A stretch of DNA of 64,000 nt from Acidimicrobiales bacterium (GCA_035526705.1 DATLBX010000150.1:3729-67728); one strand, 5' to 3'; shown: positions 1-64,000, numbered from the stretch's first letter. Notes: generated by a model not told the origin, from the sequence alone. Made by a program: numbers and translations.

Positions 1-2290
1 TCGCCAATTGGACGCCGAGCCGTTTCAGCGAGTTCACCGTCTCCAGCAGGTCCTGACTCTCGTCGGCGAGAGCGTTCTCGGTGATCTCCAGCACCAGGCT
101 GGATGGCTCGAGGTCGGTCTTGCGCAACGCGTTGTAGACCTCGCCGAGCAGATGCGGGTGCATCACCTGGCGACCCGACAGGTTCACGCTGACGTAAAAC
201 GGCGGGTGCGTGGCATATGAAGTCTGGGAGATGTGAGCCTGACGGCAGGCCTCCATCAGGGCCCACCGCCCCAAGCTGATGACAAGGTCGCTCTCTTCCG
301 CGACGGCCAGGAACTCCGAGGGCGCGGTCATACCCCGGCCCCCCTGGTTCCAGCGCATCAAGGCCTCGGCGCCGGCAATCCGTCCGCTCGGCAGGTCCAC
401 GATCGGCTGGAAGTACAGAACGAGCTCGTCTTGTTCCAAGGCGCGGCGGAGGTCGGACTCGACCTCCATGCGGCGCCGCGCCGTGGTCTGCATGTCTTGG
501 CGGAAGACCGAGATGTTCGACTTGCCTTCGGCTTTCGCCTGGCCGAGCGCGAGGTCGGCGCTGCGCAGCAGACTCTCGGCGGTGAGCGCGGCGATGTCGC
601 CGTTCGCCACGCCGGCGCATGCGCTGATCGGGATCTCGCGCCCGTGGAGCGCGAAAGGCTCCCGGAGCCGCGCCAGGGTTCGGTCCGCCGTCGACATCGG
701 CGGGGGCTGGTCCCAACGTTCGAGCAAGATGCCGAATTCATCCGCCCCGACACGCGCCAGTGTGTCGCCCTTGCGGGACACCGCCTTGATACGGGTGGCC
801 ACTTCGATCAGCAGAAGGTCTCCTGCCGCGTGACCCAGCGTGTCATTCAGCTCGCTGAACCCGTCGACGTCGATGAGGACGACCGTAAGCAACTCGGGAC
901 TGGCGGCCAGCTTCTCAACCGCGCTACGCAGTCGGTCCAGAAACAGAACGCGGTTGCCGAGGCCGGTCAGCGGATCCTGCAACGCGCTGACGTCGAGTTG
1001 ATCGTCGAGCGGCTTGCGACCGCCGACGTCTCGGCTGCTGAGCAGGTACCCGCCGACATCCGGATGCCGTCGGAGGTCCGAGACCGTGGTCTGGGTGAGC
1101 GTCCATCGCCCGTCACCACGCTTGAGCATCAGTTCCAGGGCGGCCGGCGGCGCGGGGGGAGCCGGCGCCTTCTTCAGGAAATTCACGACGTCCTGGCGGC
1201 CGTTCGGATGGATCAGGTCTCCGAACAGCGTGCCGACGAGATCACCGGCGCGGTGGCCGAGGATGCGCTCGGAGGGTCCGGTCTGCTGGAGAATCCGACC
1301 GTCCGGCGCCACGACGGTGAGGATGTCTACGCCATGCAGCACGCTGGCCTCGAGTTGGCGGTACAGGGTGAGGTACTCCACCTGCGCCAGGAGTTGCCGC
1401 GCCACCAGGAGAACGACGATGACCCCGGCATTGGTCAAGAGGAACATGTCGAGTGGACCTTGAGTGAGCCGCCGCGCCGCGAAAACGAGGCATAGCGCGA
1501 GCGGGATCATCGGCACAAGGACGTCGGCCGCGCTGCCGGCGCGCGGCGCGGCGCTCCTTCTTTCGAATGTCGCGTCGCCGGGGAGCGCGGCGACGGCGAT
1601 CAGCAGCGTGCCGGCGATCCAGCTGACTGTCTCCAACCCCGGATCGGACGCGCCCGCGACTTCGAGGTAAGCGAAAGCGGCGTGACTGATCGTGTGAAGG
1701 CCGAAGCCGGCCATCAAGAAGACCCAGGGTCGCGTCAAGCGAAGTCGCGTGCTGCTTACGAGCAACAACGCGAGGACGGCTACGTCTCCGAGCGGATACC
1801 CGAGGGCAAGCGCCCGCTCGGGGACGCCGCCCGAGCCCAGCTGGAGGTCGCCGAGCACAGACATCCAGGCGACGAAGAGCAGAGCGCTGGCGATCAGCAG
1901 GCCATCCAACAGGGCGCGCATTCGCGCCGTGGAAGGTAGGACCGCTCCCAGAAGACTCAACACAGCGAGCGCGGCCGACAAGACGGCGACGGCGGCCGGG
2001 ACGTCCGCAGGGGATGGAACGGGGAGTGCTCTCCCGCGCGCCATTTCCGCGTACGCGGCAAGCAGGTTCGACACGGACCAACACGCGGCGGTAAACGCGA
2101 GGAGGGCCCATCCCCAGCGGAATGACGCTCGCGATCGGAAGGCGGCGTCGCCCGCGGTGACTGCCGCGAGGACTGCCGCCGCTGTCACCGCGAACCGAGT
2201 CGCGAGGTGAGCGCCGTCCGGATCGAAAATCCTCTGCGCCGCGAACGGTGTGGCCACCAGCGCGAGCGCTACTGCACCGGCGGCAACCAT
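1..2290 (-). CDS. Membrane sensor PAS-GGDEF-EAL protein (c-di-GMP turnover); 3' end cut by the window edge
   Basis: Absent from the ORF track because there is no stop in the window. My translation of the minus frame from ATG 2290 gives about 6 hydrophobic helices, then a PAS-like segment (VLHGVDILTVVAPDGRILQQ). A GGDEF domain follows (VVLIDVDGFSELNDTLGHAAGD...ARVGADEFGILL, A-site degenerate GADEF). An EAL domain (LYFQPIVDL...GAEALMRW...LEITE...LKRLGVQLA) runs off position 1. An in-frame TAG lies just upstream of 2290. Confidence 0.85.
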   Translation of the reverse strand, partial: MVAAGAVALALVATPFAAQRIFDPDGAHLATRFAVTAAAVLAAVTAGDAAFRSRASFRWGWALLAFTAACWSVSNLLAAYAEMARGRALPVPSPADVPAAVAVLSAALAVLSLLGAVLPSTARMRALLDGLLIASALLFVAWMSVLGDLQLGSGGVPERALALGYPLGDVAVLALLLVSSTRLRLTRPWVFLMAGFGLHTISHAAFAYLEVAGASDPGLETVSWIAGTLLIAVAALPGDATFERRSAAPRAGSAADVLVPMIPLALCLVFAARRLTQGPLDMFLLTNAGVIVVLLVARQLLAQVEYLTLYRQLEASVLHGVDILTVVAPDGRILQQTGPSERILGHRAGDLVGTLFGDLIHPNGRQDVVNFLKKAPAPPAPPAALELMLKRGDGRWTLTQTTVSDLRRHPDVGGYLLSSRDVGGRKPLDDQLDVSALQDPLTGLGNRVLFLDRLRSAVEKLAASPELLTVVLIDVDGFSELNDTLGHAAGDLLLIEVATRIKAVSRKGDTLARVGADEFGILLERWDQPPPMSTADRTLARLREPFALHGREIPISACAGVANGDIAALTAESLLRSADLALGQAKAEGKSNISVFRQDMQTTARRRMEVESDLRRALEQDELVLYFQPIVDLPSGRIAGAEALMRWNQGGRGMTAPSEFLAVAEESDLVISLGRWALMEACRQAHISQTSYATHPPFYVSVNLSGRQVMHPHLLGEVYNALRKTDLEPSSLVLEITENALADESQDLLETVNSLKRLGVQLA

Positions 2291-2376
2291 CGCCGCGGCT
2301 CCGGTCCGACGCGGCTCCGGATCGCGCTCGGTTTCGACGTCGATGATGCAGCGAGCCTACCGAGGCGCTACCTAAC

Positions 2377-3603
2377 TCATTGGGACTGCTGCGGCGCCGC
2401 CAGAAGTCGCGCTATGGCGAGGATGAGGTGGTCCTCCCAGGGGCGTCCGATCATCTGCACGCCGAGCGGCAGGCCTACCTCATCGGGGCCGGTTGGCATT
2501 GCCAACGCGGGCGACCCGGTCAGGCTTGCGGGCAATGTGAAGACGTAGTCCTCGCGCGTGTTCTCCCGCAGAAGCGGTGCTACGTCCGCCGCGGTCGGCG
2601 TCAGCAGGAGTTCGATTTCCTCCGAGACCGCGACGTAGTTGTTCCGGAATTCATCCCAGTTCTCGAGCTGCTGATCGACAGCCTCTCCGGTGAGTTCGTG
2701 GCGTTCCCAGTAACGCAACGTGATGTCCATGGCGGGGACTAGCCAGGGCATGGGCCAGTCGGTCCTTTCGAGGCCGGCGGCCTCGAGACGGCGCGCCGCG
2801 GCTTCGACCGCGGCCGCGGCCGCCGGTGCTGCGGTCCACGGTCCTTCTCCGGTGAGCACGGCGAAGCGCTTGCCCTCGAGCGGTTGGAACTCGCTGCTTT
2901 GCAGCGGCACCGGTGCCACGCCGGCATCTCGAAAGTCGGGACCAGCGATGACTTGCAGCGCGAGTTCGAGGTCGTCGACGGAGCGCGCCAGCGGACCGAT
3001 CTGGGTGCGACCGTCACTCAACGCGCCAAAGGCGGGGAAGTGCCCCGTGCCGGGCACCCGTCCCGATGTTGGCTTCAGTCCGAACACCCCGCACCAGCCG
3101 GCGGGGAGCCTGATGCTTCCGCCGGAATCACTGCCGATCCCGAGTGGGGAAGCGCCCGCCGCTACGACGCAAGCCTCGCCGCTGCTGGAGCCTCCGGGAG
3201 TCCGGGTGGAGTCAAACGGGTGGCGCACCGCAGGTCCGCTGCCAGACGCCCGGGTCTTGCCCAACACGACGGCGCCGGCGGCTCGTAGCCTCGAAACGAC
3301 GGTCGCATCGTTCGCGGGCCATCGGTCGAATGCGCCCCGGTTCCCGGCGCATGGAAATCCTTCGACATCGATCCAGTCTTTGACCGTGATGGGGAGCCCG
3401 TGGAGGAGCCCGACGGGACCAGCCTTCGCAAATGCTTCGTCGAGACGCGCCGCGTCGGACAGGGCCCGCTCGTCGTCGAAGGCGATCACCGCGCTGGTGG
3501 CCTCCTCGACTTGATGAAACAGCTCGAGATGCGCGGCGACCACTTCAGTCGCCGAGACATCCCCGCTCCGAACCTCCGCAAGCAGTTCTACGGCGGACTT
3601 CAT
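2377..3603 (-). CDS. Amidase (amidase-signature family, GatA-like)
   Basis: Amidase signature GGSSSGEACVVAAGASPLGIGSDSGGSIRLPA. The track start 3642 would overlap the tRNA, so I place the start at ATG 3603 (MKSAVELL), 6 nt from the tRNA 3' end. Confidence 0.85.
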   Translation of the reverse strand: MKSAVELLAEVRSGDVSATEVVAAHLELFHQVEEATSAVIAFDDERALSDAARLDEAFAKAGPVGLLHGLPITVKDWIDVEGFPCAGNRGAFDRWPANDATVVSRLRAAGAVVLGKTRASGSGPAVRHPFDSTRTPGGSSSGEACVVAAGASPLGIGSDSGGSIRLPAGWCGVFGLKPTSGRVPGTGHFPAFGALSDGRTQIGPLARSVDDLELALQVIAGPDFRDAGVAPVPLQSSEFQPLEGKRFAVLTGEGPWTAAPAAAAAVEAAARRLEAAGLERTDWPMPWLVPAMDITLRYWERHELTGEAVDQQLENWDEFRNNYVAVSEEIELLLTPTAADVAPLLRENTREDYVFTLPASLTGSPALAMPTGPDEVGLPLGVQMIGRPWEDHLILAIARLLAAPQQSQ

Positions 3604-3609
3604 CGGGCG

Positions 3610-3686
3610 TGGTGGGCGCGGAGGGACTCGAACCCCCGACATCTGCCTTGTAAGGGCAGCGCTCTAGCCAACTGAGCTACGCGCCC
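3610..3686 (-). tRNA. tRNA-Val (anticodon TAC), CCA encoded
   Basis: The reverse complement folds as a cloverleaf. Acceptor GGGCGCG/CGCGCCC, D arm GCTC-AGTTGGCTA-GAGC, anticodon stem CTGCC/GGCAG with loop CTTACAA, T arm with TTCGAGT, then ACCA. Confidence 0.9.
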
Positions 3687-3784
3687 GCAACGCAACAGGT
3701 TACGGGCGCGTAGCTCATGGCCTGGCCTGTCACCCCTTCCCTGATCACCATGGCGAAGGGCTCGGGGCCCCCGCACTGCACTGG

Positions 3785-4099
3785 CTAGGCGATCTCGGGA
3801 AGAGGGACAGGGTTCTTCGGCGGGCGACCCCGCTTGCGCTTGAAAGCCAGGATCTTCCCGTTGAAGAAGAGCTGGCCACCCCACACGCCCCACGGCTCGG
3901 AGCGCTGCATTGCGCCGTCGAGACATGCCTGGCGAACCGGGCATGGGATGCAGATGGCCTTGGCCCTGGCTATGTCGAGAGGCTCTTCCGAGAAGAAGAG
4001 TCCGGTCAGGGCGCCTTCGTCCGTTCGGCAACGGGCTCGGCGCCAATCTGGGTTTGCCTCGTTTTCTGGTTCCTGTATCAGCTGCTCGATGGCGATCAT
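3785..4099 (-). CDS. whiB7: WhiB7-type (WblC-like) Fe-S transcriptional activator with C-terminal AT-hook
   Basis: Four Cys (C...CIPCPVRQAC), the EPWGVWGG turn and a C-terminal KRKRGRPPKNP AT-hook. It matches my recollection of M. tuberculosis WhiB7 (CVSCPIRRQC...EPWGVWGG...RPRGRPRK). Confidence 0.85.
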   Translation of the reverse strand: MIAIEQLIQEPENEANPDWRRARCRTDEGALTGLFFSEEPLDIARAKAICIPCPVRQACLDGAMQRSEPWGVWGGQLFFNGKILAFKRKRGRPPKNPVPLPEIA

Positions 4100-4164
4100 C
4101 TCGCCTGCTCCGTTCTGGGTGCTGGCTGGAAGCCAACCTCCGTGTCTTCGATGACGTTTGGGGC

Positions 4165-4197
4165 ATAGAAAAAGGCCGCCGGGGAATCCCGGCGGCC
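4165..4197 (-). terminator. Intrinsic terminator/attenuator inside the whiB7 leader
   Basis: On the minus strand: GGCCGCCGGG-ATTC-CCCGGCGGCC (10-bp GC stem, 4174-4183/4188-4197) followed by TTTTTCT. It lies about 70 nt upstream of the whiB7 ATG and about 30 nt downstream of the candidate uORF stop. Confidence 0.7.
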
Positions 4198-4227
4198 TCA
4201 GGCCTTGGCGAGGAGGGGGGACTGGAA

Positions 4228-4428
4228 CTAACCGGTCGTTTCTCCTGCCGAGTCCGTCGGCCGCAGGTTGCTGCCAAGAACTGCGACTCCGTACACGGAG
4301 CCGGAGGCTCCGAGGGTCATGGAGCCGAGTCCCGGCAACACAAACGGGGTCACGCCACGCGTGCGCGGGCGCGCGGCCACCGCGGCACCTGCGTTCGTGG
4401 GCATCGCCCGATTGAGCCTGCTGAGCAT
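4228..4428 (-). CDS. Candidate leader uORF of whiB7 (66 codons)
   Basis: ATG 4428 is preceded by AAGGAG (4448-4443, 14-nt spacer). The ORF ends just before the attenuator hairpin. The call rests on position only; there is no recognisable domain. Confidence 0.3.
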   Translation of the reverse strand: MLSRLNRAMPTNAGAAVAARPRTRGVTPFVLPGLGSMTLGASGSVYGVAVLGSNLRPTDSAGETTG

Positions 4429-4520
4429 CGCTGTCTGTGCTTCTCCTTATGTTCCGAGCGGTGTCCCGCTTGGATGTCTGCTGGTCGGCGCGGCGGCCGG
4501 GTTGCTACTCCGGCTGGAGA

Positions 4521-4558
4521 ATACGAACAGATCGGGCGCGTGCTGTCAATTGATTAAC
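4521..4558 (-). promoter_or_regulatory. Putative whiB7 promoter with an AT-rich WhiB7 site abutting the -35
   Basis: Minus strand reads GTTAATCAA-TTGACA-N14-TGT-TCGTAT. The AT-rich 9-mer directly abuts a perfect -35, and there is an extended -10-like TGn plus a weak hexamer. The site overlaps the stop codon of the upstream IMPase gene. Confidence 0.45.
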
Positions 4559-5339
4559 GGGTAGCGGGCGGCGCCAGGTAGCGAGCGTGTGAGGCGAGCA
4601 GCTCGTCGAGCAGTGCCGGCGTGGCGGCCGCGACCGGACCACGTCGCTCGGCCGGATCTCGCACGAGCAGCTCGCGCCGTCCGACTTCGCCTACGACAGC
4701 ACCGGCCTCCGTGCAGATGAGCGATGCCGCCAGGTAGTCCCACACTCCGTGGATTCCCACTGGTGTGCAGTCGATGTAGCCGTCCAGAACCCCGGCGGCG
4801 ACGGCGCACATATCGAGCGCGGCTGCCCCGAGCGCCCGGAATTGCCGCCACCCGAAGTGCGCCCGCGGCCAGGCGGTGAGGCCAATGAGCGACTCCGACA
4901 GCTCCTCTTTGCCCGACGGCGCGATCGCCACTCCGTCGACGGTGGCGCCCCGGCCTCGTCGGGCTTCGAAGCGAATGTTCGTCGCCTGGTTCGCCACTAC
5001 GGCGACGACGGGTCCTTCATCGTCGACGATGCAAATCGCGGTGGCGTACCAAGGCACGCGGTGCCACGCGTTGGTGGATCCGTCGAGTGGGTCGACCACC
5101 GCAAGGAGCGACCCCTCGGCGGGGGTTATGCCGCTCTCCTCGGAAAGGACGGTGAGACCCGAGGCGGTGAGCACCTCGAGCGCGGCAGCGTCGGCCACGA
5201 GGTCGGAGTAGTGCTGCCCGGGCCGGGTGCCGGCGAGGCCCCAGTCGTCGATGCCCGAGAGCGCGGTGGATACCGCGTCGCAGACCTCGTGCAGTACCGC
5301 CAGAAGCGCGCTGTCGTCAGGGGTTTTGTGTTGCGTCAT
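4554..5339 (-). CDS. Inositol monophosphatase family protein (SuhB/ImpA/HisN-like)
   Basis: Family motifs VVDPLDGSTNA and WDYLAASLI; length 261 aa. Confidence 0.8.
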   Translation of the reverse strand: MTQHKTPDDSALLAVLHEVCDAVSTALSGIDDWGLAGTRPGQHYSDLVADAAALEVLTASGLTVLSEESGITPAEGSLLAVVDPLDGSTNAWHRVPWYATAICIVDDEGPVVAVVANQATNIRFEARRGRGATVDGVAIAPSGKEELSESLIGLTAWPRAHFGWRQFRALGAAALDMCAVAAGVLDGYIDCTPVGIHGVWDYLAASLICTEAGAVVGEVGRRELLVRDPAERRGPVAAATPALLDELLASHARYLAPPATR

Positions 5340-5396
5340 GGGTGGCGCTGACGCTAGAGCCGGCCAGTAGCCATTGCGGCACTACCCTCGCCGCGA

Positions 5397-5960
5397 GTGG
5401 CAGCGATCGATGTGGCGGGGTACGTAGCGGAGCTCAAGGACCACGCCGTCGACCATGGGTTTCACGTTCACGACGAGCGTCACTTCGTCGAGACGTATTC
5501 GTTGCGGCAGGCGTGGGAGGTGGACCTGCATCCCGAGGAGGGGTGCGGCGGTCCGTTGGACCTCCACCTGTCGTTGGAGGTCGATCCTCGGGTGCTGCTG
5601 GCCTTCGAGGACATCGTCATGAATCTGGGCGAGGACGACGACCCGCCCGATGAGTTCCAGTTCCCGTTGACGTTCACCTGGGCGCTGCCACACCTGCCGA
5701 ACGGTCCGGACTTGTTGACCTTGACCCTCGACCTCGCTGCGGTGGGTGGAATTGAGCTGCCGCTGGAGGTATCAGCCGGCGAGGTGTTCCCGTCCGCTAC
5801 GGATGGGCGGGAACGGCGAATCACGGTCGCGGCGCGACAACAGGTTTCGCTCGCTCGGGTGCTGAACGGCGAGGAACTGCTGTGCGCCGTGTTCGACCGG
5901 TGTCTTGCCGTGAGTCACTGGATCCTCGAGCAAGCGCCGGGCTGGCTCGAGGAAGAGTGA
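5397..5960 (+). CDS. Hypothetical acidic protein
   Basis: 187-codon ORF starting at GTG, with protein-like (not Arg/Pro-shadow) composition. It fills the gap between divergent neighbours. No domain recognised. Confidence 0.5.
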   Translation: MAAIDVAGYVAELKDHAVDHGFHVHDERHFVETYSLRQAWEVDLHPEEGCGGPLDLHLSLEVDPRVLLAFEDIVMNLGEDDDPPDEFQFPLTFTWALPHLPNGPDLLTLTLDLAAVGGIELPLEVSAGEVFPSATDGRERRITVAARQQVSLARVLNGEELLCAVFDRCLAVSHWILEQAPGWLEEE

Positions 5961-5961
5961 C

Positions 5962-6750
5962 CTAGTCCTGGTCCTCGTCCTCGAAGGACTCCACCCGGAT
6001 GGTGGTTTCCACGGTTTCGGTGGTCCGTTCCTCAGCCCTGGGTGCGGCAGCCTCCAGCAGGTCGACGATGCGGTGACGCGTGTCGAGCAGGAGCTGCTGG
6101 ATCTCGCGCCGCGTGTCCTTGTCGGGCGGGAACTCACGGGCCGCCGTGCCCACCTCATCGATGAAGGCACGCAGGTCGCCACGCAGCGAGCTGGGCGAGT
6201 CGTCCCGACCACGGCCCGGGCCTCGGCCTCGTGCCTCGCGGCGCAGGACACGGATGGCTTCGCGGTCCTCCTCATGGAACTTGCGAGCCGCGTCTCGCAT
6301 GCCGGCACGGTTCACCCTGATCTTGCGGATCGCGTCATCACGTCCGCCGATGACGCGGCGAAAGAGCTCGTCGCGGTCGGCGTTGCTGCCGAAGGTGACT
6401 CCGATTCCTTCGATTAGGGGCTTCACTCCGGCGATCACGGTGTCCGCCAGGCCGGCAGCCCAATCGCCCACGCGCTCTTCCAGGTCGTCGATCTCTTCTT
6501 TGCGGTCTTCCAACTCGCGTTCTCCTTTTTCTGTAATGCGGTAGACCTTGCGGCCGTCCTCGCTGTCGTGGGCGATGAGCCCCTCTTCTTCGAGAGCGCT
6601 GAGCCGGGGATAGATCGCGCCGGCGGAAGGGACGTACGCGCCGAGGAACCGTTCCTCGAGCAGGCGTATGAGCTCGTAGCCGTACCTGGGATTTTCGGCG
6701 AGGAGCTTCAGCAAGTAGAGCTTCATGTCTCCGTACCCGAATATCGGCAT
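5962..6750 (-). CDS. PadR family transcriptional regulator with extended C-terminal helical domain
   Basis: N-terminal winged-HTH typical of PadR: LYLLKLLAENPRYGYELIRLLEE...IYPRLSALEEEGLI...VYRITEKGERELE. Confidence 0.8.
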   Translation of the reverse strand: MPIFGYGDMKLYLLKLLAENPRYGYELIRLLEERFLGAYVPSAGAIYPRLSALEEEGLIAHDSEDGRKVYRITEKGERELEDRKEEIDDLEERVGDWAAGLADTVIAGVKPLIEGIGVTFGSNADRDELFRRVIGGRDDAIRKIRVNRAGMRDAARKFHEEDREAIRVLRREARGRGPGRGRDDSPSSLRGDLRAFIDEVGTAAREFPPDKDTRREIQQLLLDTRHRIVDLLEAAAPRAEERTTETVETTIRVESFEDEDQD

Positions 6751-6822
6751 TTCGCGTCTCCTACTCGTTACTCGTTACGCGCTATCGCGTTGTCTACAAC
6801 CTAGGGACGGCTGTCCTCGACG

Positions 6823-7509
6823 TCAAGCGCGATTACTTGTTAGGTCCGCGATTACTCGTTGTAAGGGTCGACCAGCCAGGGAGGGCAGCACGAGGTCCGC
6901 GGCGGCCAGGTCGAGAGAAGCGGTCAATTCATGCGGCACTGCGATGCAGTACATCCCGGCCGCCTTGGCGGCGAGAACCCCGTTCGGAGAGTCCTCGACG
7001 GCCAGGGCGCGGCGTGGATCGACCCCGAGGGCATCGCAGGCCCGTAGGTACAGGTCGGGCTCGGGCTTGGCCGGTACTCCCTCCCGTCGACAGCTGATGT
7101 GGCCGAAGCGGTCCGCCAAGGCGAGGCGGGTCAGATGGCCGTTGACCCAGTCATGGCTGGAGCTCGAGGCGACGGCGATGGCGAGACCGAGCTCGGCCGC
7201 TTCATTGATCCAGTCGCGAATGCCGGGCAGGAGCGTGTCGACATCGGTGAGCTCATCTTTGCGAGCTCGGATCCGGGTGAGGAGCTCGGTTTCGTCGAAG
7301 GCGGCGCCCTTCGCGGTGAGGTCTTCCACGGGATCGAATCCTCCATGGGTGCCGAGGCAGGTCGCCCACTCTTCGATCGTCAACTCCAGCCCGTGCTCGG
7401 TGTAGGCCTCGCACCACGCGTGGAAGTACGGCGTTTCCGTATCGAGCATCGTGCCGTCGAAATCAAAGACGACCGCGTCGACGCCGCGAGCCGGAGCCGT
7501 AGGGTTCAT
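6823..7509 (-). CDS. HAD-superfamily hydrolase (beta-phosphoglucomutase-like subfamily IA)
   Basis: Motif I VVFDFDGTMLDTE and C-terminal VEDSPNGVLAAKAAGM. Confidence 0.8.
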   Translation of the reverse strand: MNPTAPARGVDAVVFDFDGTMLDTETPYFHAWCEAYTEHGLELTIEEWATCLGTHGGFDPVEDLTAKGAAFDETELLTRIRARKDELTDVDTLLPGIRDWINEAAELGLAIAVASSSSHDWVNGHLTRLALADRFGHISCRREGVPAKPEPDLYLRACDALGVDPRRALAVEDSPNGVLAAKAAGMYCIAVPHELTASLDLAAADLVLPSLAGRPLQRVIADLTSNRA

Positions 7510-7513
7510 TACG

Positions 7514-7585
7514 TGGGCCCGGGAGGGATCGAACCTCCGACCTAAGGATTATGAGTCCCCTGCTCTACCACTGAGCTACGGGCCC
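7514..7585 (-). tRNA. tRNA with CAT anticodon (elongator Met or lysidine-modified Ile2); no encoded CCA
   Basis: Cloverleaf: acceptor GGGCCCG/CGGGCCC, D arm GCTC-AGTGGTA-GAGC, anticodon loop CTCATAA, T arm GGAGG-TTCGATC-CCTCC. A G1-C72 pair argues against an initiator. Confidence 0.85.
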
Positions 7586-7626
7586 AACATCCCGCTCCGC
7601 GAGCCAAAGGGCTCAGGGTCGGGCTT

Positions 7627-7701
7627 GGCTCCGGGGGTGGGACTCGAACCCACAACAATTCGGTTAACAGCCGAGCGCTCTGCCAATTGAGCTACCCCGG
7701 A
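7627..7701 (-). tRNA. tRNA-Asn (anticodon GTT), CCA encoded
   Basis: Cloverleaf: acceptor TCCGGGG/CCCCGGA, D arm GCTC-AATTGGCA-GAGC, anticodon loop CTGTTAA, T arm GTGGG-TTCGAGT-CCCAC, then GCCA. Confidence 0.9.
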
Positions 7702-8348
7702 AAGGCCTCACACGATAGCAACGCCCCTACAAGTCCCATGATCGATCTATGAGTACGGGTGCAGTTGTACGTCACGCTCGGGCAGCCCATGGGGTGCTTC
7801 GACACTCGGATAGATGCATCCGGCACGGCCCGATACGCCTTGCCGAACTGGTTCCGGGGGATTCGGGTTAGGTCTGACCAAAACCGCTCCGCTGCTTCTA
7901 GGTCAAGTCCCTCATGCAAATAGAGCCGCAGTCGGAGCCGGCTCTCGTCCACGCCCCAGAACCGGCGCAACCAAGTACAAAAGAACAGCACCATCTGCGG
8001 ATTGGTGTTCGTGAACTTCACGTCACCATCGGTCTTGGCTCCTTCACCTGCATAAAGAGCCGTCCCGGCGATGAAGAAGTCCCTTTCCGTCATCTGACCG
8101 ATTCGTTCAAGCCCTTCCGCTGTCAGGCGCCGAATCTCTTCTTGCTTGCGACGCATTGGGCCGGTGGGCGGGCGGCCCGGTTCCCAGCGGCGGTAGTTGG
8201 GGCGGCGGGCGACGAAGGGGACATCGCGGACCCATAGGGAGACGGAGGATTTGGCAACACCGAGTTCTTCGGCGATCTCGAACAGGGTGCCATCGGCCCG
8301 CAAATCCCGGGCGCGATTCTGTTCGGCGACCTTGCCGCGGTAGCCCAT
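7692..8348 (-). CDS. HTH protein with LAGLIDADG-like (homing-endonuclease-type) core
   Basis: N-terminal HTH (LFEIAEELGVAKSSVSLWVRDV). It is followed by FIAGTALYAGEGAK, which resembles a single LAGLIDADG motif. The last 10 nt overlap the tRNA-Asn 5' end. GC is lower than in the flanks. Confidence 0.45.
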   Translation of the reverse strand: MGYRGKVAEQNRARDLRADGTLFEIAEELGVAKSSVSLWVRDVPFVARRPNYRRWEPGRPPTGPMRRKQEEIRRLTAEGLERIGQMTERDFFIAGTALYAGEGAKTDGDVKFTNTNPQMVLFFCTWLRRFWGVDESRLRLRLYLHEGLDLEAAERFWSDLTRIPRNQFGKAYRAVPDASIRVSKHPMGCPSVTYNCTRTHRSIMGLVGALLSCEAFPG

Positions 8349-8394
8349 CTACGCAGTGGAAACAGGTCGAACATGCGTTCTATCTTAAGAAGGG

Positions 8395-8694
8395 GTGGTG
8401 ACAGGGCAAGATGAACCCATGAGATTCAGACTTGGAGTTCTGGCCGGATTCGGTGCGGGTTATTACCTGGGTGCGAAGGCGGGCCGGGAGCGGTACCACG
8501 AGATCAACCAGTGGATGGGCCGGGCCAAGGAGTCCGACGTCTTGGAGACCGTCGCCGACAAGGCGAAGGCGGCGACCGACCTCGGCATGGAGCGCGCCAA
8601 GGACCTCGTCGACGGCGCTTTCAACAAGGACGGCTCCCCCGCTTCAGGCACCGGTACGGAGGCCGGGTTCGCCAGCCGCAACCAGAACCCCTAG
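8395..8694 (+). CDS. Small YtxH-like membrane-associated protein
   Basis: Gly-zipper helix RLGVLAGFGAGYYLGAKAG followed by an amphipathic Lys/Ala-rich tail. Alternative start at ATG 8419. Confidence 0.55.
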   Translation: MVTGQDEPMRFRLGVLAGFGAGYYLGAKAGRERYHEINQWMGRAKESDVLETVADKAKAATDLGMERAKDLVDGAFNKDGSPASGTGTEAGFASRNQNP

Positions 8695-8697
8695 GGC

Positions 8698-9993
8698 TTA
8701 TTCGCTTTCGAGAAAGCCGCGCAGCTGCTGGCTGCGCATGGGGTGACGCAACTTGGCCAGCGTCTTCGCCTCGATTTGGCGAATCCGTTCACGGGTGACC
8801 CCGAACTTGCGGCCGACGTCCTCCAATGTCCAGATGCGGCCGTCCTCCAACCCGTAGCGCAGCCGCATGATCAGCTGCTCGCGCTCGGTCAACTCGTTCA
8901 GCGCCTTGGCGACTGCTTCCTTCTGAAGCACCAAAGCCGCCGCGTCGGCGGGCATCACCGCGCCTTCATCCTCCAACACGTCCGAAAGGCTGAAGTCGTC
9001 GCCATCTGCGACCGGCTGCTCCAACGAGATCGTGTCGTGCCGGATGCGCTGCACCTCCCGCACCCGTGATTCGGGCAGTTCCGCACGCTCCGCAATCTCC
9101 TCGACGGACGGCTCGCGGCCCAACTCCTGCATCAGCTGCCGCTGCACCCGCGACACCTTGTTCATGTACTCGACCATGTGCACCGGGATGCGAATCGTGC
9201 GGCCTTGGTCGGCGATCGCTCGCGTGATCGCCTGGCGAATCCACCACGTCGCGTAAGTCGAAAACTTGAAGCCCCGCCGGTGGTCAAACTTCTCCACCGC
9301 TCGCATCAGGCCCATGTTCCCCTCCTGAATCAGATCCAGGAAGGCCATGCCCCGCTTGCGGTAACGCTTCGCAATCGACACCACCAGCCGCACGTTCGCC
9401 TCGATCAGCTGGTGTCGCGCCTCCTCGCCATCGGCGAGAACGGCGGCGAAGGCCGCCAGATCCGCCTCGCTCATCTGCTCCTCGCCCGCTTCGGCCGCGG
9501 TGATCCGGAGTTTGGCCTCCTCCCCCGCCTCGAGGCGCTTGGAAAGGTCGACCTCTTCCTCGCCCGTCAGCAGCGGAACCCTTCCGATCTCCTTCAAATA
9601 CAGGCGCACCGAGTCCGCGGTGGCCGCCCGGCCGTCGCCGCTCACCACCGGCGACAGCGCACGCCCAAACCCCCGCTGCCTCTTCCGACGCCGGCTGCCC
9701 ATCGGCGGCACATCCACGACCGTGCGCGACGTCGCCTCTTCCGCCTCGATCTCGGCCACGACCTCGTCGATGTAGTCGATGCCCTCAGCCCGCACCATGT
9801 CGACGACCCGGGCAATCACGTCGTGGCTCAATTCCGTCGACGCCAACACCGTCATCAACGCTTCCTGGGTGAGCGTGCCCTTCTCCCGGCCGCGCGCCAG
9901 CAGCAGCGCAAACTGCTCCGGGGGCACGCCGGGAGGTAGCTCGCGGGGCCCCTGTTCTGGCTCGGAGTGCAGTTCACTCATCAGCGGCGCCAT
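8698..9993 (-). CDS. rpoD: Principal RNA polymerase sigma factor (group 1, SigA/RpoD/HrdB-type)
   Basis: Region 2 [29 protein letters not shown], plus regions 3 and 4 ([15 protein letters not shown]...[20 protein letters not shown]). Confidence 0.95.
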
Positions 9994-10030
9994 TCCCTCT
10001 CAAACCGCTCGGTGCTGCTCTGACTCCATC

Positions 10031-11824
10031 TCACAGGCCCTCCTGCGGCCGTTCAGCCAGCCACGCTACCAACCGGTCGGTTGCTTCCGCGCGGGTGTCG
10101 TTCTCGTCCAGCTCCTCGATGCTCAATTTCAGCCACCCGACGACGGCGGCGATCTCCCCCGCCCGCTCGCTCTGTCTGGCCTCAGCCTCCAGCTCCGACA
10201 ACCTGCGCATTGCGGCGGACCGCGCCAGGAGGGCCGCTACATCCGCTGGATCGGCGTCGGCGTCCTCGACGGCGATCCGCTGCAGCAGCGCGGCCGCGCC
10301 CGGATCGGCGATCTCCAGAGCCTCCCCGATCGACCCGGCCTCCCTCAAGGCGATGTAGGCGGCGGCGTACAGCTCATCGGCGAACAACATCTCGTGCAGC
10401 AGCCCTTCCACCTGCTCCCGGCGGTGCGCCATCAGCCGCAGTGCCTCGAGCTCCGGGCCCCGCCGCGCCGGCCTGCCCCCGGGGGGTTCGGGCTGCCGAT
10501 TCGCGGGAGCACCCGCCCGCGCCGGCGCAGGAGTCCCCGCCGGCAAACGCCGTCTGACGTTGGCCAGTTCCCGCAAGCGCTCCGGTGCCAACCGCGTGCG
10601 GTCCGCCACCTCCATCAGATACTGGTCCCGCACCAAGGGATCCGGGTGTTCGGCGACCACCTGCATCGCGGCCGCGGCACCTCGCGCCCGCCCCTCGTTC
10701 GTCCGCAGGTCCGACGCCTCCAAGACCCGGTCCAGCCGGAACCCCAGGAAGGACCGGGCCTCGCCCACCGCCTTCTTCAGGCCCGCGGGGTCGCGCCGCG
10801 CCATGTCGCCCGGATCCGTTCCCTGCGGGAACGACACCACCGCAAGATCCAGATCGAGCTTCTGCTCCCACTCGTAAAACCGTTCCGCGGCTGCCTGGCC
10901 CGCGGCGTCCGCGTCATAGGCCAGCACAACCCGCCGAGCGAAGTTGCGCAGCATCCGGATGTGCTCTTCCGTCAGCGCGGTCCCACACGTCGCCACCGCC
11001 TGGGGCACTCCCGCCTGGTGCAGACCGATCACGTCGGTGTACCCCTCGCACACCACGGCCTCGCCCGATGTGACGATCTCACTCTTCGCCCAATTCAGCC
11101 CGTACAACGTGCGGCTCTTGGCGTAGAGCACCGTGTCCGCGGAATTCTTGTACTTGGGCCCTTCGCCTCCCTCCAGACGTCGGCCGCCGAAGGCGATCGT
11201 TCGGTCGCGGTTGTCGAGGATCGGAAACATCACCCGCGCCCGGAAGGCGTCCTGCCGCTTCTTCATTCGATTGACGAACCCGAGTCCCGTGTCGCGGAGG
11301 ACCGCCTCGTCGACATCGAGGTGCCTCGCCAGCGCGTCCCACTCATCGGGCGCCCAACCGATCCGAAACTTGCGGACGACCTCCCCGTCGTACCCCCGCG
11401 AGCGCAGGTACCCTCGCGCCGGCGCCGCGTCCTTACCGGAAAGCAACCGCTGGTGGTAGTACTCGACGGCCCGCTCCATCGCCTCGTAGAGCCGCTCCCG
11501 CTTCTGCCGGTCGCGCCCCTCGGCGCCCTTGTCGTAGCGAAGCGTGATCCCCGCGCGCGACGCCAGCCGCTCCACGGCTTCGACGAAGTCGAGATGCTCG
11601 ATCTCGCGGACGAAGCTGATGATGTCGCCCTTCGCCTGGCAGCCGAAGCAATACCAGAGCCCTTCCTCCGCGTTCAACGAGAACGAAGGCGACCGCTCCG
11701 CGTGGAACGGACACAATCCCGTCCACCTCCGCCCCACCTTCTTCAGCCCGACGTGCTCGCCGACCACTTGGACGGCGTCGGTCATCTCCCTTACGCGGGC
11801 GACGTCCTCGTCAACGATTCCCAA
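10031..11824 (-). CDS. dnaG: DNA primase
   Basis: Zinc-ribbon CPFHAERSPSFSL...WYCFGCQAKGD and TOPRIM motif VVCEGYTDVI. TTG start at 11824. Confidence 0.93.
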   Translation of the reverse strand: MGIVDEDVARVREMTDAVQVVGEHVGLKKVGRRWTGLCPFHAERSPSFSLNAEEGLWYCFGCQAKGDIISFVREIEHLDFVEAVERLASRAGITLRYDKGAEGRDRQKRERLYEAMERAVEYYHQRLLSGKDAAPARGYLRSRGYDGEVVRKFRIGWAPDEWDALARHLDVDEAVLRDTGLGFVNRMKKRQDAFRARVMFPILDNRDRTIAFGGRRLEGGEGPKYKNSADTVLYAKSRTLYGLNWAKSEIVTSGEAVVCEGYTDVIGLHQAGVPQAVATCGTALTEEHIRMLRNFARRVVLAYDADAAGQAAAERFYEWEQKLDLDLAVVSFPQGTDPGDMARRDPAGLKKAVGEARSFLGFRLDRVLEASDLRTNEGRARGAAAAMQVVAEHPDPLVRDQYLMEVADRTRLAPERLRELANVRRRLPAGTPAPARAGAPANRQPEPPGGRPARRGPELEALRLMAHRREQVEGLLHEMLFADELYAAAYIALREAGSIGEALEIADPGAAALLQRIAVEDADADPADVAALLARSAAMRRLSELEAEARQSERAGEIAAVVGWLKLSIEELDENDTRAEATDRLVAWLAERPQEGL

Positions 11825-11836
11825 CCCCGACGCGCC

Positions 11837-14590
11837 TCACTTCTTCTTACTGGAGGAGTTCTTACTGGAGGAGTTCTTGCTGGAGGAGGCAAGGACCGCC
11901 TGTGCCGCGGCCAACCGTGCGACCGGAACCCGAAAAGGTGAGCAACTTACGTAGTCCAGTCCTGCCCTCTGAAAGAACCCGATCGACTCAGGATCGCCGC
12001 CGTGCTCGCCGCACACGCCGAGCTTGATTTCCGGCCGGGCCTTACGACCACGCCGGACCGAGTCCAAGACGAGCTCCCCGACACCCGTCTGATCGATCGT
12101 CTCGAACGGGTTCCGCTCCAGCAGACCTTTCTCCAAGTACAGCGGCATCATCCGGCTCTCGACATCGTCCCGGCTGAAGCCGAACGTCATCTGCGTCAGG
12201 TCGTTGGTGCCGTAGGAGAAGAAGTCGGCGACCTCAGCAATCTCGTCGGAACGGATCGCGGCCCGCGGCGTCTCGATCATGGTGCCGATGCTCAGCTTGA
12301 TCCCCTTCGTGCTGCCCGCGCCCGCGATCGCTTCTTCAACCCATGAACGCGCCAATGCCATCTCCTCGCGAGTAACCGTGAGCGGGATCATGATCTCGAC
12401 GATCGGCTTGCCCTTGGCCTTCACCCGCTCGATTGCCGCTTCCATCAGCGCCCGCACCTGCATGGCGTAGAGTCCCGGCTTCACGACTCCCAGGCGCACG
12501 CCTCTGGTTCCCAGCATGGGGTTCGACTCCTCCCACACCCGTGCCCCGGCGAGCATGTCCCGCTCCTCGCCGGTGATGTCGCCTCGAGCCTCCTTGGCAA
12601 CCAGCTCCTCGGTCCTCGGCAGGAACTCGTGCAACGGGGGGTCCAACAAACGCACGGTGACGGGGAGCCCATCCATGGCCTCCAGTACCTCGATGAAGTC
12701 CGCCTTCTGCACGACACGCAGCTCCTCGAGCGCGGCCAGTTCCTCGGCCTCGGTGTCGGCCAGGATCATCCGGCGTACGACGGGCAGCCGATCTTCCCCG
12801 AGGAACATGTGCTCCGTCCGGCACAATCCGATCCCCTCGGCCCCAAAGTCCCGCGCCGTCCTCGCGTCGGCTCCCGTATCCGCGTTGGCGCGCACACCGA
12901 GTTTCCCCTTGCGGATGACGTCGGCCCACGCCAGAAGCGTCTTGAATTCCTCTGGCGGCTTCGCCGAGACGACCTCGACCTCGCCGAGCACGACACGCCC
13001 CGTCGTGCCGTCGATGGACAGCATCTCGCCGGCGCGCACGACGCGACCCGCGACACTGAAGGAATCGACCTCGATCTTCAACGCGTCGGCTCCCACGACG
13101 GCCGGTTTGCCCCACCCGCGCGCGACGACCGCGGCGTGCGACACCAGCCCGCCCCGCGACGTGAGAATCCCGACGGCCGCGATCATCCCGTGGACGTCCT
13201 CGGGCGACGTTTCCGTCCGTACCAGGATCACCCGCTCGCCGCGCGCTGCGGCCTCCGCCGCCGCATCCGCGGAAAAGCAGGCCGCACCCACGGCGGCGCC
13301 TGGGGACGCGGCCAGCCCCTTGGCCAGCACATCGTGTGATCCGGGCGCGAACTGCGGGTGCAGTACCTGATCCAGGACGGCGGGATCCACGCGAGCCACG
13401 GCCTCCTCGCGGGACAACTTGATCCGCTTGTCCTTCGTCATGTCCACGGCCATCCGCAGCGCGGCCGCGCCCGTGCGCTTCCCGACGCGGGTCTGGAGCA
13501 TCCAGAGCTTCCCCTGCTCGATCGTGAACTCGGTGTCGCACATGTCCCGGTAGTGCCGCTCGAGCCGGTCGAAAACCGCCAGTAGCTCGGTGTGGATCTT
13601 CGGGAACTTGCGCGCCAGATCGTCGAGGTTCTCGGTGTTGCGAATGCCGGCGACTACGTCCTCGCCCTGCGCGTTGACAAGGAAGTCGCCGTAGGGGTCG
13701 GGATCGCCCGTCGCGGGGTCCCGCGTGAAACCGACGCCCGTCCCCGAGGAGTCGTCGCGGTTTCCAAAAACCATCACCTGAACGTTGACTGCGGTGCCGA
13801 GATCGTCGGAGATGTTCTCCCGGCGGCGATATGCCTTTGCCCTTGCGCCGTTCCAAGAACGGAATACGGCCTCGATGGCACCTCGCAATTGCTCTTCCGG
13901 ATCCTGCGGGAACGGTGCGCCGGCGTCCTTGCGCACCACATCCTGAAAGCGGCCGACGAGTCGGCGGAGTGTGTCGGCCGAGATCGCAGAGTCGGACTCC
14001 ACGCCGTCCCATTCCTTCGCCGTGTCCAAGAGTCGATCGAAGTGCTCCCCCTCGACGCCCATCACGATCCGCCCGTACATCTGGATCAAGCGGCGATATG
14101 AGTCATACGCGAACCGAGCCGCGTCGTCCCCGGACTTACCGGACGTCTGCTTGGCGAGGCCGTCGACGGTTTCGTCGTTGAGCCCGATGTTGAGAACAGT
14201 GTCCATCATCCCGGGCATCGAGAACTTGGCGCCCGAACGGACGCTCACCAACAGCGGGTCTGCGGGATCGCCCAGCTTCTTGCCCATGTCCCTCTCGAGC
14301 TTCCGAACCTGCTTCGAGATCTCGGCATCGAGCGGCTTCGGCCACGCCTCTGCCCGGCCAGGCGCCCCAACCCGGCCTCGTCCGGAGCGTGGGGCCCCAT
14401 CCCCACGCCCGGCCGTTGCCCGGCGCATGTACTCCCGGCAGGCCTCGGTGGAGATCGTGAATCCTGGCGGTACCGGCAGGCGTAGCACCGAGGTCATCTC
14501 CGCCAGGTTCGCTCCCTTGCCCCCGAGAAGATCCTTCAACTCCATCGGCGGGCGACGGTGCTTGTGGTCGAACGAGAAGACCAAACTCAT
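11837..14590 (-). CDS. ppdK: Pyruvate, phosphate dikinase
   Basis: LLGGKGANLAEM, DPLLVSVRSGAKFSMPGMMDTVLNIGLND, phospho-His region GILTSRGGLVSHAAVVARGWG and C-terminal PEP-utilising domain GLDYVSCSPFRVP. Confidence 0.95.
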   Translation of the reverse strand: MSLVFSFDHKHRRPPMELKDLLGGKGANLAEMTSVLRLPVPPGFTISTEACREYMRRATAGRGDGAPRSGRGRVGAPGRAEAWPKPLDAEISKQVRKLERDMGKKLGDPADPLLVSVRSGAKFSMPGMMDTVLNIGLNDETVDGLAKQTSGKSGDDAARFAYDSYRRLIQMYGRIVMGVEGEHFDRLLDTAKEWDGVESDSAISADTLRRLVGRFQDVVRKDAGAPFPQDPEEQLRGAIEAVFRSWNGARAKAYRRRENISDDLGTAVNVQVMVFGNRDDSSGTGVGFTRDPATGDPDPYGDFLVNAQGEDVVAGIRNTENLDDLARKFPKIHTELLAVFDRLERHYRDMCDTEFTIEQGKLWMLQTRVGKRTGAAALRMAVDMTKDKRIKLSREEAVARVDPAVLDQVLHPQFAPGSHDVLAKGLAASPGAAVGAACFSADAAAEAAARGERVILVRTETSPEDVHGMIAAVGILTSRGGLVSHAAVVARGWGKPAVVGADALKIEVDSFSVAGRVVRAGEMLSIDGTTGRVVLGEVEVVSAKPPEEFKTLLAWADVIRKGKLGVRANADTGADARTARDFGAEGIGLCRTEHMFLGEDRLPVVRRMILADTEAEELAALEELRVVQKADFIEVLEAMDGLPVTVRLLDPPLHEFLPRTEELVAKEARGDITGEERDMLAGARVWEESNPMLGTRGVRLGVVKPGLYAMQVRALMEAAIERVKAKGKPIVEIMIPLTVTREEMALARSWVEEAIAGAGSTKGIKLSIGTMIETPRAAIRSDEIAEVADFFSYGTNDLTQMTFGFSRDDVESRMMPLYLEKGLLERNPFETIDQTGVGELVLDSVRRGRKARPEIKLGVCGEHGGDPESIGFFQRAGLDYVSCSPFRVPVARLAAAQAVLASSSKNSSSKNSSSKKK
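11844..11888. repeat. Three tandem 15-bp units at the 3' end of ppdK
   Basis: TTCTTACTGGAGGAG x2 plus TTCTTGCTGGAGGAG on the plus strand. These encode the C-terminal tail SSSKNSSSKNSSSKKK. Confidence 0.9.
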
Positions 14591-14616
14591 AACGCGAGGC
14601 TAGGACCTGCGGGCAG

Positions 14617-15918
14617 CTAACCGGCGAGGCGGGAGGCGACTTCTCTCTGCAGGTCCGCGATCGGGACCCGGACCTGCTCGGTGGTGTCCCGGTCCCGAAT
14701 GGTCACGGCCTTGTCATCGAGGCTGTCGAAGTCCACCGTCACGCACAACGGAGTGCCGATTTCGTCTTGGCGGCGGTAGCGCCGGCCGATCGACTGTGTG
14801 TCGTCGTAGTCGCACATCGCGATCGGCTGGAGCGTCTGCAGCACCTCCTCGGCAACCGGGGCGAGAGTGTCCTTCTTCGACAACGGCAGAACCGCCACCT
14901 GGTACGGCGCCAGGCGCGGGTGGAGGCGCAAAACCACGCGGCTCTCGCCACCGACTTCGTCCGTGTCGTAGGCGGCCATCAGGAACGCCATCATCGCCCT
15001 CGTGGCCCCAACGGCCGGCTCCACGACGTAAGGGACGAATTTTTCGTTCGACACCGGATCGGTGTACTCCAACTTCTCCCCGGACGCTGCCGCGTGACGC
15101 GACAAGTCGAAGTTCGTTCGCTGCGCGATTCCCTCGAGCTCCCCCCAACCCCACGGGAACATGAACTCGATGTCTGCCGTCCCGATCGAGTAGTGACTGA
15201 GCTCGTCGGGATCGTGATGCCGCAACCGGAGCGAATCCTCGGGCATCCCCAGGTTCTTGAACCAGTTCAAGCGCTCGTTGCACCAGTACTCGAACCATTG
15301 GCCGCTTTCCTCGGGCCTGACGAAGTACTCCACCTCCATCAGTTCGAACTCCCGGGTCCGGAAGACGAAGTTGCCGGGCGTGATCTCGTTCCGGAAGGCC
15401 TTGCCGATTTGAGCAATGCCGAAGGGAAGCCGCTTCCGCGTCGTCTGCAGCACGTTGCCGAAGTTCACGAACATGCCCTGCGCCGTTTCCGGGCGCAGAT
15501 AAGCGACGTTGGCATCCTCCGCCACCGGGCCCACGTGGGTCTTGAACATCAAGTTGAACTGTCGGGCCTCAGTTAGATCCTCAGACCCGCAGTTCGGGCA
15601 CTTGCCCTCGATCTGATCCGCCCGCCACCGCTCCTTGCACTTGCGGCAGTCCACCAGCGGATCCGTGAAATTCTTGAGGTGCTCCGAGGCCTCCCAAATC
15701 GCGGAGCTGGACAGCAATGCAGCTTCGATTCCGACGACGTCGTGGCGCATCTGGACCATCGACCGCCACCACGCGTCCCGAACGTTCCGCAGCATCAGTA
15801 CACCCAGCGGCCCGTAGTCGTAAGTCGATCGGAACCCGCCGTAGATCTCCGCGGACGGGAACACAAAGCCCCGCCTCTTGCAGAGACTGACGACAGTTTC
15901 GAGATCCGGAGCAGCCAT
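14617..15918 (-). CDS. glyQS: Glycine--tRNA ligase (class II, homodimeric type)
   Basis: N-terminus VVSLCKRRGFVFPSAEIYGGFRSTYDYGPLG and zinc-knuckle-like CRKCKERWRAD...CPNCG. Confidence 0.92.
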   Translation of the reverse strand: MAAPDLETVVSLCKRRGFVFPSAEIYGGFRSTYDYGPLGVLMLRNVRDAWWRSMVQMRHDVVGIEAALLSSSAIWEASEHLKNFTDPLVDCRKCKERWRADQIEGKCPNCGSEDLTEARQFNLMFKTHVGPVAEDANVAYLRPETAQGMFVNFGNVLQTTRKRLPFGIAQIGKAFRNEITPGNFVFRTREFELMEVEYFVRPEESGQWFEYWCNERLNWFKNLGMPEDSLRLRHHDPDELSHYSIGTADIEFMFPWGWGELEGIAQRTNFDLSRHAAASGEKLEYTDPVSNEKFVPYVVEPAVGATRAMMAFLMAAYDTDEVGGESRVVLRLHPRLAPYQVAVLPLSKKDTLAPVAEEVLQTLQPIAMCDYDDTQSIGRRYRRQDEIGTPLCVTVDFDSLDDKAVTIRDRDTTEQVRVPIADLQREVASRLAG

Positions 15919-15964
15919 GCGACGGCAGGGTAACTGGTGGGGGGCTCCGCACCCGCCTAATTGA

Positions 15965-16705
15965 TCAAGTCCGCGACACCGCTCCGCCGACTGATACGGA
16001 CTTCATGCGGCGTTCGAGGTGGTGCTCCAACGCAGTGGTGGCGAGACCGGTCACTTCCCTCACCGCGGCGCTCGCCGGCTCGCGCAGCGCGTCGGCCAGA
16101 CCGCCGCCAAAAACGCGTCGCATCAGGGCGAGCGAGGCTGCGTTCACGCCTACGACAGTCGGACCGCGGCGGCACGTTCGGCAGATCGCGCCTCCCATTT
16201 CCGGATCGAACCCCGCGAGCGCCTCGAGATCCTGCGCGCCGCAGGATGCGCACCGGTCGAGCAGCGGTCGGTATCCCTCCAACGCGAGCAGCTTCCAGAA
16301 GAACGCGCCGACCAGCAGTGGAGAGTCGGCCGCGGCGAGAGACCGTAGGGCTCCGACGAGCATCTGGTAGAGCCTCGGATTTCCCTGGCCTTCCTGCGCG
16401 ATCGAGTCCACCGCCTCCAGAACCGACTGCGCCTTGGAGAACCGGTCCAGGTCTTCGCGAACACTCCGGAAGTGGTCCAATACTTCGGCCTGGGTCACCG
16501 TGTCCAGGTTGCGTCCCTCATAGAGCATGAGGGCCACGTGACTGAGTGGCTCGAGTCGGGCGCCGAACCGGCTCTTGGTCTTGCGCACGCCCTTCACGAC
16601 TGCGCGGACCTTGCCGCGGCTCTCGCTCATCAACACGACGATGCGGTCCGCTTCGCCGAGTCGGTACGTCCGCAGCACCACCCCCTGCTCCCGATACAGA
16701 CTCAT
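15965..16705 (-). CDS. recO: DNA repair protein RecO
   Basis: N-terminus MSLYREQGVVLRTYRLGEADRIV and zinc motif CASCG...CRTC. Conserved position next to uppS and era. Confidence 0.9.
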   Translation of the reverse strand: MSLYREQGVVLRTYRLGEADRIVVLMSESRGKVRAVVKGVRKTKSRFGARLEPLSHVALMLYEGRNLDTVTQAEVLDHFRSVREDLDRFSKAQSVLEAVDSIAQEGQGNPRLYQMLVGALRSLAAADSPLLVGAFFWKLLALEGYRPLLDRCASCGAQDLEALAGFDPEMGGAICRTCRRGPTVVGVNAASLALMRRVFGGGLADALREPASAAVREVTGLATTALEHHLERRMKSVSVGGAVSRT

Positions 16706-16724
16706 GCGCCCGCCCGCCCGAGCG

Positions 16725-17447
16725 TCACTTCTTGACCTCGCCGAAGCGACGCTCCCTGGCCTGGTACTCCCGCACGGCTTCGAACAGGTTCTCGCGACGG
16801 AAGTCGGGCCACAACGTCTCGGTGAAGATCAACTCGCTGTACGCGATCTCCCACAAGAGAAAATTCGAGATGCGACTCTCTCCGGAGGTGCGAACCACCA
16901 GATCCGGATCGGGAATGTCTGCGTTGTAGAGCCTCTTGGCGATGGCGCGCTCGTCGACCTTCCCGGCGGCGACGCCGTCCTCCACGATCCGCTTGACCGC
17001 GTCCACGATTTCAGCCCGCCCGCCGTAGTTGAAAGCGATTACCAGGTCCATGACCTTGTTTCGTCGAGTGAGTTCGACGGTCTCGTCCATGCGCCGCACC
17101 AATCGTCGAGGCACCCTCCAGTCGCGCCGTCCGCTGAATCGCACCTTCACGCCTCGATCGTGCAGTTCGTCGCGCCGCCGGACGAGGATCCCTTCGTTGA
17201 ACCCCATGAGGTAGCGGACTTCGTCCGCCGGACGCCTCCAGTTCTCCGTGGAGAACGCATAGAGGGTCAGATGGCGGATACCAATCTCGAGCGCGCCCTC
17301 GACGGTGTCGAAGATCGCCTCCTCTCCGGCCCCGTGACCATCGGTACGCGGCAGGCCTCGACGAGCCGCCCACCGCCCGTTGCCATCCATGACGCATGCC
17401 ACATGTCGGGGCACGCGCTCCGGGTCAATCCCGGGGGGCATGGCCAT
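16725..17447 (-). CDS. uppS: Isoprenyl transferase (undecaprenyl/decaprenyl diphosphate synthase)
   Basis: HVACVMDGNGRWA, LTLYAFSTENWRRP and C-terminal ERRFG. Confidence 0.92.
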   Translation of the reverse strand: MAMPPGIDPERVPRHVACVMDGNGRWAARRGLPRTDGHGAGEEAIFDTVEGALEIGIRHLTLYAFSTENWRRPADEVRYLMGFNEGILVRRRDELHDRGVKVRFSGRRDWRVPRRLVRRMDETVELTRRNKVMDLVIAFNYGGRAEIVDAVKRIVEDGVAAGKVDERAIAKRLYNADIPDPDLVVRTSGESRISNFLLWEIAYSELIFTETLWPDFRRENLFEAVREYQARERRFGEVKK

Positions 17448-17462
17448 CAGGCCAACCTAGAG

Positions 17463-18041
17463 CTACGGACGCTGAGGTTGGCTGGTGGTGGTGCTTGTGG
17501 TCGTCGTGGTCGAGGCGGTGGTCTCAGGCGGCGCCTGCTGCTGCGGCGGCGGGTTGTTGATGATGACCGGGGGCGCAGCCGTCGGCGCGGGGGTCGGGGG
17601 GGGCGGTGCCGGAACGATGATCGGAGCGGTAGCTGCGGTGGTCGCGACCGTCGGTGGCACGCTCACTGTCGTCGTCGTTGTCGTAGCAGTGGGCCCGTCT
17701 CGCGACAGCGCAACCGCAAGTACGACAATGAGGACCACGAGGATCGCCGCCGCCATGAAGATGAACGGGCCGCTCCACCAGTTGTCGCCGGAGCGAACCA
17801 CCGTCATCGGCTCCTCGACGAGTGGTCCGGGCTCGTCGACCACCGTGGTCCGGCGGAGGGGCTCTGCGGCCACCACGGGCGCCACCATCGTGGGGTCGGC
17901 TTCGGTCGCCCGTGTCGGCGTACCGCACTTGCTACAGAACTGCGAGCCGACTTCGACTTCGGCCCCACAGCTGCGGCAGTAGATCGGTCCACCGTCGGTG
18001 GGTACGGCTTCGGTATGGGCCCCGGGGGGCTGGTCACTCAT
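17463..18041 (-). CDS. Zinc-ribbon membrane protein with Thr/Pro-rich tail
   Basis: CRSCGAEVEVGSQFCSKCG zinc ribbon, one TM helix (FIFMAAAILVVLIVVLAVAL) and a T/P/A-rich low-complexity C-terminus. Confidence 0.65.
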   Translation of the reverse strand: MSDQPPGAHTEAVPTDGGPIYCRSCGAEVEVGSQFCSKCGTPTRATEADPTMVAPVVAAEPLRRTTVVDEPGPLVEEPMTVVRSGDNWWSGPFIFMAAAILVVLIVVLAVALSRDGPTATTTTTTVSVPPTVATTAATAPIIVPAPPPPTPAPTAAPPVIINNPPPQQQAPPETTASTTTTTSTTTSQPQRP

Positions 18042-18124
18042 TGCACTGGCTCCTTCCCACAGGCCGGAGGCTCCAATCCGCTGGCACTTCGAGGCGAGCC
18101 CTCATTGGTCCCAGTCTGGCCCGG

Positions 18125-18970
18125 TCAGTAGCCCATCCGGCGGACCCGGTCCGGCCGGCGCTGCCAATCCTTCTCCACAGTCACGTGCAGCTCCAGGAAC
18201 GCCCCCGGTGGCAGTTGGGCACGGGCTGCCTCCCCGACCTTGCGCAGTACCCCGCCGCCCTTGCCGATCACGATGCCCTTCTGAGAGTCGCGCTCGACGA
18301 CTATCTCGCACCGGATGCGGGGCCATTCCCATTCCGTGACTCGGCACGCGATCGAATGCGGAAGCTCGTCGTGGGTTTCCGCCAGTAGCTGTTCGCGCAC
18401 CAATTCGGCCACCCAGAACTCGTCCGGTAGGTCACGCACCTGATCGTCGGGATAGAAGGCCGGGCCCTCCGGCATCCGGCTTTCCATCTCCTCTACGAGA
18501 ACGTCGACGCCTTCTCCGGTCACGGCGGACACGGGGAAATACGCGGCCAGGTCCCACTGCGAAGCAGCCGACAACTGGGCGATGATTTGCTCGGGCTTGG
18601 CCAGGTCGACCTTGTTGAGCACCAAAAGGGCGCGCTCCTTGGCCCCTGCCACCCGCGCCGCGATGGCACGGTCCCCCGCGCCGATCCGTGCGGTGGCGTC
18701 GATCACGAGAACAACGAGGTCCACGCCGGACAACGCTTCGTCCGCGCTCTGCGCCAGCCGCTCCCCCAACGCCGACCTCGGCCTGGTGACCCCCGGCGTA
18801 TCCACCAAGACGATCTGGGACTCCGGCCGATGCAGCACGCCTCGAATTTGATGACGTGTGGTCTGTGGCTTGTCCGAGGTGATCGTGACTTTCGAGCCGA
18901 CGATCTGGTTCACCAGTGTTGACTTTCCGACGTTCGGACGGCCGACGAAAGTGACGAACCCCGACCTCAC
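18125..18970 (-). CDS. era: GTPase Era
   Basis: G1 GRPNVGKST, G3 DTPG, G4 NKVD and a C-terminal KH domain. I place the start at GTG 18970, forming a GTGA overlap with the upstream stop. The track start 19078 would overlap the neighbour by 112 nt. Confidence 0.9.
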   Translation of the reverse strand: MRSGFVTFVGRPNVGKSTLVNQIVGSKVTITSDKPQTTRHQIRGVLHRPESQIVLVDTPGVTRPRSALGERLAQSADEALSGVDLVVLVIDATARIGAGDRAIAARVAGAKERALLVLNKVDLAKPEQIIAQLSAASQWDLAAYFPVSAVTGEGVDVLVEEMESRMPEGPAFYPDDQVRDLPDEFWVAELVREQLLAETHDELPHSIACRVTEWEWPRIRCEIVVERDSQKGIVIGKGGGVLRKVGEAARAQLPPGAFLELHVTVEKDWQRRPDRVRRMGY

Positions 18971-20259
18971 CCGACCTCCGACAGCCCCTCCTGGGCCGAC
19001 GCCGCAGGAGCAGAGATGCGAACGCGGCCGATACGGCGGCCCTGAACCTTCTCGGCTGTCAACGTCCGTCCGTCGCATTGAGCGCGCTCACCCTCCGCGG
19101 GAACGTGGCCAAGGAGGTTGAACACCAGCCCGCCGATCGTGTCCCAGTCGCCCTCCGGCAGCTCGCCGTCGATCAAGTCGTTGACTTCGTCGATCGACAT
19201 CCGAGCCGACACCCGCACTCCACCGTCCGGCAGTGGCTCCACCGCAGGCTCCTCGACGTCGAACTCGTCCTGGATCTCACCGATCAATTCCTCGATCAGG
19301 TCCTCAAGAGTCACGAGACCCGCGGTGCCCCCGTACTCGTCCACGACGATGGCGATGTGCCGCTTTTCTCGCTGCATCTCGCGTAGGAGCTCGGCGACCC
19401 GCTTGGTCTCCGGGACGAATAGGGCATCGCGCTTGATCTCGCGTACTTCTACGTTGCGGCGCCCTTCCTGGATGGCGCGCATGAGGTCCTTCGTGTACAG
19501 CACGCCTTGCACATCATCGATGCCCTGCTCATAGACCGGCAACCGGCTATAGCCCGCGGCGATCGCTATTTCCAGGGCGTCTGCGACGCGATCTCGGCCT
19601 TCGACCGCGACCATGTCCGGTCGCGGGACCATGACCTCACGGGTGACTGTGTCCCCGAACTCGATGATCGAGTGAATCAAGGCGCGCTCCTCGCGCTCGA
19701 TCACCTCCTCCTCGACCGCGGCGTCCGCCATCGCCAGCAGCTCCTGCTCACTGACATAGGGGCCCTGCGGTAGTCCCTTGCCGGGGAGAATGACATTCGT
19801 CAGCTTGATCAGACCGCGGGCCAAAAGCCGCAGCGGCGGAAAGCCGACGAGCGCGGCAATGACCGGAGCCGCCAACAAGCCGGCCCGATCGGTGTGCTGC
19901 ACCGCCCACGTCTTCGGGGCCGACTCCACGAATACGAACACGAAGATCACCTGACCGACGGTCACCGCGAAGACGCCCAACCCGCCGAGCAGGCGCTCGG
20001 CCACGACGCCAAGAAGCGTCGCCGCCACCAAGTGGCACACCAGGATCATCAGTAGAAGCGGCGAGAGGAACTTCTCGGGGTGCTCGACCAACCGTGAGAG
20101 GTGTGCCGCGCCGCGTTGGTTCTCCTCGAGGAGAGTCAAGGCCTTCACACGGTTGACCCGCGTCAAGCTCGTTTCCGATAACGCAAGGAAGCCCGCGATC
20201 AGCCAGAGGACCGCCACGCCGCCGAGCATCAGTCCGTCGAGCGCGCTCAGCCGCGGCAT
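18967..20259 (-). CDS. CNNM/DUF21-CBS-CorC_HlyC family membrane protein (hemolysin-like, Mg/Co efflux type)
   Basis: N-terminal 4-TM DUF21-like region, CBS pair (REVMVPRPDMVAV...) and C-terminal CorC_HlyC-like domain. Conserved position between ybeY and era. Confidence 0.85.
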   Translation of the reverse strand: MPRLSALDGLMLGGVAVLWLIAGFLALSETSLTRVNRVKALTLLEENQRGAAHLSRLVEHPEKFLSPLLLMILVCHLVAATLLGVVAERLLGGLGVFAVTVGQVIFVFVFVESAPKTWAVQHTDRAGLLAAPVIAALVGFPPLRLLARGLIKLTNVILPGKGLPQGPYVSEQELLAMADAAVEEEVIEREERALIHSIIEFGDTVTREVMVPRPDMVAVEGRDRVADALEIAIAAGYSRLPVYEQGIDDVQGVLYTKDLMRAIQEGRRNVEVREIKRDALFVPETKRVAELLREMQREKRHIAIVVDEYGGTAGLVTLEDLIEELIGEIQDEFDVEEPAVEPLPDGGVRVSARMSIDEVNDLIDGELPEGDWDTIGGLVFNLLGHVPAEGERAQCDGRTLTAEKVQGRRIGRVRISAPAASAQEGLSEVG

Positions 20260-20843
20260 CAGGTGGGCTCCGCCGTCGGCTGGGCGCGGTGAAACTTCCC
20301 CAACAGTTCTCGCTCGCGAGCTTCCATGGCTTCGGCCTCTTCGTCCTCCGCGTGATCCATGCCCACGAGGTGCAACACGCCATGCACCACCAGAAGCGCG
20401 AGCTCGTCGTCGATTCCCCCGTCGTGCAGGGAGCCGGAGTGTTCGGGCGCATTCGCCGCGGCTACCGCGGGACAGATCACCACATCACCGACTACGTAAG
20501 GCGGTCGCGACGTGTCCGGCCGGTCGGACACTGTGCTCGGTCCGGTCGTGCCGCCGTCCGGAAAACGTCCACCCCCCGAAGCGGGCCCCATCTCGAGGTC
20601 GTCCTCGTCGAGATCCTCCGCGTCCATGGGGAAGGCCAGGACATCAGTCGGCCCCTCCGCGCCGCGAAAGCGCGAATTCAACTCGGTCATCGCTTCGATG
20701 TCGACGAACAACAGCGATATCTCAGCGTCATCCGGCACGCCTTCCGCACCGAGAACTTCGTCGGCGAGCCGAGCCCATCGCGCCGCATCCACATCAATGC
20801 CCGTGTCGCCGCCCTGCTCGTCTGCCGCGAAGACCTGCGCCAT
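20259..20843 (-). CDS. ybeY: rRNA maturation endoribonuclease YbeY
   Basis: Metal-binding motif HGVLHLVGMDH. ATGA overlap with the downstream gene. It carries an acidic/Gly-rich internal insertion. Confidence 0.88.
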   Translation of the reverse strand: MAQVFAADEQGGDTGIDVDAARWARLADEVLGAEGVPDDAEISLLFVDIEAMTELNSRFRGAEGPTDVLAFPMDAEDLDEDDLEMGPASGGGRFPDGGTTGPSTVSDRPDTSRPPYVVGDVVICPAVAAANAPEHSGSLHDGGIDDELALLVVHGVLHLVGMDHAEDEEAEAMEARERELLGKFHRAQPTAEPT

Positions 20844-20849
20844 CGCTGC

Positions 20850-21836
20850 CTACTTTCGTTTGCGCTTGGCGGAGCCGGCAGCCAGGGCGGCACTCGCCTC
20901 TTTGTTCTCGTAGGCCGCGACGATGTCGGCGACGATTCGGTGGCGAACGACATCACGCCGGCTGAGGTGTACGAACTCCAAGCCCTCGATCCCACCGATC
21001 ACCTCTTCGAGTCCGTTCAGGCCCGATCGACCGACCATGAGGTCCACCTGCGTGACGTCGCCGGTTACGACCGCCTTTGATCCGAACCCGATACGCGTGA
21101 GGAACATCTTCATCTGCTCCGGCGTGGCGTTCTGCGCCTCGTCCAGGATGATGAAGCTCGAATTGAGGGTGCGGCCGCGCATGAACGCGAGAGGCGCGAT
21201 CTCGATGGTTCCCCGTTCGATGAGACGCTGCGCGCCCTCCACCTCGAGCATGTCGTAGAGCGCGTCGTACAAAGGTCGAAGGTAGGGGTCGATCTTGGCC
21301 ATGAGGTCGCCCGGCAAAAAGCCCAGCCGCTCTCCGGCCTCCACCGCGGGTCGCGTCAAGATGATTCGCTCGACCTGACGGGCCTGGAGCGCTTGGACAG
21401 CGAGCGCGACGGCGAGATACGACTTGCCTGTGCCCGCGGGGCCGATGCCGAAGGTGATCACGTTCGACGCGATCGCGTCGGTGTAGCGCTTCTGCCCCGC
21501 GGATTTCGGCCGGACGGTGCGGCCCCGCCCCGCGCGCAGCACCTCCGCGGTCAGAACCTCGGACGGCTTCTCGTCCTCCCGAACCATGTCGATCGTGCGC
21601 TTGACGACCGACGAGTCCAGCGGGTGTCCCTGCTCGAGCATCCGGACCAGCTCGTCGAACAGTTTCCCCACAAGCTCGGCCTGTGCGCCGTCGACAGTGA
21701 TCTCGTTGCCGCGTACCAGCACGGGCGAATCGGGAAAAGCCTCCTCCACGAGGCGGAGGAACTGGTCGCTCTCGCCTACCAAGGCAGCCATGAGCTGGTT
21801 GCCCGGGACGAAGATCTTTATCTGAGTAGTTGGCAT
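20850..21836 (-). CDS. phoH: PhoH-like ATPase
   Basis: Walker A GPAGTGKSYLAVA and the TRPAVEAGERLGFLPGD motif. Confidence 0.9.
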   Translation of the reverse strand: MPTTQIKIFVPGNQLMAALVGESDQFLRLVEEAFPDSPVLVRGNEITVDGAQAELVGKLFDELVRMLEQGHPLDSSVVKRTIDMVREDEKPSEVLTAEVLRAGRGRTVRPKSAGQKRYTDAIASNVITFGIGPAGTGKSYLAVALAVQALQARQVERIILTRPAVEAGERLGFLPGDLMAKIDPYLRPLYDALYDMLEVEGAQRLIERGTIEIAPLAFMRGRTLNSSFIILDEAQNATPEQMKMFLTRIGFGSKAVVTGDVTQVDLMVGRSGLNGLEEVIGGIEGLEFVHLSRRDVVRHRIVADIVAAYENKEASAALAAGSAKRKRK

Positions 21837-21903
21837 GCAGGGGTGACCACGACGGTGGTTACAACGCTAGCGCCGATATCGCGCCCGCGGGCGCCCGTTT
21901 GGA

Positions 21904-22245
21904 TCAGCCCGGGGGCCAACTCATTTTTCGGCCGCCGATCACGTGTAGGTGCAGGTGCGGGACGGAGTTTCCGGCGTCGTCCCCGACGTTGAACACCAGG
22001 CGGTAGCCGTTCTCCAGCCCGTCGGCCTGCGCGACCTGATTGGCCAGTTCGAACATGTCCGCGATCGCTTCCGCGTGCACCGAGTGGATGCTGGCCGCAT
22101 TCTCGATGTGCCGACGGGGAATGACAAGGACATGGGTAGGCGCGACCGGGTTGAGGTCCCGGAAGGCGATGGAACCAGCGGTCGTGGCGACCTGCTCGGA
22201 GCGGACGTCTCCGGCGACGATCCCGCAGAACAAACAGTCGGGCAT
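21904..22245 (-). CDS. HIT (histidine triad) family protein
   Basis: CLFCGIVAG N-terminus and histidine triad HLHLHVIGG. Confidence 0.88.
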   Translation of the reverse strand: MPDCLFCGIVAGDVRSEQVATTAGSIAFRDLNPVAPTHVLVIPRRHIENAASIHSVHAEAIADMFELANQVAQADGLENGYRLVFNVGDDAGNSVPHLHLHVIGGRKMSWPPG

Positions 22246-22260
22246 ACGGAGCCGAACCTA

Positions 22261-22791
22261 CTGCGGGACGACACCGCCGCTCGATTCCTTTCCGACGCCC
22301 GAAACTCAGAGTCGGCCAGGGCGCGGGCGCGGGAGCACTGGTGGCGTCAGCAGGCGCGGGAGGCGGCGACGTTCGAAGGCATCCTTCGGGCCCTCTCGGA
22401 ACGCGGTATCGAGGTCACCGCTTGGACATCCGACGGCGGCCGTGCGACCGGGAAGGTGGCAGAGGTCAGTTCCGAGCTCGTGCGCCTCGTCGCAGAGGGT
22501 GGCGAAAGCGTTTGGATAGTGCGCGCCGGCCTGGCGGGCGTGTCGGCTGCGTCGGATGGAGTCCACGCGGGCGTGGCCAGCGATGACCGTGGCCCCGCGT
22601 CGAAAATCGCGCTCGCGGGCTTGCTCGCCGAGTTGGCCGAGGAGCGACGGGCGCTCACCGCCCGCTGCGGTGGGGCGGAGGTGCGCGGCCGTGTCATAGG
22701 GGCCGGCACCGATGTTCTGACCCTGCGACTTCCTGGTGGCGAGCTGACCTACCTACCGGTTACGCGCCTGGCGTTGCTACGCCTGGCGTGA
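22261..22791 (+). CDS. Hypothetical protein, start unresolved
   Basis: This is the 3' part of track ORF 21949..22791; its 5' part is antisense to the HIT gene. Composition is protein-like from about 22261, with two similar beta-rich halves (GKVAEVSSELVRLV... / GRVIGAGTDVLTLRL...). There is no ATG/GTG/TTG in frame between 22246 and GTG 22456. Confidence 0.4.
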   Translation: MRDDTAARFLSDARNSESARARAREHWWRQQAREAATFEGILRALSERGIEVTAWTSDGGRATGKVAEVSSELVRLVAEGGESVWIVRAGLAGVSAASDGVHAGVASDDRGPASKIALAGLLAELAEERRALTARCGGAEVRGRVIGAGTDVLTLRLPGGELTYLPVTRLALLRLA

Positions 22792-23052
22792 ATCGACGGT
22801 CTCGGGATACAGATGTACAAGCTCGCCCGGCTGGATCCGGCTCGCTCGAAGGTAGGCGTCGAGGTCAGGCTTCTGAATCCGGATCACCCTGCCCATTCGA
22901 TATGCCGTCAGCTTGCCTTCGTCGATGGCTCGGTAGAGGGTCCGGACGGTCACGCCGAGGTGCGCCGCGGCTTCCTGCGTGTTCAGCCACTGGATCGATC
23001 CTCCCCCGCCCCGCTCGGAGTCGCGGGTGGCGTCAGAGTCCATTTCTGTCAT
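22777..23052 (-). CDS. Excisionase-family (MerR-like) helix-turn-helix DNA-binding protein
   Basis: WLNTQEAAAHLGVTVRTLYRAIDEGKLTAYRMGRVIRIQKPDLDAYL matches the Xis-type HTH pattern. Confidence 0.75.
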   Translation of the reverse strand: MTEMDSDATRDSERGGGGSIQWLNTQEAAAHLGVTVRTLYRAIDEGKLTAYRMGRVIRIQKPDLDAYLRASRIQPGELVHLYPETVDSRQA

Positions 23053-23075
23053 CCCCCTAGCCTCTCATAGCTTCT

Positions 23076-24275
23076 GTGGCACAACAGTCCATCCTCCTCC
23101 TATCCGGTCAGGCGGGGTGGGCCGGGCGGGTTCTCAGCTGGCGGGATCACTTCGACGCCCATGCCTGCGCGTCCGCCGAGGAGGCCCGGGCTCTGCTGAC
23201 CGGCTCGCGCCCCTGGGCCGTGGTGCTTATCGATGGGGCCGACCACGGCGCCGACCGTGACCTCATCGCTCTGGCCCGCCAAGCCGGGGCGCGGGCCGTC
23301 GTCGTCGGCGCGCCGCCCGTCTCGGTGGACTGGCTCGGCCTCGGAGCTCACGCGGTCCTCCATCCGGAGTTCGGTCCGCAAGAAGTGTTCTCGGTTCTCG
23401 CGGCAGATCAGTCGGATGGACCGTCCCTTCCCGCGCCCCACTCTTTGCTTTGCGTGACCGGGCCGGGCGGAACCGGGGCGTCAACCGTCGCCGTTGCACT
23501 CGGCCAGGGGCTTGCGGGGCGGGCCGGGCACGTCCTGCTGGCCGATCTGCGGCGCCACGCCGAGCTACATGCCCTGCACCATCTCGACGCGGACGGGCCC
23601 GGCATCGACGACTTGGTTCAGGCGCACCGGACTTCCTCACCGGACCCGCTCACCCTCTCCGAGCTTCCCCCGTTCGTACCGCGGGGATATCGGCTCCTAG
23701 GCGGGCTCCGTCGCGCCGTGGGCTGGTCCTCCCTTCGGCCGCGCGCCTTGGCCGCCGCCATTCACGGCTTGCGCGCCGCTTACGACGTAGTTGTGTGCGA
23801 CATCGACCCCGACCTCGAGGGCGAGGCGGAAGGCGGATCCTTCGACGTCGAGGAGCGCAATGCCCTCGCGCGAGTGGCGGTTGCGAACGCGACGGGCGTC
23901 GTCGTGGTCGGCGGGCCCGGGGCGAAGGGCACGCACTCCCTGCTGCGCGTCCTCGGCGAGTTCTGGTCCCACGGCGTGAAACCCGAGAGAACGGTCGTCG
24001 TGGTAAATCGGGCCGATCGACTCTCCCTGGACCGTCTGGGCGTGGCGCTCGGTCAGCTCGGCGCGCGGGACGCGGCAACGATCTGCCTCCCGGAGCTCGA
24101 CCTGGAGACACACCTCCTCTCCGGGGCGCCACTCCCCGGCGCATTTGTGGACCCCCTCACCGACGCGGTGCTCCCGCTATTGGCCGAGCGTCCACCCTCC
24201 GCCGCTCCTCCGGCACCTCAGCGGATCGCCCCTGGCTCGCTGGGCCTGCGCCGGACCGGCGATCACGAAGGGTGA
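23076..24275 (+). CDS. Ssd/TadZ(CpaE)-like ParA-superfamily ATPase with N-terminal pseudo-receiver domain
   Basis: Receiver-like N-terminus (ILLLSG...AVVLIDGAD). Deviant Walker A VTGPGGTGASTVAVALG of the GxGGxGAS type seen in actinobacterial Ssd proteins. ParA-like DVVVCDIDPD. Confidence 0.65.
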   Translation: MAQQSILLLSGQAGWAGRVLSWRDHFDAHACASAEEARALLTGSRPWAVVLIDGADHGADRDLIALARQAGARAVVVGAPPVSVDWLGLGAHAVLHPEFGPQEVFSVLAADQSDGPSLPAPHSLLCVTGPGGTGASTVAVALGQGLAGRAGHVLLADLRRHAELHALHHLDADGPGIDDLVQAHRTSSPDPLTLSELPPFVPRGYRLLGGLRRAVGWSSLRPRALAAAIHGLRAAYDVVVCDIDPDLEGEAEGGSFDVEERNALARVAVANATGVVVVGGPGAKGTHSLLRVLGEFWSHGVKPERTVVVVNRADRLSLDRLGVALGQLGARDAATICLPELDLETHLLSGAPLPGAFVDPLTDAVLPLLAERPPSAAPPAPQRIAPGSLGLRRTGDHEG

Positions 24276-24343
24276 CGCCTGCCTGCATACCGGTGCGAGA
24301 CCTATGACGCCTTCCGGCGGCGTGGGCGCGCCACACTGAACGG

Positions 24344-26080
24344 GTGAGGACCCTTCCCCGCCTCCGTCTCTACGCGCTCGCGCTCATTGCCGGACTGGCT
24401 GCCGTTTCCCTCGGGCCCGCGGCAGGCGCTCAGTCGACGAGCTCGAGCAGCACCACCTCGAGTACGACTTCTTCGAGCACGACGACTTCGAGCGCTGCGG
24501 GGAGCTCCACATCCACTTCGACATCCACGTCCAGCACGACGAGCACCTCCGCCGCGGGCGCTTCGACGACCACCAGTGATCCTGCGGCCGGGGGTGCGCA
24601 GCTCGACGGGCCCTACAGCGAGCCCATCGACATCACCTTCCCGACCACCCCCAGCGCCAAGTTCTCGAACGACTACCACGCGGCCCGCTCCGGCGGGCGG
24701 GTCCACAAGGCAACCGACCTCCTCGGTTCGAAGGGCATGCCCCTATATGCCGCCCGCGCCGGGACCGTATGTTTCATAACGGGGTACGAAGCCCCTCCTC
24801 CGGATTACGGCGTGATGGTCTCCATCTGCGGTGACGACGGCCGCAAGTACGACTACATCCACATCAACAACGACACCCCCGGCACCGACGATGCCCAGGG
24901 GGGGCCGGAGTTCGCCTTCGCGCCGGGCCTCTTGAGGGGCGGGACCGTCACTCGGGGCCAGTGGCTCGGCCTCATGGGCGACTCCGGTAACGCGGAGGGC
25001 ACCGCGCCGCACCTGCATTTCGAGATCGAGGACCCGTCCGTCACCGACCCCTACGGAACGCATCAGCTCAATCCCTATAAGTCTTTGCTCGCGGCGCTGG
25101 AGCGCAACGACGTGTCTACCGACGCCGGCGCGCCGTGGGATCCGGTCATTCGGGTTGGCGGCTCCGACCGGGTCGCCACCGCGATCGCGTTGGCGGGCCG
25201 CTGGCAGCAGGCCCCTGCCATTGTCCTCGCCGCGGGCGACCGGGTACCCGACTCGTTGGCCGCAGGGCCGCTGGCCGCGGCCCTGCGCGGCCCGGTGCTC
25301 CTCAACCTCGGCCATACCCTCGATGGTCGAGTCGCCGGTGAGATCGCGCGATTGCGACCCGCGCGCATCGTTCTGGTCGGCGGACCGGTGTCCATTTCGA
25401 ATCAGACCGACGCGGACGTGCGCACTACCGCGCCCTGGGCGCAAGTCGACCGACTCTCCGGGGCGGACCGTTTCGCCACGGCCGCCGCGGTGGCGCTCGA
25501 GGTCTGGCGTACGACCGGCGGCGGCAGATCCGCGGTGATCGCCCTCGGAGATCACGCGGATCCGAACCGCGCTTGGCCCGACGCCCTGACCGCAGGCTGG
25601 CTCGGAGCGTTGACCGGAAGGCCCGTGCTGCTTACCGCTCCCGGCTCGGTCCCCACCGCGACCCTGCAAGCCCTCCACGGAGTCGGACCGGCAACAGTCG
25701 TCGGCGGCGAGTCAGCCGTACCCGCGAGCGTGTTCTCCGCGATCGACGGCGAAGTCGGAACTCTCGCAAGGCTCGCCGGACCCGACCGCTACGCGACCGG
25801 CATCGAGGTCGCGAAGGCCGGACTGGCGGCGGGAGCTCAGATCACCCACCTCCGCGTCGTAACCGGGCGGGGCCCGGGCGACGCGCTCGCCGCCGGGGCC
25901 GCAGCCGCCGGCGAAGGCGCCCTGATGGTCCTCGTGGACGGGCTCGACCAACGGGCTGACCTCGGGATGAGTTATTTCCTCCGGCCGCGTGCCCATCTGA
26001 TTCTGAGCGCCGCGGCCATAGGCGGCCCGACGGTGATGACCGACGCAGCTGTGACGCGACTGATCCGGCGTATCAGCTGA
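24344..26080 (+). CDS. Secreted M23 (LytM-type) peptidase fused to three cell-wall-binding (CWB2-like) repeats
   Basis: Signal peptide followed by a Ser/Thr-rich linker. M23 motifs HKATDL and GDSGNAEGTAPHLHFEI. Three repeats carry GSDRVATAIALA / GADRFATAAAVA / GPDRYATGIEVA. Confidence 0.8.
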   Translation: MRTLPRLRLYALALIAGLAAVSLGPAAGAQSTSSSSTTSSTTSSSTTTSSAAGSSTSTSTSTSSTTSTSAAGASTTTSDPAAGGAQLDGPYSEPIDITFPTTPSAKFSNDYHAARSGGRVHKATDLLGSKGMPLYAARAGTVCFITGYEAPPPDYGVMVSICGDDGRKYDYIHINNDTPGTDDAQGGPEFAFAPGLLRGGTVTRGQWLGLMGDSGNAEGTAPHLHFEIEDPSVTDPYGTHQLNPYKSLLAALERNDVSTDAGAPWDPVIRVGGSDRVATAIALAGRWQQAPAIVLAAGDRVPDSLAAGPLAAALRGPVLLNLGHTLDGRVAGEIARLRPARIVLVGGPVSISNQTDADVRTTAPWAQVDRLSGADRFATAAAVALEVWRTTGGGRSAVIALGDHADPNRAWPDALTAGWLGALTGRPVLLTAPGSVPTATLQALHGVGPATVVGGESAVPASVFSAIDGEVGTLARLAGPDRYATGIEVAKAGLAAGAQITHLRVVTGRGPGDALAAGAAAAGEGALMVLVDGLDQRADLGMSYFLRPRAHLILSAAAIGGPTVMTDAAVTRLIRRIS

Positions 26081-26107
26081 TCGTCAGTTCGTAGCCGCGC
26101 CCGGAAC

Positions 26108-26707
26108 TCACGCGTCCTCGGCGGCCAACTCCTTGAGCCTCGCCTTCGCTTTGCCCGAGGTGGCTTCCACCAGGCACGCGATGGCCCGCATATCTTCGGG
26201 GCGAATCGAGATCAAATAATCCGCTTCGTCCTGTCGCTCGAGCTGAATGAGCCCCAGGTAGCGCGCCAGCAGGTCACGCGCCGTGGGATCCAAACCTGAC
26301 AGCCGTCGCAGGTCCAAGGTGACCCGGGAATCCCCTGACCGATCCTCGGAGCGACGTTCTAGCTCGGTCACCTCGTCGGGCTCTCGAGTCTTCTCGGCCG
26401 GCATCTCCGGCGACTCCGGCAGGAGGTGATCCACGCTCACCCCATACAACTCGGCCAGTCTTTGGAGTCTGGTCACCGAAATCATGCGGTGACCGCGCTC
26501 GTACGCGCCCAGGACACTGATGCGGAATTCTTCTCCGGACATTCGAGCCACTGTGCGCAAGGAAAGCTTGCGTTGCTGACGGACCCAACGGAGCCGCTGG
26601 CCGAGCCGCTCGGCGAAGCTGCGCTCCGCCTCTGCGATCGCAGGATCGGCTACCCGGGTCTCCGGGTCGGCCACCCTGCCGTTTCCTAGCCCTGCGGGCT
26701 CCGGCAT
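26108..26707 (-). CDS. bldD: BldD-like XRE-HTH developmental regulator / c-di-GMP effector
   Basis: HTH region LGQRLRWVRQQRKLSLRTVA...GAYERGHRMISVTRLQRLAELYGVSVDHLLP parallels my recollection of Streptomyces BldD. The C-terminal domain has RQD-EADYLISI-RPED, the RXD-X8-RXXD signature (nt 26192-26236). Confidence 0.8.
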   Translation of the reverse strand: MPEPAGLGNGRVADPETRVADPAIAEAERSFAERLGQRLRWVRQQRKLSLRTVARMSGEEFRISVLGAYERGHRMISVTRLQRLAELYGVSVDHLLPESPEMPAEKTREPDEVTELERRSEDRSGDSRVTLDLRRLSGLDPTARDLLARYLGLIQLERQDEADYLISIRPEDMRAIACLVEATSGKAKARLKELAAEDA

Positions 26708-26737
26708 GTGCGCGGTTCTAGCACTGGGCGGTGCGCG

Positions 26738-27838
26738 TTACCTGAACGCCGAGCGGATGCGCCCAATCACCGAGCTGTCCGGAGGCTTTACAGGCTCACC
26801 ACGAGACTCGGCCAACTGGCGCAGCAGGTCCGCCTGTTCGGGCGTGAGGTCGGTGGGCGTCTCCACCATGACCGTGAGCAGCAAGTCTCCGCGGCCCCGG
26901 CGGTGGGGCACGCCCAGGCCACGCAGGCGTATGACCTTGCCCGTTTGGGAGCCAGCGGTCAGTTCGACCTCCTGTGAGCCGTCGAGCGTCTCGACGGACA
27001 GAACGGCCCCGAGGGCGGCCTGGGAAACCGGAACTCGCAACACGTGGACCAAGTCCGCGCCTTCGCGGCGGAATCGCTCGTCGGCCGCGACCCGAAGGTG
27101 CACGTACAGATCGCCGGGCGGACCCCCTCTCGGGCCGACCGCGCCACCTCCGGGGACGCGCAGGACCGACCCGTCATCCACTCCGGGCGGAACCTTGACC
27201 GTCAGAACGCGCTCCTCCACGACGCGTCCCTCGCCCGCGCACTCCGTGCAGGGGCTGGTGACTTCCTCGCCCATTCCACCGCACGTGGGGCACGGTGCAG
27301 ACGTCACCATCTGGCCGAGGATCGATTGGCGGACGCGCCGCACCTCGCCCGACCCGCCGCATCCCGTGCACGTCACCGGGCTGGTGCCGGGACGCGCCCC
27401 GGACCCGCGGCATGTTTCGCACGCCACCGGGGCGCGGACCGTGACGTCCGGCTCGGAGCCGAACACCGCCTCCGCGAACGTGAGTCGGGCCGCGACCTCA
27501 ACGTCGGCTCCCTGCGGGGGCCCACGCCGGGTCACGCCGCCGCCGAACCCTCGGCCGAAGAAGGCCTCGAAGATGTCGCTGACGTCACCGAAATCGACGC
27601 CGCCCGAACGTGCCCCCTGCCGCAGGCCTTCGGCACCGTACGTGTCATAAACCCGGCGCTTCTCCGGGTCGCGCAGCGTCTCGTACGCGAGGGTGACGAG
27701 CTTGAACCGTTCCTCGGCCTCCGGATCGCCGTGACCCGAGTCCGGATGCAACTCGCGGGCCAAACGGCGATAGGCCGCCTTGATCTCCGCGTCCGTGGCG
27801 GCTCGGCCCACGCCGAGCAGCTCGTAAAAGTCCTCCAT
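26738..27838 (-). CDS. dnaJ: Chaperone DnaJ
   Basis: J domain DFYELLGVGRAATDAEIKAAYRRLARELHPD and four CxxCxG zinc motifs. Start ATG 27838 overlaps the hrcA stop by 1 nt; the track start 27988 is inside hrcA. Confidence 0.93.
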   Translation of the reverse strand: MEDFYELLGVGRAATDAEIKAAYRRLARELHPDSGHGDPEAEERFKLVTLAYETLRDPEKRRVYDTYGAEGLRQGARSGGVDFGDVSDIFEAFFGRGFGGGVTRRGPPQGADVEVAARLTFAEAVFGSEPDVTVRAPVACETCRGSGARPGTSPVTCTGCGGSGEVRRVRQSILGQMVTSAPCPTCGGMGEEVTSPCTECAGEGRVVEERVLTVKVPPGVDDGSVLRVPGGGAVGPRGGPPGDLYVHLRVAADERFRREGADLVHVLRVPVSQAALGAVLSVETLDGSQEVELTAGSQTGKVIRLRGLGVPHRRGRGDLLLTVMVETPTDLTPEQADLLRQLAESRGEPVKPPDSSVIGRIRSAFR

Positions 27839-28839
27839 CAGCCGGCGGAGAGTCGTTCCCCGAGGCGTCGGCTGACTACCGCCACCGCAGACAGCGCCTC
27901 GGGGTAATGCATGCGGGTCGGGCCGAGCACGCCGATGGTGCCCAGCCGTTCGCCCTCCACCTCGTAGGGCGCGACGACGATCGAGCACTCCGCGAGCTGT
28001 TGCACGCCATGCTCCGCGCCGATTGCAACGGACACGCCCCTGTCCATCAGATCTTTCAGTAGGCCGACGACTACGTACTGCTGCTCCAGGGTCCGTAGGA
28101 CCTTCCGCACTGTGTCGACCGCCTCGAACGCCTGTGCCATCCGCGACACCCCGCCGACAAAGACGTGATCGGACTCTGCTTCCGGAGCCTCCAGCAGCGC
28201 GGCCAATGCGGTCTTGGCCAAAAGGTCATCCTGCGGGGAACCCAGCGGCGGCACTTCGGCGGTTGCGCCGAACGTCTCTCCGACCAGAGTCTCCGAAAGG
28301 TGCTGCGTCACCCTTGCCAGCGCGTCGGGCGACACGTCTTCGGCGAACTCGACCTGAGCGCGTTCGACCACGCCGTTGGACAGGACGGCGAGCACGAGAC
28401 CGACCCGAGGGCTGAGCCCGACCACCTGGACGCTCCGCACCGTCGCGGCTTCGTGTGAGGGCCCGAGCACGACCGCGGCGTAATCCGTGAGGCCCGCAAG
28501 GAGTTGGGAGGTGTCGGAGAGCATCTGCTCGAGCTGCCCGTGAGCCTTGGCGAAGAACTGACGGACTTGGCTGCGCTTCGACGGGTCGAGGGCCCCGGGG
28601 CCCGACAGCTGATCTACGAAGTAGCGGTAGCCCTTGTCCGTCGGGATGCGCCCCGCCGAGGTGTGCGGTTGGACCAGGTACCCCTCTCGCTCGAGTACGG
28701 CCATCTCGTTCCGAACGGTGGCCGGCGAGACCGCAACCTCGGATGCATTGGCGACGCGCGCCGACCCGACGGGGTCGGCAGTGGAGATGTACTCCTCTAC
28801 AACGGCGCGGAGAATCGCGGCCTTACGGTCATCGAGCAT
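27838..28839 (-). CDS. hrcA: Heat-inducible transcription repressor HrcA
   Basis: N-terminus LDDRKAAILRAVVEEYISTADPVGSARV and conserved hrcA-dnaJ order. Confidence 0.92.
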   Translation of the reverse strand: MLDDRKAAILRAVVEEYISTADPVGSARVANASEVAVSPATVRNEMAVLEREGYLVQPHTSAGRIPTDKGYRYFVDQLSGPGALDPSKRSQVRQFFAKAHGQLEQMLSDTSQLLAGLTDYAAVVLGPSHEAATVRSVQVVGLSPRVGLVLAVLSNGVVERAQVEFAEDVSPDALARVTQHLSETLVGETFGATAEVPPLGSPQDDLLAKTALAALLEAPEAESDHVFVGGVSRMAQAFEAVDTVRKVLRTLEQQYVVVGLLKDLMDRGVSVAIGAEHGVQQLAECSIVVAPYEVEGERLGTIGVLGPTRMHYPEALSAVAVVSRRLGERLSAG

Positions 28840-31231
28840 CTGGACCTTGAAGTTTACGGGTCAGGAGATCGGTGATCCGTGCCTCCGACCGCAGCGACGC
28901 CTCCTGGATCGACGCGATCGCCTCGGGCAGAGCCTCCAGGGCGAGAGCGAGGTCCTCCCGGATGCCGGTTGCGCCGGCCCGTTGCTCGCCGACGATCCAG
29001 GCGAGCTCCGCGATGAGGGTTTCGACTCGCTCGTGCCGCGTGCGGGACTCCTCGAGAACGGCGCCGAGTTCGGCAGAGATCCGGGGCGGGACGGTTTCCA
29101 TCAACTCACTCAGATGCGACGTGAGCTGGTCCCGCGTGGAGAGGAGGGCATCGGAGTGCGCCGAAGCCTGGGACTTCAGGGAGTCGCCGAGTGACCTGGA
29201 CTGCGCTTCGACCGCCCCGGTAAGCGCCTCCGAGGTCGAGTCGAGCGTTTCGACCAGCTCCTTCGAGGTTTGGCCGACTGTTTCGACCAGCTTCTTCGAG
29301 GTGAGGTCGACCGCTTCGACCAACTCCTTCGAGGCGAGGTCGACCGTTTCGACCAGTTGGCGCGAGGTGGACTCGAGGGTGCCCTCGAGCGCCTTGGAAG
29401 ACGACTCGACACTCCGGGACAACGTCGTGGAGCTCGACTCGATTGTCTCAGCGAGTTCCGCGGAACGAGACTCGAACGCTTCGGTGAGAGCCGTCGACCG
29501 GGATTCGAGCGCGTCACCGACAGCCGTCGCGTTCGCATCGAGGGCAGCGGCCATCACCTCGGCATGAGATGCCAGCGCCGCCTCGTGCGTCGAGGTCTGC
29601 ACTTCGATTTGGCCGGTGAGACGATCGAGATTCTCCGTCGCCGCCGACAGCACGGACTCCTGCGATCGGCGCTGCGCGTCGGTCGAGGACCGAACCCGCT
29701 CCAATTCCTCGGCGACTGAGTCGAGGCGAGCCACCACACCCTCGGCCTGGCCCGCCACCACTTCCGTCAGGTGGTGCGTGGTCTCGGCCAATGCCTCCTG
29801 GTGCGGCAACACGATGGACTCCATTCGCTCGCCGAGGCGCTGTTCCAATTCAGCGGTCAGAGCCAGCGCACCTTCCTGCTGGCCCGCGCGGAGTTCCCGG
29901 GCCACCACGTCGAACGCGTCACGCAGCTCGATCGCGGCCTGGGCCTGCGGTTCGATGGCCATGTGAACCTGAGCGCTGATTCGCTCCGCCGCCTCGTCGA
30001 ACGCGTCGCGGAGCTCGCGCGATACCTGGAGTTGCGGCTCGAGCGTGCGCTCGAACTCCTGGCCCAGCCGGTTGAGGTCACCCGCGAGCGCGGCGGCATC
30101 CTCCTGCCGGGCTGCGTGCAGGTCCTGCACGAGCTCTTCGATCGAGCCGCGCAACGCGGACGAGGCTTGGAGCTGCGGCTCCAGGACTGTCTCGACACGA
30201 GCTCCCAACCGCTCATCCAACCCGGCAGCGAGGGTGCCGGCCTGCTCCACCTGGAAGGTCCGCATTTCGTTCACCGCTCCGTCCAAAGCGGCCTTCAGCT
30301 CCGCGGCAGCCTCGTCTTGAGCCTCTCGGAGCTCCCGCATCATCGTGTTGAGGCGCTGAGCCTGCGCCGCCTGCGCCCTTTCGAAAGCGACGGTCACGGC
30401 TTCTTCGGCTACCTCGCTGAAGCCGGACACTGAAGCAGCCATTCGCTCAGCGGTCGCCGACAGCTCCGCGGTAGCCGATCGCTGCCGGTTCAGGCCCGCA
30501 TCGAGGGATCGACCCAAACCCGACGCGAGGTCCTGCATCGCCTCCGCCTGAACGTCGTGCGACCTCTGAACGGAATCGGAGATGACGGTGCCGATGCGGC
30601 CCGGCAGCTCGCTCGCCATCTCGTTCAGCCGCAGGGCCGAAAGCTTCTCGTCGATCATTTCGAGCAGGACCGAGTGCTGGCGAGCGACGTTCTCCGAAAG
30701 GCCGGCTCGCAGCTCCACCAGGACTTCGTCGAGACGGTCGAGGCTGTTCTGACGCGACAACTCGGAACGCTTGCCGCGCTCCACCAGCTCGCCCACGAGC
30801 TCGCGGACTTCGTGCAGTCCCTTGTCGATCGTCGGAAGCGCGTTCTCGAGCCCGTCGATGACCGCTGATGCGACTGCCGGGGGCAGGCGGCGGCTCAGCT
30901 CCGCGGGGTCGTAACCCGCAAGTCGATTCTCGACGGCTTGTACGAGGCGCGCGTCGTGCTCCGCCATCGCGCCGGTGATGTCGTCGCGCACGGCATCCAG
31001 ACCGAGCCTCACCGATTCCATCTGCGATCGGTAAGACGACTCCGCGACCTCGGTGACGGTCTTCGCAAGGGAGGCGCTGACTTGTTCGAGCCGGCTCAGC
31101 TGGTCGGGCAGGAGCTCCTGAGTGCGACTCTGCAGCTCTGCGACCACGGCGTCGACCGCGGTCCGAGCGAGATCGAGCATCTCGGCCGGCGTGATGTCGT
31201 AACGGCGGCGGGCGACCGGCACTCGTGCCAT
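28829..31231 (-). CDS. 800-aa Ala/Glu/Leu/Ser-rich coiled-coil protein with hendecad (11-residue) repeats
   Basis: No TM segment, no Cys or Trp-rich core, and continuous helical repeats such as LVETVDLASKE-LVEAVDLTSKK-LVETVGQTSKE-LVETLDSTSEA. The stop overlaps the hrcA start by 11 nt. Confidence 0.75.
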   Translation of the reverse strand: MARVPVARRRYDITPAEMLDLARTAVDAVVAELQSRTQELLPDQLSRLEQVSASLAKTVTEVAESSYRSQMESVRLGLDAVRDDITGAMAEHDARLVQAVENRLAGYDPAELSRRLPPAVASAVIDGLENALPTIDKGLHEVRELVGELVERGKRSELSRQNSLDRLDEVLVELRAGLSENVARQHSVLLEMIDEKLSALRLNEMASELPGRIGTVISDSVQRSHDVQAEAMQDLASGLGRSLDAGLNRQRSATAELSATAERMAASVSGFSEVAEEAVTVAFERAQAAQAQRLNTMMRELREAQDEAAAELKAALDGAVNEMRTFQVEQAGTLAAGLDERLGARVETVLEPQLQASSALRGSIEELVQDLHAARQEDAAALAGDLNRLGQEFERTLEPQLQVSRELRDAFDEAAERISAQVHMAIEPQAQAAIELRDAFDVVARELRAGQQEGALALTAELEQRLGERMESIVLPHQEALAETTHHLTEVVAGQAEGVVARLDSVAEELERVRSSTDAQRRSQESVLSAATENLDRLTGQIEVQTSTHEAALASHAEVMAAALDANATAVGDALESRSTALTEAFESRSAELAETIESSSTTLSRSVESSSKALEGTLESTSRQLVETVDLASKELVEAVDLTSKKLVETVGQTSKELVETLDSTSEALTGAVEAQSRSLGDSLKSQASAHSDALLSTRDQLTSHLSELMETVPPRISAELGAVLEESRTRHERVETLIAELAWIVGEQRAGATGIREDLALALEALPEAIASIQEASLRSEARITDLLTRKLQGPDAR
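29248..29379. repeat. Four tandem 33-bp units inside the coiled-coil gene
   Basis: TTTCGACCAGCTCCTTCGAGGT...-type units at 29248-29280, 29281-29313, 29314-29346 and 29347-29379. Each encodes one 11-residue repeat, with more degenerate copies on both sides. Confidence 0.85.
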
Positions 31232-31247
31232 CGTAGGGCGAGGACCC

Positions 31248-32738
31248 GTGCGATCGGGGTATCCGCGACAGACTCAGCGGGCCATGGAAGACCCGCTCCT
31301 CAGCCCCAGGACAGTCGCCCGACTCGGAGGCCTTCTTTTCGTTATCGGTGCGGCCGCGATGGTGCCGCTGGCCGTCCTGAGCCCCGACTCGGTGGACCGC
31401 CGCGCCACGCTTGCGGGGGTCGCCATCGCTTCCCTGGCGACGGGCCTCGCGGCGATGGTCCTGCCCTGGGATCGCTGGCCTCGGTGGGCCACTCTGGTCC
31501 TTGCCCCCCTGGCAGGCACCGTCATCGCATTTGCGAACTCGCTGAGTCCCGACCCGTGGCTTTACGCCATATTCCTGCTGCTCGTATTCGGCTGGATCGG
31601 TGTCGCGCACCGCCCCGGAACCTCGGTGAGGTTGATCGTCATCGTGATGGCGGTTTATCTCCTGCCTGCGTTCCTCGACCGGGCCACGCGCGTCGAATCG
31701 CTTCGCGCCACCCTCGTGGTCGCCCCCGTTTGCTTGATCATCGGTGAGGGCCTCGCCCAGGTCGTCCGCCGGCTACGGGAGGCTGAGGCGCTCAATGTGG
31801 CGCGCCTTCGAGATCTGCAGGCGCTCGTCGACGCAACCATTCGGATGGCCCGCGTCAGCGAACCACGGCAGACCGCCAACCTCGTCGCCGAGCTCGCTGT
31901 CAACCTGCTCGGCGCATCCTCTTCGTTGGTCATGCTCTCCCCCTCCGAAGGCGGGATGCAGCCCGCCGGTTCGCACCGTTGGGAGCTGGGCGTCGAGGGC
32001 GCGCACGAACTCGAGGAGGGCGCCGACCGCGCCCTCCTCACGGGCGAAATCACCCGGCGGGCGGACGGCAGCCTGGCGTTCATTCCTTTGATCAGCACCG
32101 CCGGGCCTCAGGGTTTGATCATCCTGACCGGGGTGGCCGGGCATGAGCGACTGCTCGACACGTTCACGTCCGGCCTGGCCCGCACGTTCGCCACTCAGGC
32201 CACCGTCGCGTTCGAGCGTGTGCGGGCTACGCAATCACTGGTCGACGCTTCGTTCCGCGACCCGCTCACCGGCGTCGGCAACCGCCGACGGGCCGACACC
32301 GCTCTGGAGTCGGCAGCCACGGGCGATGCCGTTGCCATAGTCGATCTCGACAACTTCAAAGCGGTGAACGACACGCACGGGCACCAGGCCGGCGACCAGG
32401 TGCTCCAGAACCTGGCCCGTCTCCTGGCGGGCAGCGTTCGGGAGGTGGATGTCGTGGCGCGCTTCGGCGGTGAAGAGTTCCTGCTCATCCTCCGCGGCGT
32501 CGGCACGAAGGCCCTCGCCGCGATGGAACGGTTGGCGGAATGGTGGCGCACCAACGGACAGGCCACTACCTGGAGCGCGGGGATCGCGGTGAAGCGGGCC
32601 GAGGAGCCGCCGGCCGAAACTCTGGCCCGGGCGGACGCCGCGCTGTATCAGGCAAAAGCGGGCGGCCGCGACCTCGTAATCCTCAGCCCTGAACCGGAGC
32701 CGGAGCCGCAGAACGACCCGTCACTCGTCGAGGCGTAA
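31248..32738 (+). CDS. Membrane-anchored diguanylate cyclase (multi-TM, GAF-like linker, GGDEF)
   Basis: About 5-6 N-terminal TM helices. GGDEF domain [13 protein letters not shown]...[20 protein letters not shown]...[12 protein letters not shown], with an intact GGEEF A-site and an RxxD I-site (REVD) five residues upstream. Alternative start at ATG 31284. Confidence 0.88.
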
Positions 32739-34505
32739 CGCGGCGACGAAGGCCTCTTGCGGGACATCGACGCGGCCGATCGACTTCATCCGCTTCTTTC
32801 CTTCCCGTTGCTTCTCCAGCAGCTTGCGCTTACGCGTGATGTCGCCGCCGTAGCACTTGGCGATGACGTCCTTTCGGGTTGCCTTCACGGTCTCTCGTGC
32901 GATGACCCGGCCGCCGATCGTCGCCTGGATCGCCACATCGAAGGCCTGGCGCGGGATCAGCTGACGCAGCCGCTCAGCCATTCGGCGGCCGTATTCCGTG
33001 GACTTCTGGCGATGCACCACCGTTGAAAACGCATCCACCGGCGATCCGTTCAGCAGTACGTCGACCTTCACCAGGTCGGACTTCTCGTAGCCCGCCGGCT
33101 CGTAATCCAGACTGGCGTATCCCTTCGTGCGACTCTTCAGTTGGTCGAAGAAGTCGACGACCACCTCCGCCAAGGGCAGGTGGTACACGAGCTCCAGTCG
33201 CTCGGGCGACAAGTACTCCATGCGCGTCATCTCCGCTCGACGCGCCTGGCAGAGCTCCATCACAGTTCCGGTGTATTCCGCAGGCATCAGGATCGTCACG
33301 TCCAGAAACGGTTCCGCGATGTGGTCGATCTTGGACGCATCCGGCATATCGGAAGGGTTGTCGACCTCCTGGACCGAGCCGTCCATGAGGTGCGCCTGGT
33401 ACTCCACCGACGGCGCCGTGGCGATCAGGGAGAGCCCGAACTCACGCTCGAGGCGCTCGCGGACGATCTCCATGTGCAGCAAGCCGAGAAACCCGCACCG
33501 AAACCCGAAGCCCAGCGCTCCCGATGTCTCCGGCTCCCAAGTGAACGACGCGTCGTCGATTCGCAACTTTTCCAGAGAGTCCCGAAGCTCGGCGTATTCG
33601 TCGCCGTCCACCGGATACAGACCGCAGAACACCATCGGCTTCGGCTCCCGGTAGCCCGGCAGGGGCTCGGCTTGCCGGCGTGCTTCGGTAACCGTCTCAC
33701 CCGAGCGCGCCTGGCCGACGTCCTTGATGCCCGCTATCAGGTATCCGACCTCGCCGGGGCCCAGCGATGCCACCGGCGTCGGCACCGGGAGTCGCACGCC
33801 GATTTCCTCGACCTCGTGCGTTGACCCGGCCTGCATGAACTTCAGCCGAGCGCCCGCGTCGAGTGTGCCGTTCATGACGCGAATCGCAGACACGACGCCG
33901 CGGTAGCTGTCGTAGTACGAGTCGAAGATCAGAGCCTGAAGGGGGGCTTCGGAATCTCCCTTCGGCGGAGGGATCCGCTCGACAATTGCATCGAGCAGCT
34001 CGTCGACCCCCTCCCCAGTCTTGGCGGAGATGCGCAGAATCTCCTCCTTACCGATCCCGAGCACGTTCTCGATCTCGAGGGCACGCGTCTCGGGGTCGGC
34101 GGCGGGAAGGTCGATCTTGTTCAGCGCCGTGACGATCGTGAGGTTCGACTCGACGGCGAGGTAGGCGTTGGCCAATGTCTGAGCTTCGATCCCCTGCGCC
34201 GCGTCCACGAGCAACACCACCCCCTCACACGCGGCGAGCGACCTCGACACCTCATATCCGAAGTCGACGTGGCCCGGAGTATCGATCAGGTGGAGGACGT
34301 GGCCCTTCCAGTTGAGGCGGACGTTCTGGGCCTTGATGGTGATGCCGCGCTCACGCTCCAGCTCCATCGAGTCGAGGTACTGCTCGCGCATGTCTCGAGG
34401 GTCGACCGCGCCACATCGCTCGAGGAGCCGGTCCGCCAGCGTGGACTTCCCGTGATCGATATGGGCGATCACGGAGAGGTTGCGGATGTGGGACGTGTCG
34501 AACAT
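32721..34505 (-). CDS. lepA: Translation elongation factor 4 (LepA)
   Basis: [30 protein letters not shown] and the LepA C-terminal domain. Start moved to ATG 34505 (MFDTSHIRN). Confidence 0.95.
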
Positions 34506-34626
34506 GAGCAAGGAATCGTGACAGCTATGCCTGTGGCTCCTGGCGCAAGCGCTCCTCACCTGCGGCGGGGACCCCACCGTCGCCGCCTGTCAACGGGTGC
34601 GAGCTAAATGTGGCCTGGCCGGGTTC

Positions 34627-36711
34627 CTACGCCAGTAACGCCGGGCCCGAAGCCTCTCTCTGCAGCAATACGCGGGTCAGGTCGTCGGCGGGCGTGGGAC
34701 GGCCGAGCCAGAAACCCTGGGCGACCTCACAGCCGAGTTTGGCGAGCTGGTCCCACACCGCCTGGTCCTCGACGCCTTCCGCCACGGTGCGCTTGCCCAG
34801 GTGGCGGGCCAGGTCGATGGTCGAGCGCACGATCGCCGCGTCGTTCGCGTCGACGCACATGGTCGTGACGAAGCTCTTGTCGATCTTCAGCTCGTCTACC
34901 GGCAGGTTCTTGAGGTAGCTCAGGGAGGAGTAGCCGGTACCGAAATCGTCGAGAGCGATCTCGACCCCCATGTTTCGCAGGATCTGCAGGACCCGCGACA
35001 CCCGCGTCGGATCGGCCATCACGGTGCCCTCGGTGATTTCGAGCTGGAGCGATGAGGCCGGCACTCCGGTCTCGTCGAGCAATCGGCGGACGTCGCGGGG
35101 AAAAGTGCCGTCGTGCAGGTTCCGCACCGAAAGGTTGACGGCCACTGTGAGGCTGAGCCCGAGGTCGTGCCACCGGCGGCACTGCTTCAATGCGCGCTCC
35201 AACACGTAAAGAGTCAGCGAGCGGGACAGCCCCGTGCGCTCCGCGAGCGGGATGAACGCGTCCGGGGCGAGCAGGCCCCGCAACGGGTGCGCCCACCGCA
35301 ACAGCACCTCGGCTCCGACGATCACACCGTCGGAGATGCGCGCCTTGGGTTGGTAATGCAGCACGCACTCCTCACCTTCGAGAGCGCGCCTCAACTCGCC
35401 GAGCATGGTGAGCTTCTCCGGGCTGTACGGATCCCGGCCCGCGTTGTAGATCTCGGCGCCCCGGCGCGATTCCTTCGCGAGGTACATAGCCACATCCGCT
35501 CGGCGCACCAGCGTGTCGACGTCCGTGCCGTGCTCCGGATAGAGGGCGATCCCCATCGAGGCTTCGATGTCGAGAGAAAGACCCGAGAGGGGGAAGGGCT
35601 GTTCCAGTCCTTCGAGGATCTGGCCGCCCCGTTCCAATGCGGCTGCCGCGTCGGGCACGCCATTCAGCAGGATGCCGAACTCGTCTCCGCCGAAGCGAGC
35701 CAGGAGATCCCCCTCGGCCAGTGTGCTGCTCAAGCGCGGTCCGATTTGTTCCAGCAGTTGGTCGCCGACCTGGTGACCGAGCGTGTCATTGACCTCCTTG
35801 AAGCGGTCGAGATCGATGAGCATCACTGCGAGGCCGCGACCACCCACGGCCGGCGCGGGCCCGTCGTCGCCGATCAGGATGCTCGCCGCCTCGTGAAACC
35901 ACGCTCGGTTGTTGAGCCCAGTCAGCCGGTCCGTGAAGGCCTGCCTGTCGCGCTCGCTGAGGGCGCGAGCCGCGAAATACACGGCGCCGACGGGAACGAG
36001 CAAAAGCGGCACCAGGAACAGGCTGTGGTCCGACGCGACAAGCAGAACTGGCGCGAGGATCACCATCATCAAGGTCGACGTGCCGTGCAGCACGAGGTCG
36101 GGCCCGACCAGCGACGTCAGAGGAAGGCCCTGGTGAAGAGCCAACGCTCCGGCAACGGCGAAGTGATTCACCGCGAAGATCACCAGTGCCGCCAACGCGA
36201 TGATCGGAAGGTCGCGCGGCGAGGCGAACATGCGCGTGTGGCCGTCAGGGTCGAGCAGGGAAAGTGCGCTGGCGCCCGCGCCGAGAGCCAACGCCGCCTG
36301 CAGGCCGTTGAACAGCCCGCGCCACAGGGGCTTGCGCTGAAGTAGGTCCGCCACCACCCCCGCGCCGGCCGCGACGGCGAGGGCCGGTCCGGGCCCGCCT
36401 GCCAGAAGGAGCGCGAAGACGAAGCTCAGCGAGACATTCAATTCGAACCCTCGAAGAAGCCGGATGGGCAGCAGTTCGGTCAGCAACGCCAGGACGGCGA
36501 AGAGCGCTACCCGCGCCGGATCCACTGGGCCGTCGGAGCTGGACGCGAGCCCGGCCGCGAGCATGATCGCTCCGCCCAGCATCACGACAGTGACGTAAGC
36601 GCGCAGAGCCAGCCGGTTGCGCGGTGGCGGGCTGGAGGCCGGGACATCCAGCAACGCGGGGAGCGGTCCGGAGACATGGGACCCTCTTCGCTCCGGTAAC
36701 AGGCGGTTCAT
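34627..36711 (-). CDS. Multi-TM sensor GGDEF-EAL protein
   Basis: About 8 N-terminal TM helices. GGDEF (DRLTGLNNRAWF...ARFGGDEFGILL, no RxxD I-site). EAL domain (LHYQPK...GAEVLLRW...LEITEG...DDFGTGYSSLSYL...KIDKSF...VAEGVED). Confidence 0.92.
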   Translation of the reverse strand: MNRLLPERRGSHVSGPLPALLDVPASSPPPRNRLALRAYVTVVMLGGAIMLAAGLASSSDGPVDPARVALFAVLALLTELLPIRLLRGFELNVSLSFVFALLLAGGPGPALAVAAGAGVVADLLQRKPLWRGLFNGLQAALALGAGASALSLLDPDGHTRMFASPRDLPIIALAALVIFAVNHFAVAGALALHQGLPLTSLVGPDLVLHGTSTLMMVILAPVLLVASDHSLFLVPLLLVPVGAVYFAARALSERDRQAFTDRLTGLNNRAWFHEAASILIGDDGPAPAVGGRGLAVMLIDLDRFKEVNDTLGHQVGDQLLEQIGPRLSSTLAEGDLLARFGGDEFGILLNGVPDAAAALERGGQILEGLEQPFPLSGLSLDIEASMGIALYPEHGTDVDTLVRRADVAMYLAKESRRGAEIYNAGRDPYSPEKLTMLGELRRALEGEECVLHYQPKARISDGVIVGAEVLLRWAHPLRGLLAPDAFIPLAERTGLSRSLTLYVLERALKQCRRWHDLGLSLTVAVNLSVRNLHDGTFPRDVRRLLDETGVPASSLQLEITEGTVMADPTRVSRVLQILRNMGVEIALDDFGTGYSSLSYLKNLPVDELKIDKSFVTTMCVDANDAAIVRSTIDLARHLGKRTVAEGVEDQAVWDQLAKLGCEVAQGFWLGRPTPADDLTRVLLQREASGPALLA

Positions 36712-36721
36712 TCTGGTCCGT

Positions 36722-36780
36722 TCGCGAGGACGCTCAACGTGAGTCCCATCGCGAGGACGCCCCGGGGCGAACCCCGGGGC
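36722..36780 (-). promoter_or_regulatory. 5' region of the GGDEF-EAL gene: two perfect 12-nt direct repeats plus a GC hairpin with a UUCG loop
   Basis: TCGCGAGGACGC at 36722-36733 and 36749-36760 (plus strand). Hairpin GCCCCGGGG-CGAA-CCCCGGGGC at 36759-36780, which has a UUCG tetraloop on the minus-strand RNA and no U-tract. Confidence 0.4.
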
Positions 36781-36807
36781 GGTCTCAGATTTGATCGGTC
36801 GTAGCCC

Positions 36808-36903
36808 CTAGCCGATGAACCATTTGATGGGAGCCCCGAAGAGCACCGCCATCGTGGCGAGGGACGCGACCGCTACGGCGAGCCTGAAAAGACGTGCACG
36901 CAT
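36808..36903 (-). CDS. Small hydrophobic protein, 31 aa; absent from the ORF track, which lists nothing shorter than 60 aa
   Basis: GGAGGAGG-TAATCGA-ATG (strong SD, 7-nt spacer). Encodes MRARLFRLAVAVASLATMAVLFGAPIKWFIG: a basic N-terminus plus one TM-length hydrophobic stretch. Confidence 0.5.
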   Translation of the reverse strand: MRARLFRLAVAVASLATMAVLFGAPIKWFIG

Positions 36904-37130
36904 TCGATTACCTCCTCCCACAGCAACACCGGCGAGCTCACACCGCGCGAGCTCGTACTACCCGGACCCAGCCGACCGGCGCTCGGGAAAGACTCCATCA
37001 CTCCCCGCGAGCTGTCCTCAGCATACGGCACCTATCGCCCATATGCGCCGCCGCGCCCAGCCTGGGCGGGCTCGATCCGCCGGTAATCGGTCACAGCGGC
37101 ATACCTTGGGCGCCAGGAGGTGGTGCGGGC

Positions 37131-39383
37131 GTGCCCATGCTGGTCGCTTTCGTGGTGGCCGTGGCTCTGGTGCCCCTCGGCGGCGGACGCCTCGCTGCCT
37201 TGGCCGAGGTGCGGATGCGGCGCTGGTGGCTGCTCGCCGTCGGCCTGGGTCTCCAGGTCCTCGCGCTGTCGGGGATCACCGCCAATGTCGGCGCAGCGCT
37301 GCACGGACTGAGCTATGTCGTCGGCGGCGTATACCTCCTCTCGAACCTTCAGTTGCCGGGAATGCTGTGGGTGGCGACAGGGGGGGCCCTGAACCTCGCG
37401 GGGATCGCAGCGAACGGCGGCACTCTGCCGGCGAGCCGCGCCGCGCTGGACCTCGCGGGCTTGACCCCCGACACGGGGTCTCACTTTGCGAATTCGGGTT
37501 TGGTGTCCGGGGCCCGCCTGCCCTTCCTGGGTGACATTTTCGCCATCCCGGACTGGCTACCCCTGGCGAATGTCTTTTCCGTCGGGGACATCGTGATCGC
37601 ATGCGGCATCTACATCGCGTTGCACCGCCTGACCGGGTCCAGGCTGGTTCCGCCGGCCGTCGGGATGGCGTCGGCCTTGATCAGGCGACCGCGGGCGCGC
37701 GCTTTGTGGACCGCGCAGTGCCTGGCTTGGGGCGCGAGCTGGACGTTCGCCGCCGCGGTGATCGTTCTCACCGTGGGCCGTCCTGGCGCGCTGGCGTCGA
37801 CGGTCACTCTTGGCCTCTGCGGCTGTGGCGCGGCATTGCTACTCGGCGGGCCATTGGTCGACCGGTTCAACCCGCCCGCCTTGCTGGCGTGCTGCGCGTT
37901 TGGTCAGGCCTGCGCCGCCGGGATCATGCTCATCGCGCCTCGGCCTGCGCTGCTCGGAGCAGCGGCGGTATCGACAGGATTCCTTGCCGGCCTGGCGCGA
38001 CCCGCCGCGCTCGTCCTCCTGGCCGACGCGGCCGGGGGCGCAGGTCGCACGATCGCCGCGGTTGGGGTGCTCGAGGCCACTCTCGTCGGCGTGGGCCTGG
38101 TCATGGCGGGCTGGCCGGTTGCGGACCTCCTCGCCGCGGGCGCCCGCCCCGTGTTCGGATTGGCGGCGCTGTTGTGGGGTATTGCGGCACTGGCCTGGAG
38201 CGTGATGCCCGCAACGCGGCGGGCCGCTCCCTCCCGAGCCACGCTCTGGCGCGACCTGCTCCAAGCGGTTCGCTCCGTCGAGGACACGCCCGTCCTGGCC
38301 CGTATCGCTCTGCTCATGGCGGCCCTCGGAGGCGGCGTCGGCCTGGCGGCGGCGGACCCGTTCGTGGCTCTGGGACTGGCTTGGCGTCGTGCGACTCCCC
38401 TGGGACTCTCGGCGGGGTGCCTCGCAGTCGGCGCGGGACTCGGCGCGCTAGTCGCCACGTCGCTGACGCGGCGAAAGGCTGGTTCGTTGGGCCCGGCGAT
38501 GGTCGTCGGGGGTGTTGGGCTGTTCCTCGGCGCCGCCGGGTCCACCGCGATGTGGGCGCTGGCGGGATGGGTCCTGGGGGGACTGGGCGTCGGCGTCGCG
38601 TCAGTCGTGCTCGTTTCTCTCGCCCTGTCCTTGTCGCCCGAGCCGCTTCAGGGGAGGGTTCTCTCGCTGGGCTTCGCCTCGGTGCTAGTCGGCCTGGGCA
38701 CCGGATACACGATCGGGGGCTCGCTCGCCGAAGCCGGAGGTCCGGTTGCCGCCGCGGCGGGTGCGGGGGTGGTGATGGTCGCAGCGGGCGCGACCGCAGC
38801 CGCCATGGCCCGCAGCGGCTCAGTATCCGAGAGCGGGATCGACCAGTCCGATCAACTGATCCCCGGCGGCGAACCGGCGCAGGTTCTGCTCGAAAAGAGC
38901 GAGGAGGCGCCGGTTCGACTCGCCCACTACGGGGTTGGCGACGTGCGGCGTGATGAGGCAGTTCTCGAGCTCCCAGAGGGGGTGGTCGTCGGGCAGCGGC
39001 TCTGGGTCGGTGACGTCGAGACCGGCGGCGGCGATCTCCCCGTTTCGGAGGGCGGCAACGAGGTCATCGGTGACCACGTGCGCGCCGCGAGCGACGTTCA
39101 CCAGATAGCAGCGGGGTCCCATGACGAGCATCTCGGCCCGACCGACCATCCCCCGGGTCTCGGGAGTGAGCGCCAGGGCGACGACAACCAGATCGGAACC
39201 GTCGAGGGCCTCGTGGAGCCGCTCGCTCCCGAGGGTCCGTGTCGCACCTGCCAGTGGCTGGGGATTTCGGCGGACGATTGTTGTCTCCACGGAGAAGGGG
39301 TGGAGCTGTTCGATCAGAGCGGACGCGATCCCGCCGCCACCGAGGATGGCGACCCGCGCGCCGTAGAGGCTGCTCCCTACTAA
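37131..39383 (+). CDS. DUF5317-like membrane domain fused to an MFS-type transporter; 3' end anomalous
   Basis: AGGAGG sits 10 nt before GTG 37131. The first ~170 aa resemble DUF5317 (GGRLAALAEVRMRRWWLL...NLAGIAANGGTLPAS...LPFLGDIFAIP...NVFSVGDIVIACG). Then come about 12 hydrophobic helices up to ~38805. The frame stays open to 39383, antisense to the dehydrogenase gene. Confidence 0.6.
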   Translation: MPMLVAFVVAVALVPLGGGRLAALAEVRMRRWWLLAVGLGLQVLALSGITANVGAALHGLSYVVGGVYLLSNLQLPGMLWVATGGALNLAGIAANGGTLPASRAALDLAGLTPDTGSHFANSGLVSGARLPFLGDIFAIPDWLPLANVFSVGDIVIACGIYIALHRLTGSRLVPPAVGMASALIRRPRARALWTAQCLAWGASWTFAAAVIVLTVGRPGALASTVTLGLCGCGAALLLGGPLVDRFNPPALLACCAFGQACAAGIMLIAPRPALLGAAAVSTGFLAGLARPAALVLLADAAGGAGRTIAAVGVLEATLVGVGLVMAGWPVADLLAAGARPVFGLAALLWGIAALAWSVMPATRRAAPSRATLWRDLLQAVRSVEDTPVLARIALLMAALGGGVGLAAADPFVALGLAWRRATPLGLSAGCLAVGAGLGALVATSLTRRKAGSLGPAMVVGGVGLFLGAAGSTAMWALAGWVLGGLGVGVASVVLVSLALSLSPEPLQGRVLSLGFASVLVGLGTGYTIGGSLAEAGGPVAAAAGAGVVMVAAGATAAAMARSGSVSESGIDQSDQLIPGGEPAQVLLEKSEEAPVRLAHYGVGDVRRDEAVLELPEGVVVGQRLWVGDVETGGGDLPVSEGGNEVIGDHVRAASDVHQIAAGSHDEHLGPTDHPPGLGSERQGDDNQIGTVEGLVEPLAPEGPCRTCQWLGISADDCCLHGEGVELFDQSGRDPAATEDGDPRAVEAAPY

Positions 39384-39758
39384 CCCGCCCACCGCCGGCT
39401 GCCACGTCCGGGCCTGCGCCCGTGTCTTCAGAGACCTCATGAGGGCCAGCGACAAGGCCAGCGCGTGCTCGGCGACTTCGTCCCCGTAGATGCGCTTGGC
39501 GCAGGTCCAGGTACGGCCGGGATCCAGGACACCGGCCGCGGCGTAGTGCTCCACCCCCGCCCACGGAAGCTGTATCCAGCGGATCTGAGAATTCGCGGCC
39601 AGGGTGGCTGCCAGCGCGTCCGAGTCGCGCCAGTCGAGCCAGAGCAAGGCGTCGGCGGCCTCGGCGGGGCTGACCACTCCGCCGGCGTTCTCGATGGCCA
39701 CCAGGGCAGCAGGCGGGGGCGGGCCTGGAGCGACGGCTATCCGGGGGGCGGGCGGCAT
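38820..39758 (-). CDS. D-isomer-specific 2-hydroxyacid dehydrogenase family protein
   Basis: NAD-binding VAILGGGGIASALIEQL, catalytic region NVARGAHVVTDDLVAAL...AAGLDVTDPEPLP...ITPHVA. Start placed at ATG 39758 to avoid overlapping rpsT. Confidence 0.85.
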   Translation of the reverse strand: MPPAPRIAVAPGPPPPAALVAIENAGGVVSPAEAADALLWLDWRDSDALAATLAANSQIRWIQLPWAGVEHYAAAGVLDPGRTWTCAKRIYGDEVAEHALALSLALMRSLKTRAQARTWQPAVGGLVGSSLYGARVAILGGGGIASALIEQLHPFSVETTIVRRNPQPLAGATRTLGSERLHEALDGSDLVVVALALTPETRGMVGRAEMLVMGPRCYLVNVARGAHVVTDDLVAALRNGEIAAAGLDVTDPEPLPDDHPLWELENCLITPHVANPVVGESNRRLLALFEQNLRRFAAGDQLIGLVDPALGY

Positions 39759-39777
39759 CCGGTAGTGTTTACGCCCC

Positions 39778-40047
39778 GTGGCGAACATTAAGAGTCAGAT
39801 CAAGAGGAACCGCCAGAACGAGCAGAAGCGCCTCGCCAACAAGGCGGTGCGCTCCGAGCTGCGTACTCGCGTGAAGAACGCGGTGAGCGTTGCGGAAACC
39901 GGCGACGACGCGGCGAAGACCGAGGAAGCGCTGCGCGAGGCCGTCCGTAAGATCGATCGCGCTGCCGCCAAGGGCGTCATTCACAAGAACCAGGCGGCGA
40001 ACCGCAAGTCGCGCCTGATGAAGCGGGTCCAGAAGACCCCCAGCTGA
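39778..40047 (+). CDS. rpsT: 30S ribosomal protein S20
   Basis: [32 protein letters not shown]; GTG start. Confidence 0.93.
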
Positions 40048-40058
40048 ACGCCCCCGAA

Positions 40059-40077
40059 CTCAGCCCAGGCGGCTGAG
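40059..40077. terminator. Hairpin between convergent rpsT and holA (possible bidirectional terminator)
   Basis: CTCAGCC-CAGGC-GGCTGAG: 7-bp stem, no U-tract; overlaps the holA stop codon. Confidence 0.25.
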
Positions 40078-41019
40078 TCGGGCTACGAGTACTTCCAGCA
40101 CCAGCACCGAAGGCCACTCGCTCGTGCCCCTCAGGTCCAGATCGGCTTGCGCGACCAGGCGCACCGCCCGGGAGATCGCGTCCGACCCGAGCTTGCGGCT
40201 TTGAGCAAGGGCCTTGCGCGCCGGAAACGGCGCGGTTCCGATCAGGGCGGCGGCCTCGGCGTCTGACCGAGCCCCCGCCCCGTCGAGCCGCACCAGAGCC
40301 AGCACATGGCGGCTGAGGGTGCTCAGCACCGCCATCGGATGCCGTTGGCCCCCGTCGAGCATCCGGTGCAGTGCACCCACCGCACCGGCGGTATCGCCCC
40401 GATCGATGGCGTCAGTCAGATCCCAGGGCGCGACCCCTCCAGCCTCACCGAGGAACGGGTCCAGCTCGTCCTCGCCGATCGTCGCGCCTTCGCCGTAAGC
40501 CGCGGCGAGACCCGCGAGCAGTGTCTCGAGCCGGCCCAGGTCCTCGCCCAGGTGGGCGACCAGCTTTCGCGTCGCGCCGGGCACCAGCCGCACCGGGCCG
40601 GCCGCGATCTGATCGGCGATCCACTGAGTCTTTTCCTTCGACTTCTGCGGCACCGCCGTCTCGAGGATGTGGCCGCGTTTGCGGACGGCGTCGAGAAGCC
40701 GCCGGTTGGTCTGCCCCCCGCCCGCGATGAGGACCAGCACCGAACCCTCGCTCGGCTCGCCGAGATACTCGAGCAACGGCTCTACCGCGGCTGCGTCGAA
40801 CCGGCCCGCTTCCCTCACGACCACGACACGGCGGTCGCCGAGGAGCGAGGGAGTGCTCAGGGCTTCCAGCGCGACCGCGAGGTCGGCTTCCGGCGGAAGG
40901 TGTTCGATTCCCAAGGGATCGTTTCCTGCCAGCTCGTTGAGCAACGACGAAAGGCCCTGGCTGAGAAGCGAGGGGTCCTCCCCCCTGACCAGATAGACGG
41001 GGAAGAAGGCTGGCGCCAC
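40060..41019 (-). CDS. holA: DNA polymerase III subunit delta
   Basis: N-terminus PVYLVRGEDPSLL, a ...RRVVVVREAG... pattern, length 319 aa, and the conserved rpsT/holA/comEC neighbourhood. Confidence 0.75.
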   Translation of the reverse strand: MAPAFFPVYLVRGEDPSLLSQGLSSLLNELAGNDPLGIEHLPPEADLAVALEALSTPSLLGDRRVVVVREAGRFDAAAVEPLLEYLGEPSEGSVLVLIAGGGQTNRRLLDAVRKRGHILETAVPQKSKEKTQWIADQIAAGPVRLVPGATRKLVAHLGEDLGRLETLLAGLAAAYGEGATIGEDELDPFLGEAGGVAPWDLTDAIDRGDTAGAVGALHRMLDGGQRHPMAVLSTLSRHVLALVRLDGAGARSDAEAAALIGTAPFPARKALAQSRKLGSDAISRAVRLVAQADLDLRGTSEWPSVLVLEVLVARLSRLG

Positions 41020-41039
41020 AGTGCTTTCCTACTCGCCGA

Positions 41040-41870
41040 TCACGCCGCCGCCAAGAGCGCGGCCATGGTGTCGACTACACGTCGAGTGCCCGCCACATCG
41101 TGCGTGCGGACGATGCGACAGCCCTCGGCGACTCCCACCGCCGTAGCTGCGGCCGAGGCCAGCCGTCGCTCGCCGACCTCCAGATCCAGCAGGCGGCCGA
41201 GAAACGTCTTGTTCGACGCGGAAAGCAGCAGAGGGAAGCCAACTGCCGCAAGCTCCGCAGAGCACTGAAGCAACACCAGCGACTGCTGCCATGTCTTGCC
41301 GAGGTCCAGCCCGGCATCGATCACGATCCGATCGCGCGGGATGCCCGCGGCGACTGCAAGGCGCGCCAGCTCGGTCAGGCGGTCGCGCACCACCGTGGTG
41401 ACGTCGTCGTACGCCGGGTTCGGGTCCGCGACCCGGGGCGCCAGGCGGATGTGCGTGGCGACGACGCCGGCGTCTGCACGCACCGCGACCGCCAAATAGT
41501 CCGGATCGGCGAACCCGGAGATGTCGTTTCCCAGCACCGCGCCCGCCGCGTACGCGGCAGCGGCCACCGATGCCCGCCATGTGTCGACCGAGACCGGGAG
41601 ATCGAAGCGCTGGGTCAGCGCTTCGACCCCGGGGACGACCCGCTCGAGCTCCTCCTCCTCCGTCACCTCCGGACCCGGTCCCGCCTTCACTCCACCGACG
41701 TCGAGGAGATCTGCGCCCGCGTCGACGTGCTGCGCCGCGAGGTCTACGAACCTGTCCATGGCAAAGAACGCGCCCGCGTCGAAGAACGAATCCGGCGTTC
41801 GGTTGAGAATGCCCATCACGAGCGCTCTATGGGTGAGGTCGTAGGACCGGTCGCCGAGTTGCAGCCTCAC
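41040..41870 (-). CDS. folP: Dihydropteroate synthase
   Basis: ALVMGILNRTPDSFFDAG, DLLDVGGVK and the C-terminal RTHDV motif. Confidence 0.88.
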   Translation of the reverse strand: MRLQLGDRSYDLTHRALVMGILNRTPDSFFDAGAFFAMDRFVDLAAQHVDAGADLLDVGGVKAGPGPEVTEEEELERVVPGVEALTQRFDLPVSVDTWRASVAAAAYAAGAVLGNDISGFADPDYLAVAVRADAGVVATHIRLAPRVADPNPAYDDVTTVVRDRLTELARLAVAAGIPRDRIVIDAGLDLGKTWQQSLVLLQCSAELAAVGFPLLLSASNKTFLGRLLDLEVGERRLASAAATAVGVAEGCRIVRTHDVAGTRRVVDTMAALLAAA

Positions 41871-43221
41871 GCCTCGAAACTAAGCGGCGCGAGACGGCCG
41901 CCATCGCGGCCGCCCCCGCCCCGAGGAGCGCGGCTCGCGGCCCCAGCGCCGGCAGGTCGAGCCCGGATCCCCAGCGCGCCACGCCGTCTATCCAAGTGAG
42001 CATGAGGCCGGTGGGCCGATGGAGCAGGGTCGCCAGCCTCCCTCCGAGAACCCCCGCAGGAATGCCGGCGACCATGCCCCACATCATCAACGGCCCCGCG
42101 ACCGGCACCGCGAGGAGATTCGCAGGGACCGATGCGAGCGGGATGGATCCGAACACCACCAACAAGGTCGGGGCGACCCCCACCTGCGCACCAACGGTGG
42201 CGGACAGCACGTCGACGAGCGGCCGCGGCCCCCGGAGCCGTTCGGCAACCCACGGCGCCACCACGGCGAGACCCACCGACGCGCTGACAGACAGCAGGAA
42301 CGACACCGATCCCACGAGCAAGGGGTCGACCAGGAGAATCACCACGACGGCCCCGGCCACCAGTTGCAGCCGATCCGCGGGGCGAGCGAAGGTCCGCGCC
42401 GAAACCCCGAGGCCCGCCATCACAATCGCTCTCACGACCGACGGCTCCCAGCGGACGACGGTGCCGAAGAACACCAACACGACCGCGGTGGCCGCGAGCC
42501 GAGCTCCGTTGGCGCCGCGCGCCACGAGCGGCGCGGCCAGCAGCAGCGCGAACGCGACGTTCTGGCCCGACACAACCAACAAATGACTGAGCCCGGCGTC
42601 CCGAAAGCGCTCGACCGTCTCGTCGTTCTGGCCTCGGTCGTCGCCCAACACAAAGCCGGCGAAGAGCCCACGTTCCCGCTCGGGCATCGCGGTCGCGCCA
42701 CGTTCGATGGTGCGCCGCAACCCGTTGGCGAGCCGGGACAAGGGAGCCCCCGTCCACGGCGGTCCCGCCGCTTCCAGCTGCAGCCTCGCGACGATGTGTC
42801 GCCGCCGTAGATGCGGGGCGATCCGACCGCGGAGCGGCGAGGGCGTGCCTCGGACCTCGAGCACCTCACCCGCCAGGGCACGATGGAGCGAGCCCGCAGC
42901 CGCGCCGCGGGCCCACGTGTCGTAATGGCGGCCGCCGACTCGCAACTCGGCGTGGACGGCGCCGTGCCGGTCGTCGGGATCGGTCACCACGGTCGCAACG
43001 CCCGCCACCTCGGCCGGAACGGCCGCTTGGAGCCCATCCCAGGATCGGGCCGCCAGGGAGGAAGCGGCCACGGCCGCCACGGCGCACCAGAGCCAAGGGT
43101 GGCGAAGCCGCGAAGCGACCAGGGCGAGCGCGGCGGCGACGGAGAGCGGCACCGGGTGCGCCACCCAGGCGCCGAGCGCGGTGAGGAGTGCCAGCGCGGG
43201 GAGAAACCTGCGTTGACTCAA
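41827..43221 (-). CDS. comEC: ComEC/Rec2 family DNA internalisation channel (no metallo-beta-lactamase domain)
   Basis: Polytopic membrane protein with LFAGFVLGDDRGQ...AGLSHLLVVSGQNVAF. TTG start overlaps the comEA stop (TTGA). Confidence 0.8.
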   Translation of the reverse strand: MSQRRFLPALALLTALGAWVAHPVPLSVAAALALVASRLRHPWLWCAVAAVAASSLAARSWDGLQAAVPAEVAGVATVVTDPDDRHGAVHAELRVGGRHYDTWARGAAAGSLHRALAGEVLEVRGTPSPLRGRIAPHLRRRHIVARLQLEAAGPPWTGAPLSRLANGLRRTIERGATAMPERERGLFAGFVLGDDRGQNDETVERFRDAGLSHLLVVSGQNVAFALLLAAPLVARGANGARLAATAVVLVFFGTVVRWEPSVVRAIVMAGLGVSARTFARPADRLQLVAGAVVVILLVDPLLVGSVSFLLSVSASVGLAVVAPWVAERLRGPRPLVDVLSATVGAQVGVAPTLLVVFGSIPLASVPANLLAVPVAGPLMMWGMVAGIPAGVLGGRLATLLHRPTGLMLTWIDGVARWGSGLDLPALGPRAALLGAGAAAMAAVSRRLVSRREAATRRPVLRPHP

Positions 43222-43862
43222 ACCTTCACCAAAGGCCGCAGCTGCTCGAGCTTGGCTTCCCCGATGCCGCGGACTTCAAGAAGCTCGGTCACGGAGCGGA
43301 ACCGGCCGCGGGTCTCGCGGTGACGGATGATCGCCTCCGCTGTAGCGGGGCCGACTCCCGGCAGTTTGTCGAGTTCCTCCGCAGTGGCGGTGTTCAGATC
43401 GACCTTCGTCGAAGCGCCTGGAATGGCGTTCGAACCCGACGACATCGTCGCGGTCTCCCCCCGGCGCGGCACCAGAATGCGCTCTCCGTCCGCCAGCGGC
43501 GCCGCGAGGTTCAGCTGGTCTAGATCGGCATCAGAGGTTGCTCCGCCTGCCGCGCTCAGGAGATCAGAGACTCTGGAGCCACCGGGCATGCGGTAAACGC
43601 CGGGAGTCGTCACCGCGCCGGCGGCGTGGACCGTGACCTCCTGATCGCCCGTCACCGGCGCGGACGATTCCGCCGCCGGGGCCGCCCTCGGGAGGGTCAG
43701 TTCGGCGGGCAGCGATGAGGGCCGAAGGGCAAACCAGCCGAGCCCGCTGGCGAGAACCAGCGCCACGAGTAAGGCGAAGCCCGGCCGTTCGAGCGGTAAG
43801 CCTTCGGCAAACACGGAGAGTCGTTCGCGCCAGCCCGGGCGCGGTGAAGCGGGCCTTTCCAA
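43218..43862 (-). CDS. comEA: ComEA family DNA-binding protein
   Basis: N-terminal TM segment. C-terminal tandem helix-hairpin-helix DLNTATAEELDKLPGVGPATAEAII...LLEVRGIGEAKLEQL. Confidence 0.85.
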   Translation of the reverse strand: MERPASPRPGWRERLSVFAEGLPLERPGFALLVALVLASGLGWFALRPSSLPAELTLPRAAPAAESSAPVTGDQEVTVHAAGAVTTPGVYRMPGGSRVSDLLSAAGGATSDADLDQLNLAAPLADGERILVPRRGETATMSSGSNAIPGASTKVDLNTATAEELDKLPGVGPATAEAIIRHRETRGRFRSVTELLEVRGIGEAKLEQLRPLVKV

Positions 43863-43981
43863 TGGGATCCCCCTGCGCTATTCGCTTGAAAGGGGGAAGA
43901 AGCTGACTCTACCCAGCGAGCATCCCCGTGAGAAGGGCCGCAACGGGGGCAACGGGGCTTCGGGCCTCCTCCGCCAGGACC

Positions 43982-44689
43982 TCAGAAGAGGCGCGCCGTC
44001 AGCTTTTTCCGGTATTCCGCGGTGCGGGGATCGCCCGGGCCCATCAGTTCGAGCCGGTCGAGGAATTCTTGGCGTGCCGTGTCGTCTTCCTTGACCCGTT
44101 GGAGGAGTGCGTCGAGGGCCGCAGTGTGACCATCGTCCTCCGGAGCGGCGCCGCCCACACGAGCCAGCGCCGCAATCCGGCGTGTCTCCGCGGTCTCCGG
44201 GATCCGGGCGATGAGGCGCAGAGCCTCTTCCCGGCCGTCGTCGCCACGTGCTACGAGGATCTCGGACAACGCGTTGATGGCCTCGACGTGGTCCGGGTCC
44301 TGGGTCAGCGCGGCGCGGAGCGACTCCTCGTCCCCATTGGCGACGAGGCGGTCGGCTTCAGTGATGGGCGGGACCAATCGGTCGACGAAGGCCCGCACTT
44401 GTTGCTCCGGCACGGCTCCCATGAAGTGGTCGACTACCTGACGGTTTCGAAGGGCGTACACCGCCGGGATCGACTGGACGCGGAAGGCGGCCGATATCTC
44501 CGGATTGGCGTCCACGTCCACCTTCGCGAGGTCCACTCGCCCGTCGGACTCGGCGACGACCTTCTCCAAAATCGGCCCGAGCGTGCGGCAAGGCCCGCAC
44601 CACTCCGCCCAGAGGTCGACTATGACCGGGACCTGCGTCGAACGTTCGAGTACCGCGGTCTCGAAGGTCGCGTCCGTTACCTCGGCCAT
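43982..44689 (-). CDS. Thioredoxin-domain protein with TPR-like C-terminal domain (YbbN/CnoX-like)
   Basis: VIVDLWAEWCGPCRTLGP thioredoxin motif plus a helical-repeat C-terminus. Confidence 0.8.
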   Translation of the reverse strand: MAEVTDATFETAVLERSTQVPVIVDLWAEWCGPCRTLGPILEKVVAESDGRVDLAKVDVDANPEISAAFRVQSIPAVYALRNRQVVDHFMGAVPEQQVRAFVDRLVPPITEADRLVANGDEESLRAALTQDPDHVEAINALSEILVARGDDGREEALRLIARIPETAETRRIAALARVGGAAPEDDGHTAALDALLQRVKEDDTARQEFLDRLELMGPGDPRTAEYRKKLTARLF

Positions 44690-44701
44690 CGGAGCTATCG
44701 A

Positions 44702-44926
44702 CTACTCCCCTATAGGCCCGTAGGGCTCTCCCGCTTCGGGGTAACACTCGTCATGAAAGTGCTCGACGCGGTCCCAACTGCCCTTGACATACACGTTGGC
44801 GATGATCTGCTTCTTTTGGGCTCGCGCCACGAACTTGACGGGTGCCCCACAGTGGGCGCACATCGCGCTGTTGCCGGGCTCCACGGAACGTAGGACGGCC
44901 CGACTGGTCTGCTGCTCCTTCGCCAT
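44702..44926 (-). CDS. Small Cys/His-containing conserved hypothetical protein (74 aa)
   Basis: The track ORF is trimmed to ATG 44926 (MAKEQQTSRAV...); the upstream extension is an Arg/Gly shadow. Contains CAHCG...HFHDEC, a possible zinc site. Confidence 0.5.
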   Translation of the reverse strand: MAKEQQTSRAVLRSVEPGNSAMCAHCGAPVKFVARAQKKQIIANVYVKGSWDRVEHFHDECYPEAGEPYGPIGE

Positions 44927-44937
44927 GCCGGGCGAGC

Positions 44938-45927
44938 CTAAGCACTCTGCTCGCCGGACTTCGCATTTCCGACCTGCAGCGGAGCCAAAGCGGCTTCCGC
45001 CTCCGCCACAAACCGGTGAACCAGTTCGCCGGCCGGGACGAGGTCGGTGATGGCGCCCGTGCCCTGACCGGCGGGGTAGCACTCCCGCTCCGCATCGATA
45101 CCGGCGGTGGACTCGTCTCCACCGAGATGGAACGCGCCGTCAGAAGTCGACCGCAGGACCTGCGCCGGGAAGGGCTGCAGCTTGTCCGGGTTCTTCTCGA
45201 ATTCGTCGGTGTACGCGTTCCGCACGGCGCGCAGCGTCTTGCCGGTGTAGGCCCGAGTCACCACGGTGCCGTCCTCCCCCGTCGCGATCAGTCGTTCCTT
45301 GTAGCCAGGCACCGCTCGCGCCTCCGGGGTGGCGATGAACCGGGTCCCGACCCAGACGCCCACTGCCCCCAGGCACAGCGCAGCGGCCAAGCCGCGACCG
45401 TCGAAGATCCCCCCGGCCGCGACGACGGGAACGCGGTCCCCCACGGCGTCGACGATCTGAGGGACGAGCGGGAGGGTCGCCACCTGTCCGGTGTGGCCAC
45501 CCGCCTCGGTCCCCTGAGCGACGACCAGATCGCAGCCCGCGTCAACCGCCCGTAGAGCGTGGGTGACCTTGCCGCACATGCTGACGACAAGCACCTCATT
45601 GTCGTGACAAAGGCGGACGACTTCGGTTGGTACCCCGAGCCCCGCGACGAACACCGACGCGCCCTCGTCGATGAGCGCCTGAACGCGGGCCGTCATGTCA
45701 CCCGGCATCGCGGTCAGAAGATCCACGCCGAAGGGCCGATCCGTGATCTCGCGGACGGCGCGCATCTCCTGGATCATCTGGTCGTGCGACATGGTCGAGG
45801 CTCCCAGGCACCCGAAACCACCGGCTGCGGAGACCGCGGCGACCAGCTGGGAGTACGAAACGCCCCCCATCCCCGCCAGCATCACGGGGTGCTCGATTCC
45901 GAGCATGTCGGTCAGAGGGGTGCGCAT
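44938..45927 (-). CDS. Nitronate monooxygenase (NMO/FabK-like FMN oxidoreductase)
   Basis: LGIEHPVMLAGMGGVSYSQLVAAVSAAGGFGCLG and VVAQGTEAGGHTG. Start moved to ATG 45927. Confidence 0.85.
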   Translation of the reverse strand: MRTPLTDMLGIEHPVMLAGMGGVSYSQLVAAVSAAGGFGCLGASTMSHDQMIQEMRAVREITDRPFGVDLLTAMPGDMTARVQALIDEGASVFVAGLGVPTEVVRLCHDNEVLVVSMCGKVTHALRAVDAGCDLVVAQGTEAGGHTGQVATLPLVPQIVDAVGDRVPVVAAGGIFDGRGLAAALCLGAVGVWVGTRFIATPEARAVPGYKERLIATGEDGTVVTRAYTGKTLRAVRNAYTDEFEKNPDKLQPFPAQVLRSTSDGAFHLGGDESTAGIDAERECYPAGQGTGAITDLVPAGELVHRFVAEAEAALAPLQVGNAKSGEQSA

Positions 45928-45946
45928 GTCAACAAAATAAGAGACG

Positions 45947-47602
45947 GTGAGGCGGATCGCTCTTCTCTCGGGTGTGGTGGCGGCTATCGGGCTGGCCCTC
46001 GCACTGGCGTTCACGCTTGATCAACGTGCCCATGCCGGGCGGGTCGCCCGCAATGTCGAGCTACATGGAAAGCCGATCGGGGGCATCGCACCGGAGCAAC
46101 TGGCGACCGAGATCCGCGGTCTGGCCCAGCGCATGGGCGGGACCACGTTGTCGGTCCGTGCCGCGGACGGATCGGGAGACGACCCCTCCCCGATGACCTT
46201 TCAGGCCCGTGAAATCGGCTTGGCTCTCGACGAGGAGCGCACGTTGGAGTCCGTGATGAGCGCGGGCCGCCAGTCGAACCTCGCCGCCCGGTTGTTCAGC
46301 TGGGCATTGTCCCCCGTCCGCAAGCGCGACGCGGGTGTAGCGGTGAGCGCCAACCACGACGCCATCTACGCACTGATCTCGGAGCGAGACGCGGGCAGGG
46401 AGCCGCCAACCGAACCGACGATCAGAGGCGAGGAGGAAGCGGTGCAAGTCGTCCCCGGCAAACCGGGAAAGGGGGTCGACGCCGCGGATGTGATCCGAGG
46501 TTTGCCGGACGCGGCGCGCACCGGCCTGCCCCTGAAGGTCGCCGTCGAGCGAGGTGGGGTCCCGCCGCGGCACAGCTTGGCGGAGGCCCGAAAAGCGGCG
46601 GCCCTGGCGGAGAGGCTCGTGTCCGGGCCCCTCACCTTGCGAGCGGCAGGCGAAACACGAACCGTTCCTATCGCGACGGCGCGTTCGTGGCTGGAGACTT
46701 CGGCCGCGGCGGCCTACCTCCAGGTCACCTTCGACGACACCAAGACGATCGAGTCGCTGCAGAGCATTTTCGAGGGCCTCGGGCGAGAGCCCGTCGACGC
46801 GCGTTTCGTCGTGGAAGGTGGTCAGCTGAAACTGATACCCGGGCGTGATGGCACGAAGTGTTGCGACGCTGGCGCCGTCGACGTCATCGAAAGCCAGGTC
46901 CTGAACCGCGACCCGTCGAGCGGGCTACCCGACGACGTGGGTCCGCTACCCCTGGCCCCCGTCGCGCCGAAGAGAGGGATCGCGGAGCTGCGTGGGCTGA
47001 ACATCGTCGAGCAGGTCGCGACTTTCACCACCCCGCACAAACCGGGCGAGCCACGCGTCCGCAACATTCATCGGATCTCGGACCTGATGCGCGGCCAGAT
47101 CATCGGGCCGGGTGAAACGCTGTCGGTGAACGACATCGTCGGCAAGCGCACGGCGGAGCGGGGGTTCGTCTCGGCACCGGTGATCCAGGACGGCAACTTC
47201 GGCGAGGGAATCGGCGGCGGAGTGTCGCAGTTCGCCACCACGCTGTTCAACGCGGCTTTCCTCACAGGCCTCGAGTTTCCCGAGTACCAGAGCCACTCGA
47301 TCTATATCTCCCGTTATCCGTATGGACGGGAAGCGACGTTGTCGTACCCGAGGCCGGATTTGAAGATCCGGAATCCAACACCGCACGGGGTCCTCATCTG
47401 GGCCACTTACACGGAGACATCCATCACCGTCTCGCTGTGGTCGACGAAGTACTTCCGAGCGGAGCAGACGGGGCAGACCAAATCGGCCCGTGGCCCCTGC
47501 ACGCTGGTGCGCACGGAGCGCACGCGGACCGCCCCGGACGGCACGAAGAAGGTCGACCATGTCAACGCGCTCTACCGCCCCGGCGAAGGGGTGCAGTGTT
47601 GA
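45947..47602 (+). CDS. VanW family protein
   Basis: N-terminal TM segment. C-terminal VanW core GETLSVNDIVGKRTAERGF...GGGVSQFATTLFNAAFLTGLE...YISRYPYGREATL. Confidence 0.82.
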   Translation: MRRIALLSGVVAAIGLALALAFTLDQRAHAGRVARNVELHGKPIGGIAPEQLATEIRGLAQRMGGTTLSVRAADGSGDDPSPMTFQAREIGLALDEERTLESVMSAGRQSNLAARLFSWALSPVRKRDAGVAVSANHDAIYALISERDAGREPPTEPTIRGEEEAVQVVPGKPGKGVDAADVIRGLPDAARTGLPLKVAVERGGVPPRHSLAEARKAAALAERLVSGPLTLRAAGETRTVPIATARSWLETSAAAAYLQVTFDDTKTIESLQSIFEGLGREPVDARFVVEGGQLKLIPGRDGTKCCDAGAVDVIESQVLNRDPSSGLPDDVGPLPLAPVAPKRGIAELRGLNIVEQVATFTTPHKPGEPRVRNIHRISDLMRGQIIGPGETLSVNDIVGKRTAERGFVSAPVIQDGNFGEGIGGGVSQFATTLFNAAFLTGLEFPEYQSHSIYISRYPYGREATLSYPRPDLKIRNPTPHGVLIWATYTETSITVSLWSTKYFRAEQTGQTKSARGPCTLVRTERTRTAPDGTKKVDHVNALYRPGEGVQC

Positions 47603-47605
47603 GCC

Positions 47606-48472
47606 ATGAAGGTTGCCATCACCGGGTCGAGCGGACTCATCGGATCGGCACTCGTCGAGTCTCTTCTCGGGGACGGGCATCAGGTGGCTCGGATAGCGCG
47701 TGATGCCCAGGGGAGGATCGACACCACGGGGTTGGCCGGATCGGATGCGGTCGTGCACCTCGCGGGCGAGCCCATTGCGTCGAAGCTGCGGTGGAACGAC
47801 GTCCACAAGCGCAGGGTCAGACAGAGCCGCGTCGACGGAACGCGGCGAGTAGCCGAAGCGCTTGCACGACTCGACGCGAAGCCACGCGTCCTCCTCTCCG
47901 CCTCCGCCGTCGGGTACTACGGGAGCCGGGGTGACGAAGTTCTCGACGAACAGGCGGGCCCGGGCGCCGGCTTCCTCGCCGAGCTCTGTGTCGCGTGGGA
48001 AGCAGCGACCGCTGCGGCGGTGGAAGCGGGGATCCGAGTGGCCCGGACCCGGTCGGGTTTGGTACTCGACCCCCGCGGCGGCTTGCTGCCGAAGCTCCTC
48101 CTTCCAGGCAAACTCGGCTTGGGCGCCCGGCTGGGAAACGGGCGGCAGTGGATGAGCTGGATCACCCTCGACGACGAAGTGCGCGCCATGCGTCACGTTC
48201 TCACCGACGATTCCATCAGCGGGCCGGTGAATCTCTCAGCGCCGGGCCCCGTGACCAACGCGACCATGACCCACGCCATCGGCGGAGTGCTGAAGCGGCC
48301 CGCGTTCCTGGCGGTTCCCGCCCCCGCGCTCCGGCTCGCTTTGGGAAGGGAGACCGCCGACGAGACCGTGCTCACCAGCCAGCGCGCTGAGCCAGCTGTT
48401 CTGGGGACGCACGGTTTCGAATTTGTCGACCCGGAACTCGAACCCGCGCTGCACAAGTTGCTTTCGAGGTGA
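47606..48472 (+). CDS. TIGR01777-type NAD-dependent epimerase-like protein (SDR39U1/YfcH family)
   Basis: MKVAITGSSGLIGSALV Rossmann motif; the C-terminal DUF1731-like segment ends ...FEFVDPELEPAL. Confidence 0.78.
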   Translation: MKVAITGSSGLIGSALVESLLGDGHQVARIARDAQGRIDTTGLAGSDAVVHLAGEPIASKLRWNDVHKRRVRQSRVDGTRRVAEALARLDAKPRVLLSASAVGYYGSRGDEVLDEQAGPGAGFLAELCVAWEAATAAAVEAGIRVARTRSGLVLDPRGGLLPKLLLPGKLGLGARLGNGRQWMSWITLDDEVRAMRHVLTDDSISGPVNLSAPGPVTNATMTHAIGGVLKRPAFLAVPAPALRLALGRETADETVLTSQRAEPAVLGTHGFEFVDPELEPALHKLLSR

Positions 48473-49590
48473 CGCGGGAGGACGCCGACGTCATTGTGGT
48501 GGGAGCCGGCCCCGCCGGTGCTGCCGCGGCGATAGTGCTGGCTCGAGCCGGCAGGCGGGTGATCGTGGCAGACCGAGCCCGATTCCCACGGGACAAGTGC
48601 TGCGGCGACGGGATCACCGGGGCCGCCCTTCCCCGGCTGCGAGATCTCGGCCTGGACGCGTCTCGAGTGGCGTCGTGGCGCGATGTCGACCGGTCGGTTT
48701 TCGTCTCGCAGTCCGGGCGCTCCCTGGCGCTGGAGACCGGAGGGGGGCGGCGAGGTGTTCTTGCGGTCGCCACGCGGGCTGATCTCGATGCAGCCCTCCT
48801 CGATGTGGCGCGACGCGCCGGGGCACGCGTGGTCGAGGAGGCACGCTTGGATTCGGCTGCGCTCACCGCGGACGGTGTCTCGCTCGAGTTCGAACGGGTC
48901 GGGTCGCTGCACGCCAGCTTCGTGATTGCAGCTGACGGCGCCTGGTCACCGACGCGGCGGGCCCTGCAGCCGACCGAAGTTGCAATCCCGAAGTGGCAGG
49001 CAGCTCGGACATATGTCGAAGGTGTCGAGGGGGCCGCCGCCGCGGAGGCCCGCGTCTGGTTCGATGCCGACCTGCTGCCGGGCTACGCCTGGTCGTTTCC
49101 ACTCGGCGACGGACGAGCCAACGTCGGGGTCGGGGCGCTCAGAACTGCTGGGGGGGGCGGCGGCTGGATCGTTCGTCGACTGGGGTCATTGCTCCAGTCC
49201 GATCACGTTCGCTCGTTCCTGGGCGAGGCGTCGTCGAGCGAGGGCCGCGCGGCTGTCTGGCCGATTCCCACGGAGCTGAAGCGAGAAAACCTCATCGGCG
49301 GACAAGGCCGCGCGTTGTTCGCGGGGGACGCAGTCGGCGCAACGGATCCAATGACGGGCGAAGGCATCGCAGAGGCGCTCCAAACCGGGACTCTGGCGGC
49401 GGAAGCCCTGATTGCAGGTCGACCCAACTCCTACGCCGCAACCGCCGGACGAGCCCTCGTGTGGCGGCATCGCCGGCGTCAGCTCTGCTCGGACCTGCTG
49501 CGCCGTCGCGCCCTGGCCGCGGCCGGCCTAGCCGTGGCCGACGCCAACCACTGGACCCGCGCGCAGTTCACTCGGTGGATCTTCGAGTGA
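48469..49590 (+). CDS. FAD-dependent oxidoreductase, geranylgeranyl reductase family
   Basis: DVIVVGAGPAGAAAAIVLARAG...DKCCGDGIT and GDAVGATDPMTGEGI. GTGA overlap with the upstream stop. Confidence 0.8.
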   Translation: MTREDADVIVVGAGPAGAAAAIVLARAGRRVIVADRARFPRDKCCGDGITGAALPRLRDLGLDASRVASWRDVDRSVFVSQSGRSLALETGGGRRGVLAVATRADLDAALLDVARRAGARVVEEARLDSAALTADGVSLEFERVGSLHASFVIAADGAWSPTRRALQPTEVAIPKWQAARTYVEGVEGAAAAEARVWFDADLLPGYAWSFPLGDGRANVGVGALRTAGGGGGWIVRRLGSLLQSDHVRSFLGEASSSEGRAAVWPIPTELKRENLIGGQGRALFAGDAVGATDPMTGEGIAEALQTGTLAAEALIAGRPNSYAATAGRALVWRHRRRQLCSDLLRRRALAAAGLAVADANHWTRAQFTRWIFE

Positions 49591-49617
49591 TTGGGGTCGT
49601 CCGCCCCGGTTCCTCGC

Positions 49618-49644
49618 GTGCGGCGGCCCCCATCCTCGCCGCAC
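49618..49644. terminator. Hairpin in the convergent gap (possible terminator, no U-tract)
   Basis: GTGCGGCG (49618-49625) pairs with CGCCGCAC (49637-49644), with an 11-nt loop. Confidence 0.2.
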
Positions 49645-49675
49645 GGGCGCGAGTCGGGGAATAGAAAGTCACGCC

Positions 49676-50785
49676 TTATTTGGGGAGCCCCAGAACCCTT
49701 TCGCCGATGATGTTGCGTTGGACCTCGGATGTTCCGCCACCGATGGTCAAGGCCGTCGCGAAGAGAAAGCCGTAATGCCAGAGGGGGTCGTCGCTACCCA
49801 CTGGACCGGGACCGGCCAGCATCCCCGCCGCACCGGCCAGGTCCTTCGCCAACCCCATGAGCCGCTGGCCGTGCTCGTCGGCCAATGCCTTCGCCACTGA
49901 GGACTCGGCCCCGGCAGGCTTGCCTGCCACGCGCGCGCCGAGGGAGCGGAGCCGTAGGGCGCGGAGTACTTCGCCCTCGACCCACACCTTGGTCAGACGG
50001 TCGCGCACCACAAGGTCCGAACAACCTCCCGCCCCACGCACCGCGTCGAGGAGGTCATCGTGGGTCGGACCTCTCCCCCACAGTGCGCCCTCGCCTGAGA
50101 GCGAGACGCGCTCCTGTGCGAGCGTGACCTTCGCCAGAGCCCAGCCCGCCCCCTCCTCGCCGACCAGGTTGGCGGCGGGGAGGCGCACGTCGGTGAGAAA
50201 CACTTCGTTGAAGGTGTGCACACCGGTCATTTCCACGAGAGGCCGCACCTCCACGCCGGGCGCATCCATCGGACAGATGAAGTACGAGATGCCGGCGCGG
50301 CCCATGTTCTCCGCGGCGGTACGGGCCAGCAGGATGCCGAAACGCGAGTTGTGTGCCAGTGAAGTCCACACCTTCTGGCCGTTGATCACGTATTCGTCGC
50401 CGTCGCGACGAGCGATCGTGCGCAGGGCCGCGAGATCGGACCCCGCCTCCGGCTCGCTGAAGAGTTGGCACCACAGCTCCTCACCGGAGAGCATGGGGAA
50501 CAGATACCGCTCCTGTTGCTCGGGCGTGCCCGAGTGCAGGAGGGTCGGGCCTGCCCATCCCGTGCCAATCGGGTTTGCCGGCCGCCGGATCCCCGCCGCC
50601 TTGAGCTCCTCGTCGATGATCAGCTGGAGAATCGGGTCTGCCTCCAGACCCCACGGCCGTGGCCAGTGAGGGGCCACGTAACCGGCTTCGGCCAACTCTC
50701 GGCCCGACGGACGAGGGTGATCGGCGAGCCAGCTCCGGACCGATTCCCTACGCGGGTCGTCCTCTGGGGCAACAACGATGCGCAC
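49676..50785 (-). CDS. Acyl-CoA dehydrogenase family protein
   Basis: ACAD fold motifs (PHWPRPWG..., GQKVWTSLAH, C-terminal GGTSEVQRNIIGERVLGLP). Start uncertain: GTG 50785 is chosen to avoid overlap with the divergent fadD-like gene; the track start is 50854. Confidence 0.8.
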   Translation of the reverse strand: MRIVVAPEDDPRRESVRSWLADHPRPSGRELAEAGYVAPHWPRPWGLEADPILQLIIDEELKAAGIRRPANPIGTGWAGPTLLHSGTPEQQERYLFPMLSGEELWCQLFSEPEAGSDLAALRTIARRDGDEYVINGQKVWTSLAHNSRFGILLARTAAENMGRAGISYFICPMDAPGVEVRPLVEMTGVHTFNEVFLTDVRLPAANLVGEEGAGWALAKVTLAQERVSLSGEGALWGRGPTHDDLLDAVRGAGGCSDLVVRDRLTKVWVEGEVLRALRLRSLGARVAGKPAGAESSVAKALADEHGQRLMGLAKDLAGAAGMLAGPGPVGSDDPLWHYGFLFATALTIGGGTSEVQRNIIGERVLGLPK

Positions 50786-50807
50786 GGCAGGGCAAGCTAT
50801 CGGGCCA

Positions 50808-52427
50808 ATGAGCGGTTGGAACTGGGCTGATATCTGGGAGACCGTCGCTGACACGCGCCCGGAGGCGCCGGCCCAGGTTCAAGGCAAGCGACGCGTCACC
50901 TGGGCCGAGCTGGACCGAAGGGCCGACGGGGTGGCCCAGGCGCTGCTCGATTTGGAGCCCAGCCGTCAGGACAAGGTCGCCCAGTACCTCTACAACTGCC
51001 CCGAATACATGGAGTCGGTGTTCGGGACCGTCAAGGCGGGCCTGGTGCCGGTCAACACCAACTACCGCTACGAGTTGGATGAGCTGGTCTACCTCTGGGA
51101 CAACGCGGACGCGATCGCGGTGGTGTTCCATCACTCCTTCGGGGAGAAAGTCGAGGCGATAAGAGACCGTCTCCCGAAGGTCCGGGGGTGGTTCCGTGTG
51201 ACGGACGACGGTGCCGACGGCGATTGCCCCGAGTGGGCCATCCCCTACGAGGAAGCCGCCACCTCCGCGGCAGCCCGGACCAGCCCGCCCTGGCAGCGCG
51301 ACGGCGACGACCTCTTCCTCTTGTACACCGGAGGAACCACCGGGATGCCGAAGGGCGTGATGTGGCGCCAGGACGACCTGTTTTCGATACTGAACGGCTC
51401 GAGCCTCGTCCGTCACCCAACCGACGCCGGGATCGAAGGGATCGGCGGGAACCTCAGGGAACTCGGGTCCGGAGCCATAGGCCTCCCCGCTTGCCCCCTC
51501 ATGCACGGCACCGGAGCACTCACCGCCCTGTCGGTGATGAACGGAGGGGGTTGCGTCGTCACGCTGGAGAGTCGCAGCCTCGACACTGTCGAGTTGCTCG
51601 ATGCCATCACCACCGAGCGGGTGCAGCACCTGGCCATCGTCGGGGATGCTTTCGCCAAGCCGTTGCTTGCGACCCTGGACGCGAATCCCGGACGCTGGGA
51701 TATCTCGAGCATCGTTTTGATCGTCTCGTCCGGCGTGATGTGGAGCGAGGAGGTCAAGGCCGGTCTCCTACGGCACCACCCCGGCATGTTGCTCGCCGAC
51801 GCGTTCGCTTCGTCCGAAGCCCTGGGCATGGGGACTTCGGTGTCCAGCGCTGCGGGCACCGCCACCACGGCGAAGTTCACCCTCGGTGACGAAGCACGGG
51901 TGATCCGTCCGGATGGAACCTCGGTAGAGCCTGGTTCGAACGAGATCGGCATGGTGGCGGTGAAGGGCCGTACGCCCATCGGCTACTACAAGGATCCGGA
52001 GAAGTCGGCCGTAACCTTCCCGATCCTCGACGGCCAACGTTGGTCCGTCCCGGGTGACCACGCGATGGTGGAGGCCGACGGGACCCTCGTGCTCCTAGGC
52101 CGAGGGTCGGTGTGCATCAATACCGGGGGAGAGAAGGTTTTCCCCGAAGAAGTCGAGGTGGCTGTGAAGTCCCACCCCGCGGTGTCGGACGCGCTGGCCG
52201 TTGGCGTGCCCGACGAGCGGTTCGGAGAGGCCATCTGCGCCGTCGTCGAACACGCCGCGGGCGCAACCGTCGCTCCCGACGAGTTGATCGCGCATGTCAA
52301 GGGTCAACTGGCCGCCTATAAGGCGCCGAGGCACATCGTCGTCGTGCCCTCGATAGAGCGTGCGGCCAACGGCAAGGCGGACTACAAGCGGTGGAAGGCC
52401 GAAGCCGCGGAGCTCTTGGGGCGGTGA
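50808..52427 (+). CDS. Acyl-CoA synthetase (AMP-forming, FadD-like)
   Basis: AMP-binding motif LLYTGGTTGMPKGVMW, later GDHAMVEADGTLVLLGR and C-terminal ANGKADY. Start at ATG 50808. Confidence 0.88.
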   Translation: MSGWNWADIWETVADTRPEAPAQVQGKRRVTWAELDRRADGVAQALLDLEPSRQDKVAQYLYNCPEYMESVFGTVKAGLVPVNTNYRYELDELVYLWDNADAIAVVFHHSFGEKVEAIRDRLPKVRGWFRVTDDGADGDCPEWAIPYEEAATSAAARTSPPWQRDGDDLFLLYTGGTTGMPKGVMWRQDDLFSILNGSSLVRHPTDAGIEGIGGNLRELGSGAIGLPACPLMHGTGALTALSVMNGGGCVVTLESRSLDTVELLDAITTERVQHLAIVGDAFAKPLLATLDANPGRWDISSIVLIVSSGVMWSEEVKAGLLRHHPGMLLADAFASSEALGMGTSVSSAAGTATTAKFTLGDEARVIRPDGTSVEPGSNEIGMVAVKGRTPIGYYKDPEKSAVTFPILDGQRWSVPGDHAMVEADGTLVLLGRGSVCINTGGEKVFPEEVEVAVKSHPAVSDALAVGVPDERFGEAICAVVEHAAGATVAPDELIAHVKGQLAAYKAPRHIVVVPSIERAANGKADYKRWKAEAAELLGR

Positions 52428-53923
52428 TCGATCCCGAGGACGGGGAGCAGGGCGGCGGTGATCTTTTCGTCGACCTGACTTCCTACCCCGTGGATCTCGA
52501 GACGGTGAAGCTGCTTTCGCCTCGGTTGGCGCGTCGCTGCCAAGCCATCCCGCTCCGCCGGGAAGGGGGTCGGATCGTCGTCGCCCTCGCGAACCCAACC
52601 GATCTCTTCGTCATCGACGACCTTCGGGCCGCGCTGCGCTCGCCCGTCAAGGTCCTAGCCACTACCGCGGCGTCGCTCGACTGGGCCCTGGGTGAGTGGC
52701 TTCCTCTCGGCGAGGAAGCCGACACGCTGGTGAAGCTGGCCGAAGCCGAAACCGCTGGTAGTGGACGACACCCTGGGGACTCGGACGTCCAGACGGTCAC
52801 AGACGCGCCGCTGGTGCGTCTGGTCGATCTGGTGTTGACCGACGCGATGCGCGCCGGCGCATCGGACATACACCTCGAACCCAGTCGGGGCGAATTTCTC
52901 GTGCGTCATCGCGTCGACGGTGTGCTTCGCGACGCGCGCAGCTTTCCCCGCACGGTGCAGGCTGCCCTGATATCGCGTATCAAGCTCATGGCAGGTCTCG
53001 ACATCGCGGAGCGCCGGCTCCCTCAGGACGGCCGGATCCGTAAGGCTCTGGATGGCAAGGACCTCGATATGCGTGTCGCGATCCTTCCGACGGTGCACGG
53101 CGAGCAGGTGATCATCCGGCTGTTGGATACCGATCGCGCCGTCGTCAGCCTCGAAGACGTCGGTTTCATGCCAGACGTATTGCCCAAGTACGAGCTGTTG
53201 GCGCGGCGTCCTCACGGCGCCCTATTGGTGACAGGGCCCACTGGATCGGGCAAGTCGACGACGTTGTATGCCACCTTGGCAGCGGTCAACGATCGGTCCA
53301 AGAAGGTCATCACCGTCGAGGACCCGGTCGAATATGAAACGGTCGGCATCTCGCAGGTCCAGGTGCACACGCGGTCCGGGCTTACCTTCGCCAGAGCCCT
53401 CCGGTCGATCCTGCGCTGCGACCCCGACGTGGTTCTCGTCGGTGAGATCCGGGACCGTGAGACCGCGCTGATCGCGCTGGAGGCCGCGCTGACGGGGCAC
53501 CTCGTGCTGTCCACGTTGCACAGCAACGACGCAATCAGTACGCCGCTGCGGTTGATCGAACTCGGAGTCGAGCCCTACCTGGTCGCGTCCGGTCTCGAGG
53601 GCGTCGTGGGCCAACGTCTCGTGCGGGTGCTTTGCGAGAAGTGCAAGCAGCCCGCCCCGAAGAAGGACCCGAAGGTGGGCAAGCACTTCAAGGCCGTCGG
53701 TTGCCGCGAATGTGGCATGTCGGGCTACCGCGGTCGCCGGGGAATCCAGGAGCTCATGGTCGTGACGCCCACGATCGAGCACCTCATCGCCTCGGCATCG
53801 TCGCCGGACGAGATTCAAATAGTGGCGCTGGAGGAGGGCATGGTGCCGCTGCGCGACGCCGGCATGGACCTGGTGAAGAAGGGGCTGACGACCGTGGAAG
53901 AAGTGTTGAGGGTCACCGTATGA
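52424..53923 (+). CDS. Type II/IV secretion-system ATPase, GspE/PilB family (orphan)
   Basis: T2SSE_N-like N-terminus (RIVVALANPTDLFVIDDL). Walker A GPTGSGKST, Asp box, Walker B VVLVGEIRD, His box GHLVLSTLHSN and tetra-Cys CEKC...CRECG. GTG 52424 forms a GTGA overlap with the fadD-like stop. Confidence 0.88.
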   Translation: MIDPEDGEQGGGDLFVDLTSYPVDLETVKLLSPRLARRCQAIPLRREGGRIVVALANPTDLFVIDDLRAALRSPVKVLATTAASLDWALGEWLPLGEEADTLVKLAEAETAGSGRHPGDSDVQTVTDAPLVRLVDLVLTDAMRAGASDIHLEPSRGEFLVRHRVDGVLRDARSFPRTVQAALISRIKLMAGLDIAERRLPQDGRIRKALDGKDLDMRVAILPTVHGEQVIIRLLDTDRAVVSLEDVGFMPDVLPKYELLARRPHGALLVTGPTGSGKSTTLYATLAAVNDRSKKVITVEDPVEYETVGISQVQVHTRSGLTFARALRSILRCDPDVVLVGEIRDRETALIALEAALTGHLVLSTLHSNDAISTPLRLIELGVEPYLVASGLEGVVGQRLVRVLCEKCKQPAPKKDPKVGKHFKAVGCRECGMSGYRGRRGIQELMVVTPTIEHLIASASSPDEIQIVALEEGMVPLRDAGMDLVKKGLTTVEEVLRVTV

Positions 53924-54513
53924 GCAAGAGCTCGCCGGACACCAGTTGGATCGCCGACGTGATGGCCAAGCTGGAGCACGACCTGCGCAACCCGCTCACG
54001 GCGGTCATGGGGTTCGCCGACCTGTTGGGCATGAGCGATCTCGACGAAGCCCAGCGCCAGCACCTGAACCGCATCCATCAGGCCGCCGAACAGCTGTTGC
54101 AGGTGCTGGAGACCATGGAGGAGCGGGCCGTAGCCCCACAGCGCACCGTCGTGTATCTGGAAGATGACGCCGGGAATGTCGGCCTGATCGGCGGAATACT
54201 CGTCCACCGGCCGGGCGTGCGGCTGATTTCCGCGGCCGATGCTGCCACCGGTCTGAGCATCGTGCGAAAGGAGATGCCCGACCTGGTGCTCCTGGACCTC
54301 GGCCTGCCCGATCGCAACGGCGCGGACGTTCTCACTGATCTCAAGGCCGACCCCACGACCGCGGACATCCCGGTAGTCGTGATCAGCGCTTCCGCCGATC
54401 GTCGCGAGGACGTGCTGGCCGCGGGAGCCGAGGCCTACCTGAGCAAGCCGCTCGAAATCGTCGAGTTCCTGGAAATAGTCGATCGGTTCGCAGCGGCGGA
54501 CTCGACCGGGTGA
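53920..54513 (+). CDS. DHp (HisKA)-receiver protein lacking an ATPase (CA) domain
   Basis: H-box KLEHDLRNPLTAVMGFADLL. A complete receiver follows directly (YLEDD...LVLLDLGLPD...VVISAS...YLSKP). ATGA overlap with the upstream stop. Only 197 aa, so there is no room for a HATPase_c domain. Confidence 0.8.
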   Translation: MSKSSPDTSWIADVMAKLEHDLRNPLTAVMGFADLLGMSDLDEAQRQHLNRIHQAAEQLLQVLETMEERAVAPQRTVVYLEDDAGNVGLIGGILVHRPGVRLISAADAATGLSIVRKEMPDLVLLDLGLPDRNGADVLTDLKADPTTADIPVVVISASADRREDVLAAGAEAYLSKPLEIVEFLEIVDRFAAADSTG

Positions 54514-56060
54514 ACCGGTGGCGGCGTAAGCAGGACCTACGCAGCAGGCTCCAGCGCGCCTTCAACCTGATCCTGCTCGGCGTCGCATTGATCGGGGTGC
54601 TCGGCGTGGGCAGCCGCGTCGTAGGCCTTCAAGCGGTCAACGAGCTGATCTACGAGACCCAGCCGCTCCTCGAGAGCAACGCCGAGTTTCTTCAGGTGCT
54701 CACCGATGCGCAGTCGGCGCAACGCGGCTACCGCCTCACCCATGATGGGATTTATCTCGAGCGGTATAACCGCGCCATCCGCAGCGTGCCTGAACTCGCG
54801 TCGGGCCTGCGGGCGCGTTCCGCGGAGCTCCCGGAGATCCGAGCGCTCTTGTCGGAGGAAGTGAAGCGCGCCACCAAGTGGATGGAAGAATTCTCGCTTC
54901 CAACCATGGAGCGGGTCCGGGCGGACGTGACTTTCCAGCCGGACAGGGCTGCGTCCGCGCACGGAAACGACCTTTTCGACGCGGTTCGAGACGCGAACCA
55001 AAAGGCCGAGACCGCCATGGAGGTCCGCGCAGACCGGGTCGAGGCGGAGGTTCGCCGTACCACTATCAACGCCGGCCTGGGCTCGGTCGTGTTCCTTTCG
55101 CTTGGGATCCTCGCTGCAGCGGTGATGTCTCGGCGGACGACAGCCTTCGTCGCGAATCCCCTCGAAGATCTCCGGCACACCATCGCGAGGCTGGCTGAGG
55201 GCGACTTCGCGGCGCGGGCCACCGTCGAAGGACCCACGGAGATCCAGTCGGTGGCCGAAGCGATCAACGAGATGGCGGAGTCGCGGGAGCGCTTCCACGA
55301 ACTGCAGCAGGAGACAATGCGACAGCTGGAGTCGCTCGACCAGGCGCGAGCCGACTTCATTTCGTCTGTCTCGCACGAGCTGCGCACTCCCCTGACGAGC
55401 GTGACCGGCTACGCCGAGATGCTTCTCGACGGCGACGCGGGCCCCCTCGGCAGCGAGCAGGAAAAGATGATCCGCACCATCGATCGCAACGCTCGGCGTC
55501 TGCTGGATCTGGTGGAGGACATCCTCACCGTCGCCCGGATGGACGTGGGGGTGCAGCGGCTTTCTCCAGAGCCTGTGAACGTCGCCGATCTAATCGAGTC
55601 CGCCGTCGATGCGGTACGGCCGTCCCTGGTGGCCCGGGCTCTCTCGCTTCGGGTCGACGTTCCGCCTGTAGTCGGGGCAATCCGGGCGGACCGCGGTCAA
55701 CTCGAGCGGGTCTTGCTGAACCTCCTGTCGAATGCCGTCAAGTTCACCCCGAGGGGTGGCCGCATCACCGTGGCCGCGGAAAAAAGAGCCGGAACGCTCT
55801 CGCTCTCCGTAAGCGACACCGGCATGGGAATCCCGATCGCCGAGCAGCCGAGGATGTTCCAGCGCTTCTTCCGCTCCTCGACATCGCGCGACGAGGTCAT
55901 TCCTGGCACCGGCCTCGGGCTTTCGATCGTCAAGTCCATCGTGGAGGGGCATGGAGGCTCGATCGAGTTCGACTCCACGCCCGGCCGAGGGACCACTTTC
56001 CGCGTCGAACTGCCTGCGGATGGTCCGCCGAGCCCCGCAGGCCAGACTGGACCGGCATGA
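54510..56060 (+). CDS. Sensor histidine kinase: CHASE3-TM-HAMP-HisKA-HATPase_c
   Basis: CHASE3 hallmark LTDAQSAQRGYRLTHDGIYLERYN. Second TM plus HAMP. H-box FISSVSHELRTPLTSV, N-box LLNLLSNAVKFTPRGG, G1 DTGMGI, G2 GTGLGLSIV. GTGA overlap with the upstream stop. Confidence 0.9.
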   Translation: MNRWRRKQDLRSRLQRAFNLILLGVALIGVLGVGSRVVGLQAVNELIYETQPLLESNAEFLQVLTDAQSAQRGYRLTHDGIYLERYNRAIRSVPELASGLRARSAELPEIRALLSEEVKRATKWMEEFSLPTMERVRADVTFQPDRAASAHGNDLFDAVRDANQKAETAMEVRADRVEAEVRRTTINAGLGSVVFLSLGILAAAVMSRRTTAFVANPLEDLRHTIARLAEGDFAARATVEGPTEIQSVAEAINEMAESRERFHELQQETMRQLESLDQARADFISSVSHELRTPLTSVTGYAEMLLDGDAGPLGSEQEKMIRTIDRNARRLLDLVEDILTVARMDVGVQRLSPEPVNVADLIESAVDAVRPSLVARALSLRVDVPPVVGAIRADRGQLERVLLNLLSNAVKFTPRGGRITVAAEKRAGTLSLSVSDTGMGIPIAEQPRMFQRFFRSSTSRDEVIPGTGLGLSIVKSIVEGHGGSIEFDSTPGRGTTFRVELPADGPPSPAGQTGPA

Positions 56061-56428
56061 ACAACGCCCGCGTTGTGCTGATGATCGAGGACGACGTGGA
56101 CATCCGAGAGCTGTTGGCAACACGGGTACGCCGTCTGGGTGTCGAAGTCGTTACGGCGACCACGGGGGCGACGGGCATACAGACCGCCCGTGAAATCAAG
56201 CCCGACCTACTGGTGGTGGATATCGGGTTGCCGGACATGGACGGCTGGGCGGTCATCGAGCAGCTGGCGGACGACGATCGGACGCGCGACATCCCAGTGG
56301 TCGTCGCGTCCATCGTGGATCCCGTGGAGGGTGTCTCCCAACGCGTCGAGGCCCATCTGGTCAAGCCGATCAAGAAAGGCGCGTTGGAGGATGCCGTGAT
56401 GGAAGCGATCCAGAAGGGCGACTCATGA
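56057..56428 (+). CDS. Single-domain (CheY-like) response regulator
   Basis: MIEDD...LLVVDIGLPDMDG...VVVAS...LVKPI. ATGA overlap with the upstream stop. Confidence 0.88.
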   Translation: MNNARVVLMIEDDVDIRELLATRVRRLGVEVVTATTGATGIQTAREIKPDLLVVDIGLPDMDGWAVIEQLADDDRTRDIPVVVASIVDPVEGVSQRVEAHLVKPIKKGALEDAVMEAIQKGDS

Positions 56429-56793
56429 AAATCGTCGTCGTCGAAGACGACCCGGTAGTCCGAGAGCTGATCGAGTTCAAGCTGTCCTCGGCAGGACACG
56501 AAGTGCTATTGGAAGCGGATGGAGAGGCTGGACTCAACACCGTCAAGACGGCGCGGCCCGACCTCGTCATCCTCGACTGGATGATGCCGAAGCTCACGGG
56601 CCTGGAGGTCTGCGAAGCGATCAGGGCGGACGCAGAGATATCCGACATGTCGGTTCTGCTGCTCACGGCTCGAGCACAGGAGAGCGACGTCGAGAAGGGG
56701 TTCGCGGCGGGCGTGAACGATTACCTGCTCAAGCCCTTCAGCCCGCGCGAACTGCTTTCGCGCGTAGAGGCGCTTGCCGCCAAGAAGAAGTAG
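56425..56793 (+). CDS. Single-domain (CheY-like) response regulator
   Basis: VVVEDD...LVILDWMMPKLTG...LLLTA...YLLKPF. ATGA overlap with the upstream stop. Confidence 0.88.
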   Translation: MKIVVVEDDPVVRELIEFKLSSAGHEVLLEADGEAGLNTVKTARPDLVILDWMMPKLTGLEVCEAIRADAEISDMSVLLLTARAQESDVEKGFAAGVNDYLLKPFSPRELLSRVEALAAKKK

Positions 56794-56801
56794 TTCGCGG
56801 C

Positions 56802-57872
56802 CTAGGCCCCGAAGATGTCTTCTAGGACCGAAGGCACGGGAACGTCCAGCTGCTCGTAGGTGCACGACTCGGGTTCGCGCTCCTTCCGCCACCGACGGAA
56901 ATGCGTGGCGTGCCGAAATCTGCTTCCCTCCATGTGGTCGTAGGCAACCTCGACCACGAGCTCCGGTCGAAGCGCCTCGAACTCGTGGCTGCGGGTCCCA
57001 CTCCAACGACTCGGAGCCCCCGGCATTCGCGCCGAGTGCGCCCCCGCCTCGCCCCCCCATGACGACCATGGGTGGCCCTCCAGCGAGTCCATCCGGTATG
57101 CCGCGATCTCGTCGACCAGTTCCTTGCGCCTGGCCATGGTGAACGCGGCGGTGACACCCACATGGTTGAGATTTCCGGAATCGTCGTACAGACCGAGCAG
57201 CAGCGAGCCGACAACGCCGCCGCTCTTGTGCCACCGGAACCCGGCGACGACGCAGTCCGCCGTCCGCTCGTGTTTTATCTTCAGCATCGCCCGTTCACCG
57301 GGCCGGTAAGCGACCGCGGTCGGCTTGGCGATCACGCCGTCGAGTCCGGCACCCTCGAAGCGATCGAACCAGTCGGCCGCCAAGGCGCGATCGGCAGTCG
57401 CCGGAGTCAAGTGGATAGGCGGCTCGACCTGACCGAGTGCCTTCTCGAGCAGAGCGCGACGAGCCGAGAAGGGCTCTCCCCGCAGATCCTCGTCACCCAG
57501 ACAGAGCAGATCGAAGGCCACGAAAGACGCCGGCGTTTCTGCCGCGAGCCGGTTCACTCGCGAGGCCGCGGGGTGGATCCTTTGCTGCAGGGTCTCGAAC
57601 TCGAGCCGGCCGTTGGGTCCCGCGATGACGACCTCACCGTCGATCACACAACGCTCCGGGAGCTCGTTCAACGCCGCATCCACCATGTCCGGGAAGTACC
57701 GCGTCATCGGCTTCTCGTTGCGCGACCCGAGCTCCACCTCGTCGCCGTCCCGAAAGATGATCGTCCGGAAGCCATCCCACTTCGGTTCGTAGAGGTACTC
57801 CCCCTCCGGAGGCAGTCCCTTCACCGCCTTCGCAAGCATGGGCGACACCGGTGGCATCACAGGCAATTTCAT
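56802..57872 (-). CDS. ATP-dependent DNA ligase (compact adenylation + OB type, LigC-like)
   Basis: Motif I EPKWDGFR (KxDG), then FDLL..., LDGVIAK and LKIKHERT. 356 aa, so no primase/polymerase or nuclease modules. Confidence 0.85.
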   Translation of the reverse strand: MKLPVMPPVSPMLAKAVKGLPPEGEYLYEPKWDGFRTIIFRDGDEVELGSRNEKPMTRYFPDMVDAALNELPERCVIDGEVVIAGPNGRLEFETLQQRIHPAASRVNRLAAETPASFVAFDLLCLGDEDLRGEPFSARRALLEKALGQVEPPIHLTPATADRALAADWFDRFEGAGLDGVIAKPTAVAYRPGERAMLKIKHERTADCVVAGFRWHKSGGVVGSLLLGLYDDSGNLNHVGVTAAFTMARRKELVDEIAAYRMDSLEGHPWSSWGGEAGAHSARMPGAPSRWSGTRSHEFEALRPELVVEVAYDHMEGSRFRHATHFRRWRKEREPESCTYEQLDVPVPSVLEDIFGA

Positions 57873-59218
57873 CAGCCAGACCGTACGTGCATGAGGTCCG
57901 CCGTCTTCTGCATGCGCTCATCGTGAACCAGCTGCTCCACATTCAGCGGCAGCGACTGTCGCCAATTTCGCGGATCATCCACACCAGGGCGGTTAGGCGG
58001 CTCCGAGACCCCCAAGGTGTCCTCCAAGGTCGCGGCGACCGCGAGGCAGGGGGACCCGGCGAGGGCGCGGTGGGCGTCGTCCGCGCCGCCCGCCAGCGGG
58101 GGCAGATCGTGCGTACTCGCTGTCCCGAGCGCCAGCTCGGGCCACGCGGCGGGGGGCTCCTGCTCGAACCGGATCACCTTGGTCGACAGCACTCCCGCGG
58201 CGGCCAGCCGGGGCCTCAATCCTGGCTGGACGGTGCCAAGGTCTTCACCGACAACCCACGTACCCGTCTCGCGACTGACTGCGACCAGTCGGGCAAGCAA
58301 TTCGTCGAAGGGGTAGGCGGCGTACTCCCCGTCGACGGGAGCCGACCCGTGCTTGATCCAGAACTGCCGGGACAGGCCCATTACGTGGTCGATCCGGAGG
58401 CCGGTCGCGTGCCGGGCCGCCAATCTCCAGGCCCGGGTCAGGGGGTCGTCCTGGGCGCTGCGAAGCCACTCCGGATCGAAGACGGCTACGCCCCAGTCCT
58501 GGCCGTCGGCGTTGAACGCGTCCGGCGGAGCACCGACGCTCATCCCCGATACGACTGCTTCCTGCCACCACCACGCGTCAAAGCCGCCGGGATCCACCCC
58601 GACGGCGATGTCGTTGACCGGCGGGCACCCGAGTTCGCACAGCTCGCGAAGGGCTTCGTCGATGGCCCACTGAACGAAACACAGGAACTCCGCCTCGTCG
58701 GTCGACGTCGACCAGACTTTCGCCGTGACTCGTGTGGGCTCGTCACGGAACTCGGCCGGCCACTTTTGGTAATCCCACCCGAGCTTGCCCGCCAACACCT
58801 GAAAGGCGACGAATCCGCGAAGTAGTTCGCCTTGCTCTTCGATGAACTCCCGACGAGAAGCCGATGCCGGTGCGGCTGGCGCGGCGTCCGCCAGATCGCG
58901 CAACTTGATCCGACGGGCGGCGGTTCTGTCCACCAGACCGTCGCGCCGTCCGGGAGGACCGAGGCCGGGCAGACAATTCACGTCCCGGAAGCAGCGCGTC
59001 GTCGGGTAGTACGGACTGTCGCTCCCAGGGGCAAGAGAGTGCAACGGGCTCAGCAGAACGAACTCGGCGCCGCGGTCGGCCGACCACGCCGCGAGCGTGC
59101 GAAGGGCACCGAGGTCGCCGACACCCGCATCGGTCTCACTCCGTAATGAATAGAGCTGAGCGGCCCAACCCCAAAGGCGGTGTGGCGGGGTTATGCACTT
59201 CGTCTGGGGTCGCGGCAT
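57872..59218 (-). CDS. malQ: 4-alpha-glucanotransferase (amylomaltase, GH77)
   Basis: GWAAQLYSLRS...GVGDLG...SPLH, DVGGFDAW-like GVDPGGFDAWWWQ, QDWGV and RIDHVMGL. Trimmed to ATG 59218. The upstream 350 codons of the 800-aa track ORF are antisense to the hydrolase gene. The stop shares 1 nt with the ligase ATG. Confidence 0.8.
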   Translation of the reverse strand: MPRPQTKCITPPHRLWGWAAQLYSLRSETDAGVGDLGALRTLAAWSADRGAEFVLLSPLHSLAPGSDSPYYPTTRCFRDVNCLPGLGPPGRRDGLVDRTAARRIKLRDLADAAPAAPASASRREFIEEQGELLRGFVAFQVLAGKLGWDYQKWPAEFRDEPTRVTAKVWSTSTDEAEFLCFVQWAIDEALRELCELGCPPVNDIAVGVDPGGFDAWWWQEAVVSGMSVGAPPDAFNADGQDWGVAVFDPEWLRSAQDDPLTRAWRLAARHATGLRIDHVMGLSRQFWIKHGSAPVDGEYAAYPFDELLARLVAVSRETGTWVVGEDLGTVQPGLRPRLAAAGVLSTKVIRFEQEPPAAWPELALGTASTHDLPPLAGGADDAHRALAGSPCLAVAATLEDTLGVSEPPNRPGVDDPRNWRQSLPLNVEQLVHDERMQKTADLMHVRSG

Positions 59219-59239
59219 TTCGGCAATAGTCGCGGGAAA

Positions 59240-60112
59240 ATGAGCGTGGCCCGGACAGTGACCTCCTCCGATGGCGTCGAGATTGCGGTCCGCGATCTCG
59301 GAGGCGACGGCCCGGCGCTGATTCTCGGCCACGCCACGGGATATTGCGGGGCGGCTTGGGAGCCGGTCGCGGTCGAACTGCGGAAGTACTTCCGCTGTAT
59401 CGCCCCTGACTGCCGGGCCCACGGCTCCTCCGGTCGCCCGGGGCACGACGGATTCAGTTGGGCGATGTTGGGGACCGACGTGCTGGCCGTCCTCGACGCG
59501 CTCGAGTTGCGCGGCCCCGTGTTCGGAGCGGGGCATTCCGCGGGCGCCACCGGGGTCGCGCTGGCCGAGGTGCAGCGGCCCGGCACCTTCGATGGGCTGT
59601 GGTGTTTCGAACCGGTGCTGTTTCCTCCCCGCGCCATGCACGACAGCGAGAACGAGGAGGCGTCGAATCCGATGGCCGACGCGGCACGGAAGCGCCGGTC
59701 CCGGTTCACCGATCGCGATGAAGCCTTGCGTCACTACGAACCCCGAGCCCCCTTTTCGCGTTTCGCGCCGGCGGCGCTCGCCGCCTTTCTGAGCTGTGGC
59801 CTCACAGAAGACGAGGCGGGGCCGGGGATGCGGTTGGCCTGCAGGCCCGAAGACGAAGCGCGGTTCTACGAGATGGGTGGCTTCGAGGAAACCTGGCTGG
59901 CCGTCGAGCGGCTCGGGTGTCCGGTCACGTTCGCCACAGGTGATCAGCCGGGGGCCTTCGGCCCGGGCCACGCAGAGTTGCTGTCGGGCCGCATCCCGTA
60001 TGGACAAGCCGAGGTTCTGCCCGGCTTGTCCCACTTCGGTCCCCTCGAGTCCCCGGCCGCGGTCGCTCAGTCGATAGTGGAGGCTCTGGGAGGAGAAACC
60101 ACAGGCTTGTAA
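59240..60112 (+). CDS. Alpha/beta-fold hydrolase
   Basis: HG oxyanion region LILGHATG, nucleophile elbow GHSAGA and C-terminal GLSHFGPLE (catalytic His). Start at ATG 59240. Confidence 0.8.
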   Translation: MSVARTVTSSDGVEIAVRDLGGDGPALILGHATGYCGAAWEPVAVELRKYFRCIAPDCRAHGSSGRPGHDGFSWAMLGTDVLAVLDALELRGPVFGAGHSAGATGVALAEVQRPGTFDGLWCFEPVLFPPRAMHDSENEEASNPMADAARKRRSRFTDRDEALRHYEPRAPFSRFAPAALAAFLSCGLTEDEAGPGMRLACRPEDEARFYEMGGFEETWLAVERLGCPVTFATGDQPGAFGPGHAELLSGRIPYGQAEVLPGLSHFGPLESPAAVAQSIVEALGGETTGL

Positions 60113-60143
60113 CTTGTCACCGGGCCGACGTACGCTGGCCGTG

Positions 60144-60986
60144 ATGAGTCGTCCGCTGCCCTGGTCTCTGTCGCCTTCGAAGGTTTCGTCGTTTCGGGAG
60201 TGCCCGCTGGCCTTTCGCTTCTCGGCGATCGACCGCCTCCCCGAGCCGTCCTCGCCGGCTGCGGTGAAGGGCACCCTGGTTCACCGGGCACTCGAGCTGC
60301 TCTTCCTGGAGTGCGACAAGGGTTCCCGCGACGTAGCGGCCGCGCTGCTCCGGTTGGAACGGGCTTGGTTGGAGTTGCAGAGCGACGAAGAGTTTCTGTC
60401 GCTGCGCCTGCCACCCGAGGCCGGTGAGTCGATGCTCACCGAAGCGCGCGAACTCGTCCGCCGCTACTTCACCTTGGAAGATCCGAACACGGTCACCGCG
60501 GTCGGGCTCGAGGTGATGATGGAAGCCCAGCTCGGCACGCTGAGGCTCCGCGGCATCATCGACCGACTCGAAATCGACGAGAACGGCGAATACGTAATCA
60601 CCGATTACAAGTCGGGCCGCGCCCCGGGTGTCAACTACGAGCAGGGCCGACTCGGTGGTGTGCACTTCTACGCCTACCTCTGTCAGCAGGTACTGGGGCG
60701 CCGTCCCGCCAAGATCCAGCTCCTCTACCTGGGCGACCCACTGGCCATTATCGCCACGCCCTCCGAGCAGTCCATCAAGGGGCTCTGCCAGCGCACCGCG
60801 GCGGTCTGGACCGCGGTAGAGCGGGCCTGCGAGCGAGACGACTTCCGCCCGAAGCCCTCACGGCTCTGCGACTACTGCTCCTTCAAGGCCTACTGCCCCG
60901 CCTTCGGCGGGGATCCAGAGAGGGCCCGCCCCGAACTGCTGGGCGAGCCCTCTCCTCCACTACCTCTCGAGGCCGTTCCGGCCTGA
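60144..60986 (+). CDS. PD-(D/E)XK nuclease, RecB/Cas4-like with 4-Cys cluster
   Basis: N-terminal SSFRECPLAFRF, nuclease core GIIDRLEIDENGEYVITDYKSGR and C-terminal CDYCSFKAYC (C...CxxCx5C pattern of AddB/Cas4 Fe-S nucleases). Confidence 0.78.
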   Translation: MSRPLPWSLSPSKVSSFRECPLAFRFSAIDRLPEPSSPAAVKGTLVHRALELLFLECDKGSRDVAAALLRLERAWLELQSDEEFLSLRLPPEAGESMLTEARELVRRYFTLEDPNTVTAVGLEVMMEAQLGTLRLRGIIDRLEIDENGEYVITDYKSGRAPGVNYEQGRLGGVHFYAYLCQQVLGRRPAKIQLLYLGDPLAIIATPSEQSIKGLCQRTAAVWTAVERACERDDFRPKPSRLCDYCSFKAYCPAFGGDPERARPELLGEPSPPLPLEAVPA

Positions 60987-60992
60987 TCGAAC

Positions 60993-62885
60993 TCAGTCGA
61001 TTCGCGACTGGGTCCGGTTCAACGCAGCGAGCTCGGCCTCTTCTTCCTCGCAGCGCCCACCGAGGTGGCGGGCCAGGAAGCGCTCGGCGACCGCGTGGAA
61101 GTGCAGATTGTTCTCCGGCTGCTGGAAGCCGTGGCCCTCGTCCGGGTACAGGAGGTACTCGTGCGGGATTCCCTTTTCCTTCATCGCTTCGACGATCTGC
61201 TCGCTCTCGGCCTGCTTGACGCGCGGGTCGTTCGCACCCTGGGCGATCAGTAGCGGGCGGCAGATCTTGTCCACATGGGTGATGGGCGAGGCCTGCGTGA
61301 GGATGTCGGCCTCGGTCTCGGGGTCGCCCATGCGCTTGGTGAAGATGGCCTTCATCGGCGCCCAATACGGCGGGATGGACTCGAGAAGCGTGTGCAGGTT
61401 CGACGGCCCGACGATGTCGACCGAGCAGGCGAAGAGCTCGGGCGTAAAGGTCACGCCGGCGAGCGCGGCGTAGCCGCCGTAGGACCCCCCGTAGATGCCG
61501 ATCTTCTCCTTGTCGGCCCAGCCCTGCCCCACCACGAAGTCGACCGCATCCACCAGGTCGGTGTGCATCGACTTGCCCCACTCCTTGTCTCCGGCGTTCA
61601 GGAACTCCTTGCCATATCCGGTGGAGCCGCGGTAGTTCACCTGAACACAGAGATAGCCACGGTTGGCGAGCCACTGCGCCGTCGGGTTGTAGCCCCACAT
61701 GTCGCGCGCCCACGGGCCGCCGTGGACCACGAGGACGGTACGAAGGTTCTTGCGTTCCACGCCGGACGGGAAGGTGAGGTAGCCGTGCACCGTCAGGCCG
61801 TCGCGGGCCTTGAATTCAAACGGCTCGATCTTCGACAGCTCGTACTCGGCCAGCTTGGGCTGGTGATGGAACAGGAACGTTCCCTGCTTGCTGTCGCGGT
61901 CGTAGGACCAGTAGTCGACGGGACCATCGTCCGCGGTGAAGGCAACAAGCCACACGCGGTTGGAAGCATCCCGGCTGGTGATGCCCCAGTCGCCGGGGTG
62001 CAGGCGCGAGATGTTGTCGAAGTCCTCACGAATGGCGTCGTCGAGGATGACCCGCTCTTGACGGTCCTTGATGAACGTCACAGCCTGGATCTCGTGCGTG
62101 TCCGGGTCGATCATGGCGCCGCCTACGTCGTAAGTCGGGTCCTCGGCCACAACGATCTGCTCGCCGGTGGCGAGGTCGAGCTCGATGAGCCGCTCCGCGT
62201 TGGATCCCTTGGCCGTCGTCAGCCGGAGCCGCTTTCCGTCCTTCGAGAACCCGGACACACCCGTCTGTCCGTCCTCTTGATCCGAGCTGAACACCTCACG
62301 CCATTCCGCGTCTTCGGTGTCGCGGACCATCACGGTCCACCCGCCGTCGGGGCGCATGATCAGCCCGCCACGGATCTTGAAGTCGGCGTCCGGAACCCAC
62401 GCGAAGAAGCTTCCGGGGTTCTCCGCGAGCTTGGTGATCTCGCCGCTGCTCAGCTGAACCTTGTAGACGTCCTTCAGGTGCGGGTTGTCCTTGTTCATCG
62501 TGAACAACGCAACGTCAGGAAACGCCTTGTCGACATCCAACGGGAAAACCTGGACGTTGTCGAACGGCGTGAGGTCGACGGTCTCGCCCGAGTCGACGTC
62601 CACCTTGAACAGGTGGAAGTTCTCATCGCCCGCGTTGTCGCGGATGTAAAGAATGTGGCGGTTGTCCCACGCCCACAACGCGGCGTTGATGTTGCGCGCC
62701 GTCTCGTGCGTGACCGGCTCGAAGTCCTCTGCGCCCACGGTGCCGACGAAGATGTTCATGACATCGTTGACCGGGGCGCGGTACATGAGGCGCTTGCCGT
62801 CGGGCGAAAGTGCCGCGCCGAGCTTTTCGGGGTTGCCGAAGAGCACGCGGCGCGGAATGAGTGTCGTAGAAGGAAGATCTGTCAT
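60993..62885 (-). CDS. S9 family serine peptidase (prolyl oligopeptidase/acylaminoacyl peptidase-like)
   Basis: N-terminal beta-propeller region and catalytic domain with GGSYGGYAAL, ...QGANDPRV... and ...DEGHGF. Start moved to ATG 62885. Confidence 0.85.
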   Translation of the reverse strand: MTDLPSTTLIPRRVLFGNPEKLGAALSPDGKRLMYRAPVNDVMNIFVGTVGAEDFEPVTHETARNINAALWAWDNRHILYIRDNAGDENFHLFKVDVDSGETVDLTPFDNVQVFPLDVDKAFPDVALFTMNKDNPHLKDVYKVQLSSGEITKLAENPGSFFAWVPDADFKIRGGLIMRPDGGWTVMVRDTEDAEWREVFSSDQEDGQTGVSGFSKDGKRLRLTTAKGSNAERLIELDLATGEQIVVAEDPTYDVGGAMIDPDTHEIQAVTFIKDRQERVILDDAIREDFDNISRLHPGDWGITSRDASNRVWLVAFTADDGPVDYWSYDRDSKQGTFLFHHQPKLAEYELSKIEPFEFKARDGLTVHGYLTFPSGVERKNLRTVLVVHGGPWARDMWGYNPTAQWLANRGYLCVQVNYRGSTGYGKEFLNAGDKEWGKSMHTDLVDAVDFVVGQGWADKEKIGIYGGSYGGYAALAGVTFTPELFACSVDIVGPSNLHTLLESIPPYWAPMKAIFTKRMGDPETEADILTQASPITHVDKICRPLLIAQGANDPRVKQAESEQIVEAMKEKGIPHEYLLYPDEGHGFQQPENNLHFHAVAERFLARHLGGRCEEEEAELAALNRTQSRID

Positions 62886-62922
62886 GGTTCGGGAGCCTAA
62901 CTGTTTGAGATAGCTTCCGCTC

Positions 62923-64000
62923 ATGGCCGACGAGAAGAAAAAGGACGAAAAGGGCGCGCCCGGCGATAAGGGCGAAACCAAGAGGGGCGATGAAAAGCCG
63001 GCCCAGGTGGTGGAGGAGAAGGAGTCCAGGACGGAGCACACGGTTCGCATCGCCAAAAAGCAGGTCCGCTATGAAGCTGTCGCGCGAACCACCACCCTCA
63101 GAGACGCCGAAGGTAAGGACAAAGCCAGCGTCTTTTCGATTTCCTACACCCGCCTCCCGGAAGGGGACGCCGCGGACCGTCCGATCCTGTTCTCCTTCAA
63201 CGGTGGACCCGGCTCGTCATCGGTCTGGCTGCACCTCGGCCTTTTCGGGCCGCGCATGATCGACCTCGGCCCCGGCGAAGTTCCCTCCAAGCCTCCATAC
63301 CGGCTCACCGACAACGACGCCTCGCTGCTTGACATCTGCGACCTGGTCTTCATCGATCCGGTCAGCACGGGCTACAGCCGCCCCGTCCCCGGCGAGGAAG
63401 CCAAACAGTTTCATGGGGTCAAGGAGGACGCAGAGTGGGTCGCGGAGTACATCCGCCACCACCTCGGTCGCACCAAGCGGTGGTCGTCTGCGAAGTTCCT
63501 GGCGGGTGAGAGCTATGGCACGACGCGGGCCGCCGCGCTCTCCGACCTCTTGCAGGACCGGGGCATTTCGCTGAACGGCGTCATGTTGATCTCGGCTGTC
63601 TTGAACTTCCAGACCATCATCTACGGGCGGATCAATGACATCCTTCCGTACCTCACCTACCTGCCGTCCTATGCGACGACCGCGCATTATCACGGCCGAC
63701 TGGGAAAGTCGCTGGGCAATGTGCACAAGGTTTCGGCGGCCGCCGAGGAATTCGCCCTCGACGAGTACGGGCCGGCCCTCATGCTCGGGCGACGCCTCGA
63801 CGGCCGGCGCCGCGCTTCGATTGTGGGGCGGCTGTCTGAGCTCACGGGCTTGTCCACCGGGGTCATCGAGGAAAACGACCTTCGCGTCCAGCCCCATCGC
63901 TTCATGAAGGAGCTGTTGAGAGATCAGGGACGCACGGTTGGTCGCCTCGACTCGCGATTCACCGGGATCGACTACGACCGAGGCGGGGAATCTCCGGAGT
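62923..64000 (+). CDS. S10-like serine carboxypeptidase family protein; 3' end cut by the window edge
   Basis: Not in the ORF track (no stop in the window). My translation from ATG 62923 gives a Lys/Glu-rich N-terminus, then FSFNGGPGSSSVWLHLG and the nucleophile motif LAGESYG. Confidence 0.7.
   Translation, partial: MADEKKKDEKGAPGDKGETKRGDEKPAQVVEEKESRTEHTVRIAKKQVRYEAVARTTTLRDAEGKDKASVFSISYTRLPEGDAADRPILFSFNGGPGSSSVWLHLGLFGPRMIDLGPGEVPSKPPYRLTDNDASLLDICDLVFIDPVSTGYSRPVPGEEAKQFHGVKEDAEWVAEYIRHHLGRTKRWSSAKFLAGESYGTTRAAALSDLLQDRGISLNGVMLISAVLNFQTIIYGRINDILPYLTYLPSYATTAHYHGRLGKSLGNVHKVSAAAEEFALDEYGPALMLGRRLDGRRRASIVGRLSELTGLSTGVIEENDLRVQPHRFMKELLRDQGRTVGRLDSRFTGIDYDRGGESPE

Follow-up and report, generated by a model that had tools for sequence, protein, structure and literature searches.

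In the 64-kb stretch of Acidimicrobiales DNA analysed here (the window), we found a paralogue of the PilB/GspE-type hexameric ATPases encoded in a tight operon with a CHASE3 histidine kinase, a kinase-less DHp-receiver protein and two receivers without output domains. This close packing suggests that the motor ATPase may be under the direct control of the signalling proteins. Our best explanation, to which we assign a probability of about 0.45 as a whole, is that the kinase phosphorylates the output-less receivers, which would then bind or modulate the PilB-like ATPase, and that the operon is a vertically inherited, lineage-specific feature of an uncultured clade of Acidimicrobiales (Actinomycetota). 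The earlier note on this DNA had recognised no described system in the gene combination, and we likewise found no published description in the literature of such an ATPase combined with a DHp-receiver protein, a CHASE3 kinase and receivers.

Operon Organization

Six genes on the plus strand are joined by five successive 4-nt start/stop overlaps (GTGA at 52424, ATGA at 53920, GTGA at 54510, ATGA at 56057 and ATGA at 56425), and all reading frames are intact. The earlier note had located these overlaps exactly but had counted only five genes as being joined by them. The first overlap ties the start of the ATPase gene not to a signalling gene but to the stop of an upstream AMP-binding (acyl-CoA-synthetase/FadD-like) gene (50778..52427, plus strand; Pfam AMP-binding and AMP-binding_C), the two sharing the four nucleotides GTGA. 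The true start of the AMP-binding gene is probably near 50808, because homologue alignments begin at residue 11. Its overlap with the ATPase gene is kept in the related loci L081, L082, L083 and L170. All of the cluster's junctions (5/5) are 4-nt overlaps, compared with 2/23 same-strand neighbouring gene pairs elsewhere in the window. Short overlaps elsewhere in the window also join unrelated genes, for example an epimerase and an FAD oxidoreductase. The dN/dS values across all six genes lie between 0.06 and 0.21 (0.068 for the AMP-binding gene and 0.058 for the ATPase), which corresponds to purifying selection. Pfam scans and orthologue alignments bore out every domain call, catalytic motif and phospho-acceptor residue originally proposed for the cluster, as detailed below.

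A PilB-Type ATPase without Its c-di-GMP Module

The ATPase gene (52424..53923, plus strand) encodes a protein of 499 aa, and its annotated start is the one used by the public gene call. Its assignment was based on Pfam and NCBIfam scans, alignment and a motif scan. Pfam matched MshEN at residues 15-94 and T2SSE (PF00437) at residues 126-496, the latter with 426.5 bits against a gathering cut-off of 24.9. The protein retains an N1-like (MshEN_C) domain, an N2 domain and a catalytic C-terminal domain with a tetracysteine site. Alignment of the protein to its orthologues and to canonical PilB shows that the Walker A motif (G271-T280), Asp box (E299-E303), Walker B motif (D333-D344) and His box (T357-H366) are invariant, as are the zinc-site residues C404, C407, C427 and C430, while the loop between the CxxC pairs has lost about 20 residues relative to canonical PilB, a clade-specific feature. 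The protein shares about 50% of its residues with canonical Acidimicrobiales PilB (about 558 aa), and its best solved relatives are the Geobacter PilB structures (PDB 5zfr/5tsg; E = 2e-122). It scored under the cut-off of each functional model, with 503.3 bits for the type IV-A pilus PilB equivalog (TIGR02538, cut-off 675.65), 543.2 bits for the type II secretion GspE equivalog (TIGR02533, cut-off 630.25) and 244.3 bits for competence ComGA (NF041000, cut-off 300), in the last case with the ATPase core alone covered. Judged by its motifs, the protein is a PilB-type (extension-type) paralogue that is predicted to be catalytically intact.

It had been suggested that the N terminus of the ATPase be searched for an MshEN-type c-di-GMP site. 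A Pfam MshEN match is indeed present, but the c-di-GMP module itself has been deleted outright. The c-di-GMP-binding module of MshEN consists of two 24-residue motifs (PMC5013675). Scanning for this motif, RLGxx(L/V/I)(L/V/I)xxG(L/V/I)(L/V/I)xxxxLxxxLxxQ (PMC5013675), in strict or relaxed form gave no match in the window ATPase or its five orthologues. The alignment shows that the N-terminal 53-residue module is absent, the tandem-motif segment being deleted; residue 15 of the ATPase aligns to residue 78/85 of Geobacter PilB. The reading frame extends no more than 34 codons upstream of the ATPase start, which leaves no room for the module. Canonical Acidimicrobiia PilB carries the MshEN_N tandem motif.

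Signalling Proteins of the Cluster

The gene directly downstream (53920..54513, plus strand) encodes a 197-aa protein in which Pfam identified HisKA (DHp) and Response_reg domains only; neither a catalytic ATP-binding domain (HATPase_c) nor an HPt domain (PF01627) was found in the protein by Pfam. Any second His carrier in it would therefore be of the DHp type, like Spo0B or ChpT. Residues H20, E81, D82, D83, D126, S156 and K176 do not vary among 16 orthologues, with His20 of the DHp domain lying in HDLRNPL. An AlphaFold model (pLDDT 85) places helices at residues 9-37 and 43-71 ahead of a canonical receiver, the closest relative of which is the DivK receiver. The family is tiny: clustering at 90% identity leaves about 35 clusters, and it has three representatives among 1.84 billion.

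The next gene (54510..56060, plus strand) encodes a 516-aa membrane histidine kinase with Pfam CHASE3, HAMP, HisKA and HATPase_c matches above cut-offs. Hydrophobic segments at about residues 17-40 and 186-207 flank CHASE3, giving an arrangement of TM1, extracytoplasmic CHASE3 and TM2, and orthologues of the kinase occur in every related locus. It is followed by two stand-alone receivers in which Pfam detected Response_reg only, RR1 (123 aa; 56057..56428, plus strand) and RR2 (122 aa; 56425..56793, plus strand). Orthologue alignments showed conservation of the acidic pocket, D55, S85 and K103 in RR1, which has an unusually short alpha4 region, and of D51, T81 and K103 in RR2. The latter resembles an OmpR/PhoB-type receiver without the DNA-binding domain, its best NCBIfam matches being the PhoB, RpaB and MtrA receivers. 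All three receivers of the cluster keep the acidic pocket, phospho-Asp, Ser/Thr and Lys across orthologues. The inventory of a His-Asp-His-Asp relay is thus complete and conserved, comprising the H-box of the kinase, His20 and Asp126 of the DHp-receiver protein, D55 of RR1 and D51 of RR2.

Conservation among Relatives

Whether the adjacency is conserved was the point on which the original idea could have failed. We recovered ten loci containing the DHp-receiver gene, and in all of them (10/10) the ATPase gene immediately precedes the DHp-receiver gene as far as sequence is available, with the kinase and two receivers downstream, so that the idea was not refuted. The gene order is constant down to 62% identity for the ATPase and 50% for the DHp-receiver protein, and the junctions of all related loci are 4-nt or 1-nt overlaps. 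The ATPase and DHp-receiver families have matching narrow distributions, and the ATPase is the sole non-signalling partner that co-occurs with the DHp-receiver family. In some relatives, an additional, third receiver is encoded on the opposite strand. Every instance falls within a single narrow clade of Acidimicrobiales, and synteny there extends to the flanking housekeeping genes; the conservation therefore amounts to a single evolutionary observation rather than independent recurrence.

Genomic Context

The earlier claim that pilus and secretion partner genes are missing from the 64 kb withstood three kinds of search: tblastn with proteins of an Acidimicrobiia type IV pilus locus gave no PilC, pilin, PilD, PilM, PilO or second ATPase, a prepilin-motif scan of the window gave nothing, and Pfam scans of the window's larger ORFs gave no pilus or secretion partner gene. 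Pfam likewise detected no CheA-type kinase, CheW or MCP in the cluster or the window's larger ORFs. GGDEF, GGDEF-EAL and BldD-like genes are present in the window. Locus L084 holds a further PilB-like orphan that likewise has no pilus genes beside it.

Proposed Control of the Motor

We infer a phosphotransfer route, a receiver-ATPase contact and a role in pilus function as follows. The ATPase would be co-translated with a branched two-component module consisting of the CHASE3 kinase, the kinase-less DHp-receiver and the two output-less receivers. An external cue would trigger autophosphorylation of the kinase and hence phosphorylation of the receivers. The DHp-receiver may be a phosphotransferase midway in the relay (Asp to His to Asp), combining Spo0F and Spo0B in one protein, or alternatively a receiver-gated phosphatase or sink. 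As none of the three receivers has an output domain, the output would have to be a protein-protein contact; phosphorylated RR1 and/or RR2 would bind the ATPase and alter its activity or its engagement with a type IV pilus platform, which is presumed to be encoded elsewhere in the genome. If the receivers do act on the ATPase, control by phosphorylation would have taken the place of control by c-di-GMP.

Overlaps, gene order, low dN/dS, invariant motifs, the lack of output domains in the receivers, the ATPase's place as sole non-signalling partner of the DHp-receiver family, the MshEN_N deletion and experimental precedents for receivers acting on PilB speak for this explanation, which we nevertheless put at slightly below even odds. 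The idea of a signal-to-motor module, as first put forward, gains from the conserved adjacency and from the precedents but is weakened by its restriction to a single clade and by the acyl-CoA-synthetase-like gene, which is coupled by a like overlap; the overlaps joining unrelated genes elsewhere in the window, the outright deletion of the c-di-GMP module and the unsupported ComEA/ComEC link were also counted against it.

The same observations leave some room for a self-contained signalling node whose receivers hit targets elsewhere, such as kinases (as DivK does) or c-di-GMP enzymes, with the ATPase merely sharing the transcript. The DivK-like receiver of the DHp-receiver protein, the likewise coupled and unrelated-looking acyl-CoA-synthetase-like gene, the GGDEF, GGDEF-EAL and BldD-like genes in the window and the third, opposite-strand receiver of some relatives, which suggests a wider network, are all consistent with mere co-expression. 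We nonetheless consider it somewhat unlikely, given that the ATPase and DHp-receiver families share a narrow distribution and are adjacent in every recovered locus, and that replacement by another input would square with the missing c-di-GMP input module of the ATPase. A functionally unlinked pairing, brought about by one ancestral insertion of the ATPase beside the two-component module and inherited thereafter, would account for the single clade and single genomic context, and for flanking genes that are equally syntenic and more conserved in sequence (74-80% versus 44-69%). It appears decidedly improbable in view of the five junctions, all of which have stayed 4-nt or 1-nt overlaps at about 50-65% protein identity, the lack of any same-strand gene loss or insertion within the cluster across diverged lineages, and the purifying selection on every gene.

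The function of the motor itself could also differ from pilus extension. Recruitment to a non-pilus function, for instance that of a hexameric motor which acts on a different substrate under signal control exerted by its own dedicated relay, would agree with the absence of pilus genes from the 64 kb, with scores under the equivalog cut-offs (PilB 503 versus 676, GspE 543 versus 630), with the clade-specific truncation of the N terminus and shortening by about 20 residues between the CxxC pairs, and with the orphan gene in L084. The ATPase has, however, kept its N1-like docking domain and all extension-ATPase motifs, a platform could come from one of the canonical pilus loci common in Acidimicrobiia, and nothing in the neighbourhood hints at an alternative substrate, so that we regard such recruitment as unlikely. 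A related and slightly more doubtful version would make the truncated ATPase the dedicated output of the phosphorelay on a non-pilus substrate, with the DHp-receiver as a fused Spo0F/Spo0B-like relay, in a lineage possibly without a platform. Finally, ComEC (41827-43221) and ComEA (43218-43862) lie in the window, which had raised the idea of a link to DNA uptake; with the partial match of the ATPase to the ComGA model, the motor would be a ComGA-like competence ATPase. This link found no support and is very improbable: the ComGA score of 244 is below its cut-off of 300 and confined to the core, whereas the PilB and GspE models give 503-543; the two com genes are on the other strand, about 8.5 kb from the cluster with seven genes of mixed orientation between, in a widespread holA-comEC-comEA housekeeping arrangement; and the relatives L083 and L091 possess the cluster but have no ComEA/ComEC at the corresponding position.

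Comparison with Known Systems

The ATPase shares its fold family, full motif set and N1-like and N2 domains with Geobacter PilB and canonical Acidimicrobiales PilB. It differs from canonical PilB in lacking 60-80 residues at the N terminus, where the MshEN tandem motif is located, and in its surroundings, as PilB in the canonical Acidimicrobiia pilus loci L085 and L086 adjoins PilC, pilin, PilD and PilM and the ATPase described here adjoins none of these. With MshE/MshEN-type ATPases it has in common the region matching MshEN (residues 15-94), which corresponds to the C-terminal alpha/beta subdomain, but not the 53-residue c-di-GMP-binding module.

Multistep phosphorelays with a DHp-type phosphotransferase include Spo0F-Spo0B of Bacillus and ChpT of Caulobacter. 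In such relays, the path from the sensor kinase to the terminal receivers runs through a receiver and a His carrier, the latter a four-helix bundle that lacks kinase activity. Neither Spo0B nor ChpT is fused to a receiver, and both retain a degenerate CA-like domain; in the present case, receiver and His carrier would be fused in one protein of 197 aa. The DHp domain here also differs in being a bona fide HisKA domain with an H-D-x-x-N box, and a phosphatase role is therefore equally possible.

Phosphorylation-controlled regulators that contact the pilus extension ATPase are known from Synechocystis, where PATAN regulators of the PATAN-CheY (PixG/PixE) type bind PilB1 through the PATAN domain and not through the receiver (bioRxiv 10.1101/2021.06.11.447907). 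In contrast to that system, whose input is a CheA-type chemosensory system, the cluster has no CheA, CheW or MCP gene, and Pfam found no PATAN domain in RR1 or RR2, which counts against the proposed receiver-ATPase contact; tblastn of PatA_N proteins against the window gave chance-level matches only (E = 0.07-0.2). A PATAN (PatA_N) gene does adjoin canonical PilB in the Acidimicrobiia loci L085 and L086. The receiver-only architecture is matched by EmvR of Xanthomonas oryzae, a single-domain regulator that, downstream of the membrane kinase ColS, binds PilB and represses the ATPase; the layout there is branched, with "one kinase, two regulators" (PMC11973254). EmvR is an orphan gene and its PilB is canonical, whereas here the kinase, the receivers, a truncated PilB paralogue and the DHp-receiver are brought together in one operon.

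Organization of the Gene Cluster

Six plus-strand genes are joined end to end by 4-nt start/stop overlaps (GTGA at 52424, ATGA at 53920, GTGA at 54510, ATGA at 56057 and ATGA at 56425), and every reading frame is intact. The earlier note had placed all five overlaps correctly but described them as joining five genes; the first in fact couples an AMP-binding (acyl-CoA-synthetase-like) gene (50778-52427) to the ATPase. Its domain content for the remaining five genes agrees with Pfam, which assigned MshEN and T2SSE to the ATPase (52424-53923), HisKA and Response_reg, with no HATPase_c, to the DHp-receiver protein (53920-54513), CHASE3, HAMP, HisKA and HATPase_c to the membrane kinase (54510-56060), and Response_reg only to the stand-alone receivers RR1 (56057-56428) and RR2 (56425-56793). 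Taking Pfam-validated ORFs as the gene set of the window, a 4-nt overlap was present at 5/5 cluster junctions versus 2/23 other same-strand neighbour pairs, two more of which overlap by 1 nt, which sets the run of overlaps apart from the genomic background. The ATPase is translationally coupled to the kinase, the DHp-receiver protein and the two receivers.

A promoter and terminator scan returned no more sites than shuffled sequence did. The gap between RR2 and the ligase gene that follows is only 8 bp in the window. We also considered a defence system, and rejected this reading as a PADLOC scan gave only weak P-loop or receiver-level matches.

Genomic Surroundings and Search for Pilus Genes

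According to Pfam scans of the larger ORFs, the window is an ordinary chromosomal region containing rpoD, dnaG, ppdK, a class II tRNA synthetase gene, recO, uppS, a CNNM/CorC-type transporter gene, ybeY, phoH, a BldD-like regulator gene, hrcA, a GGDEF gene, lepA and a GGDEF-EAL gene. The cluster is preceded by holA, folP, comEC, comEA and genes for a thioredoxin, NMO, VanW, an epimerase, an FAD oxidoreductase and an acyl-CoA dehydrogenase, and is followed by convergent genes for an ATP-dependent DNA ligase and a GH77 glucanotransferase. LepA of the window has its best named relatives in Acidimicrobiales MAGs (78-81% identity) and in one "Actinobacteria bacterium" (91%), and thereby assigns the window to an uncultured Acidimicrobiales lineage.

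Several of the neighbouring ORFs have features of their own. The ComEC ORF (41827-43221, minus strand) is short (464 aa as listed) and matched only the Competence domain; 44 nt of its listed span are shared with the folP ORF, which makes its start uncertain. A 399-aa ORF (23076-24275, plus strand) gave MinD/ParA-type P-loop matches, all sub-threshold, and the next ORF (24344-26080, plus strand) a partial M23 peptidase match and three CWB2 cell-wall-binding repeats; an 800-aa ORF beside hrcA (28829-31231, minus strand) had only a sub-threshold apolipoprotein-like (coiled-coil) match. The BldD-like regulator (HTH_3 and BldD-like_C; 26108-26707, minus strand), GGDEF (31248-32738, plus strand) and GGDEF-EAL (34627-36711, minus strand) genes, all related to c-di-GMP, share the window with an orphan ATPase whose own c-di-GMP-binding module is lost.

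The absence of any pilus or secretion partner gene from the 64 kb, stated in the earlier note, held up in all searches. A tblastn search of the window with the proteins of two canonical Acidimicrobiia type IV pilus loci, L085 and L086 (PatA_N, PilB, a second T2SSE ATPase, PilC, pilin, PilD, PilM and a PilO-like protein), matched the cluster ATPase alone, a six-frame scan of the window found no prepilin motif, and Pfam searches of the larger ORFs were likewise empty. In both canonical loci (L085 8876-15319, L086 8870-14660) PilB follows directly on a PatA_N (PATAN) gene and is separated from PilC by a second MshEN-T2SSE ATPase gene.

A PilB-Type ATPase Lacking the c-di-GMP Site

Sequence comparison classes the cluster ATPase as PilB-type, an intact paralogue of the extension type. 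Its best solved relatives are Geobacter PilB structures (5zfr and 5tsg, E ~1e-122), with GspE behind and PilT far behind, but its scores against the NCBIfam equivalog models all fall short of the cut-off (GspE, 543 versus 630; PilB, 503 versus 676; ComGA, 244 versus 300). The orthologue group is tiny: a search of 5.8 billion proteins returned five clusters at 82-95% identity and three at 62-65%, followed at ~50% by hundreds of canonical PilB proteins of ~558 aa, mostly without a taxon name, the named ones coming from Acidimicrobiales/Acidimicrobiia MAGs. Contexts were fetched for three matches outside the orphan group. P0010 and P0053 belong to full pilus loci beside aroE, yceG, ruvX and alaS; P0009 (53% identity), a PilB-like protein of 562 aa (L084 10001-11689), is again an orphan, flanked by S8 peptidase and MFS transporter genes and without pilus or two-component neighbours. 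A genome-collection scan with the ATPase found only generic PilB from other phyla at ≤47% identity, none with the cluster neighbours.

In an alignment of the cluster ATPase, its orthologues and canonical PilB, the Walker A, Asp box, Walker B, His box and four zinc-site cysteines are all invariant, as expected from the earlier reading. Two changes are specific to the clade: ~20 residues are gone between the two CxxC pairs (residues ~408-420) in comparison with canonical Acidimicrobiales PilB, and ~60 N-terminal residues of canonical PilB are missing, a segment that is the MshEN_N module. Canonical Acidimicrobiia PilB has PLGALLIQEGLLTEAQLDAALAEQ-like sequences in this N-terminal segment, and PLGALLIQEGLLTEAQLDAALAEQ matches the relaxed form of the 24-residue c-di-GMP motif of Wang et al. 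(PMC5013675). Neither the strict nor the relaxed motif occurs in the window ATPase or its five orthologues, no more than 34 in-frame codons precede the start, and the public gene call for the identical protein uses the same start, from which we conclude that the c-di-GMP site, which had been put forward for an HMM check, is gone. The Pfam MshEN match (residues 15-94) covers only the C-terminal alpha/beta subdomain.

The Kinase, the Receivers and a Compact DHp-Receiver Family

Hydrophobic segments at residues ~17-40 and ~186-207 of the kinase flank the CHASE3 domain, so that the sensor is extracytoplasmic. As had been read from the window alone, all three receivers keep the acidic pocket, phospho-Asp, Ser/Thr and Lys, and these residues are invariant across orthologues, including those of RR1 and RR2; none of the three carries an output domain. 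RR2 (122 aa) looks like an OmpR/PhoB-type receiver without the DNA-binding domain. In RR1 (123 aa) the alpha4 region is shortened in a conserved manner, with 18 residues between Ser/Thr and Lys versus 22 in RR2, a spacing that implies a truncated alpha4 helix on the usual output face.

The DHp-receiver protein belongs to a family of ~35 clusters at 90% identity, all of 183-200 aa with HisKA and Response_reg, beneath which the search drops steeply to generic receivers. When 1.84 billion representatives were searched with an HMM and no filter, only three belonged to the family before long hybrid kinases followed, and a metagenome scan with the family alignment yielded two orthologous loci out of 80 (L090 and L091), the others being generic receivers. 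Among 16 orthologues down to 49% identity, the H-box HDLRNPL with His20, the acidic pocket (E81, D82, D83), Asp126, Ser156 and Lys176 are invariant. The AlphaFold model (pLDDT 85) consists of two long helices (9-37 and 43-71) connected by a three-residue joint to a canonical receiver, to which DivK is closest; a fold search with the model matched receivers only, and the whole architecture was found in no solved structure. Other kinase-less HisKA-receiver architectures, for example PAS-HisKA-REC-REC and REC-HisKA-REC, exist but are rare.

Conservation of the Cluster

Loci with a DHp-receiver gene were recovered from L081, L082, L083, L087, L088, L089, L090, L091 and L170 in addition to the window, and all are alike as far as their contigs reach (L090 stops inside the DHp-receiver gene). 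The common order is acyl-CoA dehydrogenase (opposite strand), AMP-binding gene, ATPase, DHp-receiver, CHASE3 kinase, RR1 and RR2, and then ligase and GH77 on the opposite strand. Adjacency in relatives, which the earlier note had made the test of a chance juxtaposition, is kept throughout: directly 5' of the DHp-receiver gene there is always the ATPase gene or, where the contig breaks off, its C-terminal part. Junctions are mostly 4-nt or 1-nt overlaps. The exception is the DHp-receiver/kinase junction of L083, L088 and L089, where the gene calls leave a gap of 65-83 nt that may be due to the choice of start codon.

The ATPase and the signalling genes share a narrow distribution and are under purifying selection. 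Compared with L170, whose ATPase is 90% identical to that of the window, dN/dS was 0.058 for the ATPase, 0.068 for the AMP-binding gene, 0.089 for RR1, 0.115 for RR2, 0.118 for the DHp-receiver gene and 0.209 for the kinase, ratios that are approximate because synonymous divergence exceeds 1. The flanking housekeeping genes are equally syntenic and more conserved (74-80% versus 44-69% for the cluster), so all instances derive from one ancestor and one genomic context, and the conserved adjacency is a single evolutionary observation rather than a repeated independent association.

Two local differences were seen among the relatives. A third stand-alone receiver gene lies on the minus strand between RR2 and the ligase gene in L081 (14319-14687), L087 (3957-4325), L088 (3023-3412) and L089 (3260-3649), and is absent from the window, L170, L082, L083 and L091. 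In L082 the acyl-CoA dehydrogenase gene, AMP-binding gene and kinase gene are each in pieces (7236-10004 and 12072-13611), most likely owing to assembly frameshifts rather than real pseudogenes.

Proposed Mechanism and Alternatives

We tentatively propose, with a probability of roughly 0.45, that the kinase phosphorylates the receivers, that the DHp-receiver protein serves as a relay or as a phosphatase/sink, and that a phosphorylated receiver controls the ATPase. The CHASE3 kinase would pass phosphate onto the receivers, and the DHp-receiver protein could either relay it from Asp126 via His20 to a terminal receiver, resembling a fusion of Spo0F and Spo0B, or act as a receiver-gated phosphatase or sink. 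Phosphatase activity in HisKA domains uses the H-D-x-x-N box, and the DHp-receiver protein retains this box. The phosphorylated single-domain receiver would then bind the ATPase and alter its activity or its docking to a putative pilus platform encoded elsewhere.

The gene arrangement could also reflect nothing more than co-expression, the receivers having targets other than the ATPase, which we regard as rather unlikely, and it is more doubtful still that the ATPase has a function outside pili. That the juxtaposition was merely inherited without a functional link would fit the descent of all cluster instances from one ancestor in one genomic context, although we give this account only a small chance. 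Least probable is a ComGA-like role in DNA uptake, following the link to ComEA/ComEC that the earlier note had raised: these genes are ~8.5 kb away, with seven genes of mixed orientation in between, they form part of the common holA-comEC-comEA arrangement, they are missing from the corresponding position in L083 and L091, and the ComGA model score is under its cut-off, which together leave this explanation weak.

If the receivers do control the ATPase, the cluster would be a natural minimal case of phosphorylation replacing c-di-GMP as the input of a PilB-type motor, and with all partners encoded side by side it is suited to in vitro reconstitution. The DHp-receiver protein could show whether a HisKA domain works as a Spo0B-like phosphotransferase or a stand-alone phosphatase. 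With so small a family, from uncultured organisms, the impact would be mechanistic rather than broad. The cluster, confined to a small uncultured clade, is a tidy candidate case of a pilus-type motor under the control of phosphorylation, in which the functional link between receiver and ATPase is a putative one.

Comparison with Known Systems

Our literature search returned nothing relevant on PilB with CHASE3 or on Acidimicrobiia with type IV pili, and no described member of the DHp-receiver family. What is new is this family and the gene combination, in which one operon unites a PilB paralogue that has lost MshEN_N, a CHASE3 kinase, a pair of bare receivers and the compact DHp-receiver protein with no kinase domain. 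Every part is of a known kind, and receiver regulation of PilB is known already. The proposed receiver-on-ATPase step has experimental precedent in EmvR-PilB and PATAN-PilB1. EmvR of Xanthomonas oryzae is a single-domain regulator that acts downstream of the kinase ColS; it binds PilB and represses the PilB ATPase (PMC11973254). In cyanobacteria PilB1 is bound by the PATAN domain, through which the Synechocystis PATAN regulators bind both PilB1 and PilC (bioRxiv 10.1101/2021.06.11.447907); contact through this domain is a feature of the Synechocystis system, unlike the receiver-based step that we propose for the cluster.
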